Virus record (IMG/VR): IMGVR_UViG_2874920711_000010 | Length of the DNA: 19,564 bases | Origin: a virus | Taxonomy: Duplodnaviria > Heunggongvirae > Uroviricota > Caudoviricetes | Strand: one strand, 5' to 3' | Shown: positions 1 through 19,564 of the stretch, in pieces | How positions within the stretch are numbered: position 1 is the first letter of the stretch | Layout: the number at the start of each line of letters is the position of its first letter | Program-made: the position numbers and the translations under genes | The notes under the pieces: model-generated | The model's input: only the letters and a program-made list of their open reading frames with translations | Told to the model about the DNA's origin: nothing | Databases searched by the model: none

Positions 1-107
1 ATGGGCTGCGTCACCATGTTGGTGATTCAGGTGCGCACCTTTCCCCTGTGGGGTAAAAGCTCCAACCGTAACGATGTTCGTTATGGTCAACGGTTAAACC
101 GTCTCTT

Positions 108-144
108 TGTCACTGTGTGTCACTGCTTGTCACTCTCCGTCACG
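108..144. repeat. Four direct GTCAC-containing repeats with exact 10-bp phasing (TGTCACT at 108-114, 118-124, 128-134; GTCAC at 139-143), followed by the near-palindrome TGGTCATTATGACCA (152-166)
   Basis: Read directly from the sequence; helical phasing suggests protein-binding sites. No convincing coding potential in this region. Confidence 0.5.
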
Positions 145-613
145 ATTGGGCGTGGTCATTATGACCATTCCCAAAAACCCCATATTCGTGGTTTTTCTGT
201 GTCGGGGCTATTCTGCTGTTGCCGTGCTGGTGGATATTCTCCGGTATGCGGCTCCCCATATCGGCATCAGGCCCACCAGCGTGAAGCGTTTTTCATTTTT
301 CGCGGGTATAAAAAATCGATGGGGCTAGCAGTCCGGAAGAGGTCAGGGCACAGAGATTTGACCCGCCCCTCCCTGTGCATTAGCACAATAAGTGACCGAA
401 GGCGGAATTCCGCCCTCGGTACTTACATATGAGAAACGATATTTCTTCCACCGATACCCTTTATTTGGGTATCGCGAGTAAGCCCCAAAATCTGGGTGTT
501 ACTCTTACTACCCAAACTACGGGTAGTTTCCGTAGTTTCATAGTCGAGTTGCAGATCTGCAACTCGCCACCAGTTGCTAAGTGCATTTTTGCACTTTCGG
601 TAATATCAACCAG

Positions 614-997
614 TTACCGCCGTAAGTGCTCCGGCTTCCTCCACTGGTAAGTATTTTTCGCGCTCTCCCTCCGTTGTTGAGAACGGCGACGATATGCCAG
701 CAACTCAAGGACTCTTGTTCGTATGTTGCGCATATCCACGCCGTTAAGCTCAATACCGTCACGGCGCATCACCTCAGCCACCACACGCGCGTAATTTTCA
801 GCGGTGACGCTGTCCGGCTGCGTGGCCACCTGTTTGCCTGTTGCCTGACAGATTCCGGTAATACGGAGGATTACTTTCAGTAGTTCGGCGTCGGTCATGG
901 TTATGGTTTCCATAGTGATGGGGAACAATTTCTGTAATCTGCGAAGCTGGCGATCGGTCAGACTCAAATGCCTGGCAACTTCAGTCTGAGTAGCCAC
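614..997 (-). CDS. HTH-domain DNA-binding protein, 127 aa; possible terminase-small-subunit-like or packaging-redirection-like protein
   Basis: ORF with apparent GTG start preceded by GAGGTG; N-terminus EVARHLSLTDRQLRRL looks like a helix-turn-helix. Function not recognised with certainty. Confidence 0.4.
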   Translation of the reverse strand: MATQTEVARHLSLTDRQLRRLQKLFPITMETITMTDAELLKVILRITGICQATGKQVATQPDSVTAENYARVVAEVMRRDGIELNGVDMRNIRTRVLELLAYRRRSQQRRESAKNTYQWRKPEHLRR

Positions 998-1252
998 TGT
1001 TCACCTCGCCCAAAAATCTCCCCTCATGCGTTTTAAACATGCATCTTGCGAACAACTTTATGAAACGCGGCATATATGTCCGGTTTGAGTGTTTAATTTT
1101 TGCGCATGTCCGGTTCGCAGAAAGCGCATTTCTATATTTTTCAAATGGTTAACCTTCAGAGAAACCGGACATGGTTTCCGAAAAATTTTCATAAATAGTG
1201 AAATTCTGCGCCGCTCCCGCCCGTGGCAGGCCACCCCACCGGAAGGACCCGC

Positions 1253-1283
1253 AAAAAAAAGCCGGATTTCTCCGGCCTTTTCT
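1253..1283 (-). terminator. Intrinsic terminator closing the capsid operon
   Basis: A8 run (1253-1260), hairpin GCCGGATTTCTCCGGC (1261-1276), then T-rich; on the minus strand this is a hairpin followed by a U-run, directly after the stop codon at 1283-1285. Confidence 0.7.
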
Positions 1284-1696
1284 CAGATGGTTTTCAGTAT
1301 GCGATCGATTTCGCCGTCATCACCCTGATATCTGCCATCGTATGCCATGCCAGGGCTTACGGCCTGCGGGCTGTGCATGTCCATAAAGTTTTCAAAGGCT
1401 GCGGTAAGCTCCGGCGCAACCTTCGGGCGTTCCTGCTCTATGGTCATGTTCAGGATTTCCCGGGCATTATCGACGCTAATACATGGCACGTTTGCCATTG
1501 CACGTAACAGCGGCTGATAGTCGTCAGATTCATGAAGCGCCATAATCGCATCAGTGCGCGGCTTGTCCTGCTCTTCCAGTTTGTTAAGTTGATATATAGC
1601 CTCGTAGGTTGATAAACCTCTGTCCGCCATTGCCCGCGCTTCGGCTTTAAATTTACTCGCCAGCGGTAGCGCCATGATAGCTTCATTGATTGCCAT
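1283..1696 (-). CDS. Hypothetical protein, about 138 aa, last gene of the capsid operon
   Basis: ORF 1283-1759 trimmed to the Met at 1696 (MAINEAIMAL...), overlapping the upstream gene end by 14 nt and followed by the terminator. No family recognised. Confidence 0.45.
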   Translation of the reverse strand: MAINEAIMALPLASKFKAEARAMADRGLSTYEAIYQLNKLEEQDKPRTDAIMALHESDDYQPLLRAMANVPCISVDNAREILNMTIEQERPKVAPELTAAFENFMDMHSPQAVSPGMAYDGRYQGDDGEIDRILKTI

Positions 1697-2042
1697 CGTT
1701 CCCCTGCTTATCGCACCAGTGGCTGAACGGATACGCCAGAACCCGCAAAAGCGGCGCATTTTTTCGCGTCGGTGTCGACGCTCTCGGCCAGTTAACGGCG
1801 GCGATATTAAATATCCCCGTCTTGTAACACTGTGCTGATTTCTGCTTTGACGTGTCCACGGGGTACGCCGTCAGATAAACAGCCTTGCCAGATTCCTGAC
1901 CATCCCACGCCTTAAACTCGCCATTGTCCGCCAGCATCAGCGGGGTAAATTCCTGAATAACGCCAGCATCAGCGGAAAAATGTACCAGCGTCGTGGCAAC
2001 CTGCTGTGTGCCTGCATATAACTCAACATATGGAGTGCCCAT
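1683..2042 (-). CDS. Head decoration protein, lambda gpD-like, 119 aa
   Basis: Shares TPLML, AWDG, YKxGxF and VxWP motifs with lambda gpD; strong RBS GGGAGA 5 nt upstream of the ATG, immediately after the capsid gene stop. Confidence 0.6.
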   Translation of the reverse strand: MGTPYVELYAGTQQVATTLVHFSADAGVIQEFTPLMLADNGEFKAWDGQESGKAVYLTAYPVDTSKQKSAQCYKTGIFNIAAVNWPRASTPTRKNAPLLRVLAYPFSHWCDKQGNDGNQ

Positions 2043-2053
2043 AGAATCTCCCG

Positions 2054-3109
2054 TTAACCAATTTTCACAGTAACAAATTTGCGGATATCTGCCGGAACCG
2101 GCTGCGGTGCGCTGTGCGTCTGCACGTACTCAATCGCCGGATCGCCGCTCTCAATCCAGTTTTTCGGGTAGTACATGTTTTGCGTTGCGCCCGTTCTTAC
2201 CGCTTCCGGATCCATAATCGCGCCATAGGCCACCAGACCTTTATTGCTGGTGTTGCCCAGGACAAGCAAATCAGGCTCAAGGAAATATTTTTCGGTGCCG
2301 TCGCTGTCGGTGTATTTGCCGGAATAGACGATAAGGGCCAGATCACCCAGATAGCCTTTAAAGCTCACCACTTCGCCCAGGTTTTTACACGCCAGCTCTG
2401 CGGCGGATTCTGAACCACGGGAAAGATCGTACAGCTCGCGGAATTTTTTAAAGCTACGTAAGGTGCGCCATACGTCAGCGCCCATAATCATGACGTTGGC
2501 GGGGCAGCTGGCCTGTTCGGCGTATAGCTCGATGTCATCTGTCGGATCATGCGTCTCTTTATTCTGCTCAGACCATTTTTTTCCTGGCCCCTGATGGACA
2601 ATGCAGTTTGCCGGCATATTCCAGTCGATTTCATAGCGTTCTATGCCTTCGCCTTCAATGATGTTTTTTCCGGTCGTGACCGCATTCACTGCCAGCCATT
2701 CCACACGCGCTTTAATGGCGTTTATCTGGCGGCGCATGTTGCCAGTAATGAGGCGCATACGTCGCCAGGTGGGGTCGTTAAGCAGTGCCGGATCTTCTCC
2801 AGCCATGCGCATGATGGTTTTTGATGGATCGATTTCGTGTTTGGGTTTCATGTAGCCAGGGCGGATAGTGCTTGTTTCGTACCCTTTATCACGCTGAACC
2901 TGGCTACCCACCACAGGCGAACAAAACGCCGACATGGTGACTTCTTCAATGTCCAGGGTATCCAGCATGACATCTTGTGTGTTGAAGGTTGCTACTTTCG
3001 GGAAAAACAGCGTGGTAAACAGCGGACTGAATTTAAATTCCGGGATATCCCCGCGATTCAGGTACGCGAAAAGCTGGTTAGTGTTAAGTGCCGTTGCTTT
3101 GTCTGCCAT
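2054..3109 (-). CDS. Major capsid protein, lambda gpE family, 351 aa
   Basis: Collinear similarity to lambda gpE over the full length: FKFxPLFxxLFF, PGYxKPKHE, DPTDDIE, VYSGxY...LVLGNT, YPKNWxxxGDPA. Start overlaps the upstream stop as TAATG. Confidence 0.85.
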   Translation of the reverse strand: MADKATALNTNQLFAYLNRGDIPEFKFSPLFTTLFFPKVATFNTQDVMLDTLDIEEVTMSAFCSPVVGSQVQRDKGYETSTIRPGYMKPKHEIDPSKTIMRMAGEDPALLNDPTWRRMRLITGNMRRQINAIKARVEWLAVNAVTTGKNIIEGEGIERYEIDWNMPANCIVHQGPGKKWSEQNKETHDPTDDIELYAEQASCPANVMIMGADVWRTLRSFKKFRELYDLSRGSESAAELACKNLGEVVSFKGYLGDLALIVYSGKYTDSDGTEKYFLEPDLLVLGNTSNKGLVAYGAIMDPEAVRTGATQNMYYPKNWIESGDPAIEYVQTHSAPQPVPADIRKFVTVKIG

Positions 3110-3315
3110 TATTCACCCCCATGAGTCTGATTCATGCCAAGCGCCGCACGTAAATAGGCGCGTACCTGCCAGCCTGTTGACGGCTCAACCATCGCCAGCG
3201 GATCAAGTCCTGCCGCAATGCCCGCTTTTACGTTCTGCTGGTGGCGTTCCTTGAGCGCCTCCACGATATCGGGGCTTATGTAAACTGTCACCCCGCCTTT
3301 TTTCTCTTCTGTCAT
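3109..3315 (-). CDS. Small protein, 68 aa, first gene of the capsid operon, translationally coupled to the capsid gene
   Basis: ORF with a GAGG-type RBS, directly downstream of the promoter and palindrome; stop overlaps the capsid gene start. No family recognised. Confidence 0.5.
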   Translation of the reverse strand: MTEEKKGGVTVYISPDIVEALKERHQQNVKAGIAAGLDPLAMVEPSTGWQVRAYLRAALGMNQTHGGE

Positions 3316-3339
3316 AGTCAGAAATTCCTCTTCGACTTA

Positions 3340-3400
3340 AAAAATTATAACTGGATGTACATCCAGTTATAGTTATAATCATAGTTGCATTTTGTGCAAT
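3340..3400 (-). promoter_or_regulatory. Capsid operon promoter (-35 TTGCAC at 3394-3399, 16-bp spacer, -10 TATAAC at 3372-3377) with a perfect 24-bp palindrome ATAACTGGATGTACATCCAGTTAT (3347-3370) over the start-site region
   Basis: Sigma70-like hexamers on the minus strand with correct spacing; the palindrome has a CTG-N10-CAG core, which is LexA-box-like. Confidence 0.5.
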
Positions 3401-3476
3401 AGAATTGAGTTGCGTTGCAAATTATGAAATGATTTACGGCAACAGTAGTCACCATGCTGTTAACCTCGTAAGCAAA

Positions 3477-3516
3477 AGCCCGATAAGCTTCCTCCTGTAC
3501 TTATCGGGCTTTTTTT
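3477..3516 (+). terminator. Intrinsic terminator-like hairpin with a T6 run on the plus strand and no annotated plus-strand gene upstream
   Basis: Stem AGCCCGATAAG / CTTATCGGGCT with a 13-nt loop, followed by TTTTTT (3511-3516). Confidence 0.45.
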
Positions 3517-3522
3517 GGGTAC

Positions 3523-3547
3523 AAAAAGCCGGATTTTCTCCGGCCTG
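3523..3547 (-). terminator. Intrinsic terminator downstream of the ssb remnant; hairpin nearly identical to the one at 1261-1276
   Basis: AAAAA then GCCGGATTTTCTCCGGC (3528-3544); on the minus strand a hairpin plus U-run directly after the ssb stop at 3553. Confidence 0.6.
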
Positions 3548-3552
3548 TGCGT

Positions 3553-3896
3553 TCAGAACGGAATATCATCACCGTAGGGGTCATCGTCTCCCGCTGGTGG
3601 CTGATTACCCTGTGTGCCTGTGGTTTTGCGTCTGTTCCCGCCAGGGCGTGCCGCTCGGGCACTGATTACGCTGTCGGCAATAACCTGATAACCCTGCCGC
3701 GTTTCCCCGTTCTGTCCGGTCCACTGGCTGACCTGCATCGTGCCGGATACGCTGGCAACGTCGCCTGTCCGTCCTGTGCCTGGCTGCATGGCAGCGATAC
3801 CGCCATACGCGCCAGCGTCATCGGTGTGCCCTTGCTGGTCTGTTTTACCTGCGGGTCGTCCACCAACCGTCCGTAAGCTGCTATCTGTGCTGTCAT
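3553..3896 (-). pseudogene. ssb: Single-stranded DNA-binding protein (SSB) gene remnant, frame-disrupted or internally deleted
   Basis: SSB-like N-terminus (MTAQIAAYGRLVDDPQVKQ...) with RBS GGAGAGG in one frame from 3896; SSB-like OB-fold end (SQWTGQNGETRQGYQVIADSV) and acidic tail DDDPYGDDIPF in another frame ending at 3553. The middle of the OB fold appears missing. Confidence 0.5.
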
Positions 3897-4001
3897 GATT
3901 CCACCTCTCCGGTTTTAACGTAAGCGCCCCATCAGCGACGTCTTGTGAAAATTGTCCTGTCTGGCAACAATCGCGCCCATCTATATTGATGGACACGAAC
4001 G

Positions 4002-4676
4002 ATGAATTCCCAGACAACAAAAGATATTCCCTGCTTCCGTTCTTATTTGCCTGATGCCCTGCGTTTAAGATTTGAAGATAAACTGACCATCCGGGCCATC
4101 GCTCAGCGTCTGGGTCTCAGTCATTCCACAATACATACGCTTTTTCAGCGATTTCTTGCATCCGGTATCGCATGGCCATTGCCCGATTCAGTTTCATTCG
4201 CTCAACTTGACGCCATCCTTTATGCCAACAGAAAGAAGGAATTAACAGAGCCTCAAATCAGAGAAGGCTCATGGCGAAAAGAACGGCGAACCAGCTATAG
4301 CCGTGAATTTAAGGTCCGTCTGGCTAAGCAGGCGTTACAGCCTGGGGCTGTTGTTGCCCGGATCGCCAGAGAACACGATATCAATGATAACCTGCTGTTT
4401 AAATGGAAAAGCCAGTACGAGGACGGCTTACTGAGCGATGATGACATACAGGAATGCATGCCTGTCCCGGTGGCACTGACTGATACGCCGGAGCCGACCA
4501 GACCAGTTACAAATCCCTTCTGGCGTAACAAGCATGATGAGCGCCCTGAGGGGGCTCCCGGAAACGTCCCACGGTGCGAGCTGCATCTTAAATCAGGTGT
4601 GGTAAAACTGTTTGACCCTCTCACTCCGGAACTGTTACGGGCGCTAATCCGCGAAATGAAAGGGGGTATCCGATGA
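4002..4676 (+). CDS. IS66-family accessory protein TnpA (HTH), 224 aa
   Basis: First ORF inside the IS66 left end, overlapping tnpB by 4 nt. Confidence 0.7.
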   Translation: MNSQTTKDIPCFRSYLPDALRLRFEDKLTIRAIAQRLGLSHSTIHTLFQRFLASGIAWPLPDSVSFAQLDAILYANRKKELTEPQIREGSWRKERRTSYSREFKVRLAKQALQPGAVVARIAREHDINDNLLFKWKSQYEDGLLSDDDIQECMPVPVALTDTPEPTRPVTNPFWRNKHDERPEGAPGNVPRCELHLKSGVVKLFDPLTPELLRALIREMKGGIR

Positions 4677-5020
4677 TAACGCTGCCGACCGGTACCAGAA
4701 TCTGGATCATCGCTGGCATCACAGATATGCGTTGTGGCTTCAATGGCCTGGCTTCGAAGGTGCAGAACACGCTGAAAGATGACCCGTTCTCCGGGCATAT
4801 CTTCGTCTTCCGGGGCCGCAGTGGCAAAATGGTGAAAATACTGTGGGCCGATCGTGACGGGTTATGCCTGTTCGCCAAACGCCTGGAACGGGGCCGCTTC
4901 GTCTGGCCGGTGACCCGGGAAGGGAAAGTGCACCTGACGCCAGCTCAGTTATCCATGCTACTGGAGGGGATCGCGTGGCAACATCCCAAACGGACAGAAC
5001 GGCCTGGCATCCGGATATAA
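4673..5020 (+). CDS. IS66-family TnpB (Orf2), 115 aa
   Basis: Characteristic small IS66 second ORF (MITLPTG...IWIIAGITDMRCGFNGL), translationally coupled to tnpA. Confidence 0.85.
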   Translation: MITLPTGTRIWIIAGITDMRCGFNGLASKVQNTLKDDPFSGHIFVFRGRSGKMVKILWADRDGLCLFAKRLERGRFVWPVTREGKVHLTPAQLSMLLEGIAWQHPKRTERPGIRI

Positions 5021-5039
5021 CCCGTGATAAAACAAGGGA

Positions 5040-6595
5040 ATGAACAATGAACTCCCCGATGATATTGAGCTGCTTAAAGCCATGTTGCGTAAGCAACAGA
5101 GTCGGCTTCGACAGTATGCCTGTCAGGTCGCGGGCTATGAGCAGGAAATTGAACGGCTGAAAGCGCAACTCGACAGGTTGCGTCGTATGTTGTTCGGCCA
5201 GAGTTCAGAGAAAAAGCGTCATAAGCTTGAAAATCAGATCCGACAGGCAGAAAAACGACTGTCGGAACTGGAAAACCGGCTGAACACAGCCAGAAATCTT
5301 CTGGAAGATGCATCGTCAGTCACAGATTCACCTGACACCAGTCCCCGTCAGAAAACCCGATCGCCAGTAAGCCTGAATCCCCGGGAGACACATCGCCTTC
5401 TGCCTGCTGAAACCAGTTGCCCGGCCTGTGGAGGTGTTCTGAAAGAAATGGGGGAAACAATCTCAGAGCAACTGGATATCATTAATACCGCCTTTAAAGT
5501 TATCGAAACCATACGTCCCAAACTGGCCTGTAGCCGGTGTGATGTCATCGTTCAGGCACCACTTCCCCTAAACCGATCGAACGCGGTTATGCCAGTGCAG
5601 GGTTACTTGCACGGATCCTGGTCAGCAAATATATGGAACATATCCCTTTATATCGCCAGTCAGAAATATACGCGCGACAGGGCGTGGAGCTGAGCCGTAA
5701 TACCATGGTGCGCTGGGTATCAGAAATGGCAGACAAACTCCGTCCTCTGTATATAGCGCTGAATGACTATGTTCTGGAGGCAGGAAAGGTGCACGCAGAT
5801 GACACTCCGGTGAAAGTACTGGCCCCGGGGAACGGAAAGACGAAAACGGGTCGTCTGTGGGTATACGTCAGGGATGATCGTAATGCGGGTTCATCCCTGC
5901 CGGCAGCCGTCTGGTTCGCGTATTCGGCAGATCGCAAAGGAGAACATCCGCAGCTCCACCTGGCAAAGTATCAGGGCGTACTGCAGGCTGATGCCTATGC
6001 AGGTTATAACGTACTGTACGAAACGGGCCGGGTGAAGGAAGCCGGGTGCCTGGCCCACGCCCGCCGAAAAATCCATGACGAGGATGTGCGCCGTCCGACA
6101 GAAATGACTCAGGAAGCGCTCAGACGGATAGCAGAGTTATACGACATAGAAGCGGAGATACGTGGCAGTCCGGCAGAGGAACGGCTTGCAGTCAGAAAAG
6201 CCAGAAGCGTCCAGTTGATGCAGTCGTTGTACGACTGGATACAGTTGCAGAGGAAAACGCTGTCGAAACATGCGGAGATGGCGAAGGCGTTCGACTATAT
6301 CCTGAATCACTGGAATGCGCTGAACGAGTTCTGTCGTGACGGCTGGGTGGAAATAGACAACAACATCGGTGAAAACGCGTTACGATCGGTGGCGGTTGGA
6401 AGAAAAAATTATCTCTTTTTCGGCTCAGACAAGGGAGGAGAAAGTGCGGCGATCATCTACAGTCTGCTGGTCACCTGCAAACAGAACGAAGTGGAGCCGG
6501 AGGACTGGTTGCGCGAAGTGATCGAGAAGCTCAATGACTGGCCGTCGAACCAAGTGCATGAACTGCTGCCCTGGAACTTCTCGTCTGTAAAATAA
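5040..6595 (+). CDS. IS66-family transposase TnpC, split by an apparent frameshift near 5565-5568 (C4 run)
   Basis: ORFs 5040-5693 and 5633-6595 together make a TnpC of about 517 aa; the conserved [29 protein letters not shown] block is only in frame if one base is restored in the C-run. Confidence 0.75.
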
Positions 6596-6640
6596 TCCTT
6601 ACGCTACGTACTTCTCGGGACGCTTACGTATATTAAGTTA

Positions 6641-6799
6641 GGTAGACAGCTTTTTTTACTGTCTACCCACTATCTACCCTCTCTACCTGATTTTACCTGA
6701 ATCAGACAGGGAGGTAGACACGGGGTAGATAGTGGATAAAAGCACTCTACCCCGCTGAAAGCCGCGCCATTACTGGCATGAGGGCCAGCAAGGTAGACA
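6641..6799. repeat. Iteron cluster: octamer GGTAGACA/TGTCTACC at 6641-6648, 6660-6667, 6713-6720, 6792-6799, plus degenerate copies at 6671-6678 and 6724-6731
   Basis: Exact 8-mers in both orientations within about 160 bp of the 367-bp spacer between the two IS66 copies. Confidence 0.6.
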
Positions 6800-6847
6800 A
6801 GGGGAGGCACAACTCAAAACTTTTTAAACGAGGGGGTAAAAATAAAC

Positions 6848-6994
6848 ATGCACACTTCAGGAAAATTTAATAAATCACTCAAAAAACGCAGAGACAGAAC
6901 AGAACCGAAATATCGCGCGTTAGACATGACAGAGCACGCTTTAAAGGTGGCAATCAGAACGATAGACCGCCACGCGGGGGAAGGATACGCGAAG
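6848..6994 (+). CDS. 5-prime fragment (49 codons) of a small gene truncated at the IS66 copy 2 end
   Basis: ORF 6848-7090 starts after a GAGGGGG RBS; from 6995 onward its frame is IS66 sequence. Confidence 0.25.
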
Positions 6995-7025
6995 GTAAGC
7001 GCCCGAGAAGTACGTAGCGTAAGGA

Positions 7026-8580
7026 TTATTTTACAGACGAGAAGTTCCAGGGCAGCAGTTCATGCACTTGGTTCGACGGCCAGTCATTGAGCTTCTCGAT
7101 CACTTCGCGCAACCAGTCCTCCGGCTCCACTTCGTTCTGTTTGCAGGTGACCAGCAGACTGTAGATGATCGCCGCACTTTCTCCTCCCTTGTCTGAGCCG
7201 AAAAAGAGATAATTTTTTCTTCCAACCGCCACCGATCGTAACGCGTTTTCACCGATGTTGTTGTCTATTTCCACCCAGCCGTCACGACAGAACTCGTTCA
7301 GCGCATTCCAGTGATTCAGGATATAGTCGAACGCCTTCGCCATCTCCGCATGTTTCGACAGCGTTTTCCTCTGCAACTGTATCCAGTCGTACAACGACTG
7401 CATCAACTGGACGCTTCTGGCTTTTCTGACTGCAAGCCGTTCCTCTGCCGGACTGCCACGTATCTCCGCTTCTATGTCGTATAACTCTGCTATCCGTCTG
7501 AGCGCTTCCTGAGTCATTTCTGTCGGACGGCGCACATCCTCGTCATGGATTTTTCGGCGGGCGTGGGCCAGGCACCCGGCTTCCTTCACCCGGCCCGTTT
7601 CGTACAGTACGTTATAACCTGCATAGGCATCAGCCTGCAGTACGCCCTGATACTTTGCCAGGTGGAGCTGCGGATGTTCTCCTTTGCGATCTGCCGAATA
7701 CGCGAACCAGACGGCTGCCGGCAGGGATGAACCCGCATTACGATCATCCCTGACGTATACCCACAGACGACCCGTTTTCGTCTTTCCGTTCCCGGGGCCA
7801 GTACTTTCACCGGAGTGTCATCTGCGTGCACCTTTCCTGCCTCCAGAACATAGTCATTCAGCGCTATATACAGAGGACGGAGTTTGTCTGCCATTTCTGA
7901 TACCCAGCGCACCATGGTATTACGGCTCAGCTCCACGCCCTGTCGCGCGTATATTTCTGACTGGCGATATAAAGGGATATGTTCCATATATTTGCTGACC
8001 AGGATCCGTGCAAGTAACCCTGCACTGGCATAACCGCGTTCGATCGGTTTAGGGGAAGTGGTGCCTGAACGATGACATCACACCGGCTACAGGCCAGTTT
8101 GGGACGTATGGTTTCGATAACTTTAAAGGCGGTATTAATGATATCCAGTTGCTCTGAGATTGTTTCCCCCATTTCTTTCAGAACACCTCCACAGGCCGGG
8201 CAACTGGTTTCAGCAGGCAGAAGGCGATGTGTCTCCCGGGGATTCAGGCTTACTGGCGATCGGGTTTTCTGACGGGGACTGGTGTCAGGTGAATCTGTGA
8301 CTGACGATGCATCTTCCAGAAGATTTCTGGCTGTGTTCAGCCGGTTTTCCAGTTCCGACAGTCGTTTTTCTGCCTGTCGGATCTGATTTTCAAGCTTATG
8401 ACGCTTTTTCTCTGAACTCTGGCCGAACAACATACGACGCAACCTGTCGAGTTGCGCTTTCAGCCGTTCAATTTCCTGCTCATAGCCCGCGACCTGACAG
8501 GCATACTGTCGAAGCCGACTCTGTTGCTTACGCAACATGGCTTTAAGCAGCTCAATATCATCGGGGAGTTCATTGTTCAT
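7026..8580 (-). pseudogene. IS66-family transposase TnpC, copy 2, with the shared frameshift plus a second 1-bp deletion (7801-7803)
   Basis: Three ORF pieces (7927-8580, 7586-7987, 7026-7589); copy 2 reads GGCCCCGGG where copy 1 reads GGCCCCGGGG. Confidence 0.7.
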
Positions 8581-8599
8581 TCCCTTGTTTTATCACGGG

Positions 8600-8947
8600 T
8601 TATATCCGGATGCCAGGCCGTTCTGTCCGTTTGGGATGTTGCCACGCGATCCCCTCCAGTAGCATGGATAACTGAGCTGGCGTCAGGTGCACTTTCCCTT
8701 CCCGGGTCACCGGCCAGACGAAGCGGCCCCGTTCCAGGCGTTTGGCGAACAGGCATAACCCGTCACGATCGGCCCACAGTATTTTCACCATTTTGCCACT
8801 GCGGCCCCGGAAGACGAAGATATGCCCGGAGAACGGGTCATCTTTCAGCGTGTTCTGCACCTTCGAAGCCAGGCCATTGAAGCCACAACGCATATCTGTG
8901 ATGCCAGCGATGATCCAGATTCTGGTACCGGTCGGCAGCGTTATCAT
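8600..8947 (-). CDS. IS66-family TnpB, copy 2
   Basis: Protein identical to 4673-5020. Confidence 0.85.
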   Translation of the reverse strand: MITLPTGTRIWIIAGITDMRCGFNGLASKVQNTLKDDPFSGHIFVFRGRSGKMVKILWADRDGLCLFAKRLERGRFVWPVTREGKVHLTPAQLSMLLEGIAWQHPKRTERPGIRI

Positions 8948-9618
8948 CGGATACCCCCTTTCATTTCGCGGATTAGCGCCCGTAACAGTTCCGGAGTGAG
9001 AGGGTCAAACAGTTTTACCACACCTGATTTAAGATGCAGCTCGCACCGTGGGACGTTTCCGGGAGCCCCCTCAGGGCGCTCATCATGCTTGTTACGCCAG
9101 AAGGGATTTGTAACTGGTCTGGTCGGCTCCGGCGTATCAGTCAGTGCCACCGGGACAGGCATGCATTCCTGTATGTCATCATCGCTCAGTAAGCCGTCCT
9201 CGTACTGGCTTTTCCATTTAAACAGCAGGTTATCATTGATATCGTGTTCTCTGGCGATCCGGGCAACAACAGCCCCAGGCTGTAACGCCTGCTTAGCCAG
9301 ACGGACCTTAAATTCACGGCTATAGCTGGTTCGCCGTTCTTTTCGCCATGAGCCTTCTCTGATTTGAGGCTCTGTTAATTCCTTCTTTCTGTTGGCATAA
9401 AGGATGGCGTCAAGTTGAGCGAATGAAACTGAATCGGGCAATGGCCATGCGATACCGGATGCAAGAAATCGCTGAAAAAGCGTATGTATTGTGGAATGAC
9501 TGAGACCCAGACGCTGAGCGATGGCCCGGATGGTCAGTTTATCTTCAAATCTTAAACGCAGGGCATCAGGCAAATAAGAACGGAAGCAGGGAATATCTTT
9601 TGTTGTCTGGGAATTCAT
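8944..9618 (-). CDS. IS66-family TnpA, copy 2
   Basis: Protein identical to 4002-4676. Confidence 0.7.
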   Translation of the reverse strand: MNSQTTKDIPCFRSYLPDALRLRFEDKLTIRAIAQRLGLSHSTIHTLFQRFLASGIAWPLPDSVSFAQLDAILYANRKKELTEPQIREGSWRKERRTSYSREFKVRLAKQALQPGAVVARIAREHDINDNLLFKWKSQYEDGLLSDDDIQECMPVPVALTDTPEPTRPVTNPFWRNKHDERPEGAPGNVPRCELHLKSGVVKLFDPLTPELLRALIREMKGGIR

Positions 9619-9735
9619 CGTTCGTGTCCATCAATATAGATGGGCGCGATTGTTGCCAGACAGGACAATTTTCACAAGACGTCGCTGATGGGGCGCTTAC
9701 TAATATACTGAATTAAATGTATTTTCCTTTACTCA

Positions 9736-9752
9736 GGTAGACAGGGTAGACA
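9736..9752. repeat. Tandem iterons GGTAGACA-G-GGTAGACA directly downstream of the replicase gene
   Basis: Two exact copies of the same octamer found in 6641-6799, lying between the IS66 copy 2 end (9700) and the rep stop (9767). Confidence 0.6.
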
Positions 9753-9766
9753 GCAATTACAAAAAA

Positions 9767-10999
9767 TTATAAAAACGCGTCGCACTCGTCTGTTGTTATT
9801 GCGTTAGTCTGCGTTACCCCCTTAACTTTCCGCGTAATATATTCATGTCCGTAAACTTTTGCGGCAGGCTTCATAGCCTTGCCAAAGTCATTTACGTTTA
9901 GCGGTTTGCTCCTGCCTGCGTATGCCATAAACGCCAGATAGACGCGGTAAAGGCTGTTCCTGGTCGTGTACTTCACTGAATCACCACCGCCACCCATCAT
10001 CAGGCCGCGCGCTTCCTCCAGAAAATTCAGGAACTGGCAAAACTCAATAACCGGATCCGTCTGTTGCTTTATTGCCAGTGCTTCATCACCGTCACGCTGT
10101 TCCAGTAGTAAAGCCCGTGCCTTCTCAGGGTCGGTAAAGTTCGCCAGCAATCGGCGGATAATAACGGGGATTTCAGCCGCAATCTTTTCCGGTAGCTCCC
10201 TGTCTTTTTCGGCCTCACTGACGATATTGTCGAAACGGAAAATCACGCGACGACGTGCCACACCTCCGGCCCGTTCGGTGAATATCATCGGGTTGTTGTC
10301 GGTCGCCAGCACCACCGCCCTGATTACCGCCGTGAAACGCTTTTCATATTTCGGGTTAATTTCCACGGGGTCGCCGCCCGTGATTTTCTTGATGCCCGTT
10401 CCTTCGCCTGTATATTTCGGCTGGTCAGCCAGGACGATAAGACGACTCCCGACAACCTGCGCACGTCCACCAGCATCATCAAGCGATGTCATTTCAGCGC
10501 TTACCGTGTTCTGTTTCCCTGCCAGAAGGCTGGCTATGTGTGTGAATGTACTTTTACCGCTCCCGCCGTCTCCGGTGGCCTCAATAAACATCTGCCAGTC
10601 GTACCGGTTCGCCATAATCATGTAAAGCGCGGCACATATGCGCATCATCTTGCGCGGGTCTTTTCCGGCTGCGTGATCAAGCCATTTATGAAAGTTTGGC
10701 GCGTTGTCGCGGATATTCTCCCCTGGTGCTGGTGGCGTGTACTCAATGCCGTTGTGCGTGGTGATCCAGTTCTCCGGCGTGTGCGGGGAAAATTCCCCCG
10801 TTTTCAGGTTAAGCACACCATTAGTGAACGGTAGCAAATCACTGGACGGCTCGCCCATCGGGTCAGCAGTAACTTTTAACGCTTCAACGGCGTTATTAAT
10901 TGCCCGCTTGCTGAATGTGGCCCGTGTTCTGAATAAACCGCCACCATTTCGCGGCTCAGTTCCATTGTGCTGACCGGACACCATATCCCGCCGCGCCAT
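9767..10999 (-). CDS. Replicase/helicase of the P4 alpha C-terminal type (D5_N-like region plus P-loop NTPase), up to 410 aa
   Basis: LPFTNGVLNLKTGEF motif and Walker A ATGDGGSGKST; true start may be the internal Met at 10858 (after the upstream stop) or the gene may be fused to 10876-11520 by a frameshift. Confidence 0.8.
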   Translation of the reverse strand: MARRDMVSGQHNGTEPRNGGGLFRTRATFSKRAINNAVEALKVTADPMGEPSSDLLPFTNGVLNLKTGEFSPHTPENWITTHNGIEYTPPAPGENIRDNAPNFHKWLDHAAGKDPRKMMRICAALYMIMANRYDWQMFIEATGDGGSGKSTFTHIASLLAGKQNTVSAEMTSLDDAGGRAQVVGSRLIVLADQPKYTGEGTGIKKITGGDPVEINPKYEKRFTAVIRAVVLATDNNPMIFTERAGGVARRRVIFRFDNIVSEAEKDRELPEKIAAEIPVIIRRLLANFTDPEKARALLLEQRDGDEALAIKQQTDPVIEFCQFLNFLEEARGLMMGGGGDSVKYTTRNSLYRVYLAFMAYAGRSKPLNVNDFGKAMKPAAKVYGHEYITRKVKGVTQTNAITTDECDAFL

Positions 11000-11520
11000 A
11001 CGTGAACGATTTCACTTTCCGGATGCACACAAACGCCATCAAATCGACCAGCAAGCATCTGTGCGCGCTCACTGTCTGCCATCTGCGAAAGTTGCGCCTT
11101 TTGCTTTACCGGAAGCTCAATGACCAGACCATCAGAAAGATTCTGGCGTTCACGGGCCAGATATTCGCGCCAGTTCTGCACCTCCTGGCCGTGCATACCC
11201 TCAAGATAAAAATTTGCATCTTGTACACCTGCCGCCGCCAGCTTCTGACCAATCGCCTTGATCATTACAGGCTCAAGATGTCCGGCTCTGTATATGCGTG
11301 CTGATTTTCTGCCATCCGGCACAATTTGCAGATTATCCAGTTCGGATAGCTGCTGCTCTCCAAGCCACACAGGAGGCTCATTATCTCCGGCTGTACGCGC
11401 GTCATGTTCCTGCCACTGTTTCGCGTGTGCCCAGGCATCACTACCCGCAAAGATAATTACCTCTGTGTCTTTGTGTTTTATTCCGCGTGGCTGTTTTTTT
11501 ACGTTCGGTGCCAGTTTCAT
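10876..11520 (-). CDS. Primase-like or replication-associated protein, 214 aa, upstream partner of the replicase
   Basis: ORF overlaps the replicase ORF by 124 nt in another frame; domain not recognised with certainty. Confidence 0.5.
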   Translation of the reverse strand: MKLAPNVKKQPRGIKHKDTEVIIFAGSDAWAHAKQWQEHDARTAGDNEPPVWLGEQQLSELDNLQIVPDGRKSARIYRAGHLEPVMIKAIGQKLAAAGVQDANFYLEGMHGQEVQNWREYLARERQNLSDGLVIELPVKQKAQLSQMADSERAQMLAGRFDGVCVHPESEIVHVWRGGIWCPVSTMELSREMVAVYSEHGPHSASGQLITPLKR

Positions 11521-11801
11521 TTTTTACCCCTGAATACGTTAAGCATCTTTTTTATTTCCTGAATATTGGCACGTGCTTTCTCCCTGCTGGTGGGCACGTT
11601 ACGCGGTACGGCCTGCACAAGAGAAAAATCACGGTCGAACTGATAAACAGGCATCACGCAATCATATTCGTAGCCTTCACGACGGTAGGTTACGCGCCGT
11701 TCCTCCACGCCCTTAATTATTACCGTGCTGCCGTACTTATCGCGGTAAATATTGAGGTAGCCTGAGTTTAACGGACACTCCTTCCTGAAATAGAATGGCA
11801 T
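11517..11801 (-). CDS. Small hypothetical protein coupled to the primase gene (ATGA overlap); its first codons lie inside the IS3-family element
   Basis: Stop overlaps the primase start at 11517-11520; the annotated start at 11801 is beyond the inferred IS left end (about 11763-11779), so the native N-terminus and promoter are probably lost. Confidence 0.35.
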   Translation of the reverse strand: MPFYFRKECPLNSGYLNIYRDKYGSTVIIKGVEERRVTYRREGYEYDCVMPVYQFDRDFSLVQAVPRNVPTSREKARANIQEIKKMLNVFRGKK

Positions 11802-11816
11802 CAGAAGGAGCTAATA

Positions 11817-12079
11817 ATGAGCAGAAAAACCCAACGTTACTCTAAAGAGTTCAAAGCCGAAGCTGTCAGAACGGTTCTTGAAAATCAACTTTCGATCAGT
11901 GAAGGCGCTTCCCGATTATCCCTTCCTGAAGGCACTTTAGGACAATGGGTTACCGCCGCCAGAAAAGGACTCGGTACTCCTGGTTCCCGCACGGTGGCTG
12001 AACTGGAATCTGAAATTCTGCAACTGCGTAAGGCGTTAAATGAAGCTCGCCTTGAGCGAGATATATTAAAAAAAGCAAC
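11817..12079 (+). CDS. IS3-family OrfA (HTH), interrupted near its 3-prime end by IS30; the last codons resume at 13302
   Basis: Removing IS30 and one AC copy restores ...DILKKATAYFAQESLKNTR and a continuous -1 frame into OrfB. Confidence 0.7.
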
Positions 12080-13299
12080 TGTAGATTCAATTGGTCAACG
12101 CAACAGTTATGTGAAAACATGGGGTTGCGGAGGTTTTTTGAATGAGACGAACATTTACAGCAGAGGAAAAAGCCTCTGTTTTTGAACTATGGAAGAACGG
12201 AACAGGCTTCAGTGAAATAGCGAATATCCTGGGTTCAAAACCCGGAACGATCTTCACTATGTTAAGGGATACTGGCGGCATAAAACCCCATGAGCGTAAG
12301 CGGGCTGTAGCTCACCTGACACTGTCTGAGCGCGAGGAGATACGAGCTGGTTTGTCAGCCAAAATGAGCATTCGTGCGATAGCTACTGCGCTGAATCGCA
12401 GTCCTTCGACGATCTCACGTGAAGTTCAGCGTAATCGGGCAGACGCTATTACAAAGCTGTTGATGCTAATAACCGAGCCAACAGAATGGCGAAAAGGCCA
12501 AAACCGTGCTTACTGGATCAAAATTTACCATTGCGAAAGCTTGTTCTGGAAAAGCTGGAGATGAAATGGTCTCCAGAGCAAATATCAGGATGGTTAAGGC
12601 GAACAAAACCACGTCAAAAAACGCTGCGAATATCACCTGAGACAATTTATAAAACGCTGTACTTTCGTAGCCGTGAAGCGCTACACCACCTGAATATACA
12701 GCATCTGCGACGGTCGCATAGCCTTCGCCATGGCAGGCGTCATACCCGCAAAGGCGAAAGAGGTACGATTAACATAGTGAACGGAACACCAATTCACGAA
12801 CGTTCCCGAAATATCGATAACAGACGCTCTCTGGGGCATTGGGAGGGCGATTTAGTCTCAGGTACAAAAAACTCTCATATAGCCACACTTGTAGACCGAA
12901 AATCACGTTATACGATCATCCTTAGACTCAGGGGCAAAGATTCTGTCTCAGTAAATCAGGCTCTTACCGACAAATTCCTGAGTTTACCGTCAGAACTCAG
13001 AAAATCACTGACATGGGACAGAGGAATGGAACTGGCCAGACATCTAGAATTTACTGTCAGCACCGGCGTTAAAGTTTACTTCTGCGATCCTCAGAGTCCT
13101 TGGCAGCGGGGAACAAATGAGAACACAAATGGGCTAATTCGGCAGTACTTTCCTAAAAAGACATGTCTTGCCCAATATACTCAACATGAACTAGATCTGG
13201 TTGCTGCTCAGCTAAACAACAGACCGAGAAAGACACTGAAGTTCAAAACACCGAAAGAGATAATTGAAAGGGGTGTTGCATTGACAGATTGAATCTACA
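12080..13299 (+). mobile_element. IS30 (1220 bp here, canonical 1221 bp) nested inside the IS3-family element, with 2-bp target duplication AC
   Basis: Left end TGTAGATTCAATTGGTCAACGCAACAG at 12080, right end ...CAGATTGAATCTACA at 13299, AC at 12078-12079 and 13300-13301. Confidence 0.85.
12142..13292 (+). CDS. insI: IS30 transposase, split by a 1-bp deletion in a G-run at about 12436-12439
   Basis: ORFs 12142-12564 and 12486-13292 together give the roughly 383-aa IS30 transposase; the window reads CGGGCAGACGC where an intact frame requires one more G. Confidence 0.8.
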
Positions 13300-13376
13300 A
13301 CAGCGTATTTTGCACAGGAGTCGCTGAAAAATACGCGTTAATCGAACAATGGCGACAACAATTTCCCATTGAAGCG

Positions 13377-14195
13377 ATGTGTCAGGTATTTGGTGTATCC
13401 AGGAGCGGTTATTACAACTGGGTACAGCATGAACCCTCAGACAGAAAACAAAGTGATGAGCGGCTAAAACTGGAGATTAAGGTGGCCCATATCCGCACTC
13501 GCGAAACATATGGAACCCGGCGGCTCCAGACGGAGCTGGCAGAGAATGGCATCATCGTTGGACGTGACCGACTGGCACGTCTTCGTAAGGAGCTAAGGCT
13601 ACGCTGTAAGCAGAAACGCAAGTTCAGAGCGACTACGAACCCGAACCACAATCTGCCAGTTGCGCCAAATCTGCTGAACCAGACGTTCGCTCCTACAGCA
13701 CCAAATCAGGTCTGGGTGGCGGACCTGACGTATGTTGCCACACAGGAGGGATGGTTGTACCTCGCTGGCATCAAAGATGTTTATACGTGCGAAATTGTCG
13801 GCTACGCCATGGGAGAGCGCATGACAAAAGAGCTGACAGGTAAAGCCCTGTTTATGGCGCTCAGGAGCCAGCGCCCACCTGCCGGGCTAATCCACCACTC
13901 TGATCGAGGTTCACAGTACTGCGCATACGATTACCGGGTCATACAGGAGCAGTTTGGTCTGAAAACATCAATGTCGCGTAAAGGTAACAGTTACGACAAC
14001 GCTCCGATGGAAAGCTTCTGGGGAACGCTGAAAAATGAGAGCCTGAGCCACTATCGTTTTAATAACCGGGATGAAGCCATCTCAGTAATACGGGAATACA
14101 TTGAGATTTTCTACAATCGTCAGCGTCGTCACTCTCGTCTGGGGAATATCTCCCCGGCAGCCTTCAGGGAAAAATATCATCAGATGGCTGCTTAA
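13377..14195 (+). CDS. IS3-family OrfB (DDE transposase catalytic domain)
   Basis: DDE-type motifs (WVADLTY, HHSDRGSQY, YDNAPMESFW); in the intact element it is expressed as an OrfAB fusion by -1 frameshifting, the -1 frame being open from about 13302. Confidence 0.8.
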   Translation: MCQVFGVSRSGYYNWVQHEPSDRKQSDERLKLEIKVAHIRTRETYGTRRLQTELAENGIIVGRDRLARLRKELRLRCKQKRKFRATTNPNHNLPVAPNLLNQTFAPTAPNQVWVADLTYVATQEGWLYLAGIKDVYTCEIVGYAMGERMTKELTGKALFMALRSQRPPAGLIHHSDRGSQYCAYDYRVIQEQFGLKTSMSRKGNSYDNAPMESFWGTLKNESLSHYRFNNRDEAISVIREYIEIFYNRQRRHSRLGNISPAAFREKYHQMAA

Positions 14196-14310
14196 AAAAA
14201 GAACAAATGGTAGTGTCCGCTATTGCCAGTACACCTCATATCCCCGCGCATGAATTTAGTGCGAGTTTTGCCGCTGGCAGTTAAGCCAGGATATTTAAGT
14301 TTCATTATTT

Positions 14311-14544
14311 TTATTCTCCGGTGTGGGGCGCTTTATACTGGTCGTGTAATGTCTCTATTTCCTGCAACTCATTTATTACAGGCTCAAGAAGCGTTATTAA
14401 TGCCGTGACAATCCTTGATTTCTGTTTATCACGCTCATTATCGCCAAATGTTTCCAGACACATTTGCAATATTTCCAACATATTTTCACTGTGAGAAAGT
14501 GCAAGAAATGCGCGGTCTGTTATTTCAATGTAAATATCACGCAT
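14311..14544 (-). CDS. Small hypothetical protein, 77 aa, in an AT-rich pocket between the IS3 and IS110 elements
   Basis: ORF only; no clear RBS, and its upstream region is IS110-family sequence. Confidence 0.3.
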   Translation of the reverse strand: MRDIYIEITDRAFLALSHSENMLEILQMCLETFGDNERDKQKSRIVTALITLLEPVINELQEIETLHDQYKAPHTGE

Positions 14545-14549
14545 AACCC

Positions 14550-16010
14550 CGTTACTTTATTCGTACCCCTTATAATGGGGTGTTAGCCAGCCAGACCCGG
14601 CATGATTACTGCCCCCAGTCGTCCATGATCCGGGGGTGATGTCACCGGGTCTGGTGGGGCGCTGGTAACCGCTAATAGGGTCAGGTCAGGCACTTTTGCC
14701 GGGACCGTCTGTAACGTGGATGCCGGTACCTGCTCCCGTGGTTATCTGGTTAACCCATATACAAGGGAGACAGAATGACCGAATCCAGCGATTACGAATC
14801 CGTCCAGGTCTTTATCGGCGTTGATGTCGGTAAAGATACGCATCACGCTGTTGCCATTAATCGTTCAGGTAAACGCCTGTTCGATAAAGCATTACCCAAC
14901 GACGAAAACAAACTCAGGTCGCTAATATCTGACCTGAAACAACATGGTCAGATACTGCTGGTTGTTGATCAGCCAGCTACCATCGGTGCGTTACCTGTCG
15001 CCGTTGCCCGCTCAGAAGGAGTCCTTGTCGGATATCTCCCTGGACTGGCCATGCACCGCATAGCCGACTTACACGCCGGTGAAGCTAAAACTGATGCTCG
15101 TGACGCTGCCATCATTGCCGAAGCTGCCCGTACCCTGCCTCACGCGCTACGCACGCTGAAACTGGCTGACGAGCAAATCGCCGAACTCTCCATGCTCTGC
15201 GGCTTCGATGATGATCTTGCCGCACAGACAACGCAGGCCAGCAACCGTATCCGCGGCCTTCTGACCCAGATACATCCGGCACTGGAGCGCGTTCTCGGTC
15301 CGAGACTTGAGCACCCGGCGGTACTCGATCTTCTCCAGCGATATCCCTCACCAGAAAAACTCGCTTCGCTGGGTGAGAAGAAGCTGGCAGCCCAGCTCTG
15401 CAAACTTGCGCCTCGTCTGGGTAAACGCCTTGCAGCAGACATAGCTCAGGCACTGGCCGAACAAACCGTCGTCGTTCCCGGCACGAATGCCGCTGCCGTA
15501 GTACTGCCACGTCTGGCACTCCAACTCATCACGCTGCGTAAGCAAAGAGACGAGGTGGCGCTTGAGGTAGAACAGCGAGTTCTTGCTCACCCTCTTTACC
15601 CGGTCCTGACCAGTATGCCCGGAGTCGGTGTCAGGACCGCAGCCAGACTCCTCACCGAGGTCGCCTGCCGCGCCTTCGCCTCTGCCGCACATCTCGCTGC
15701 TTATGCTGGCCTTGCGCCGGTAACTCGGCGATCCGGCTCGTCAATACGCGGTGAGCATCCCTCGCGACGGGGTAATAAAGCTCTCAAACGGGCGTTGTTC
15801 CTGTCGGCCTTCGCCGCGCTCAGGGATCCGCTCTCCAGGGCTTACTACACCCGCAAAATGAGTCAGGGAAAACGACACAATCAGGCGCTTATCGCCCTGG
15901 CGAGACGACGCTGCGACGTTCTGTTCGCCATGATGCGCGACGGGACTTTTTATACCCCGCAGGGGTCATAACATGCTTGACAACTTAATAGGGCACCCCC
16001 ATTTTCACAA
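14550..16010 (+). mobile_element. IS110-family insertion sequence (boundaries approximate)
   Basis: Single 398-aa transposase with a GC-rich leader of about 220 bp; sharp base-composition change near 14545. Confidence 0.6.
14775..15971 (+). CDS. IS110-family transposase, 398 aa
   Basis: N-terminal FIGVDVGKDTHHAV RuvC-like motif; RBS AAGGGAGA upstream. Confidence 0.85.
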   Translation: MTESSDYESVQVFIGVDVGKDTHHAVAINRSGKRLFDKALPNDENKLRSLISDLKQHGQILLVVDQPATIGALPVAVARSEGVLVGYLPGLAMHRIADLHAGEAKTDARDAAIIAEAARTLPHALRTLKLADEQIAELSMLCGFDDDLAAQTTQASNRIRGLLTQIHPALERVLGPRLEHPAVLDLLQRYPSPEKLASLGEKKLAAQLCKLAPRLGKRLAADIAQALAEQTVVVPGTNAAAVVLPRLALQLITLRKQRDEVALEVEQRVLAHPLYPVLTSMPGVGVRTAARLLTEVACRAFASAAHLAAYAGLAPVTRRSGSSIRGEHPSRRGNKALKRALFLSAFAALRDPLSRAYYTRKMSQGKRHNQALIALARRRCDVLFAMMRDGTFYTPQGS

Positions 16011-16366
16011 TCAGCAACAAGAATATTTTTAGCGTCATTCAGCGACCGCGTTGCGATGTATCGGATACATTCCAGGGCGAACAATGTGTATTCTTCCCGT
16101 TCTTCCTTTCGTGCAAGCTCTGCTGTGCATTCAATATCAATAAGCGCGTGCATCAGCGTAGTGAGTGCGGCGGCGGCTGCGTCCGGTGTGGTTTTATTGT
16201 GCATAGGTTTCCCCTGGCGAATACGGGCGACAAAAATCAGATGTGCGTGCGGCAGCTGCGCGCGGGCTTCGCGTTCAGTGGCTGCGGTAACGGTGAATAT
16301 TGCAATGCTGTCTGTCAGGCACTGCATAAAGCGCCAGACAAAGTAAGGGCGTGCGGATACAGCCAT
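15950..16366 (-). CDS. Ash-like protein paralog 1 (about 138 aa); its 3-prime end overlaps the IS110 element
   Basis: Start at 16366 preceded by AAAGGAG with 8-nt spacing; shares VTAxTEREAR...ARIRQG with the paralog at 16584-16841. Ash-family assignment is from memory, not verified. Confidence 0.45.
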   Translation of the reverse strand: MAVSARPYFVWRFMQCLTDSIAIFTVTAATEREARAQLPHAHLIFVARIRQGKPMHNKTTPDAAAAALTTLMHALIDIECTAELARKEEREEYTLFALECIRYIATRSLNDAKNILVADCENGGALLSCQACYDPCGV

Positions 16367-16583
16367 GTGAAAGGCTCCTTTGCTTGATGTAAGGAGTCTC
16401 GCCAGCACGCTGTCAAACATGGTGGCGGGACGTAACAGGGTTGACAGACTGGCAGCAAAGAAACCAGCGAGCGCAAAGGCTCCCCCGTTACGCCCCGCCA
16501 TAATGCGGGTATGGGTAGGTTTACGGACACAAAAAAACCGCATATCGGAATGTAAGCGGCTGTCCGCTTTGCTATTCAGGCTG

Positions 16584-16841
16584 TCAAACCCGGTCGCCAT
16601 GTGGGCGACGGGGAAGAATACAGCCCCACGGTAATTTTTTGCAAGTTGTTTTTACGCATGGCCAACCCCCCTGACGAATACGGGCCGCGAATACAGCAAC
16701 ACAACCGGACGGGCAATGGTTACGCGCTTCGCGTTCAGTCCAGGCGGTGACGTGGATGATTTGGGACTCTGACGCACCAAAGGCGATAAAGCGCCAGAGA
16801 AAGGCGGTTTGAGAATGTACAAGGGTAGGGGTAGTAGCCAT
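16584..16841 (-). CDS. Ash-like protein paralog 2 (about 85 aa)
   Basis: Start at 16841 preceded by AAGGAGG with 8-nt spacing; it is the C-terminal part of a 460-aa ORF whose upstream 375 codons look non-coding. Confidence 0.45.
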   Translation of the reverse strand: MATTPTLVHSQTAFLWRFIAFGASESQIIHVTAWTEREARNHCPSGCVAVFAARIRQGGWPCVKTTCKKLPWGCILPRRPHGDRV

Positions 16842-17006
16842 GCCGGCAGCCTCCTTGATTGATGGAATGTAACCACCGCCGGAGGTCCTAAGCTCGCTGG
16901 CGGTGGACTGTACAGGGTTAGGACTACTGGCAATCAAGGGAACCAGCCTACCCGAAGGTAGCCCCATACAGCCCACCATTGTATAGGTGTGCGTGTGCGT
17001 CGATAC

Positions 17007-17029
17007 AAAAAAAGACGCGTGCGGCGTCT
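17007..17029 (-). terminator. Intrinsic terminator (minus strand)
   Basis: AAAAAAA followed by AGACGC-GTGCG-GCGTCT; on the minus strand a hairpin plus U7. Confidence 0.55.
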
Positions 17030-17289
17030 GTATCGCCTCGATTGTCAGCGGGGTCCTAATCCCGGCACCCGTTTTATAAGGTGCACGCGAATCATAGCCT
17101 TGGCTGGCAGTGGCGATCAACTGGTTTTTCATACCCGCTTTATTCAGGTTGTGCGAGTCCCGCCCTTGCAGGTGTGTGGTATGATTTAACATAGCTATCT
17201 CGATACTGTTGCTATCGTTGGTGGTTAGACGCCCTGCATGTGTTGCGAGCACTGCGGGGCGTTGCTTAATTTGAGTGACAAAACTCAAA

Positions 17290-17322
17290 CTGTGCGCACA
17301 GATTAAAATCATGTGTGCGCAC
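17290..17322. promoter_or_regulatory. Two perfect 10-bp palindromes TGTGCGCACA (17290-17299, 17313-17322) plus a half-site at 17361-17367
   Basis: Read from the sequence, upstream of the small plus-strand gene at 17398; the same GTGCGCAC core occurs at 31-38. Confidence 0.5.
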
Positions 17323-17397
17323 ATGTCAATACTTAACATCTCATTTTTTTTGCTGTATTGTGTGCGCCCATAAAGTCCATTTAAGTGAGGTGCATCA

Positions 17398-17595
17398 ATG
17401 TCTAGCGGTAACACAAACAACAAATCAGCAAAGAAAAATATTCGATTCCCACATGAGCTTATAGATGGGGTTGATGCCAGCGTTGAACAAGAAAAATTAA
17501 CTAATCCTAGTGCTAATTTTTCCGCATGGGTCTTAGATGCCTGTGGACGCAAATTAAAATATGAACAGCGCCGGAAGGCCAAAGAATCAGAATAA
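17398..17595 (+). CDS. Small putative DNA-binding protein, 65 aa (ribbon-helix-helix-like)
   Basis: ORF downstream of the palindromic operator; basic N-terminus followed by IRFPHELIDGVDASVEQEKL. Confidence 0.45.
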   Translation: MSSGNTNNKSAKKNIRFPHELIDGVDASVEQEKLTNPSANFSAWVLDACGRKLKYEQRRKAKESE

Positions 17596-17652
17596 TCACT
17601 ATCAGCGCCGTGGCGTGAGGTGCTACGGCGCATTGCTTTACAGGTACACACA

Positions 17653-17832
17653 ATGACCAACAAAGAATCAACCAATACACCATCGCAAAAAACGAACAGA
17701 GAGCACGAAAATATGGCGCTCGAGCATGAATCAGAAAGATTCGCACCATGTGCTTTTGCCCTTGAGCAATTCCTTAAAGAGTACAGGGAAACGCGCTCAT
17801 TGCAGGTATGGCAACGAACTGAACCAGACTGA
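17653..17832 (+). CDS. Small hypothetical protein, 59 aa
   Basis: ORF 17620-17832 trimmed to the ATG at 17653; followed by the bidirectional terminator. Confidence 0.3.
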   Translation: MTNKESTNTPSQKTNREHENMALEHESERFAPCAFALEQFLKEYRETRSLQVWQRTEPD

Positions 17833-17924
17833 TTGCATTGCCCACCAGCCTGATAGCGTCTATCATCCCCGTGCTTATGTTTGGGATCACATACACATAA
17901 GGCGCAGCGGGTTAATTGTTCAGA

Positions 17925-17954
17925 AAGGCGGCTCCATATCGGGGCCGCTTTTTT
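17925..17954. terminator. Bidirectional intrinsic terminator between the convergent small genes and alpA
   Basis: GGCGGCTCC-ATATC-GGGGCCGC followed by TTTTTT on the plus strand, A/T-rich on the other side. Confidence 0.55.
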
Positions 17955-17980
17955 CGTGTTTGTCATATCTGTGATACCCG

Positions 17981-18187
17981 TTAAGCAGCCGTTCCGCGTG
18001 CTTCCTGTTCGCGTTCTTTCTGCCAGGCCAACACATCATCCTCATACCATCCGCGACGGCGTAAACCAACGCGAAAACCCTGCGGAAATTCTCCGGCGTT
18101 GATCATGCTTTGCAGCGTGCTGTCTGCCTTGATGTGGATAATTTTTTTTACTTCCTGGCGAAAGATAATTTTTCTGATTGCTTCCAT
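17981..18187 (-). CDS. alpA: AlpA-family phage transcriptional regulator, 68 aa
   Basis: Size and motif pattern (RQEVxK...STLxxMIxAGEFPxGxxxGxRxxGWxExDVxAW) typical of AlpA in P4-like/PICI islands; position next to the integrase. Confidence 0.75.
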   Translation of the reverse strand: MEAIRKIIFRQEVKKIIHIKADSTLQSMINAGEFPQGFRVGLRRRGWYEDDVLAWQKEREQEARGTAA

Positions 18188-18297
18188 CGTGATTTACCTT
18201 GTGAATCCGGTGTATTCCGGTGACAAATACGGTAAATCATCGGATATGGGTAAAAACAGTTCCCACCGTTTTTATATTGATGATTTGAAATGGAATT

Positions 18298-18322
18298 ATA
18301 AAAAAAGCGGCATTTCTGCCGC
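18298..18322 (-). terminator. Intrinsic terminator-like hairpin (minus strand) in the int-alpA intergenic region
   Basis: ATAAAAAAA then GCGGCATTTCTGCCGC; on the minus strand a hairpin plus U-run. It lies inside the only candidate ORF (18237-18584), casting doubt on that ORF. Confidence 0.45.
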
Positions 18323-18661
18323 TTCCAGGATTGTTACCGCCATTTTTGGGCCTGCCTCCGATCTTCATAGATGCCGGGCGTACGACCTTATCAATACTTA
18401 CCGCCAGATTTCTGGAAGCGCCACGGGATACCAGAAAATCTACTACCTGTTTTTTTGATGGGGCCGTCGTTCTGTCCTCCGGATCGTAGGTTGACCAAAA
18501 TTCATGCTGAACCATCAGGGCCAGTTGCAGCCCGTCGCAATTGCATCTGATATTTTTTTGCATCTTAACGGTTTCATGTTTCACGGCCTTGTCGTTAAAT
18601 TTGATGCAATTATACGATGGTTTTACATGGTTTTCGTAGTTTTTACTGGTTTTCTGTACAG

Positions 18662-19564
18662 CTACACGGCTCGGATACCCCTTTTACCACTGGCGAGGGT
18701 TACGCCCGTCGCCGCAGCCTCGACAAATTCGCCCCACCAGCGCATCAGCACGATGCGTTTTTCTATGTAGTTGCTCCGGTTGTATGCCCGTCTAACTTCG
18801 TTGGTGTCGACGTGGGCAAGTGCCGCCTCTATTACGTCCGGCTCGAATCCTTCCTCGTTCGCTGCTGTGCTGAATATGGCGCGTAATCCATGAGACACCA
18901 GCACGCCAGCGAATCCCATACGCCGCAATGCTGCGTTAGCGGTCTGGCTGTTCATCGGCTGCTGTGGGTCTTTCAGACTTGGGAAAACGTAATTGCGGTG
19001 GTGGCTGATTGGTTTCATGGCCTCCAGCATCGCCATAGCCTGACCGGAAAGCGGGATAACGTGATCCCTGCGCATCTTCATGCGTCCGGCAGGTATCGTC
19101 CATTGCTTCGCGTCCAGGTTGATTTCATCCCACCGCGTTGATGACGCTTCGGCGGGACGGGTTACGGTCAGTAACTGCCATTCAATCAGTAATCTGGTCT
19201 GCCGTTCTGTTGCCGATACTGATAAAGCCTGCATAAGCTCCGGCAGCTGTTCGGGGCGGATTGTTGGCATATGTTTTTTTACAGGTGAGGGAAACGCCTT
19301 ACGCACATTCATAGCCGGATTGGCATCAATCAGCCCACTGTTGGCGGCGTAATCCATTACCTCATTAACGCGCTGTAAAACCCGCTTGAGTGTTTCCAGG
19401 TTGCCGCGCTCCTTGATGGGTGTAAGCACCTCAACGAACCTTCGGGCGGTGAGGGTATCTATTGGCGTGTTGCCGATGAACGGGAATACATATTTATCCA
19501 GCGAACGCCAGATATCTTTAATCGTGTTGGGGCCAGATTCTGGCTGATTTTCACCTGGTACCAT
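18662..19564 (-). CDS. int: P4-type tyrosine integrase, C-terminal 300 aa; the gene probably continues beyond the window edge
   Basis: Catalytic-domain motifs HGLRA and RAYNRSNY near the C-terminus; similar to P4/CP4-57-type integrases but lacking the N-terminal arm-binding domain. Confidence 0.85.
   Translation of the reverse strand: MVPGENQPESGPNTIKDIWRSLDKYVFPFIGNTPIDTLTARRFVEVLTPIKERGNLETLKRVLQRVNEVMDYAANSGLIDANPAMNVRKAFPSPVKKHMPTIRPEQLPELMQALSVSATERQTRLLIEWQLLTVTRPAEASSTRWDEINLDAKQWTIPAGRMKMRRDHVIPLSGQAMAMLEAMKPISHHRNYVFPSLKDPQQPMNSQTANAALRRMGFAGVLVSHGLRAIFSTAANEEGFEPDVIEAALAHVDTNEVRRAYNRSNYIEKRIVLMRWWGEFVEAAATGVTLASGKRGIRAV

Follow-up and report, generated by a model that had tools for sequence, protein, structure and literature searches.

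A conserved coat, decoration and scaffold-like gene block in a classical EcCICFT073-type phage-inducible chromosomal island

Why do roughly one in ten complete E. coli genomes, and 21 of the 29 reference phage-inducible chromosomal islands (PICIs) of Gram-negative bacteria, retain a coat gene which can be knocked out and dispensed with? The question is raised by a stretch of 19,564 nucleotides (IMG/VR record IMGVR_UViG_2874920711_000010, Caudoviricetes), referred to here in its full length as the window, in which four genes, all on the minus strand, occupy positions 1283-3315 as had been claimed from the letters alone. The four genes together constitute the conserved late ('capsid') module of a PICI of the classical, Gram-negative EcCICFT073 type, and they lie between the satellite replication genes (primase, SSB) and the cos/packaging-specificity region. 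There is very little doubt about this identity; the mechanism can be put forward only tentatively, and the explanation as a whole is rather to be preferred to its competitors. The 68-aa length of the first protein and the gpE and gpD families assigned in the original prediction were borne out, and the last protein, called p138 throughout, has 137 instead of 138 residues. The features, in the direction of transcription, are as follows.

3372..3399, minus strand: promoter-like element as read from the sequence, TTGCAC (3399-3394), a 16-nt spacer and TATAAC (3377-3372)
3339..3371, minus strand: 26-nt palindrome TATAACTGGATGTACATCCAGTTATA (3371-3346) with a T-run (3344-3339), between the -10 element and the ribosome-binding site
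3109..3315, minus strand: p68, 68 aa, phrog_3255, first gene, translationally coupled to the coat gene
2054..3109, minus strand: major capsid protein of the lambda gpE family (PF03864), 351 aa, orthologue of c1499
1708..2042, minus strand: head decoration protein of the lambda gpD family (PF02924), orthologue of c1500
1283..1696, minus strand: p138, 137 aa, scaffold-like; the C-terminal repeat of Nu3/gpC occurs twice, and an acidic, disordered linker leads to a short helix at the C-terminus
1253..1276, minus strand: intrinsic terminator directly past the last stop codon, GCCGGA-GAAA-TCCGGC (1261-1276) followed by T8 (1253-1260)
1161..1250, minus strand: lambdoid cos site, cosQ-like GGGTCCTTCCGG (1250-1239) and cosN-like GGGCGGGAGCGG (1222-1211), then TTTCACTATTTATGAAAATTTTTC

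The coat protein was matched over residues 26-349 to Phage_cap_E (PF03864; E 1.5e-48, 166 bits, curated cut-off 22.9), furthermore to phrog_29 (E 2e-104), to PDB 3BQW (E 2e-217) and to the structures of lambda gpE (E 1.5e-82), and the decoration protein to PF02924 (E 2.6e-13, 50.6 bits, curated cut-off 29.1) and phrog_49 (E 5e-20). The structure 3BQW is that of c1499, the capsid protein of EcCICFT073, the prototype Gram-negative PICI, in which c1500 is the head decoration protein (Fillol-Salom et al. 2018, PMC6092414) and for which helper-driven induction, excision and high-frequency transfer have been demonstrated (PMC6092414). The corresponding block of EcCICFT073 (CFT073 L003:5463-7497) is orthologous, with protein identities of 93% for p68, 90% for the coat and 88% for p138, and both elements have the same gene order, the same conserved upstream region, the same terminator followed by cos, and the same position after pri-ssb. 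The window element differs in having another cosN variant, no rppA after cos, no PerC upstream, many IS elements and a 1-nt deletion in the decoration gene. Capsid blocks of this type were already known from E. coli-type PICIs, and the novelty that the original prediction had implied is not upheld, the genes being c1499/c1500 as published in 2018 (PMC6092414); as a piece of textbook PICI anatomy, another copy of the module alters nothing. What is new in the present analysis is the homology of p138 to Nu3/gpC, the possible ribbon-helix-helix (RHH) character of p68, the cos site after the terminator, the separate clade of E and D proteins with its purifying selection, and the reading of the frameshift in D. 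NCBIfam gave no family match and the PADLOC defence-system models no hit for any of the four proteins, and no Rfam family was found in 1-4100.

The satellite backbone was predicted as an int-alpA-pri-rep-ori arrangement. Its genes are indeed present in the window (integrase, AlpA-like, Ash, DUF4222, D5-type primase and SSB), broken up by IS elements, and the ori-side segment is inverted between two copies of IS66.

18662-19564, minus strand: tyrosine integrase (PF00589, 4e-29; Phage_int_M, 1.7e-21), truncated by the end of the window
17981-18187, minus strand: AlpA-type regulator beside int (phrog_66, 5e-7; phrog_2790, 3e-6, 'excisionase and transcriptional regulator')
9767-11520: primase (D5_N/DUF5906/Pox_D5), split into two ORFs

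The AlpA-type ORF matched Pfam AlpA with an E of 0.0035 only, under the cut-off, and the split of the primase may reflect a homopolymer error at 10920. Of 5426 complete E. coli genomes, 598 contain the module; according to PMC10111431, 21 of the 29 reference PICIs from Gram-negative bacteria have a capsid gene; and a megablast search of the module against phage records returned no match. All 80 IMG/VR relatives show the order int > pri/repA > ssb > p68 > E > D > p138 > (TerS-like, RppA or none) > p93, the last being a 93-aa gene. None of these 80 loci has a large terminase; a portal or protease was encountered in two only, both with the satellite embedded in a helper portal gene, and every syntenic copy examined resides in a PICI backbone. 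The search for syntenic copies therefore led to satellites and not to complete lambdoid head clusters, which agrees with the prediction of a satellite, instead of a decayed lambdoid head region, and the helpers are lambdoid, as foreseen. The p68-E-D core is retained in Edwardsiella and Pluralibacter.

The terminator is kept in O121 and CFT073, and the cos site lies immediately beyond it. It aligns with the cos sequence of CFT073, itself matching the left end of lambda; its right half shares 88.7% identity with cos of the Escherichia phages PhiR12_1 to PhiR12_5, its left half 92-94% with mEp460 and phi458. Past cos, neither rppA nor a Nu1-like terS was found in the window, whereas these are present in 55 of the 80 relatives. 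ORF 614-997 in this region resembles a fusion remnant, and a PDB sequence search with it returned no relative and no Rpp structure.

As for the missing genes, the original prediction was right in that no portal, protease or terminase gene was found in the window, head-completion genes likewise being missing from the block, and inaccurate in listing a scaffold among the absentees, because the fourth protein is scaffold-like. p138 matches positions 452-566 of phrog_53 with E 9e-10. A helper protein orthologous to gpC, sharing 54% identity with its lambda counterpart, was matched at its C-terminus with E 1e-5 by BLASTP and with 93% probability and E 2.7e-7 by hhalign; the Smith-Waterman score of p138 was 85, compared to 30 ± 5.5 for shuffled sequences. 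Among 1.84 billion representative proteins just one distant relative emerged, the 195-aa protein P0073 of Nu3 type (E 7.7e-5). The direct match to lambda Nu3 is weak, direct BLASTP against lambda gpC and FI gave nothing significant, a PDB sequence search returned no relative, and the AlphaFold model found no PDB match with E < 1 by Foldseek. The matches to phrog_53, to the gpC orthologue and to P0073 identify p138 as homologous with the scaffold part of Nu3/gpC. According to the model, residues 1-103 form an all-alpha body, 104-127 are disordered and 128-136 form a helix, and such a helical body with linker and C-terminal helix would fit a putative scaffold role. Some homologues carry the source annotation 'phage head-tail connector protein', which is unsupported because there is no NCBIfam match. 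The versions of the module in Edwardsiella and Pluralibacter have no p138; a 77-aa and a 139-aa protein following D in Pluralibacter were considered as equivalents and rejected on testing, the latter being RppA-like.

Both small proteins had been proposed as scaffold or size-determination factors, a view which homology supports for p138 as far as the scaffold is concerned; p68 looks more like an RHH regulator, and here the evidence is weak. p68 matches phrog_3255 with E 1e-36, and RHH_1 faintly over residues 9-23 (E 0.21); its AlphaFold model has a beta-alpha-alpha topology (pLDDT 77.5) with no PDB match of E < 1 by Foldseek, and direct BLASTP against lambda W gave nothing significant. It is possibly a small, weakly RHH-like DNA-binding regulator. 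The gene was found in 80 of 80 related loci, intact in 79 of them, and also in Salmonella, Pluralibacter and Edwardsiella; its dN/dS amounts to 0.15-0.4, and its TAA stop codon overlaps the ATG of the coat gene (TAATG). The promoter-like region with its palindrome upstream, and the terminator downstream, are where they had been predicted. Conservation of the region upstream of p68 extends from E. coli to Pluralibacter: nine alleles (E. coli, Edwardsiella, Pluralibacter) all share TTGCA and TGATTA.AA., and most relatives have TATAAT at the -10 position, as against TATAAC in the window. A sigma-70 consensus scan did not call this conserved element as a promoter. The palindrome could be either an operator or a leader hairpin/attenuator: its RNA folds with -16.5 kcal/mol (z = -3.5), its outer pair T-A is changed to C-G in other alleles, and its core AACTGGA..TCCAGTT is retained in Pluralibacter, whereas RNA folding of the Edwardsiella upstream region predicted no hairpin.

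The structural genes are related to those of lambda, in that E, D and C/Nu3 belong to the same families (coat ≈ 43-46% and decoration ≈ 35-37% identical; p138 shares the Nu3 repeat motif and the C-terminal layout). In contrast to lambda, the block has the reversed order E, D, scaffold, lacks the protease domain as well as W, B, FI, FII, Nu1 and A, and falls into a separate clade. It had been noted beforehand that E before D is not lambdoid, and C/Nu3-D-E is the order in lambda and in two helper prophages. Any two satellite E proteins share 63-90% identity, a satellite and a helper E protein only 43-46%; the satellite D proteins are 51-92% identical among themselves, compared to 34-41% with helper D proteins. 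The closest coat match among 50,697 phage records had 46.5% identity. In diverged pairs, dN/dS is 0.09-0.18 for the coat gene, intact with 351 aa in 80 of 80 loci, and 0.10-0.25 for the decoration gene, full length in 77 of 80. As judged from these comparisons, satellite E and D form a clade of their own, apart from the helper proteins and under purifying selection (dN/dS ≈ 0.1-0.2).

The decoration gene of the window requires a comment. It starts at 2042, after an 11-nt gap with GGGAG, and its ORF of 119 aa runs on to 1683, overlapping the next gene; this reading arises because of a 1-nt deletion near 1785-1788 (CCC to CC), visible in alignments to O121 and to a further relative (L013), which puts the last ≈ 25 C-terminal residues out of frame. 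Relatives, including an IMG/VR contig 99.9% identical, have an intact 111-aa gene, 37% identical in its product to lambda gpD, followed by a 12-nt gap. The frameshift is probably a sequencing error. Decay had also been considered for the frameshifts in D, primase and IS66 transposase, and was dropped: they are probably errors because each indel that separates the window from a 99.7-99.9% identical contig consists in the loss of one base from a homopolymer. Homopolymer indels are placed at 1785-1788, 1700, 1219 and 10920, among other sites.

What, then, is the module for? Published genetics set narrow limits. In EcCICFT073, deletion of c1499 or c1500 leaves transfer by the resident helper unchanged, c1499::cat islands are transferred by lambda and phi80, and c1501::tetA islands are still transferred, even with c1499 also deleted (PMC6092414). 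Island DNA packaged by lambda is all phage-sized, in phage-sized heads, and deletion of c1499 or c1500 does not relieve interference with lambda (PMC6092414); the interference is accounted for by RppA, and deletion of rppA alone restores lambda plating almost fully (PMC6739421). With the three helpers examined to date, the function of the module can be dispensed with. The question is narrowed by three points, i.e., a Nu3-type scaffold beside E and D, an old satellite clade apart from the helper proteins, and purifying selection, and these lead to the testable proposal that the three proteins cooperate as a shell kit. When a lambdoid helper induces the island, the operon would be read from a promoter of its own and p68 would act at the palindrome; coat, decoration and scaffold-like protein, having co-diverged as a set from those of the helper, may be mutually adapted and would form a shell on the helper portal, matured by the helper gpC protease and filled by the helper terminase at the satellite cos just downstream. 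The outcome would be the satellite's own supply of shells, or a distinct shell type. With all its steps, including transcription from the own promoter and p68 at the palindrome, this mechanism has perhaps one chance in three; the null knock-outs, the weak RHH support for p68, the possibility of an RNA hairpin at the palindrome and the lack of p138 in Edwardsiella and Pluralibacter count against it.

In this context one should recall the capsid-forming PICIs, such as EcCIEDL933 (cf-PICI; Alqurainy et al., bioRxiv 10.1101/2022.09.08.507074), which are likewise satellites with an int-alpA-rep backbone and their own coat protein. The class is defined by genes for portal, protease, head-tail connectors and both terminase subunits, small and large, whereas the block in the window comprises only coat, decoration and scaffold-like protein. 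Somewhat more speculatively still, classical PICIs bearing the block could constitute a class functionally intermediate between head-stealing and capsid-forming PICIs, supplying only the shell and relying on a lambdoid helper for portal, protease, terminase and tail; the capsids made with natural helpers would be satellite-specific and possibly smaller. If true, this would explain why purifying selection is strong even though lambda, phi80 and the CFT073 helper revealed no phenotype.

The strongest rival, to be rated at about one chance in five, assumes that the satellite coat and/or the Nu3-like protein enter helper assembly in the manner of SaPIbov5 Ccm or SaPI1 CpmB, leading with particular natural helpers to small capsids or to poisoning. 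Ccm and SaPI1 CpmA/CpmB are, like the proteins discussed here, satellite-encoded homologues of helper coat or scaffold, and p138 resembles the C-terminal region of a helper scaffold just as CpmB resembles the 80alpha scaffold (PMC6893505). PmCI172 from Pasteurella, likened to the window element by description only, is a Gram-negative PICI with a coat-protein homologue and makes small capsids, albeit with a Mu-like helper (PMC6092414); the size of the IMG/VR relatives, 10-12 kb or about one quarter of a lambdoid genome, would suit such capsids. On the other hand, Ccm and CpmA/CpmB redirect capsid size, while EcCICFT073 with lambda shows no size change, its DNA being phage-sized; the interference that persists in the c1499 and c1500 deletions and the almost full recovery of lambda plating upon loss of rppA alone likewise count against this reading. 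The block has no sequence relationship to the SaPI proteins and carries coat, decoration and scaffold jointly, and an own D together with an own scaffold exceeds the needs of a Ccm-type mechanism.

Two further readings are improbable, to nearly the same degree. According to the first, the slightly better one, the module is a back-up that replaces or supplements helper late genes interrupted by integration of the satellite into a prophage head gene. The idea was raised in PMC10111431, where the E gene is the commonest target, and helper-embedded PICIs with the module do exist (loci L007/L008 and L009); the majority of copies, however, reside at chromosomal sites, e.g., tRNA-Pro/yejM and phoQ-roxA, the Edwardsiella copy interrupts the portal gene and not E, and, with helper E only 45% identical, it is questionable whether one could simply stand in for the other. 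According to the second, the genes are a functionless relic of captured phage late genes, kept by hitch-hiking. The knock-outs without phenotype and the frameshifted D gene of the window would be in line with this; it is disfavoured by a dN/dS of ≈ 0.1-0.2 at dS up to ≈ 1, by ORFs intact in 77-80 of 80 loci and by order and upstream region conserved across genera, and the frameshift, one of many homopolymer contractions, is absent from the 99.9% identical contig.

The scenario named in the original prediction as its own refutation, a decayed lambdoid prophage head fragment joined by IS66 rearrangement, finds its sole basis in the two IS66 copies that adjoin the module, and it is refuted by synteny: relatives free of IS66 share the layout with its junctions ssb to p68 and p138 to cos, the order is E-D-scaffold and not scaffold-D-E with no other head genes flanking, and no phage record carries the module DNA. 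An encapsulin-like compartment, suggested by a coat encoded in an element devoid of portal and terminase, is equally far-fetched, since Phage_cap_E is the only Pfam match of the coat, an encapsulin survey took 3BQW as a phage-capsid reference and not as an encapsulin, a 2025 preprint found no encapsulin domains among PICI coat proteins, and the coat gene of this satellite is accompanied by a gpD homologue, by a Nu3-like protein and by cos, with no cargo enzyme. The best E. coli matches of the DNA are at ≈ 91-94%.

Four genes on the minus strand, closely packed in the ORF reading, form an operon that ends directly at a lambdoid cos site, which aligns with the cos of EcCICFT073, the prototype Gram-negative PICI of E. 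coli CFT073:

3399-3372, minus strand: TTGCAC-16 nt-TATAAC element upstream of p68
3371-3339, minus strand: 26-nt palindrome followed by a T-run, upstream of p68
3315-3109, minus strand: p68, ORF of 68 aa
3109-2054, minus strand: coat gene, 351 aa, its start overlapping the p68 stop as TAATG
from 2042, minus strand: decoration gene, preceded by an 11-nt spacer with GGGAG
1696-1283, minus strand: p138 gene, ORF of 137 aa
1276-1253, minus strand: terminator (GC hairpin and T8) after the last stop codon of the operon
about 1250-1161, minus strand: lambdoid cos site, directly 3' of the terminator

The coat protein matches Pfam Phage_cap_E (E 1.5e-48), phrog_29 (2e-104), PDB 3BQW, a 'putative capsid protein of prophage' (E 2e-217), and the lambda gpE structures (E 1.5e-82); the decoration protein matches Pfam HDPD (2.6e-13) and phrog_49 (5e-20). 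The backbone of integrase, AlpA-like protein, Ash-domain protein, DUF4222, D5-type primase and SSB is broken up by IS elements (IS110, IS3-family and an inverted pair of IS66 copies), and portal, protease and terminase genes are absent from the window, as the original prediction had described. Its account of the four-gene block is confirmed.

The E. coli CFT073 genome has these four genes in a locus adjoining phoQ, with DUF4222, primase, SSB and PerC before them and cos, the gene of a Nu1-like HTH protein of 144 aa and a 93-aa gene after them; this locus is EcCICFT073, its p68, coat and 137-aa proteins being 93%, 90% and 88% identical to those of the window. Of 5426 complete E. coli genomes, 598 contain module DNA (80-95% identity); a megablast search of 50,697 phage records gave no hit. 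All inspected contexts are PICIs:

tRNA-Pro/yejM: PICI
phoQ-roxA: PICI
L007 1-23502 and L008 1-13601 (E. coli CFIAFB20180511): PICI embedded in the late region of a Stx2-encoding prophage
L009 789-12893 (Edwardsiella tarda): PICI embedded in a lambda-like helper prophage, whose portal gene it splits
Pluralibacter island: PICI

The Stx2-encoding prophage combines lambda-type head genes (S49 protease, D, E, FI) with P2-type contractile tail genes, and the fourth module gene of its PICI is a 115-aa p138 variant. The Edwardsiella PICI has p68, coat and decoration and lacks p138; the helper's own D and E follow 3 kb downstream, in that order.

Across 80 IMG/VR loci with coat proteins 89-100% identical, the order int, pri/repA, ssb, p68, coat, decoration, p138, (Nu1-like TerS, RppA or none), 93-aa gene was invariant; large terminase was found in 0 of 80, and portal or protease in only two, both flanking a portal-embedded satellite. 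The satellite reading proposed earlier was right. Its counterpart, a prophage fragment joined to the satellite via IS66, would have homologues always lying in complete lambdoid head clusters; since the inspected syntenic copies sit in PICIs, it was rejected and has hardly any probability left. The module is a previously described part of classical Gram-negative PICIs, to which the window adds only one more copy, with probable sequencing errors.

Early on, c1499 and c1500 of EcCICFT073 were named putative capsid protein and head decoration protein; deletion of either left transfer by the resident helper unchanged and did not relieve lambda interference, the marked islands c1499::cat and c1501::tetA retained transfer, and the DNA packaged with lambda as helper was phage-sized throughout (Fillol-Salom et al. 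2018, PMC6092414). By consecutive numbering, c1501 would be the 137-aa gene. Interference and packaging redirection were later attributed to RppA, c1503 (PMC6739421). A major capsid gene, dispensable for transfer, is carried by 21 of 29 reference Gram-negative PICIs (PMC10111431), and the puzzle of a capsid gene dispensable yet carried was raised in a review (PMC6893505); our literature search found no paper giving the block a function. To this are added here the scaffold homology of p138, a possible ribbon-helix-helix (RHH) p68, separate satellite coat and decoration clades, and purifying selection.

Judged by its sequence, p138 is a homologue of Nu3-type scaffolds with a predicted scaffold role, which bears out the earlier suggestion for a protein then counted as 138 aa. 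Its match to phrog_53, 'head maturation protease' (E 9e-10), falls in the C-terminal region of that family. A helper S49 protease of 538 aa, which shares 54% identity with lambda gpC, aligns with p138 through its own residues 412-525, corresponding to the Nu3 portion; the scores are E 1e-5 by BLASTP, 93% and E 2.7e-7 by hhalign, and 85 by Smith-Waterman (30 ± 5.5 for shuffles). The p138 family is tiny: an exhaustive search of 1.84 billion representatives gave as sole distant relative a 195-aa Nu3-type protein (E 7.7e-5). The protein holds two 'IMAL..(A/E)..R.MA..P.(I/M)(S/T)V..A..(I/L)L' repeats and an FxxFM..HS motif, together with a disordered, acidic segment and a predicted short C-terminal helix. 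Natural 93-aa variants (P0027, P0029, P0031) miss exactly one of the two Nu3-type repeats, consistent with recombination between them. Edwardsiella and Pluralibacter have versions that lack p138, which leaves p68-coat-decoration as the core kept across genera.

The satellite coat and decoration proteins fall, by sequence identity, into clades of their own, separate from the helper proteins. Coat identity is 63-90% among E. coli and Edwardsiella satellites and 43-46% to lambda and the own helpers, the closest match in any phage record being 46.5%; for decoration the values are 51-92% within satellites and 34-41% to helpers. The module genes are under purifying selection, with dN/dS of 0.09-0.18 for coat, 0.10-0.25 for decoration (diverged pairs), 0.15-0.4 for p68 and 0.2-0.35 for p138; ORFs are intact at 80, 77, 79 and 69 of 80 loci, respectively.

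Just upstream of cos, the satellite operon thus carries a coat protein, a family-matching decoration protein and a scaffold-domain homologue without portal, protease or terminase. The three appear to have co-diverged as a set from the helper versions and to be selectively maintained, so that a joint function as a shell kit is the likeliest reading; the kit would assemble on the helper portal, be matured by the helper protease and be filled by the helper terminase. This mechanism, with its borrowed helper functions, is put forward tentatively; single proteins scattering into helper shells seem less likely. The published null phenotypes imply that this role can be dispensed with when lambda, phi80 or CFT073 prophage 4 is the helper. 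A Ccm/CpmB-like redirection of helper assembly, with helpers other than those in the published tests, is rather unlikely, and a back-up gene for helper-embedded satellites distinctly improbable. A functionless relic is disfavoured by the selection data and very doubtful, and the encapsulin-like compartment once proposed is scarcely credible. The question of function becomes somewhat more tractable once p138 is recognised as a scaffold homologue and the satellite clade as separate and under selection.

The cos sequence of EcCICFT073 matches the lambda left end. That of the window also matches cos regions of PhiR12-type and mEp460-type phages, and its cosN-like sequence, GGGCGGGAGCGG, differs from lambda GGGCGGCGACCT. 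The right half of the window site shares 88.7% identity with the candidate helpers PhiR12_1 to PhiR12_5, which are Escherichia phages. The E. coli O121 relative (L001) has a further cos-like sequence (14210-14400), located between SSB and p68, so that two cos sites bracket its module, in agreement with the two reported for EcCICFT073; the window, compared at 3460-3560, has only the downstream cos. After cos, relatives carry a Nu1-like TerS (35/80) or RppA (20/80), and the window element neither rppA nor Nu1-like terS. In many relatives a 180-aa protein follows (10281-10823 in both L005 and L006), its C-terminal half collinear with lambda Nu1 and its N-terminus different; this protein is a possible TerS whose DNA specificity has changed.

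A region of about 120 bp upstream of p68 is kept in E. coli and Pluralibacter alleles and partly in Edwardsiella; a consensus promoter scan did not call the TTGCAC-16 nt-TATAAC element. An RNA fold of the palindrome gives, in addition, a leader hairpin with a U-run (-16.5 kcal/mol, z = -3.5): E. coli alleles have it in strong form, in Pluralibacter its position is shifted, and Edwardsiella lacks it. p68 may be an RHH protein (faint signature, E 0.21; predicted beta-alpha-alpha model, pLDDT 77.5, without a match in a fold search), and is a plausible, putative autoregulator acting on this palindrome.

Only the loss of one base near 1785-1788 makes the decoration ORF of the window 119 aa long and lets it run into the following gene; in L001 the gene has 111 aa and a 12-nt gap to the next. 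The contig L013 (IMGVR_UViG_2531839178_000022), 99.7-99.9% identical, differs from the window module by 0 mismatches and three 1-nt gaps, and its decoration gene is intact. All indels between the two (919, 1219, 1700, 1785, 5342, 5564, 5842, 10920, 12436) are 1-nt G, C or A homopolymer contractions in the window, putting the decoration gene, IS66 transposase and primase out of frame; they are probably sequencing errors, apparently systematic, rather than decay. The SSB gene (3553-4020, minus strand) is split over two frames (76-aa and 155-aa ORFs) and, unlike the other frameshifts, shows zero differences from L013, so this frameshift is presumably common to both and may be real. The IS66 copies at 4002-6595 (plus) and 7026-9618 (minus) flank a satellite ori-side piece of about 370 bp (6628-6995), inverted relative to E. 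coli PICIs; because L013 has a single copy, one of the two assemblies may have collapsed or rearranged there. Finally, 614-997 (minus strand) is a fusion-like 127-aa ORF, whose residues 34-127 correspond to the 93-aa PICI protein (phrog_1561) and whose HTH-like residues 2-25 match phrog_7289, a different family, at its N-terminus.

Follow-up and report, generated by a model that had tools for sequence, protein, structure and literature searches.

The window, the 19,564-nt stretch of viral DNA analysed here, is, judging from its gene content, a phage-inducible chromosomal island (PICI) of the EcCICFT073 type that has been riddled by insertion sequences. It carries the features by which a PICI is recognized, namely an integrase gene, an alpA-like regulator gene, a primase/replication module, and capsid and decoration genes resembling c1499 and c1500. 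The region is ~90% identical to islands in hundreds of E. coli chromosomes, and the annotation of these related islands lists an integrase, an HTH regulator, Icd-like, DUF4222, primase, SSB, PerC and hypothetical proteins, a major capsid protein, and a head decoration protein. The genes of the window referred to below are as follows.

614-997, minus strand: 127-aa ORF with an N-terminal HTH-like segment, occupying the position of CFT073 Rpp
1283-1696, minus strand: scaffold-like ORF, likely start ATG at 1696 (phrog_1999, 2.8e-59)
1683-2042, minus strand: head decoration protein, lambda gpD family
2054-3109, minus strand: major capsid protein, lambda gpE family
3109-3315, minus strand: first gene of the capsid operon, a weakly RHH-like 68-aa protein (phrog_3255, unknown function, 1.1e-36)
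3555-3553, minus strand: stop codon of ssb, the upstream neighbor of a terminator pair
9767-11801: primase and DUF4222
17981-18187: AlpA-like gene
18662 onwards: int

This copy of the island is degraded, but its capsid operon and the region upstream of it have stayed intact. The ssb gene is a pseudogene (3553-3921), in which residues 1-47 of the CFT073 homologue match in one frame and residues 67-121 in another, with no match to residues 48-66. Two IS66-family copies lie in inverted orientation within 4002-9618, and because the segment between them (6628-6993) is inverted relative to the intact island, the arrangement is an IS-mediated inversion. Further insertions of the IS3 family (11817-14195) and the IS110 family (14775-15971) split the island. 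In CFT073-type islands a PerC-family gene is found between ssb and the capsid promoter; perC is absent from the window (3474-3552, compared with 10571-10819 in the island of E. coli 181.1, locus L001), while the terminators and the promoter region are still present. In the Icd-like/Ash-like region, two matches to C4 antisense RNA (74.8 and 78.6 bits) and one to isrK (64 bits) were found on the minus strand at 16418-16505, 16896-16983, and 17008-17084, and owing to these RNA matches the long ORFs called at 15950-16600 and 16584-17966 are probably partly spurious.

CFT073 Rpp matches PDB 6hlk (5e-31). A CFT073-type Rpp was not found in the window, and the 127-aa ORF at its position is dissimilar both to CFT073 Rpp and to PDB 6hlk; it may represent a different packaging-redirection allele. 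Downstream of this ORF, near the island end, lies a 22-bp perfect palindrome (545-566, CGAGTTGCAGATCTGCAACTCG) that includes a GTTGCA motif, as found in the capsid promoter region. This palindrome could be a cos/packaging site or the site of a regulator.

The first-pass annotation, made from the letters of the DNA, had named the operon at 1283-3315 as encoding capsid genes, and this identification is borne out by matches of the major capsid protein to Pfam Phage_cap_E (1.5e-48) and of the decoration protein to Pfam HDPD (2.6e-13). The capsid region shows ~90% nucleotide identity to the EcCICFT073-type PICI of E. coli 181.1. The 68-aa protein encoded by the first gene reaches Pfam RHH_1 at an E value of only 0.21, with weak RHH/BrnA matches, and a single-sequence AlphaFold2 model gives a beta-alpha-alpha fold at low confidence (pLDDT 61). 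PDB sequence searches returned nothing significant for the profile of this small protein or for the 127-aa ORF. The ORF at 1283-1696 matches the head-maturation protease profile phrog_53 (8.8e-10) at positions 449-566 of 583 only, and this C-terminal part of the profile is the counterpart of a Nu3-like scaffold. Hence the island may specify a shell, a decoration protein, and a scaffold, but neither a protease nor a portal.

The following features were located in the leader of the capsid operon and, in one case, at the integrase gene.

3325-3332, minus strand: Shine-Dalgarno region of the first gene, within a conserved AAGAGGAA block
3339-3344, minus strand: run of six T, two nt past the palindrome and flagged together with it as terminator-like
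3346-3371, no strand assigned: 26-bp perfect palindrome TATAACTGGATGTACATCCAGTTATA, with 13-bp arms
3349-3368, no strand assigned: predicted LexA operator, 20-mer SOS box AACTGGATGTACATCCAGTT with core CTG-N10-CAG
3372-3377, minus strand: predicted -10 hexamer TATAAC (TATAAT in nearly every relative)
3384-3400, no strand assigned: inverted repeat ATTGCA-N5-TGCAA(C/T), spanning the -35 and the spacer
3394-3399, minus strand: predicted -35 hexamer TTGCAC, with a 16-nt spacer
3474-3544, minus strand: two canonical intrinsic terminators (3544-3523 and 3510-3474) ending the upstream ssb unit
18644-18663, minus strand: second LexA-like box AGCTGTACAGAAAACCAGTA, overlapping the integrase stop codon (17.4 bits)

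Because two terminators end the ssb unit just upstream, the capsid operon would need a promoter of its own. The same terminator pair is present in CFT073. The predicted promoter is placed by a -35 hexamer inferred from consensus and conservation and by a -10 hexamer that lies in a block, GATTATAAT, invariant across an alignment of 53 sequences. It matches consensus at 8 of 12 positions and was not listed by a generic promoter scan of the window. The predicted -35 is weak, and the promoter may require an activator. The palindrome directly adjoins the predicted -10 on the minus strand, the predicted start falls inside its left arm, and the LexA-box 20-mer begins 4 nt past this -10, both promoter and start site being predictions. 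The palindrome had earlier been described as lying 2 nt downstream of the -10; the adjacency holds, while the exact distance hinges on which of the overlapping hexamers is chosen.

That description had also given the palindrome as 24 bp in length, at 3347-3370. This 24-mer (ATAACTGGATGTACATCCAGTTAT) exists and is perfect, occurring as a single copy in the window at up to 3 mismatches and in none of 200 shuffles, but the full palindrome is 26 bp long and is the longest in the window according to our own palindrome scan. Arms of 12 bp were reached once in 200 shuffles and arms of 13 bp never. No inverted repeat of 20 bp or more was detected by a repeat search of the window, since each arm of this palindrome is 13 bp, and no Rfam match was found at or near the palindrome at the gathering threshold. 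The core reads CTGG-N8-CCAG, i.e., CTG-N10-CAG, and differs by one mismatch per half-site from CTGT-N8-ACAG, in agreement with what had been noted previously.

The 16-mer at 3351-3366, CTGGATGTACATCCAG, has the exact spacing of the gammaproteobacterial SOS-box consensus CTG-N10-CAG stated in PMC2994835 and fits that consensus. For scoring, a symmetric LexA weight matrix was built from 28 E. coli sites from the literature, four of which (recA, ruvAB, and two at lexA) were verified by exact matches in the MG1655 genome in front of the expected genes. The 20-mer AACTGGATGTACATCCAGTT scores 23.7 bits on this matrix, within the top quarter of the leave-one-out scores of the 28 sites. On a matrix built without the four verified MG1655 sites it scores 23.1 bits, compared with 22.1 bits for recA, 18.8 for ruvAB, and 18.6 and 18.5 for lexA, each of these being the best match within its own 4-6 kb MG1655 locus. 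Scoring against a LexA matrix had been named in advance as a check on the SOS-box reading, and the site thus places above four genuine E. coli operators. Its heterology index is ~4.3, as re-derived without use of the published matrix. From the exact score distribution (p ~5e-9 per position), ~9e-5 such sites, or about 1e-4, would be expected per window. No shuffle of the window attained the score of AACTGGATGTACATCCAGTT, and 671 kb of related loci contained only two unrelated sites at 14 bits or above. The closest parallel among the known operators is the E. coli ruvAB box (CTGGATATCTATCCAG), in which both 6-bp arms (CTGGAT/ATCCAG) and their spacing are identical to those of the island site. 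The ruvAB SOS box (CGCTGGATATCTATCCAGCA) departs from the island site in its central four bases and its flanks; the island site outscores it and forms part of a longer perfect palindrome.

Conservation was followed in 80 IMG/VR loci encoding capsid proteins 87-100% identical to that of the window. CTGGAT-N4-ATCCAG, or a variant with ACAG, is kept in 78 of these close relatives; the exceptions are L048, where a 1-nt insertion breaks the spacing, and L065, where a recombinant upstream region lacks the box. Drift falls in the central four bases (GTAC, GAAC, GTTC, AAAC) and in the three bases next to CTG and CAG. In one lineage, CCAG has become ACAG, which brings the site nearer to the LexA consensus and breaks a G-C pair of the stem. 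Locus L003 is identical to the window over the 191-bp promoter stretch and in the capsid protein. The CFT073 island carries the box AACTGGATGAACATCCAGTT after TATAAT, and the island of Nissle 1917 likewise carries a box at the same place. The promoter region is found in 620 of 5426 complete E. coli genomes (~11%), CFT073 and Nissle 1917 included.

The box is also found in more distant islands. In Salmonella islands and in L094 (capsid 67-68% identical) it reads GACTGGATGAAAATCCAGTA. In L097 (66% capsid identity) it reads TGCTGGATGTTTATCCAGTT, with the outer arms absent and the box ~14 nt further from the -10. The Lelliottia island L087 (57% capsid identity) has CACTGTTTTTTCATACAGTT at the same place, scoring 21.4 bits; there, homology to the E. 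coli site can still be seen in the right half and in the flank downstream, the arms have lost their complementarity, and the RNA forms only a weak hairpin (-6.1 kcal/mol, z -1.5). Across these clades, then, CTG, CAG, their spacing, and the A/T-rich spacer are kept, and the stem is not. CTG, CAG, their spacing, and an A/T-rich spacer are the features that LexA reads. The core does not vary among hundreds of island copies or between genera, whereas the adjacent bases are hypervariable. The box is absent from a sister clade (L065, L083-L086), in which a shortened remnant, ACTGACTTTTCGTTATG, is found, as well as from islands without the small ORF (L088-L093) and from the phage-like context of L096. 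Megablast of window positions 2000-4100 gave no match in a GenBank phage collection, and a scan of genome contigs (one genome per species) with a capsid-protein pattern returned pattern matches and no confirmed relative.

The second LexA-like box, at the integrase stop codon, was also located at 12138 in L103 and at 738 in L101 and L102. The Nissle island of E. coli carries an identical copy, and relatives 72-77% identical carry AACTGTACAAAAAACCAGTA, which scores 20.7 bits. This box and the one at the capsid promoter are the two top-scoring matches to the LexA matrix in the 24.5-kb Nissle locus. A conserved TATAAT (TCGTATAAT) is found ~30 nt downstream of the integrase-stop box, ahead of a small ORF and the AlpA-like gene; a box so placed is not at a classical position for occlusion. 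Its presence favors a genuine connection of this island lineage with LexA.

We consider it likely that the palindrome is a LexA operator through which the SOS response controls the capsid module of an EcCICFT073-type PICI. This is the reading proposed in the first-pass annotation, and it is now supported by the matrix score, a chance rate of about 1e-4, conservation across clades, and the position relative to the predicted promoter. We infer from these features that LexA binds at the palindrome and represses there. The palindrome measures 26-32 bp among relatives, exceeding what LexA requires; because it is overlong and its outer arms covary, the LexA reading taken alone appears incomplete.

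A rival reading gives the palindrome a role in RNA only, in which it would act as an intrinsic terminator or attenuator hairpin, or as a 5' stem-loop, insulating the capsid operon against transcription from upstream, and its likeness to a LexA box would be coincidental. A generic scan classes the palindrome and the T6 run together as a terminator-like element, in which ATTTTTT follows a stem of 11 pairs, and the T run is conserved among relatives, those lacking the box included. The hairpin of the window is predicted at -13 kcal/mol (z -3.7) and that of L001 at -17.7 kcal/mol (z -4.8), the latter within a 51-nt stretch identical in CFT073. In relatives the palindrome extends to ~32 bp (AATCATAACTGGATG..CATCCAGTTATGATT). 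Three outer-arm pairs have changed on both sides (UA/GC/CG, AU/GC, and CG/UA), a number reached in 20 of 500 shuffles, and the six such cells observed were reached in none of 500; 94% of cells are paired, compared with 26-42% in slid-partner controls. The covarying pairs lie outside the 16-mer core, and two of the three also lie outside the 20-mer, a pattern that LexA does not account for. The inner arms CTGGAT/ATCCAG, however, never covary, even though their surroundings are rearranged in L097 and in Salmonella, and in L087 CTG and CAG are retained while the hairpin is lost. The lineage with ACAG has likewise given up a G-C pair and gained a better LexA match. The terminator-like stem has an A/U-rich base and only 3 G-C pairs. 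Two strong terminators already stand 100-170 nt upstream of the palindrome, and the operon's own transcript, with its predicted start inside the left arm, would form only a -9 kcal/mol stem lying apart from the U run. Departures to G-U and C-A are about equally frequent, giving no strand bias, and the most variable outer pair is unpaired in 8 of 19 sequence types. Templated quasipalindrome (template-switch) mutation could yield the same arm compensations. Since it is also very improbable that a random hairpin would score 23.7 bits on the LexA matrix, we regard a purely RNA-level role as quite improbable. The outer-arm changes themselves (CAA/TTG, GGA/TCC, GAG/TTC) map to window positions 3346-3350 and 3367-3371 and their flanks (A2 columns 10-13 and 32-35).

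Instead of LexA, a dedicated repressor could use the palindrome as its operator; the candidates are the 68-aa RHH-like protein acting in autoregulation, another island protein, or the repressor of a helper phage. Long perfect palindromes at promoters are typical of dimeric or tetrameric repressors, the symmetry of the outer arms continues past the LexA 20-mer, and the product of the first gene shows a beta-alpha-alpha pattern with its weak RHH/BrnA matches. Operator and protein do not travel together, though: the putative DNA-reading strand of the 68-aa protein, GGVSVYIS, is unchanged in L083, L085, and L086, which lack the palindrome. The divergent box of L087 fits LexA and not a CTGGAT-specific protein, and each locus has the LexA-like motif a single time, without a second operator. 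A match to the operator of a specific phage or satellite repressor had been named beforehand as an outcome that would overturn the SOS-box reading; with one motif per locus and an RHH-like protein conserved without the box, that objection is weakened, and we judge such a repressor improbable, if marginally less so than the RNA-level role. Less probable than either, and in our view very unlikely, is a reading in which the palindrome has no regulatory role, being left over as a non-functional remnant or as a by-product of quasipalindrome mutation. The island in the window is decaying, as its frameshifted ssb and several IS insertions show, and some sister clades lack the box; the core is nevertheless invariant across copies and genera amid its hypervariable neighbors, and the score and position of the box are far from chance. 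The conservation and the score together speak strongly against chance or decay.

Two further candidates were set aside. PerC was ruled out as the cognate regulator, as the palindrome is intact in the window, from which perC is missing. An arrangement of promoter and nearby terminator of the Q-type antitermination kind was dropped, because the hairpin and the -10 overlap and the predicted start falls within the hairpin.

The inverted repeat upstream of the palindrome reads ATTGCA-N5-TGCAAC in the window (3400-3384). TTGCA-like motifs continue up to 3420, and a further TTTGCAAC is found ~21 nt upstream of the repeat. The repeat is kept in all relatives with the small ORF, including L065, L083, L085, and L086, which lack the LexA box, and it is a likely candidate for the site of a second regulator, e.g., an activator or another repressor. 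It persists whether or not a LexA box is present, and it is a better candidate than the palindrome for the site of an island-specific regulator.

If the palindrome is a LexA operator, a LexA dimer at 3349-3368 would, in an undamaged cell, block initiation from TTGCAC-16-TATAAC, covering the DNA from about +1 on. DNA damage would activate RecA, LexA would cleave itself, and the capsid promoter would open. As lambdoid helper prophages are induced by the same SOS signal, the satellite capsid, decoration, and scaffold-like genes would be turned on at the time of helper induction. Capsid expression may further require a factor binding the upstream ATTGCA-N5-TGCAA repeat. A more elaborate version is a two-layer switch, in which the DNA would serve as a LexA operator while, in RNA, the covarying outer arms and the U run would terminate read-through coming from the AlpA-driven early operon; taken with the second box, it would amount to direct sensing of SOS by this lineage of Gram-negative PICIs. 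We hold this version to be doubtful. Were it true, the capsid module would be expressible only from its own SOS-gated promoter, and the switch together with the box at the int/alpA junction would depart from the published mode of induction, which is purely helper-dependent and SOS-independent.

A comparison with known systems places the proposed gate among familiar strategies. The exploitation of LexA by mobile elements is already well known: the coliphage 186 tum gene, the Gifsy antirepressors, and CTXphi PrstA are LexA-repressed genes of mobile elements. The promoter P1 of phage GIL01 is also LexA-repressed (PMC4551915). In each of these, as proposed here, a mobile element borrows the host LexA to make a key promoter responsive to DNA damage. 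The sites in those elements govern lysogeny switches or antirepressors, whereas here the target would be the structural (capsid) module of a satellite.

The nearest functional parallel is operon I of the S. aureus pathogenicity islands (SaPIs), a capsid/packaging module described as LexA-controlled (Ubeda 2007, as cited in passages of PMC6092414 and PMC12409344). In both SaPIs and the present island, the capsid/packaging module of a satellite would stand under the host SOS repressor (a prediction for the island studied here), with the remainder of the element under a separate island regulator and the gated operon downstream of the replication module. The two share no sequence homology. SaPI operon I comprises cpmA/B, pti, and terS behind a Gram-positive (Cheo-type) LexA box, whereas the present operon holds lambda E/D-like capsid and decoration genes and a scaffold-like gene behind a gammaproteobacterial CTG-N10-CAG box. 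The gene content of the present operon is lambda E/D-like and not the cpm, pti, and terS set, and the likeness is one of regulatory logic and not of membership.

EcCICFT073, the prototype Gram-negative PICI, shares with the window the order of int, an alpA-like gene, primase, ssb, the small ORF, and the capsid (c1499) and decoration (c1500) genes. The window copy differs in the missing perC, a different int/alpA arm, the frameshifted ssb, and the several IS insertions. In the published model, induction of EcCICFT073 is AlpA-dependent, helper-induced, and SOS-independent for alpA (PMC6092414, PMC6739421). Its c1499 and c1500 are described as capsid and decoration homologues, and deletion of either did not relieve phage interference (PMC6092414). 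LexA appears in PMC6092414 and PMC6739421 in the reference lists only, and a LexA box at the capsid operon is not described in them. More broadly, in the part of the literature that we covered, no description of a LexA box on c1499 or on the capsid operons of Gram-negative PICIs was found, the citations concerning SaPIs only.

In conclusion, an SOS gate on the capsid operon would be an incremental regulatory finding and not a new principle. If it is true, it would provide a simple account of when the capsid and decoration homologues of EcCICFT073 are expressed, and the satellite would be expected to behave differently after prophage induction, when SOS is on, than after infection by a helper, when SOS is off. 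It would also mean that Gram-negative and Gram-positive PICIs have independently placed a capsid/packaging module under the control of LexA.

Follow-up and report, generated by a model that had tools for sequence, protein, structure and literature searches.

Two inverted ISSfl3 copies divide the predicted replication origin of a phage-satellite-type island and have an apparent one-copy precursor in sister strains

RESULTS

Gene Content of the Island and Arrangement of the ISSfl3 Copies

The stretch of DNA analyzed here (19,564 nucleotides; hereafter the window) belongs to GenBank record CP026824.1 (locus L002 in our collection), and its host locus carries genes for an integrase, AlpA, an Ash-like regulator and a primase, a predicted iteron origin, ssb, and capsid genes resembling lambda E and D. 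Its Pfam matches (Phage_integrase, Phage_AlpA, D5_N/DUF5906/Pox_D5 and Phage_ASH) and the limits of the island, visible in L001 and L004, are those of PICI- and P4-like elements; judged from its genes, the locus is a decayed island of the phage-satellite type. The iteron origins of phage satellites (SaPI/PICI ori; P4 ori/crr) adjoin the gene for the replication initiator. Like these, the predicted origin of the island has about 9-10 short iterons flanking an AT-rich stretch directly 3' of the primase/helicase gene; unlike them, it is predicted from sequence, and its iteron array is split in the window by an IS element.

Two IS66-family copies interrupt this region in inverted orientation (Table 1), separated by a spacer of 367 bp (6628-6994); the original prediction of such a pair is borne out by both a repeat finder and direct reading. 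Their terminal inverted repeats start with GTAAGCG (GTAAGCGCCCC... at 3920 and ...CGCTTAC at 6627), and the same ends recur inverted at 6995 and 9700. The tnpA-tnpB-tnpC organization, these termini, an 8-bp target duplication and near-identity to the named element (99.5-99.8% at the nucleotide level to loci annotated in RefSeq as 'IS66-like element ISSfl3 family transposase') identify both copies as ISSfl3.

Table 1. Positions of the ISSfl3 copies, their flanks and the neighboring island features in the window.
Feature	Position	Strand	Description
ssb remnant	3666-3896	-	76-aa ORF; 136-aa SSB in IS-free relatives
Left flank of copy 1, GTTTTAAC	3912-3919		Old junction; borders the 105-bp deletion of the 92-aa gene on the left
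ISSfl3 copy 1 (IS66 family)	3920-6627	+	2708 bp, GTAAGCG...CGCTTAC; repeat finder and direct reading
tnpA (copy 1)	4002-4676	+	Pfam HTH_Tnp_1
tnpB (copy 1)	4673-5020	+	Pfam TnpB_IS66
tnpC, in pieces (copy 1)	5040-5693 and 5633-6595	+	Pfam zf-IS66, DDE_Tnp_IS66
Octamer GTATATTA	6628-6635		One copy of the 8-bp target duplication, inverted orientation; new junction with copy 1 IRR
Inverted island segment	6636-6994	-	359 bp, inverted relative to the ancestor; iterons, upstream region, start of the 92-aa gene
Seven of nine iterons of the predicted origin	6641-6799		Motif GGTAGANA; within the inverted segment
92-aa gene, first 49 codons	6848-6994	+	Now read on +; within the inverted segment
Flank ACGCGAAG	6987-6994		Reverse complement is CTTCGCGT; old junction kept at copy 2 IRR
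ISSfl3 copy 2	6995-9700	-	2706 bp, inverted; repeat finder and direct reading
Octamer TAATATAC	9701-9708		Second copy of the 8-bp target duplication; new junction with copy 2 IRL
Remainder of predicted origin	9709-9766		Two iterons (9736-9752) and an AT-rich stretch, immediately beyond the 3' end of the primase gene
Primase/helicase gene	9767-11520	-	D5_N, DUF5906, Pox_D5; 584 aa in relatives

The right flank of copy 1 is the reverse complement of the outer flank of copy 2, and all four flanking octamers read exactly as had been claimed; for one named pair of octamers, the probability of such a match by chance is 1/65,536. The target octamer is duplicated in the window, once beside each ISSfl3 copy (one at an IRR, one at an IRL), in mutually inverted orientation. 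Insertion of a composite transposon as a unit was rejected, since the flanks on the outside of the pair (GTTTTAAC and TAATATAC) are not the same and the spacer consists of native island DNA. We likewise rejected a palindrome generated by template switching, because the exact 8-bp duplication sits at the IS termini and thereby points to a transposase.

A One-Copy Precursor in Sister Strains

Through the shared MCP protein we arrived at 10 loci. They include the window's own record (L002), two loci with one ISSfl3 copy each (L007 and L009), and five that are free of IS66 (L003, L006, L008, L010, and L011). Identity of the IS-free relatives to the window exceeds 99% for these five and is about 90-97% for L001. 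In the IS-free islands the capsid genes, ssb, a 92-aa gene, the iteron origin, and the primase gene are contiguous in this order, and the octamer is found once. Furthermore, the reverse complement of 6636-6994 followed by the sequence from 9701 onward is colinear and unbroken in 362 Escherichia coli genomes, and the reverse-complemented spacer plus the right flank is also colinear in all close relatives and in L001. Every relative has the octamer once only (TAATGTAC, or TAATGCAC in L001), and the 359 bp lying between the ISSfl3 copies are inverted with respect to the ancestral order, findings that uphold the reading of the inverted octamers as a split 8-bp target duplication. Both octamers of the window share a derived G-to-A change that is absent from every relative; since the same derived base is present in both, they stem from a single duplicated target, the ancestral condition being one copy. 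The spacer of the window is further marked by a lineage-specific 9-bp iteron loss.

The loci with a single ISSfl3 copy stem from two sister assemblies, PSSP01000001.1 and AKNA01000064.1 (L007 and L009). They have in common with the window an identical left (L-IRL) junction and an identical junction of IRR with CTTCGCGT; their spacer has kept its native orientation, they contain the octamer once, and they already lack 105 bp of the 92-aa gene. Going by these shared junctions, a one-copy precursor of the window's structure survives in sister strains, and its two old junctions are kept in the window, one per ISSfl3 copy. The same alignments indicate that a second ISSfl3 copy was gained at the octamer in the lineage of the window, with inversion of the 359-bp origin segment.

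The Left Junction Is Shared With the Precursor

The mismatch between the flanks GTTTTAAC and ACGCGAAG had been attributed to either an adjacent deletion or a foreign junction at the ssb side, with the ssb-capsid module linked only secondarily to the satellite core. The first possibility is the one that stood. The window, L007, and L009 agree exactly in the left junction (...CCGGTTTTAAC joined to GTAAGCG), and the IS-free relatives continue at this point with GTTGATGG...; the window lacks exactly 105 bp (GTTGATGG...GGATGTTC) from within the 92-aa gene, which lies upstream of ssb. Since the single-copy loci already carry this left junction, it is older than the duplication. That IS-mediated recombination or horizontal transfer brought the ssb-capsid module to the satellite core would account for the unmatched flanks, but comparison with IS66-free strains refutes this reading, to which we assign next to no probability: the two sides are contiguous but for the 105 bp in the five close relatives and in L001, and the order capsid, ssb, origin, primase is the norm among relatives. 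From these alignments, the left junction is best described as an old IS-adjacent deletion and not as foreign DNA, and the linkage of ssb and capsid genes to the satellite core as native. Relative to the IS-free relatives, the ssb remnant has suffered an internal deletion of 67 bp between 10-bp direct repeats (AACGTCGCCT); the intact SSB protein of L006 matches the SSB family phrog_44.

Differences Between the Copies and Quality of the Assembly

The 2.7-kb inverted repeat had been called perfect; as assembled, its copies differ at two positions. A run at 5826-5829 reads GGGG in copy 1 and GGG in copy 2, and near the right end copy 1 has GGGACGCTTAC and copy 2 has GGGCGCTTAC. A third ISSfl3 copy has GGG like copy 2, and the precursor has GGGG like copy 1; the assembly miscalls such runs. 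When the unique flanks of the window were compared with the two sister assemblies, we found nine indels, every one of them (9/9) a 1-nt deletion in a G or C run on the side of the window. The two differences between the copies may therefore be technical, that is, sequencing errors. The interruption of the primase/helicase gene at 10920, where one nucleotide of a C run is deleted, probably has a technical cause as well. Because 1-nt deletions in G/C runs are so numerous, frameshifts in the CP026824.1 record should not be taken for pseudogenes.

The two-copy structure is known from one assembly, CP026824.1. None of the complete E. coli genomes contains the whole structure, the left junction, or the IRR-octamer junction, and a scan of one genome per species gave 0 matches each for the new junction and the old left junction. 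An exact look-up of the fusion ORF at 6848-7090, which leads from the start of the 92-aa gene into copy 2, retrieved no record with the same junction; that of the ssb remnant gave matches only in CP026824.1 and PSSP01000001.1. With two copies present in this assembly only, and with its systematic homopolymer errors, one might suspect that the strain has one ISSfl3 copy and that the assembler created a false inverted duplication. We consider this very improbable. The structure is not a simple palindrome, and it possesses novel IRR-GTATATTA and IRL-TAATATAC junctions with an exact 8-bp duplication that an assembler would not invent; moreover, the window assembly lacks the native S-X-D junction, and the lineage-specific G-to-A change in both octamers and the iteron loss in the spacer also argue against an artefact.

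A Defective Transposase Gene Shared by Several ISSfl3 Copies

Alignment to an intact 2754-bp ISSfl3 copy (L012) revealed a 44-bp deletion in tnpC, located after position 5377 in copy 1 and bounded by an 8-bp direct repeat (TCCCCGGG). It is because of this deletion and of 1-nt differences in run length that the window copies measure 2706-2708 bp instead of 2754 bp. The same frameshifting deletion is found in copy 1, in copy 2, and in the single copies of L007 and L009; it breaks the tnpC reading frame into 217 + 320 aa or 217 + 133 + 187 aa, and no intact 533-aa TnpC is encoded by the window copies. An ISSfl3 copy with an intact 533-aa TnpC is present in the assembly of a sister strain (L021).

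Further copies with the 44-bp deletion reside in the same genome as the window (L015) and in another genome (L024, L026, and L027). Since this variant is multi-copy and the deletion could recur, we do not regard the shared deletion as proof that copy 2 descends from copy 1; given these other 44-bp-deleted copies in the same and another genome, the donor of the second copy need not be the neighboring one. Direct 8-bp duplications flank the ISSfl3 copies of L012 (GGGAAGTC) and L024 (GGCTTATA), and the duplication at L021 measures 9 bp. In CP027027.1, an octamer is split between ISSfl3 copies about 0.7 Mb apart (L025 and L026), one intact and one carrying the 44-bp deletion.

DISCUSSION

The history that we favor, with modest confidence, is a one-step intramolecular replicative transposition of the resident ISSfl3 in the 'trans' geometry. 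The ancestor possessed a single ISSfl3 copy inside the 92-aa gene, which lies upstream of ssb and had lost 105 bp next to the element; most simply, this loss would represent an earlier 'cis' (deletion) outcome of the same replicative pathway. Both 3' ends of the resident element would have attacked a nearby target on opposite strands, and replication through the IS would have produced two inverted copies with an inverted segment between them. An intact ISSfl3 at another locus of the genome probably provided the transposase in trans, because both window copies and the single sister copy share the frameshifting tnpC deletion. The target octamer lies in the AT-rich centre of the predicted origin, at a distance of 359 bp from the resident element.

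The geometry of the window, in which L-IRL and IRR-S are kept and IRR-X' and IRL-X are new, is that of the trans pathway of IS26 and Tn4401 (PMC4471558). As in these systems, there are two inverted copies, inverted intervening DNA, and one 8-bp target copy per element in mutually inverted orientation, a one-copy precursor can be identified, and an adjacent deletion of the cis type accompanies the same copy; the cis pathway gives adjacent deletions without target duplication (He et al., 2015, mBio, PMC4471558). Unlike IS26 and Tn4401, the element in the window belongs to the IS66 family, with three ORFs and a TnpC DDE transposase, its target is just 359 bp away, its transposase gene carries a frameshifting 44-bp deletion, and the replicative pathway is only assumed. 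The transposition mechanism of the IS66 family is insufficiently characterized (PMC12898284); our literature search found no mechanistic study of IS66 transposition and no paper naming the accession numbers of the locus.

Two separate steps would have led to exactly the same final structure, as can be derived from the junctions: a second ISSfl3 inserted in inverted orientation at TAATATAC with a direct 8-bp duplication, followed by a RecA-dependent flip of the 367-bp segment. The second copy would then have come from the neighboring element or another locus, perhaps via a copy-out/paste-in circle, and the 105-bp loss either from an unrelated deletion or from recombination after a nearby insertion in direct orientation. 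IS-mediated recombination between copies is common in IS-rich Shigella-type genomes, and homologous inversion there leaves the same final flanks. The 2.7-kb inverted copies are good substrates for homologous flipping, which would be frequent, so that the present orientation of the spacer does not discriminate between the pathways. That the defective ISSfl3 variant is multi-copy, with a direct duplication of its own at L024, that copy 2 and the third copy have the GGG run in common, and that the split octamer of CP027027.1 looks like recombination between independent copies all speak for such a course. However, the insertion must land no more than 359 bp from the resident copy in a genome of about 5 Mb, the 105-bp deletion requires another such coincidence, and homologous inversion alone does not account for the second copy. 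The unflipped two-copy form was not found, though the lineage comprises three assemblies only. Taken together, we view the two-step route as a serious possibility, if a somewhat doubtful one.

Under the one-step reading, a single local intramolecular event suffices for each of the two separate rearrangements (105 bp and 359 bp) that started from one resident copy. With replicative transposition assumed for the IS66 family, we tentatively propose, at somewhat short of even confidence, that ISSfl3, and by extension this family, passes through a replicative Shapiro-type intermediate, and that a defective copy, mobilized in trans, gave rise to a cis deletion and then to a trans inversion-duplication.

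For the island itself, the consequences are severe. The iteron array is divided, with two iterons remaining beside the primase gene and seven lying inverted 2.7 kb away, and the 92-aa gene is destroyed; if the predicted origin is the true one, autonomous replication can hardly occur any more. The gene order of the island is native, and its inactivation proceeded stepwise through insertion sequences, with the origin split and the 92-aa gene and ssb destroyed, as is usual when genomes decay in IS-rich lineages of the Shigella type. With 367 bp between them, the 2.7-kb inverted repeats may also allow the intervening segment to change its orientation and may mislead assemblers. The rearrangement is of a well-known, ordinary kind, here with its one-copy precursor in sister strains. 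Precursor and product form a natural before-and-after pair for an IS66-family element and are of modest value as evidence on IS66 transposition.

An inverted pair of ISSfl3 elements

The repeat finder resolved a single long inverted repeat in the window, composed of two pairs of arms (3920-5829 with 7791-9700, and 5824-6619 with 7002-7797), and the ends of the two insertion sequences that form it were read directly (table). A gap of 367 bp separates copy 1 from copy 2. Their open reading frames gave Pfam-type matches to HTH_Tnp_1 (tnpA), TnpB_IS66, and zf-IS66 plus DDE_Tnp_IS66 (tnpC), and a megablast search of 5,426 complete E. coli genomes returned matches of 99.5-99.8% annotated as "IS66-like element ISSfl3 family transposase". 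The original prediction had called the repeat perfect; as assembled, the copies are unequal in length and show two differences in pairwise alignment. Copy 1 reads GGGG at 5826-5829 where copy 2 reads GGG, and eight bases from the right end GGGA in copy 1 faces GGG- in copy 2. At the latter site (6620 and 7002, in the right terminal repeat) the same base differs from the precursor in both copies as assembled; the precursor and all other copies have GGGGCGCTTAC. The four flanking octamers were as predicted (GTTTTAAC, GTATATTA, ACGCGAAG, and TAATATAC), the second being the exact reverse complement of the fourth.

Features of the window and their positions
Feature	Position	Length	Remarks
ISSfl3 copy 1	3920-6627	2708 bp	ends GTAAGCG...CGCTTAC
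ISSfl3 copy 2, inverted	6995-9700	2706 bp	ends GTAAGCG...CGCTTAC
1-nt G/C-run deletions relative to L007/L009	42, 919, 1219, 1700, 1785, 5342, 5564, 10920, 12436, 14677, 14734		
Capsid and decoration genes	1283-3315		
ssb	3666-3896		67-bp internal deletion at ~3757-3766
Iteron motifs	6641-6799 or 9736-9752		9 of 9
IS3-family element	11753-14238		nested IS30 at 12080-13299
IS110-family element	14546-15996		ORF 14775-15971; regulatory part of island

Alignment to L012, an intact ISSfl3 of 2754 bp with a TnpC of 533 aa, revealed a 44-bp frameshifting tnpC deletion (window site 5377/5378) common to both copies and to the single copies of two sister islands, L007 and L009; its edges are an 8-bp direct repeat, TCCCCGGG. 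Since all island copies carry this deletion, their transposase was probably supplied in trans; the sister strain's assembly holds an intact copy (L021). A third 44-bp-deleted copy (L015) is present in the window's own genome, and CP027027.1 has three more (L024, which has its own 8-bp target duplication, L026, and L027). Such deleted elements thus occur at several loci beside intact copies (L025, L021, and L012), and represent either a trans-mobilised defective derivative or recurrent slippage deletion.

Ancestral island and order of events

To represent the ancestral order, the reverse complement of 6636-6994 was joined to the sequence from 9701 onward; this construct aligned in one piece, with full coverage and about 97% identity, in 362 E. 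coli genomes. In one of these genomes, HM670 (L001), the island sits between phoQ and roxA and comprises genes for capsid and decoration proteins, ssb, a gene of 92 aa, a non-coding stretch, the primase gene, and an integrase. By alignment, the octamer is single-copy there, and the window lacks about 105 bp that in L001 connect the point of its left junction with the distal end of the spacer. Searching for exact matches to the major capsid protein of the window yielded ten loci; L002 (CP026824.1), 100% identical, is the window itself. Five IS66-free islands (L003, L006, L008, L010, and L011) occupy the same chromosomal site, are more than 99% identical to the window wherever island segments are shared, except across the origin stretch (about 96-97%), and possess an intact 92-aa gene and 136-aa SSB. 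The stretch separating GTTTTAAC from CTTCGCGT in five IS-free relatives is exactly 105 bp long (GTTGATGG...GGATGTTC). Hundreds of E. coli genomes carry related islands, which occupy more than one attachment site.

L007 (PSSP01000001.1) and L009 (AKNA01000064.1) each contain one ISSfl3, share the window's other IS insertions, and show no substitution over the 3.9-kb left flank. Their left junction, ...CCGGTTTTAAC|GTAAGCG, and their IRR|CTTCGCGTATCC junction are identical to those of the window, and after the single copy come the natively oriented spacer, one octamer (TAATGTAC), and the primase gene. Both window octamers read TAATATAC; the fifth base is G in every relative, L007 and L009 among them. 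Because both octamers share this change, they were copied from one already mutated target, and the one-copy state is not derivable from the two-copy state. Together with the IS-free relatives, these junctions indicate that the order of events is an IS-free island, then one ISSfl3 with a 105-bp adjacent deletion, and finally the gain of an inverted second copy at the octamer together with inversion of the 359-bp segment. The predicted split target duplication and inversion between the copies thus hold, and the adjacent deletion proposed for the mismatched flanks proves to be this older loss inside the island. The suggestion that the ssb-capsid module was linked secondarily is refuted.

Relative to L007, the right flank (5.1 kb, 9709-14800) has eight substitutions, four of them in unique DNA, versus none in the left flank (1-3919); the spacer differs by the octamer change and the loss of a 9-bp iteron. 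Recombination or gene conversion possibly accounts for this uneven divergence. The two junctions tested, the left one and IRR-octamer, were absent from E. coli complete genomes and species-representative genomes.

Assembly quality

Each of the nine indels in unique flanks relative to L007/L009 is the loss of 1 nt from a G/C run, in every case in the window, and two more of this type are common to all three ISSfl3 copies of the window's assembly. This pattern resembles systematic homopolymer under-calling. On this basis, the run-length differences between the copies may be technical, and the "frameshifts" at 10920 (primase gene) and 12436 (IS30 transposase) are probably artefacts and not pseudogenes; if under-calling applies, the same would be true of the altered decoration gene (1700 and 1785). 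That the two-copy structure itself arose in assembly is unlikely, because it has two novel junctions that share an exact duplication of 8 bp and bears two lineage-specific changes, G-to-A in each octamer and the absence of one 9-bp iteron unit.

Disruption of a putative replication origin

Replication origins of satellites (SaPI/PICI, P4) consist of iterons flanking an A+T-rich stretch beside the primase gene. The native island region is laid out similarly and is a putative origin: ten iterons surround a 77% A+T stretch, which contains the target octamer, directly 3' of the primase gene. The motif GGTAGANA occurs nine times in the window; after insertion and inversion, two iterons lie beside the primase gene and seven, inverted, 2.7 kb off. 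Of the 92-aa gene, the first 49 codons are left, now reading into copy 2. The deletion in ssb, between 10-bp direct repeats AACGTCGCCT, is also present in L007 and predates the split of the iteron array; in L004 and L005, the ssb region was lost by a different deletion.

Products of the capsid region are a major capsid protein resembling lambda E, a decoration protein resembling D, and a protein of 137-158 aa whose only match is to the C-terminal (scaffold-like) portion of head-maturation proteases; the interval from the flanking autotransporter gene to the integrase contains neither portal nor terminase. The IS110-family element is shared with the IS66-free L003 and L006 and partly deleted in L004, L005, and L008. 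The same IS3/IS30 composite lies inside the third ISSfl3 copy (L015, 3113-5599), where the IS30 occupies an identical site (2-bp flank AC) in opposite orientation; the nested IS30 was either inverted in place or inserted twice into the same hotspot.

Mechanism of duplication and inversion

With S as spacer and X as octamer, the locus reads L-[IRL>IRR]-X'-S'-[IRR<IRL]-X-D; of its junctions, L-IRL and IRR-S are old, and IRR-X' and IRL-X are new. Intramolecular replicative transposition in trans has been described for IS26 and Tn4401, and in the cis outcome of that pathway adjacent DNA is deleted and the element is left with no direct duplication (PMC4471558). The window geometry matches the trans product exactly. 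We lean somewhat toward such a one-step event, because it accounts for both rearrangements, which lie 105 bp and 359 bp from the resident copy, with no need for two improbable close-range insertions. The trans outcome at the resident ISSfl3 would have generated the second, inverted copy at the octamer and the inverted 359-bp segment, and the 105-bp loss would be the cis outcome at the same copy, which would thus record both. Against this route stand the IS66 transposition pathway, which is not established (PMC12898284), the multi-copy state of the 44-bp-deleted variant (L015 in the same genome, three copies in CP027027.1), and the GGG run of copy 2, also found in L015. Insertion of another ISSfl3 at the octamer in inverted orientation, followed by recombination between both copies, would give an identical product. 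Since repeats of 2.7 kb should flip often, the present orientation does not discriminate between the two routes.

In CP027027.1, ATATGGAC is both the left flank of an intact ISSfl3 and the right flank of an inverted 44-bp-deleted copy (L025 and L026, at ~0.65 and ~1.37 Mb), and the remaining two flanks differ. This is a second split target duplication and implies an inversion of ~0.7 Mb.

An event of this kind is already textbook; new here is only that it involves a member of the IS66 family and is accompanied by its natural precursor.

Follow-up and report, generated by a model that had tools for sequence, protein, structure and literature searches.

The octamer repeats that lie directly 3' of the pri-rep gene in the window (the whole stretch of 19,564 nucleotides that was analysed) form, with a probability of about 0.9, the replication origin of a phage-inducible chromosomal island (PICI) of the EcCICFT073 type, disabled in this genome. 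An octamer origin has already been described for islands of this type and is therefore not new; the value of the present case is one of annotation, in that an unlabelled intergenic repeat block, scattered to two places by insertion sequences, is recognisable as a PICI origin.

The island lies between phoQ and roxA, the same site as that occupied by EcCICFT073. Next to phoQ, the integrase, AlpA, DUF4222, Pri-Rep, SSB, and homologues of capsid protein E and decoration protein D are encoded on one strand, and the gene order is that of EcCICFT073 (int, alpA, DUF4222, pri-rep, ori, hypothetical gene, ssb, capsid homologue, decoration homologue); several IS elements interrupt the island. In EcCICFT073, deletion of the ori segment significantly cut the number of colonies at 44 C in an assay of pri-rep-driven plasmid maintenance, and did not abolish them (Fillol-Salom et al. 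2018, ISME J, PMC6092414). From the published primers, the tested 'ori' was placed at 12001-~12308 of L003, directly past the pri-rep stop codon; primer rep-2c of that study gave no match at up to 3 mismatches, since the primer as printed is one base short, and was placed by reading the sequence. The reconstructed intergenic region of the window (278 bp) has 264 positions identical with the 288 bp of CFT073, and the window's origin is assigned by this homology, the functional test having concerned the CFT073 allele. The original prediction, an iteron-type origin directly 3' of a replicase gene, is thus supported by homology to an ori that is needed for pri-rep-driven plasmid maintenance.

Six exact octamers (GGTAGACA/TGTCTACC) were counted over the 19,564 nt, starting at 6641, 6660 (-), 6713, 6792, 9736, and 9745, with none in the window outside 6641-6799 and 9736-9752; the chance expectation is 0.41, and six or more were reached in none of 200 shuffles. 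On the reconstructed sequence the exact copies span 216 bp, and the first begins 14 bp past the pri-rep stop codon, as it likewise does in contig L090, CFT073, and HM670. The predicted count of six exact copies in about 200 bp directly 3' of the replicase gene holds, but the sites number ten in all once those with one or two mismatches are added (TATCTACC at 6671, TCTCTACC at 6680, GGTAGATA at 6724, and ACTCTACC at 6744). The two origin fragments (Table 1) hold 10 of the 11 TCTACC cores of the 19.5-kb window. Put back in order, they consist of a direct pair of sites, a spacer of 40 bp with 20% G+C, and then eight sites in both orientations, the AT-rich spacer being the regional G+C minimum (25% in 40-bp windows). 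The distal fragment is without one 9-bp unit, AAGGTAGAT, that L090, CFT073, and HM670 have. The AAAACTTTTTAAAC block is found in the corresponding position in CFT073 and four further loci (L041, L054, L068, and L075); Serratia, Morganella, and L085 have blocks like it, as does phage P4 behind the paired iterons of each crr unit. One DnaA-box-like match (8/9) is present at 6731-6739 and is confined to the CFT073 subgroup.

Table 1. Positions in the window of the scattered origin, its initiator gene, and the insertion sequences that surround it
Feature	Position	Strand	Description
ISSfl3 copy A	3920-6627	+	2708 bp; left inverted repeat adjoins SSB-gene leader
Target-site duplication, one copy	6628..6635	+	GTATATTA; adjoins right inverted repeat of copy A
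Distal origin fragment	6636..6847	+	Inverted relative to pri-rep; last 5 bp of spacer and eight iterons
Distal-fragment iterons, part 1	6641-6648 (<), 6660-6667 (>), 6671-6678 (>), 6680-6687 (>)		
Distal-fragment iterons, part 2	6713-6720 (<), 6724-6731 (<), 6744-6751 (>, degenerate), 6792-6799 (<)		
Conserved AAAACTTTTTAAAC block	6816..6829	+	After last iteron pair
Gene after origin, first 49 codons	6848..6994	+	Hypothetical protein, PHROG 1231; truncated by ISSfl3 copy B
ISSfl3 (IS66 family) copy B	6995-9700	-	2706 bp; stands between origin fragments
Target-site duplication, other copy	9701..9708	-	TAATATAC, read in rep orientation as GTATATTA; adjoins left inverted repeat of copy B
Rep-proximal origin stub	9709..9766	-	14-bp leader, two direct TGTCTACC iterons, first 27 bp of AT-rich spacer
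Stub iterons TGTCTACC	9745-9752 and 9736-9743		9 bp apart
pri-rep	9767..11520	-	SF3 helicase-initiator with C-terminal origin-binding domain; pseudogene here, 1-bp deletion near 10924

The reconstruction consists of the reverse complement of 9709-9766, one GTATATTA, and 6636-6994. Its predicted contiguity is borne out by 500 of 5426 complete E. coli genomes (at least 80% of the length; identity up to 97.4%), where the match is always at the boundary between 'DNA primase family protein' and 'hypothetical protein' and occurs once per genome (median), as well as by S. flexneri L004 and by L090, a contig near-identical to the window in which the origin is unsplit. Against L090 the reconstruction shows three differences, namely an indel of 1 bp, a 9-bp iteron unit, and a single C in the end of the IS, and is otherwise exact. 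The intact origin, as found in L090, CFT073, and HM670, fills the whole 288-bp gap from pri-rep to the next gene. It has, in order, a direct pair of TGTCTACC sites at a distance of 9 bp, the 40-bp spacer (20% G+C), a lone inverted site, a run of three direct sites at intervals of 9-11 bp, an inverted pair, a further direct site, and a final inverted pair that is reduced to a single site in the window. The intact islands carry a single iteron cluster, with 11 of the 12 core sites of 11 kb in one 240-bp block. The relatives were taken from IMG/VR (80 loci), the Pri-Rep scan of genome contigs having yielded 3 loci only, and in all 80, with Rep 70-100% identical, TCTACC-core sites lie downstream of the Rep gene. 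The check on relatives that the original prediction called for found the iteron block present at the rep 3' side in these loci, in L090, and in the 500 genomes. A scan of the intact origin for promoters and terminators gave nothing above shuffles.

The predicted splitting of the origin by an IS66 element into a 367-bp inverted segment and a rep-proximal stub was confirmed, but the event was more involved, comprising two copies of ISSfl3, a loss of 106 bp, and an IS that already lay 359 bp away. Copy A matches the NCBIfam models for IS66 TnpA, TnpB, and transposase (TnpC) and is 99.8% identical to annotated ISSfl3; three single-base indels are the sole difference between it and copy B, and tnpC is split by frameshifts in both. 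The ends of the element read GTAAGCG..., and the 8-bp duplication of GTATATTA, an octamer that occurs once in the unsplit L090 origin, is present; target duplications of the IS66 family are 8 bp long. The inverted piece (6628-6994) is bracketed by the two copies, themselves inverted with respect to each other, and at the left end of copy A the 106 bp found in relatives (L001 9977-10082) are absent. In L090 the copy B junction is found in the gene after the origin, with the IS inside that gene and the origin whole; the older IS junction thus predates the hit on the origin.

The 367-bp inversion is best explained, judging from these junctions, by supposing that an IS resident 359 bp away underwent inversion-type transposition. 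ISSfl3 first sat 359 bp downstream, within the next gene and with the origin whole, a state kept in L090, and then transposed into the GTATATTA of the spacer, either in one inversion-type replicative event or by an inverted insertion with subsequent recombination between the copies. Both routes yield the present order of IS-A, GTATATTA, 359-bp fragment, inverted IS-B, TAATATAC, stub, and pri-rep. A duplication that is split, with one half at each inverted copy, is the expected trace of inversion-type intramolecular transposition. Two independent insertions followed by an inversion were rejected, as this scenario needs matching outer flanks and 3912-3919 reads GTTTTAAC where CTTCGCGT would be expected, the missing duplication at the outer flanks being attributable to the 106 bp lost at the older insertion.

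The presence of a replicase gene directly upstream of the origin, also predicted, was confirmed, but the gene itself is frameshifted: pri-rep measures 1754 bp, versus 1755 bp in HM670 and L090, owing to a single indel at gene position 597/598. This frameshift may be an assembly error, since the IS copies also differ by single-base indels only, one of them in a C run whose length in L090 is different again. Exact look-up of the 410-aa frameshift product and of a chimeric 80-aa ORF returned no match, whereas that of the DUF4222 protein led to CP026824.1 and to L090. Pri-Rep (584 aa) is 94.5% identical to the CFT073 protein and matches the Pfam profiles D5_N, DUF5906, and Pox_D5, along with TIGR01613 (P4-family primase C-terminal domain). 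Its helicase core (residues 194-432) matches 7OLA, the SaPI5 PriRep5 (E 1e-14), and residues 488-579 match 1KA8, the origin-binding domain of P4 alpha (E 7e-7). Its helicase and origin-binding domains are homologous to those of alpha, with 35% identity over the aligned part. Residues 1-110 do not align to the primase region of alpha, whose zinc-finger/Toprim part Pri-Rep is without, and only residues 110-200 do align, with alpha 288-386; a single-sequence AlphaFold model of residues 1-115 had a mean pLDDT of 54, too low for a fold search.

Homology to P4 alpha and to the Rep proteins of SaPIs suggests how such an origin could work. By analogy, the C-terminal winged-helix domain of Pri-Rep would bind the octamers on either side of the spacer, and the SF3 helicase body would assemble there, melt the AT-rich spacer, and load itself, so that the excised island could be amplified once a helper phage is induced. 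In the window the replicon is probably non-functional, because the two rep-proximal sites are 2.7 kb from the other eight and in the wrong orientation and pri-rep is frameshifted. The island of the source genome (CP026824.1) is thus a decayed satellite, of which replication or mobilisation is unlikely.

Another reading of the cluster is that it represents the ori or the crr of a P4-type satellite, in which an alpha-type primase-helicase binds type I octamers at two loci. The P4 genome (NC_001609.1) has 11 exact TGTTCACC octamers, all within the annotated ori (9086-9809) and crr (4291-4590); the octamer of the window differs from TGTTCACC at positions 4-5 only; the six sites in the rep-proximal half of the PICI origin are collinear with those of the P4 ori and cover 96 bp from first to last in both; and the island contains a C4-type RNA and Icd-like genes. 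Together with the homologous helicase and origin-binding domains, these results uphold the analogy that had been drawn with the octamers bound by P4 alpha. What does not follow is that the element itself is a P4-type satellite, which is very improbable: the window has one isolated TGTTCACC and no cluster of it, the iterons form a single cluster with no second locus some 4.5 kb off, the initiator does not have the alpha-type domain set, and the island agrees with EcCICFT073 in its genes and its integration site, having capsid and decoration homologues of the lambda type in place of sid, psu, or delta. Membership of the P4 ori/crr class was accordingly rejected, and the element is a PICI. A regulatory reading, in which the repeats are mainly operators through which a regulator, or Pri-Rep as repressor, controls the downstream ssb-capsid operon with no start of replication there, is likewise improbable. 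No terminator-like site follows pri-rep, and the next start codon comes ~50 bp past the last pair of iterons, behind which stands the conserved AAAACTTTTTAAAC block, as such a reading would have it; against this, the coding strand has no promoter-like site (the count is not above shuffles), deletion of the homologous block hurt pri-rep-dependent plasmid maintenance, and the P4 ori and SaPI origins likewise have two sets of sites around an AT spacer. A dual role as origin and operator is conceivable. That the repeats gathered by chance, or belong to a repeat family dispersed over the chromosome that has nothing to do with replication, may be dismissed almost entirely; no support for it was found, and the excess of exact copies over expectation, the occurrence once per genome and always adjoining a primase-family gene, and the near-confinement of the core sites of intact islands to one block refute it. 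An unrelated repeat family was what the original prediction had named as evidence against itself.

A further alternative concerns the rearrangement and not the origin. The 367-bp inversion might not be fixed, being either a choice made during assembly or a state that alternates with its opposite through recombination between the inverted ISSfl3 copies. These copies are 2.7-kb inverted repeats with hardly a difference between them, the flipped state would correspond to a simple ISSfl3 insertion with a direct duplication of TAATATAC, and the arrangement was encountered in no complete E. coli genome of RefSeq. Conversely, record CP026824.1 has exactly the arrangement of the window over 12.3 kb, and an unfixed inversion is on balance unlikely. 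The spacer is cut in either orientation, so the conclusion that the PICI origin is disabled here would be unchanged.

The positions of the sites are nearly fixed among relatives (17, 26, 72, 94, 105, 114, 145, 156, 178, 224, and 233), and the octamer word varies between relatives with all copies changing together. Close relatives use TGTCTACC, CCTCTACC, or TATCTACC; beyond these, Klebsiella 'Ant' (Rep identity 41%) has TGTTCACC, Serratia (53%) has TGTTCAC, and Morganella (52%) has TGTTCAT. A motif of the origin-binding domain goes with the word, NVNDFG with T[GA]TCTACC and NVAEFS or NVADFS with C[CAT]TCTACC, L016 being an exception. This link is not put forward as proof of a specificity code, because the two features lie ~150 bp apart in related loci, where linkage could suffice, and because of L016. 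Taken with the collinearity of the P4 and PICI sites, and with these same reservations, it suggests at even odds that the PICI origin and the P4 ori go back to a single module of six sites (a direct pair of octamers, an AT-rich spacer, an inverted octamer, and a direct triplet, 96 bp from first to last), which would have been retuned to different words (TGTTCACC, TGTTCAT, TGTCTACC, CCTCTACC) together with the origin-binding domain of the initiator. If this were true, octamer words would mark replication-specificity groups in enterobacterial satellites. A layout kept from P4 through the PICIs while the word changes would be useful in predicting which satellites cross-replicate; the observation extends known biology and does not amount to a new kind of system.

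The insertion sequences conform to what is known of ISSfl3 and of IS-mediated inversions, with tnpA-tnpB-tnpC, terminal repeats, and an 8-bp duplication, and there is nothing unusual in the window's copies; they do offer a clean example of stepwise IS-mediated inactivation of a mobile element, since the intermediate survives in another assembly. A classical plasmid iteron origin of the RepA/pi/TrfA kind was rejected, as such origins have 17-22-bp iterons, to which a winged-helix Rep binds that recruits DnaA and DnaB of the host, whereas the window has 8-bp repeats and an initiator that is an SF3 helicase in its own right. SaPI origins lie directly downstream of rep and have 6-12 short iterons in opposite orientations around a central AT-rich region (Qiao et al. 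2022, PMC9371898, and work cited there), and their initiator, also an SF3 helicase, carries a winged-helix domain at its C-terminus (PMC9371898). The PICI origin resembles them in its place, in iterons that flank an AT-rich region, and in its SF3 initiator, whose helicase core matches 7OLA; in contrast, the SaPI iterons are 5-6 nt long and unrelated in sequence, and similarity is detectable in the helicase core only. P4 shares with the PICI the 8-bp iterons, the six-site module, and homologous helicase and C-terminal origin-binding domains, and its crr has the same place as the PICI origin, just 3' of the replicase gene. The PICI differs in using TGTCTACC and not TGTTCACC, in having one cluster versus ori plus crr, in an initiator without the zinc-finger/Toprim region, and in belonging to another satellite family. 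The EcCICFT073 ori shares with the window its place 3' of pri-rep, sites that read TGTCTACC/GGTAGAyA, and an AT-rich spacer with a set of iterons on either side, whereas in the window that spacer is cut by ISSfl3, part of the origin is inverted and 2.7 kb away, a 9-bp unit has been lost, and pri-rep is frameshifted.

The octamer block 3' of the primase-family/SF3 helicase-initiator gene (pri-rep) is supported as an already described origin, that of a phage-inducible chromosomal island (PICI), in a decayed copy. Six exact copies of GGTAGACA or its complement TGTCTACC, the minimum originally claimed, were counted in the 19.5-kb window (at 6641, 6660, 6713, 6792, 9736 and 9745), against a chance expectation of 0.41 and with none of 200 shuffles reaching six. 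Copies with one or two mismatches also occur (TATCTACC at 6671, TCTCTACC at 6680, GGTAGATA at 6724 and ACTCTACC at 6744), and 10 of the window's 11 TCTACC cores fall within two short origin stretches. These stretches were rejoined as the reverse complement of the rep-proximal stub (from 9709), one GTATATTA and the distal fragment (6636-6994), and the reconstruction was searched against complete E. coli genomes. Among 5426 such genomes it was uninterrupted in 500 (matches over at least 80% of its length, identity up to 97.4%), always beneath a 'DNA primase family protein' gene and followed by a hypothetical gene; Shigella flexneri SFBU1023 also carries an IS-free copy. The predicted contiguity is borne out by these genomes and by a near-identical contig (L090), and IS-free relatives retain the iteron block 3' of the primase-family gene. 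That the octamers reflect chance or a dispersed, longer and unrelated repeat family is excluded by the shuffles, by the constant company of the primase-family gene, and by their confinement to one iteron cluster in each intact island.

The window carries an island adjoining phoQ, with the one-strand order integrase, AlpA-like, DUF4222, primase-family gene, repeat block, small hypothetical, SSB-like, and homologues of lambda capsid E and decoration D. Gene order and site (roxA/phoQ) are identical in E. coli HM670 and CFT073, and the island of CFT073, EcCICFT073, serves as the prototype of Gram-negative PICIs; the published gene names agree (c1499, capsid homologue; c1500, decoration homologue; AAN79964, Pri-Rep) (PMC6092414). 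Fillol-Salom et al. placed EcCICFT073 pri-rep-ori on a temperature-sensitive plasmid and found that colonies at 44 C depended on rep and became significantly fewer once ori was deleted (PMC6092414). The tested segment was located in the CFT073 locus (L003) from their primer table (PMC6092414): the forward primer maps to 10198, the delta-ori reverse primer ends at 12000, four bases past the stop codon, and the reverse primer of the full-length construct falls at roughly 12288-12308, the printed primer being one base short and so giving no automatic match. Thus, the tested 'ori' is the entire iteron-bearing gap. The CFT073 gap bears the same octamers, its 288 bp share 264 identical positions with the reconstructed 278-bp gap, and Pri-Rep, with its frame restored, is 94.5% identical to that of CFT073. 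The iteron-type origin predicted 3' of rep is therefore homologous to a segment with a published effect on plasmid maintenance. This need for the homologous block, together with a coding strand devoid of promoter-like sites, makes it unlikely that the block is purely regulatory; it may have a second role in downstream gene expression.

The prediction that IS66 had split this origin also held, as two inverted copies of about 2.7 kb of the IS66-family element ISSfl3 bracket an inverted 367-bp piece and the cut falls within the spacer between iterons. The IS gene products match IS66-family TnpA, TnpB and transposase models, the elements share 99.8% DNA identity with annotated ISSfl3 copies, and three single-base indels are the sole differences between the two copies. 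The present order is IS-A, GTATATTA, fragment, inverted IS-B, TAATATAC and stub; GTATATTA and its reverse complement are a target-site duplication with its halves at two different IS copies. The outer IS flanks disagree (GTTTTAAC vs CTTCGCGT) because 106 bp present in relatives (9977-10082 of comparison locus L001) are absent at the older insertion. This loss lies between the outer junctions 3919/3920 and 6994/6995, and the 3' part of the small post-origin gene is gone; the SSB-like ORF encodes 114 aa, vs 136-140 aa in CFT073 and HM670.

Features of the island and its insertions (window coordinates)
Feature	Position	Strand	Remark
SSB-like ORF	3556-3897		
ISSfl3 copy A	3920-6627	+	
GTATATTA	6628-6635		after right end of copy A
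DnaA-box-like match (TTATCCACT)	6731-6739	-	8/9 match, between iterons
Block AAAACTTTTTAAAC	6816-6829		after last iteron pair
ISSfl3 copy B	6995-9700	-	inverted relative to copy A
Reverse complement of GTATATTA	9701-9708		after left end of copy B
Pri-Rep residues 1-110	11191-11520	-	
IS3-family element	orfA 11817-12185, orfB 13377-14195		interrupted by IS30-family element
IS30-family element	inverted repeats 12068-12105, 13274-13311		inside IS3-family element
IS110-family element	14775-15971		after IS3/IS30
C4 antisense RNA, two copies	16418-16505, 16896-16983	-	
isrK Hfq-binding RNA	17008-17084	-	

In L090 (JAAOUC010000254.1, assembly GCA_049894585.1) the origin is unsplit, with a single GTATATTA and an intact 584-aa pri-rep, and the contig departs from the reconstruction at three points: a base in pri-rep, a 9-bp unit AAGGTAGAT and a single C within the IS end. 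As the junction of the fragment's far end with the ISSfl3 right end is also the same in L090 and the window, L090 preserves the arrangement that immediately preceded the insertion into the origin. ISSfl3 already occupied the next gene, 359 bp from its future target site, and the present order could have followed from a single inversion-type intramolecular transposition or from an inverted insertion and subsequent recombination between ISSfl3 copies; the choice between these routes is one of inference. The 367-bp piece could be variable in orientation or mis-assembled, but the spacer stays cut in either orientation. Over 12,285 bp, NCBI record CP026824.1 (assembly GCA_002949875.1) and the window show 100% identity.

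In numbering that begins at the first base past the stop codon, core sites 17> and 26> precede the spacer and 72<, 93>, 104>, 113>, 144<, 155<, 177> and 223< follow it, with an extra site at 233< in CFT073, HM670 and L090. Adjacent sites are spaced by 9-11 bp, close to one turn of the helix, and G+C content in the region is lowest in the spacer (40 bp, 20% G+C). Downstream TCTACC-core sites were found in 80 of 80 IMG/VR loci with an initiator 70-100% identical (60 distinct sequences); across relatives the spacers diverge while site positions stay nearly fixed, and in some lineages all copies have jointly switched to CCTCTACC or TATCTACC. The same layout recurs with other words in Klebsiella 'vB_KppS-Ant' (TGTTCACC; initiator 41% identical), Serratia aquatilis (TGTTCAC; 53%) and Morganella morganii (TGTTCAT; 52%). 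A fixed layout whose word changes in all copies at once would be expected for sites of one co-evolving protein. One IMG/VR locus, L016, pairs an NVAEFS origin-binding domain with iterons of the T type (TGTCTACC/TATCTACC); it alone breaks the domain-word association and may be a recombinant. Four others (L085-L088), with Rep about 70% identical, have permuted origin modules, with the distal sites and a AAAACTTTTT block first after the stop codon and the two-direct/AT-rich spacer/one-inverted/three-direct module starting about 200 bp downstream. A-run/T-run blocks resembling AAAACTTTTTAAAC also come after paired iterons in the Serratia and Morganella origins and in each of the two crr units of P4. 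The DnaA-box-like match is restricted to the CFT073 subgroup, being absent from the comparison loci L041 and L075, and is thus probably fortuitous.

The replicon in this copy is most likely dead. Two sites remain beside pri-rep and the other eight lie 2.7 kb off, inverted; one 9-bp iteron unit is absent relative to L090; and a 1-bp deletion near 10924, vs HM670 and the otherwise identical L090, turns pri-rep, which occupies 9767-11520 on the minus strand, into ORFs of 214 and 410 aa. The frameshift and other single-base differences may represent real decay or assembly consensus errors, the latter being possible since the IS copies, too, differ by single-base indels only, one in a C run that has a third length in L090. 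Further IS3-, IS30- and IS110-family insertions form a stretch (11817-15971) between DUF4222 and the Icd-like region. The two C4 antisense RNA copies (78.6 and 74.8 bits, 478 bp apart), each with an Icd-like coding stretch downstream, and the isrK RNA (64 bits) suggest that a P1/P4-type immunity module has been duplicated in tandem within a PICI.

Phage P4 is the comparison put forward in the original prediction. Its alpha protein binds type I repeats through its origin-binding domain. Type 1 repeats are annotated at two places in the P4 record, crr (4291-4590, directly 3' of alpha) and ori (9086-9809), which together hold all 11 exact TGTTCACC copies of P4. Read in the alpha direction, the P4 ori cores (20>, 30>, 71<, 95>, 106>, 116>) reproduce the six-site arrangement found in the rep-proximal half of the PICI origin, the first-to-last-site span being 96 bp in both, and the window, CFT073, 'Ant', Serratia, Morganella and P4 align collinearly (mean column identity 68%). 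Pri-Rep and alpha share 35% identity across their helicase and C-terminal regions, and Pri-Rep residues 488-579 match 1KA8, the solved P4 origin-binding domain (E 7e-7). As an account of how the origin works, the P4 analogy is sound on the six-site collinearity and the 1KA8 match; three tested features place the island outside the P4 system, namely a different octamer word, a lone iteron cluster and an initiator that lacks the primase region of alpha. Pri-Rep residues 1-110 gave no Pfam or NCBIfam match and no alignment with the zinc-finger/Toprim primase part of alpha, so that priming by Pri-Rep is putative; this N-terminal domain matches PHROG 2850, a function-unknown family, and its single-sequence structure model was of poor quality. 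The observation is confirmed and its interpretation as an origin supported, and the sole, mildly new points are the pre-insertion state kept in L090 and the collinearity with P4 ori despite differing octamer words. The helicase core matches SaPI5 PriRep5 (7OLA), and in the SaPI model a winged-helix domain binds the iterons that flank an AT-rich region, melting proceeds without ATP, and the helicase loads itself (PMC9371898).

Follow-up and report, generated by a model that had tools for sequence, protein, structure and literature searches.

A one-base deletion and several insertion sequences disrupt the replication genes and the origin of a phage satellite of the EcCICFT073 type

Introduction

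The window considered here is a stretch of viral DNA of 19,564 nucleotides, in the middle of which three open reading frames (ORFs) follow one another on the minus strand, at 9767-10999 (410 aa), 10876-11520 (214 aa) and 11517-11801 (94 aa), with IS-type ORFs on both flanks. The first and the second share 124 nt, read in different frames, and the locus raises the question of whether they represent two genes, pri and rep, or a single gene for a primase-helicase that has suffered a frameshift, and whether the replication module to which they belong is still functional. A first-pass annotation, which described this arrangement correctly, had left the former question open and regarded the module as decaying. 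Here we propose, with a probability of about 90%, that the window holds a phage-inducible chromosomal island (PICI) of the EcCICFT073 type whose replication module is broken throughout, and which would have lost excision and replication, as deduced from its lesions and from the published mutants of EcCICFT073.

Results

The initiator gene

The features of the gene discussed in this section are the following.

9767-11520, minus strand: pri-rep pseudogene for a P4-alpha-like primase-helicase/initiator, 584 aa when repaired, with an N-terminal module, D5_N, an SF3 ATPase (DUF5906) and a C-terminal winged-helix origin-binding domain
10923-10924, minus strand: 1-nt deletion inside D5_N, at codon 199, turning CACAGGG of the coding strand into CACGGG

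In a megablast search of positions 9600-12300 of the window against 5,426 complete E. coli genomes, the segment 9701-11752 was matched at 94-95% identity, and all of the best 25 records (25/25) annotate one "DNA primase family protein" or "phage/plasmid primase, P4 family" together with a DUF4222 protein. In two relatives, L001 and L002, the primase coding sequence measures 1755 nt and encodes 584 aa, and a global alignment of the window to L001 contains a single gap, base 10224 of L001 (the A of CACAGGG) being missing between positions 10924 and 10923 of the window, where the sequence reads CACGGGCC. The overlap of 124 nt therefore reflects the loss of a single base relative to intact homologues and not a chance pattern of ORFs. 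In fact, when the missing base is restored the resulting protein has 584 aa and is 95% identical to WP_001617542. The break falls within the Pfam domain D5_N, which spans residues 153-282 of the intact protein, and the 214-aa ORF by itself matched no Pfam family. The first-pass annotation had put forward an alignment to P4 alpha as a means of deciding between one gene and two, and this alignment proved to be unbroken over the frameshift point: residues 324-762 of P4 alpha align with residues 141-579 of the repaired protein as a single segment that has two gapped positions, an identity of 40% and an E value of 7e-113.

The alternative, in which pri (214 aa) and rep (starting at 10858 or 10999) are two naturally overlapping genes, as in SaPIs with separate pri and rep, may find some support in the fact that separate genes are possible in PICIs (PMC6092414) and in the annotation of the source, which lists products of 214 aa and 363 aa, the latter beginning at an in-frame ATG at 10858 that is indeed present. 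Nevertheless, no Shine-Dalgarno sequence precedes this ATG, while AGGGG stands some 10 nt before the true start at 11520; moreover, the close relatives all carry one ORF of 584 aa, from which the window differs in length by one missing base only, and the split lies inside D5_N and inside a continuous alignment with P4 alpha. Two natural genes are for these reasons barely credible. Since the relatives possess a single coding sequence, the difference in length is of one base, D5_N is split and the alignment with P4 alpha is continuous, the sequences indicate that ORFs 9767-10999 and 10876-11520 are one frameshifted gene rather than pri and rep, and of the two readings left open by the first-pass annotation it is the single gene that stands.

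Another explanation places the frameshift in the assembly or its consensus, in which case the initiator would be intact in the organism and the IS insertions alone would be real. The frameshifted allele is known from one assembly: look-ups of the exact 214-aa and 363-aa products returned one contig each, that of the source, and exact-DNA scans of genome and metagenome collections found no second copy, while a 100%-identical partial protein labelled Shigella boydii (P0020) stops at residue 124, short of the frameshift site. However, the missing A sits between a C and GGG, outside any long homopolymer, and other small lesions in the same island, namely a 67-bp deletion in the SSB gene and a stop codon and frameshift in the integrase gene, fit relaxed selection. 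Such an error is accordingly considered unlikely, and even if it had occurred the origin, the DUF4222 gene, the operon and the integrase would still be broken.

Domains and relatives of the initiator protein

The repaired protein matches the Pfam families D5_N, DUF5906 and Pox_D5, carries a Walker A motif (GDGGSGKS) and scores 106.9 bits against TIGR01613, slightly below the cut-off of 108.7. In a sequence search of the PDB, its helicase region matched 7OLA (E 1.9e-15), the SF3 helicase of PriRep5 of SaPI5 (Qiao et al. 2022, PMC9371898), and residues 488-579 matched 1KA8, the origin-binding winged-helix domain of P4 alpha (E 7e-7). The matches to 7OLA and 1KA8 identify the intact protein as a self-loading SF3 helicase-initiator. 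The uninterrupted reading frame that distinguishes a P4-alpha/D5-like initiator is, in the window, broken by the 1-nt deletion at 10923/10924.

The resemblance to P4 alpha has its limits, as alpha comprises 777 aa against the 584 aa of the island protein. The shared part corresponds to the 40%-identical segment described above and to the C-terminus of the island protein, which matches the origin-binding domain of alpha. In contrast, neither sequence nor profile comparison related residues 1-140 significantly to the primase domain of P4 alpha (hhalign probability 0.4%), so the name of primase formerly given to the 5' ORF is weakly supported for this N-terminal part. In P4 the repeat-bearing cis-required region (crr) lies just 3' of alpha, and the iterons of the island are likewise 3' of the initiator gene, although the repeats of P4 are of the TGTTCACC type and those of the island read GGTAGAYAG. 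Regarding the Rep and PriRep5 proteins of SaPIs (PMC9371898), the SF3 helicase core of the island protein matches 7OLA but the sequences are distant. In both systems the iterons directly follow the gene, with two or more on either side of an AT-rich centre, and face in opposite directions. The island resides in a Gram-negative host and is controlled by an AlpA activator, whereas SaPIs are under the control of the Stl repressor (PMC6092414).

The upstream gene and its insertions

The region upstream of the initiator gene contains the features listed below.

11517-11752, minus strand: 3' four-fifths of the DUF4222 gene (Pfam DUF4222), sharing 4 nt (ATGA) with the start of pri-rep; the extension at 11753-11801 is IS600
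11753-14238, plus strand: IS600 (IS3 family), with TG...CA ends, a 3-bp duplication and Pfam HTH_Tnp_1 and rve, matching E. coli copies annotated as IS600; split by IS30
12080-13299, plus strand: IS30-like element within IS600, with terminal inverted repeats, a 2-bp duplication (AC) and Pfam HTH_38 and rve
14239-14305, minus strand: displaced 5' end of the DUF4222 gene (about 65 nt), 2.5 kb from the rest; the window at 14238-14545 matches L001 at 11050-11357
14546-16016, plus strand: ISEc20 (IS110 family), an insertion within the operon that precedes the replication genes

The small gene upstream of pri does begin inside IS3-family sequence, as had been noticed: IS600 extends from 11753, the ORF starts at 11801, and its ATG and first 16 codons belong to the element. 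In the relatives the DUF4222 protein has 99 aa and its gene overlaps the start of the initiator gene by ATGA. The gene has been cut at the junction 11752/11753, with a 3-bp target duplication (TAT), and IS600 shows the TG...CA ends, orfA/orfB and 3-bp target duplication of the IS3 family. The IS30-like element nested within it has its own transposase split into parts of 140 aa and 268 aa.

The accompanying claim that the IS3-family element cut a promoter is not supported. In the relatives 5 nt separate the DUF4222 gene from the one before it, within a series of abutting genes, and because it sits in such a tight operon in the intact relatives, what IS600 breaks appears to be the operon and not the promoter. 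A promoter scan near the replication genes returned no minus-strand site, with counts equal to the shuffle level, and we infer the probable position of the promoter driving these genes from the structure of the operon alone.

The origin of replication

Downstream of the initiator gene the following features were delimited.

9709-9766, minus strand: origin stub beside the gene, with iterons at 9736-9744 and 9745-9753 and half of the AT-rich spacer
9701-9708, no strand assigned: 8-bp target duplication of ISSfl3, TAATATAC, whose partner lies inverted at 6628-6635
6995-9700, minus strand: ISSfl3 copy B (IS66 family), inverted with respect to copy A and 99.93% identical to it
6628-6994, plus strand: inverted 367-bp island fragment, carrying the remainder of the origin, with seven iterons at 6641-6800, and also the 5' portion of the next gene; window 6632-6993 corresponds to L001 9004-8633 reversed
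3920-6627, plus strand: ISSfl3 copy A (IS66 family), with tnpC broken
6848-6994 and the junction at 3919: next gene (phrog_1231 family), split, its ORF starting at 6848 in the inverted fragment

The origin of Gram-negative PICIs is located 3' of the initiator gene and consists of two sets of iterons about an AT-rich region (PMC6092414), and the same layout, with the iteron sets around an AT-rich centre directly 3' of the initiator gene, has been described elsewhere for PICIs (PMC9371898). A search for GGTAGAYAG, allowing at most one mismatch, found 15 sites in the window where 4.3 would be expected, a number reached in none of 200 shuffles, and nine of the 15 are clustered, two at 9736-9753 and seven at 6641-6800. 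In L001, ten iterons in both orientations occupy positions 8826-9053, within a spacer of 289 bp directly 3' of the gene. When the reverse complement of 6628-6994 is joined to 9709-9766, the product is colinear with L001 and L004. The iteron origin 3' of the gene is thus real, and the succession of pri-rep and an origin with two iteron sets about an AT-rich region is present in the relatives and in the reconstruction, but physically disrupted in the window.

As the first-pass annotation had proposed, this origin is cut by an IS66-family element: ISSfl3 lies inside the AT-rich spacer and ends at 9700, 66 nt past the stop codon of the initiator gene. Its site corresponds to the most AT-rich 30 nt of the reconstructed origin (83% AT), flanked by two CTGTCTACC iterons and by one opposite-facing GGTAGACAG iteron, and one 9-bp iteron has also been lost. 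The element displays the tnpA-tnpB-tnpC genes, the GTAAGCG termini and, at one junction pair only, the 8-bp duplication TAATATAC of its family, and three deletions that break tnpC are common to both copies. The second junction pair lacks a duplication, and 104 bp corresponding to L001 8527-8630 have been lost, so a single insertion of ISSfl3 followed by inversion is insufficient as a model and an extra step of rearrangement is implied.

These observations bear on the possibility that some function persists, either by a -1 ribosomal frameshift restoring the full protein or by a fragment of 363 or 410 aa, comprising helicase and winged helix, acting on the iterons. Relative to the upstream frame the downstream one lies at -1, and in principle a slip of -1 could connect the two; likewise, the C-terminal fragment retains the Walker A motif and the origin-binding domain. 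Programmed frameshifting was nevertheless rejected, for the 124-nt overlap contains neither a slippery heptamer (X XXY YYZ) nor a homopolymer of at least five bases, and the relatives need no frameshifting. Furthermore, the internal ATGs lack a Shine-Dalgarno sequence, about 4 kb of IS DNA interrupts the upstream operon, and the origin is split across 2.7 kb and partly inverted. Residual function of either kind is considered extremely improbable. A related idea, that the remnant iterons, or a helicase and winged-helix fragment started internally, could titrate or block the initiator of incoming related PICIs, is very doubtful; were it true, the remnant would have an incompatibility or immunity function against satellites sharing GGTAGAYAG iterons.

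The identity of the island

Three further features of the window, two of them pseudogenes, complete the description.

18662-19564, minus strand: integrase pseudogene, 3' 300 codons, with a frameshift near 19530 and a stop at codon 14, past the edge of the window
17981-18187, minus strand: alpA-like activator gene, 68 aa, with a weak match to Pfam Phage_AlpA (E 0.0035, under the Pfam cut-off)
3553-3896, minus strand: SSB pseudogene, with an internal deletion of 67 bp near 3757-3766 as aligned to the SSB gene of L005, and a weak residual Pfam SSB match

The exact 214-aa product is found on the chromosome CP026824.1 (GCA_002949875.1), which is rich in Shigella-type insertion sequences, adjoining tRNA-Pro and yejM. 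The same site is occupied by intact islands in E. coli Nissle 1917 (L008) and AST198 (L004), and these, together with the copy of HM670 (L002), represent intact PICIs of the EcCICFT073 type, the intact relatives being 89-96% identical to the window in DNA sequence outside the IS elements. The gene order common to this type is int, alpA, icd-like, DUF4222, primase-helicase, iteron origin, small gene, SSB, lambda-E-like capsid and head-decoration, transcribed in one direction; in the window all island genes are likewise on the minus strand. A tyrosine integrase gene (Pfam Phage_integrase and Phage_int_M), here a pseudogene whose stop at codon 14 was read from the flanking DNA of L003, is located at one end of the island, beside the tRNA-Pro/yejM attachment site, and the ORF at 17981-18187 is the positional orthologue of an HTH regulator in the relatives. 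The distal att site was sought through the 16-bp repeat flanking the Nissle island, of which the window contains no copy.

The genes of structural type in the window are limited to Phage_cap_E and HDPD, with no phage tail, lysis, portal or large-terminase genes, and the intact relatives end soon after their capsid and head-decoration genes. In EcCICFT073 itself, c1499 is a capsid homologue and c1500 a head-decoration homologue (PMC6092414). The capsid gene had prompted the consideration of a capsid-forming PICI (cf-PICI), a type with an HK97-fold capsid of its own as well as portal, protease, connectors and terminase, which was rejected: portal, protease and terminase genes are absent and the gene set fits EcCICFT073, and neither the window nor the intact relatives carry a portal or terminase gene, only the lambda-E-type capsid and D-type decoration genes. 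The PerC-like and "small terminase" accessory genes of some relatives of this type are absent here. Compared with the intact copies, the window adds four IS elements of three kinds and the nested IS30, one inversion, three small deletions and two frameshifted genes.

Discussion

The view of the first-pass annotation that the island is decaying gains support from lesions that it had not listed, namely the inversion and the loss of 104 bp at the origin, the 67-bp deletion in the SSB gene, ISEc20 and the integrase pseudogene. In order to relate these lesions to function, the mutants described for EcCICFT073 are informative. Deletion of int abolished excision and transfer (Fillol-Salom et al. 2018, PMC6092414), deletion of pri-rep lowered transfer about 100-fold (PMC6092414), the replication driven by AlpA requires both pri and int (PMC6092414), and deletion of ori impairs a cloned EcCICFT073 replicon (PMC6092414). 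Because the integrase and the initiator are dead, the origin is scattered and the operon is interrupted, and in view of these mutants, we infer that this copy would be able neither to excise nor to replicate. The induction by a helper phage, the replication and the frequent transfer that mark PICIs of this type would all be expected to be lost here.

Based on the intact relatives, we hypothesize that an operon activated by AlpA expresses the DUF4222 protein and a single 584-aa SF3 helicase-initiator, the C-terminal winged helix of which would bind the GGTAGAYAG iterons around the AT-rich spacer directly 3' of the gene, with the small gene and then the SSB gene following the origin. In the present copy each of these parts is broken, and the lesions can be read directly from the sequence. 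The 1-nt deletion shifts the frame of the initiator at codon 199; IS600, with IS30 inside it, splits the DUF4222 gene and, together with ISEc20, separates the replication genes from the upstream operon by about 4 kb of IS DNA in antisense orientation; the entry of ISSfl3 into the AT-rich spacer, with a second inverted copy, the inversion of 367 bp and the deletion of 104 bp, has scattered the iterons; the next gene and the SSB gene are disrupted; and the integrase gene is reduced to a pseudogene.

None of this calls for an unusual mechanism. In the pseudogenisation by IS elements that is typical of Shigella chromosomes (ISSfl3, IS600, IS30, ISEc20), the 8-, 3- and 2-bp duplications observed here fit the respective families, and the nested insertion and the inversion between inverted IS copies are nothing out of the ordinary. 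Replication genes and an origin wrecked by a one-base deletion and several IS elements are a case of ordinary genome decay and not a new system.

The finding, being the decay of a known kind of satellite, has little importance beyond annotation. The two "genes" should be annotated as a single pseudogene, and the 94-aa ORF as a DUF4222 gene that is truncated and takes its start from an IS element; censuses of satellites should list the island among the PICI remnants that are non-mobilisable. The reconstruction provides a well-defined iteron origin, GGTAGAYAG, for this allele of the PICI initiator, and the locus as a whole offers a clean worked example of how the expansion of insertion sequences in Shigella-type genomes dismantles a phage satellite stepwise.

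Integrase and ends of the island

The integrase pseudogene, which spans window positions 18662-19564 and continues into the flanking DNA (L003 1600-1990), is disrupted at codon 14, by a stop, and near codon 125, where the frame shifts; an internal stop is also found in its orthologue in the E. coli AST198 island. In the intact island of E. coli Nissle 1917 (L008) the element is bounded by a 16-bp direct repeat, AAACGTATAACTAAAA, at positions 2350 and 13607. The int-side copy of this repeat is present in the source genome (L003 1545-1560); the distal copy was not found within the window, whose edge on that side is at 1-150, and the island may therefore have been altered at its distal end, or this end may lie past the window edge.

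Other genes of the island

The SSB gene (3553-3896) carries an internal deletion of 67 bp and is out of frame. In a 460-aa ORF (16584-17966), homology (Ash/phrog_29966, icd-like) begins only at about residue 234, and over-extension of the reading frame may account for the first half; at this position the annotation of the relatives consists of fragments. Window positions 901-1189 lack both the 'small terminase'-like gene of the Nissle island (L008 3384-3926) and the PerC-like gene found in AST198 and S1-CAM-02-A. These genes represent accessory regions, variable between relatives.

Insertion sequences

The following insertion sequences are found in the window:

3920-6627, plus strand: ISSfl3 (IS66 family), copy A
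6995-9700, minus strand: ISSfl3, copy B
11753-14238: IS600, within the DUF4222 gene upstream of the initiator gene
12080-13299: IS30, nested within IS600
14546-16016: ISEc20 (IS110 family), interrupting the island operon

Comparison with an intact ISSfl3 (L007) shows that tnpC is broken in both copies by an identical set of three deletions (1, 44 and 1 bp), and that copy B has two more 1-bp deletions. The deletions in common indicate that an already-defective element was duplicated, presumably by mobilisation in trans or through copying by the rearrangement itself. The transposase of the nested IS30 is split into ORFs of 140 and 268 aa. In the E. coli genome ESDR8, ISEc20 apparently occupies the same island position, which suggests that this target is preferred.

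The initiator and its iterons

Residues 1-130 of the P4-alpha-like initiator (11131-11520) form a highly conserved N-terminal module in which the motif TEVIIFAGSDAW is invariant, and which in E. coli relatives is joined to three alternative fusion partners, namely D5/SF3, an AAA_25 RepA-like domain and a third type. The fold predicted for it bears a weak resemblance to DnaG, nothing that obviously corresponds to the acidic Toprim motifs was seen in these residues, and the module may be devoid of primase activity. In a related island (L005), the initiator gene is 89% identical to that of the window at the DNA level, and the iterons (6308-6739), located at the same position, are of the CCTCTACCC/GGGTAGAGG type, unlike those of the window origin. 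This difference is consistent with iterons that co-vary with the initiator.

Follow-up and report, generated by a model that had tools for sequence, protein, structure and literature searches.

Results

Gene content of the locus

The window, by which we mean the whole stretch of 19,564 nucleotides that was analysed, encodes an integrase (int, 18662-19564), AlpA, a split P4-family primase (9767-11520) and a DUF4222 protein, together with capsid E and decoration protein D. In E. coli relatives, the gene order is int, alpA, a small hypothetical gene and a YlcI/YnfO gene, followed by a divergent Icd-like gene, DUF4222, primase, SSB and PerC. The same order is found in EcCICFT073, the prototype Gram-negative PICI residing in CFT073, which likewise carries capsid E and D, and the window is collinear with CFT073. 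Helper-phage-dependent induction and transfer have been shown for EcCICFT073 (PMC6092414). The window has the int-alpA-primase order and the phage-like late module of a PICI, and no full phage gene set. The capsid-hijacking genes sid, delta and psu were annotated neither in two related loci (L001 and L002) nor in CFT073, and none was seen among the window ORFs scanned.

The operon of the window is interrupted by an IS3 element with an IS30 inside it, an IS110 and two IS66 copies. Because of the CFT073 gene order, the capsid E and D genes and the IS inserts, we regard the window as an IS-invaded EcCICFT073-type PICI and not as P4 proper. An earlier reading of the sequence alone had likened it to P4-like elements. 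The switch region is intact although the downstream operon is disrupted. Since the IS elements cut that operon, the switch may be a relic in the window, and the insertions suggest that the window copy is defective.

The gene at the centre of this study lies at 17398-17595 on the plus strand and encodes a 65-aa protein of the YlcI/YnfO family (DUF3950). A 59-aa ORF (17653-17832, plus strand; phrog_21027) is predicted to share a transcription unit with it and is preceded by a hairpin at 17605-17631; its homologue is annotated as a hypothetical gene in L002 and CFT073. Both genes converge, as the sequence-only reading had noticed, on alpA, which is transcribed on the minus strand (18187 to 17981). 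Between the convergent units, the scan found a terminator hairpin (17922-17954) with a strong T-run in the plus direction and a weaker one towards alpA. The alpA product was identified as an HTH regulator and excisionase by phrog_66/2790 and is 100% identical to the annotated HTH regulator of L002; its Pfam Phage_AlpA score (17.6 bits) is below cutoff.

Three palindromic sites on two predicted divergent promoters

A sequence scan found two exact copies of TGTGCGCACA in the window, at 17291-17300 and 17314-17323, with a start-to-start distance of 23 bp. The twin palindromes had been described with the correct spacing, but with coordinates one base too low. Of 500 dinucleotide shuffles of the window, 5 contained two identical 10-nt palindromes within 60 bp of each other. 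In the register that is kept in relatives, the first site, O1 (17290-17301, CTGTGCGCACAG), is a perfect 12-bp palindrome around its 10-bp core, and O2 (17313-17324, GTGTGCGCACAT) likewise has a perfect 10-bp core. The third site, O3 (17360-17371, GTGTGCGCCCAT), was located from the sequence, the promoter scan and the relatives; its core, TGTGCGCCCA at 17361-17370, matches TGTGCGCACA at nine of ten positions. The 8-nt core GTGCGCAC does recur at positions 31-38, as had been pointed out, but one extra 8-mer against 0.5 expected per window, with flanks (AGGTGCGCACCT) unlike those of O1 and O2, is what chance would give. TTTGAGT-N6-ACTCAAA (17270-17289), which adjoins O1, was considered as a second kind of site and dropped because it is degenerate in L001.

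The sites overlap two predicted promoters. P_L (17300-17329, minus strand) was read by eye and from its conservation. It has a perfect -35 element, TTGACA (17329 to 17324), directly adjoining O2, and two options for the -10 element, TTTAAT (17307 to 17302, 16-nt spacer) or TAATCT (17305 to 17300, 18-nt spacer), with a predicted start at about 17295. O2 occupies the first part of the P_L spacer, and O1 overlaps the edge of the -10 element and the predicted +1. P_L was not called by the consensus promoter scan of the region, because of the -10 rules of that scan. The same scan and conservation gave P_R, the predicted promoter of the 65-aa gene (17333-17361, plus strand; TTAACA-17-TATTGT). O3 starts at the last base of the P_R -10 element and overlaps the -10/+1 region, and the -35 elements of the two promoters stand back to back.

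From these positions, P_L is bracketed by the two perfect sites, and P_R has the imperfect one on it. The sites had been described as preceding the 65-aa gene; of the three, only O3 is on the predicted promoter of that gene, and O1 and O2 are on the divergent leftward promoter. Since O1 and O2 are on P_L and only O3 is on P_R, the leftward icd-primase operon is probably the chief target of the candidate repressor.

The 65-aa protein is RHH-like

Sequence profiles placed the 65-aa protein above the cutoffs of NCBIfam NF041551 (YlcI_YnfO_N; 57.9 bits vs 30) and Pfam PF13132 (DUF3950; 26.8 bits vs 25), and it matched phrog_949 with an E of 3e-27. Its homologues form 115 clusters across Enterobacterales. 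The predicted N-terminal strand motif, NIRFPHELI, resembles NLRWPREVL of Arc and is followed by two predicted helices. No Pfam RHH family was matched, even at E up to 10. A PDB sequence profile search returned no relative, only one spurious ribosomal protein, and the AF2 model gave no match to the PDB in Foldseek. In hhalign, the alignment to Arc was weak (18 columns, 6% probability). We call the protein RHH-like, without assigning it to an established RHH family. An intertwined RHH dimer reading a symmetric operator would fit the 12-bp dyad sites.

The three-site layout is conserved and its core sequence co-varies with the protein

We compared 46 related loci, taken from one-genome-per-species contigs of Enterobacterales and Orbales (Serratia, Rahnella, Klebsiella, Pectobacterium, Xenorhabdus, Proteus, Morganella, Pantoea, Gilliamella, Orbus and others). 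In almost every locus, GTG-N6-CAC 12-mers were found in the same register, with O1 23 bp before O2 and O2 adjoining GTCAA, the complement of the TTGAC -35 element. The third site lies 46-47 bp past O2 in most loci, and is weak or differently placed in some. TTGAC was at least 90% conserved (34 loci), with a TA-rich -10 element inside the O1-O2 spacer, and TATAGT, TATTGT or TATGGT stands directly ahead of O3 in most loci. In EcCICFT073, GGTGTGGCCCAC occurs twice, the second copy adjoining GTCAAG, and the third site lies on the -10 element of the YlcI/YnfO gene; the core class in CFT073 is GTGGCCCAC.

The cores themselves vary among loci and include TGCGCA, TTTAAA, CAYAWA, TGTAGA, RACCC, TCCGYA, GGATTCC and GTGGCCCA. 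Within a locus, O1 and O2 differed on average at 0.90 of the 8 core positions, compared to 3.61 between loci, and this likeness was reached in none of 10,000 permutations. The distance between operator cores correlated with the distance between the 12-residue N-terminal arms that precede the invariant RFPH motif (Mantel r = 0.60), compared to 0.33 for the rest of the protein and 0.21 for the adjacent DNA, all three being correlations that retain the effect of shared ancestry. Pairs of arm and core recur, namely AKKN with TGCGCA, xYKG with TTTAAA, TTKG with CAYAWA and KRKD with TCCGYA. Different operator classes were also found together in one genome, in Serratia sp. Ag1 (L004 and L007) and in Xenorhabdus kozodoii (L029 and L032), the pattern that immunity groups would give. 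The repeated sites lie on predicted core promoter elements and co-vary with the candidate regulator, which is the comparative mark of a repressor-operator switch.

Operators and the N-terminal part of the protein are exchanged as a cassette

The mosaic relationships between the window and its nearest relatives bear on the same question, and they are independent of the Mantel test. Compared to L001, the operators are identical and the YlcI-like proteins are 97% identical, while the AlpA proteins share only 28% identity. Compared to L002, AlpA is 100% identical, the operators are unrelated (in order, CTGGATTCCAG, GTGGAATCCAC and CTGGATTCCAG) and the YlcI-like proteins are 37% identical. The blastn alignment of the window with L002 showed 91-93% identity on both sides of 17233-17565 and detected no homology within it. 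With CFT073, this gap narrowed to 17266-17565; across the two comparisons, the flanks are 82-93% identical. From these limits, the minimal exchangeable specificity cassette (17266-17565) consists of the operators, both promoters and codons 1-56 of the 65-aa gene, and no other coding sequence moves with the operators. The variable operator core and the protein's N-terminal arm appear to determine specificity, and the twin palindromes are most likely binding sites of the neighbouring 65-aa protein.

AlpA and the 59-aa ORF were rejected as the specific binders by the comparisons with L001 and L002. A "transcriptional repressor" label in Pasteurella phage Pmp7 was found to belong to an overlapping eta-like CDS on the opposite strand and not to the YlcI-like ORF.

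A structured leader and an antisense-RNA layer lie downstream of P_L

The stretch at 17040-17290 had been read as gene-free and as a possible place for a small RNA. It is not gene-free, since its minus strand holds an isrK-like RNA, the promoter-like site of that RNA, the start of an ORF and a conserved leader. The idea of a small RNA proved right for the left edge, where isrK lies; the remainder is leader and ORF start, and C4 lies outside. The covariance-model scan that had been proposed for P4-like immunity RNAs did return Rfam isrK and C4 on the minus strand, both above threshold.

The P_L transcript would begin with a structured 5' leader (17195-17261, minus strand), as judged from a 32-locus alignment and RNAalifold. 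In order, it comprises stem-loop SL1 (17261 to 17230), single-stranded UCUAACCACCAA (17229 to 17218), stem-loop SL2 (17217 to 17201) and a Shine-Dalgarno-like site. Across the relatives, a near-invariant UCUAACCA(C)CAA parts the two stem-loops between O1 and the ATG at 17192. Among the 32 loci, double changes preserve 13 of the 15 base pairs; the leader matched no Rfam family. The ATG at 17192 opens a 202-aa P4 eta-like ORF (16584-17192, minus strand; Pfam Phage_ASH; phrog_29966, E 2.7e-100), whose frame runs without a stop through isrK and C4 and whose last part is an Icd-like domain.

Inside this ORF, an internal promoter-like site, P_isrK (17091-17120, minus strand; TTGATC-18-TATGAT), was located by the scan and by the position of the Rfam match, and its predicted start coincides with position 1 of isrK. 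The IsrK or P4 seqA-like RNA (17008-17084, minus strand; RF01394, 64 bits against a threshold of 50) carries the loop AUUAGGAC, which is the C4 target, and has an intrinsic terminator (17029 to 17013 plus a U-run). It is followed by the C4 or P4 CI-like antisense RNA of unit 1 (16896-16983, minus strand; RF01695, 78.6 bits against 45). A second, seqB-like C4 target, CGAGCUUAGGACC (16884-16896, minus strand), was recognized as a repeat in the sequence and lies upstream of the SD AAGGAGG (16856 to 16850) and an ATG at 16841. The C4 stretch GUCCUAA of unit 1 is complementary to UUAGGAC at 17064-17052, in the isrK loop, and at 16896-16884. In L001, the C4 loop and both targets are all altered (GUGAGAA vs UUCUCAC).

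A second tandem immunity unit with a c4-a1b1/isrK-like target and C4 was found by Rfam at 16418-16621 on the minus strand. Its target (16621 to 16531, loop UUUGACAG) scored 38.1 bits for c4-a1b1 and 35.4 for isrK in a permissive scan, both below threshold, and its C4 (16505 to 16418) scored 74.8 bits against 45. Here, CUGUCAA pairs with UUGACAG.

IsrK and C4 are structural homologues of P4 seqA and CI RNA (PMC4825925, PMC3632133). The P4 eta gene contains a constitutive internal promoter as well as CI and seqA, and translation from the upstream regulated promoter suppresses termination (PMC10111431). C4/isrK matches have also been reported in Gram-negative PICIs (PMC10111431), so the RNA layer is already known. 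Judged from its sequence matches, the RNA immunity of the window is a further example of P4-type RNA immunity. Among the 20 related loci scanned, isrK/C4 was present in one, L001, from which we take the RNA layer to be optional and the protein-operator layer to be general.

Discussion

A proposed repressor-operator switch in a Gram-negative PICI

In this study, we found that three palindromic sites lie on two predicted divergent promoters and change in concert with the N-terminal arm of the 65-aa protein. It is likely, in our judgement, that this protein acts as an RHH-type dimeric repressor of the leftward icd-primase operon, with autoregulation, in the switch of an EcCICFT073-type PICI. The sequence-only reading had suggested an autoregulated immunity switch built on this protein; the comparative evidence strongly supports it, except that its main target would be the leftward operon. 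The describers of EcCICFT073 called a global repressor in Gram-negative PICIs unclear, and reported AlpA as a helper-induced activator required for induction (PMC6092414). Because that activator is needed in EcCICFT073, the repressor is perhaps only one part of the control.

In the proposed switch, the 65-aa protein would be expressed from P_R and bind the three 12-bp GTG-N6-CAC palindromes. In the quiescent island, the geometry and the co-variation of the sites suggest that dimers on O2, in the spacer, and on O1, at the -10/+1 region, would occlude P_L, and that the weaker O3 on the -10/+1 region of P_R would provide negative autoregulation. P_L would drive the eta/icd-like gene and, in intact relatives, also the DUF4222-primase-SSB replication operon. 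The operator core and the N-terminal arm would set exchangeable immunity classes. Two RNAs would come from the internal promoter, one IsrK/seqA-like and stopping at its own terminator, the other of the C4/CI type. The matches suggest that C4 would pair with the two UUAGGAC targets as in P4 and P1 and block residual read-through or translation. Upon derepression, by analogy with P4 eta, the P_L mRNA would carry the start codon at 17192, and translation across isrK and C4 would override the RNA block, so that transcription reads through into the icd-primase operon. Transcription of alpA runs in the direction of the repressor cassette; more speculatively, it could have an effect past the terminator, on its weak side, through read-through or through interference.

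Other readings of the sites

AlpA is the sole regulator shown experimentally for the PICI family, in which it activates island genes (PMC6092414), and the sites lie between alpA and the operon that it activates. It is nevertheless very unlikely that the palindromes are bound not by the 65-aa protein but by AlpA or some other factor of the island or host. Identical AlpA proteins occur with unrelated operators (window and L002), AlpA proteins of 28% identity occur with identical operators (window and L001), and the N-terminal part of the 65-aa gene is the sole coding sequence in the swapped cassette; a host factor is made less probable by the presence of at least eight operator cores across taxa. 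It is likewise improbable that the 65-aa and 59-aa ORFs form a type II toxin-antitoxin-like or addiction pair, with the sites autoregulating the pair and any leftward effect incidental. The perfect sites are on the divergent promoter and the weakest stands alone on the promoter of the pair, the 59-aa ORF matches no toxin family, and a terminator-like hairpin separates the two genes. Moreover, the N-terminal half of the 59-aa protein does not follow the operators, being L002-like in L001, whose operators are those of the window.

TGCGCA is a type II restriction site, and the scan lists 17325 to 17310 on the minus strand as a terminator-like hairpin followed by a T-run. The palindromes might on these grounds be RNA or DNA hairpins (a terminator or an attenuator) or recombination, replication or restriction sites, and not operators. 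This is extremely unlikely, given three dispersed copies of one core that keep a fixed promoter register and change in concert in 46 loci. In addition, the predicted P_L start is downstream of O2, which would therefore not be part of the transcript, and cores such as TTTAAA or TCCGTA would give weak hairpins. A different question is whether the protein binds but works mainly as an activator or bidirectional switch, for example on its own promoter from O2, like lambda CI at PRM, with the RNA layer as the real silencer. About 50 bp separate the centre of O2 from the predicted P_R start downstream, the P_R -35 element is weak in many loci, and P4 itself depends on RNA immunity (PMC4825925, PMC3632133). 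However, one site in the spacer and one at +1 is a repressive geometry, and with isrK/C4 in 1 of 20 scanned loci, most elements are without the RNA layer. We consider this reading unlikely and retain that of an autoregulated repressor of the leftward operon.

Comparison with known systems

Arc and Mnt of P22, CopG, MetJ and the RHH antitoxins are likewise small proteins of about 50-80 aa, and RHH repressors likewise use palindromic operators over promoters in the control region of a mobile element. Their N-terminal arm contributes to recognition. The present case differs from them in that no significant RHH family match was obtained, Pfam giving DUF3950 only, in that the three sites straddle back-to-back divergent promoters, and in that specificity classes are swapped as cassettes.

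The layout also recalls lambda OR, with a tripartite operator between divergent promoters, exchangeable immunity regions and, here as a prediction, two strong sites that shut the lytic or replication promoter and a weaker one that autoregulates. In contrast to lambda, the protein is RHH-like and not HTH, the spacings are 23 and 47 bp, the 65-aa protein has no sign of a LexA-type cleavage domain, and the partner in the switch would be AlpA plus an RNA layer instead of Cro. By this analogy, the switch would work like lambda OR or P22 immI, with an uncharacterised small protein family.

The P4 immunity region, with PLL, PLE, eta/kil, seqA, CI RNA and seqB, likewise has isrK/C4-type RNAs in an eta-like ORF with an internal promoter. 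As in P4 and in c4-icd-ant of P1 and P7, two complementary targets are present with an Icd-like domain downstream, and the loop and targets here change together between relatives. In P4, Vis and delta control the upstream promoter PLL, and the gene immediately ahead of eta is vis. In the window, by contrast, an oppositely oriented candidate repressor cassette with three operators stands between alpA and the eta-like gene, and the RNA unit occurs twice, in two specificities.

EcCICFT073 shares the three-site layout, with the core GGTGTGGCCCAC. The window differs from it in its TGCGCA class, its extra isrK/C4 units and its IS3/IS30, IS110 and IS66 insertions. The published model of EcCICFT073 has AlpA as activator and no identified repressor (PMC6092414).

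Stl of SaPI and Rpr of Gram-positive PICIs are likewise encoded by a divergent repressor gene at the boundary between the integration and replication modules, and are larger proteins. No sequence relationship was found between them and the 65-aa protein, and the candidate repressor gene here is oriented away from int, in convergence with alpA. Stl is derepressed by a helper-phage protein. In lambdoid helpers, among them lambda, a YlcI/YnfO homologue of 41% identity is encoded next to cos; no obvious triple operator was seen upstream of that of lambda. Such a helper homologue could poison the satellite repressor via mixed dimers or compete for its sites. The wider proposal, that Gram-negative PICIs have their missing master repressor in the DUF3950 protein, with interchangeable arm and core classes and the helper homologue as inducer, is a long shot.

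Implications

In the freely accessible literature searched on DUF3950/YlcI/YnfO or PICI repressors, no paper assigned a repressor function to the family, and no prior report of the protein-operator layer was found. The RNA part has lesser weight because it adds an example to a known type of immunity. Our proposal offers a first functional hypothesis for DUF3950 (YlcI/YnfO), a family that also occurs in lambda and in the cryptic prophages of E. coli K-12, and it would supply a collection of small repressor-operator pairs that are orthogonal to one another. Gram-negative PICIs occur widely as satellites and mobilise genes for virulence and defence. A repressor candidate makes it possible to test the silence of these islands, the lack of cross-regulation among co-resident islands and the target that a helper inactivates. 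If the reading of the helper homologue as inducer were true, derepression of the satellite would be coupled to its helper.

Tandem IsrK/C4-type immunity units and a conserved leader

Two IsrK/C4-type immunity units, whose RNA families are counterparts of the P4 seqA and CI immunity RNAs, were found in tandem on the minus strand of the window. The recognition sequences of the two units differ. In unit 1 (17084-16896), GUCCUAA is paired with UUAGGAC, and in unit 2 (16621-16418), CUGUCAA is paired with UUGACAG. Each unit is followed by an Icd-like domain. The same IsrK/C4 duplication is present in L001, a related locus that shares the operators of the window, and there the specificity of unit 1 differs again.

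The isrK and C4 RNAs are encoded within 17192-16584 on the minus strand, and the translation of this stretch matched Pfam Phage_ASH and several PHROGs that carry the label "transcriptional repressor". For the most part, Phage_ASH and these PHROGs represent an eta-like ORF overlying RNA genes, and therefore the label probably reflects the role of the RNA.

Between operator O1 and the eta-like ORF, a 5' leader with two covarying stem-loops (17261-17195, minus strand) was conserved in an alignment of 32 loci. It contains a near-invariant single-stranded UCUAACCA(C)CAA, which loosely resembles a boxA element. The leader matched no Rfam family, and it might serve as a site for antitermination, for stability or for the control of translation.

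Neighboring elements and phage homologues

A GC-rich hairpin with a 12-bp stem (17605-17631) separates the 65-aa gene from the 59-aa ORF. Although flagged as terminator-like, this hairpin has a poor T-run and thus could be an attenuator or processing site. Some relatives have the Rfam int-alpA RNA motif (RF02996) in the interval that separates int from alpA (L012, 5827-5892; L005, 6021-6088), and the window had no match to it at the gathering score. Insertion sequences crowd the island at 3500-9700 and 11817-15971, including two IS66-family copies in inverted orientation, an IS110-family element, and an IS3-family element that contains an IS30-family transposase. The primase gene (9767-11520) is itself split, and insertion sequences stand between it and the switch.

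A YlcI/YnfO homologue with 41% identity is encoded by lambda and many Stx phages, where its gene adjoins cos and runs counter to late transcription. It was found in lambda records and in the lambda-like phage O276 (L051, 200-394). No triple operator was visible upstream of the lambda gene. The helpers of EcCICFT073 include lambda and phi80. In Pasteurella phage Pmp7 (L050), a 10.7-kb satellite-like record, there is an unannotated YlcI-like ORF (4853-5011) with 58% identity across 53 residues. A CDS named "transcriptional repressor" overlaps this ORF on the opposite strand.

Number and classes of candidate operators

The sequence-only reading placed a further copy of the operator core at 31-38. 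The match is present and lies within AGGTGCGCACCT, a perfect 12-bp palindrome at 29-40 resembling the GGTG..CACC operator ends seen across the family. However, this palindrome was rejected as an operator, being 17 kb distant, inside an ORF and at chance frequency. In the TTTAAAC-class related loci (L012, L017, L022, L028, and L038), an additional operator copy lies approximately 24 bp downstream of O2, with a fourth site farther off; therefore, the site number is not fixed at three.

Two genomes each carry two elements, Serratia sp. Ag1 (L004 and L007) and Xenorhabdus kozodoii (L029 and L032). In both, the operator cores and the N-terminal arms of the co-resident elements differ. These differences are consistent with immunity classes that would not cross-react.
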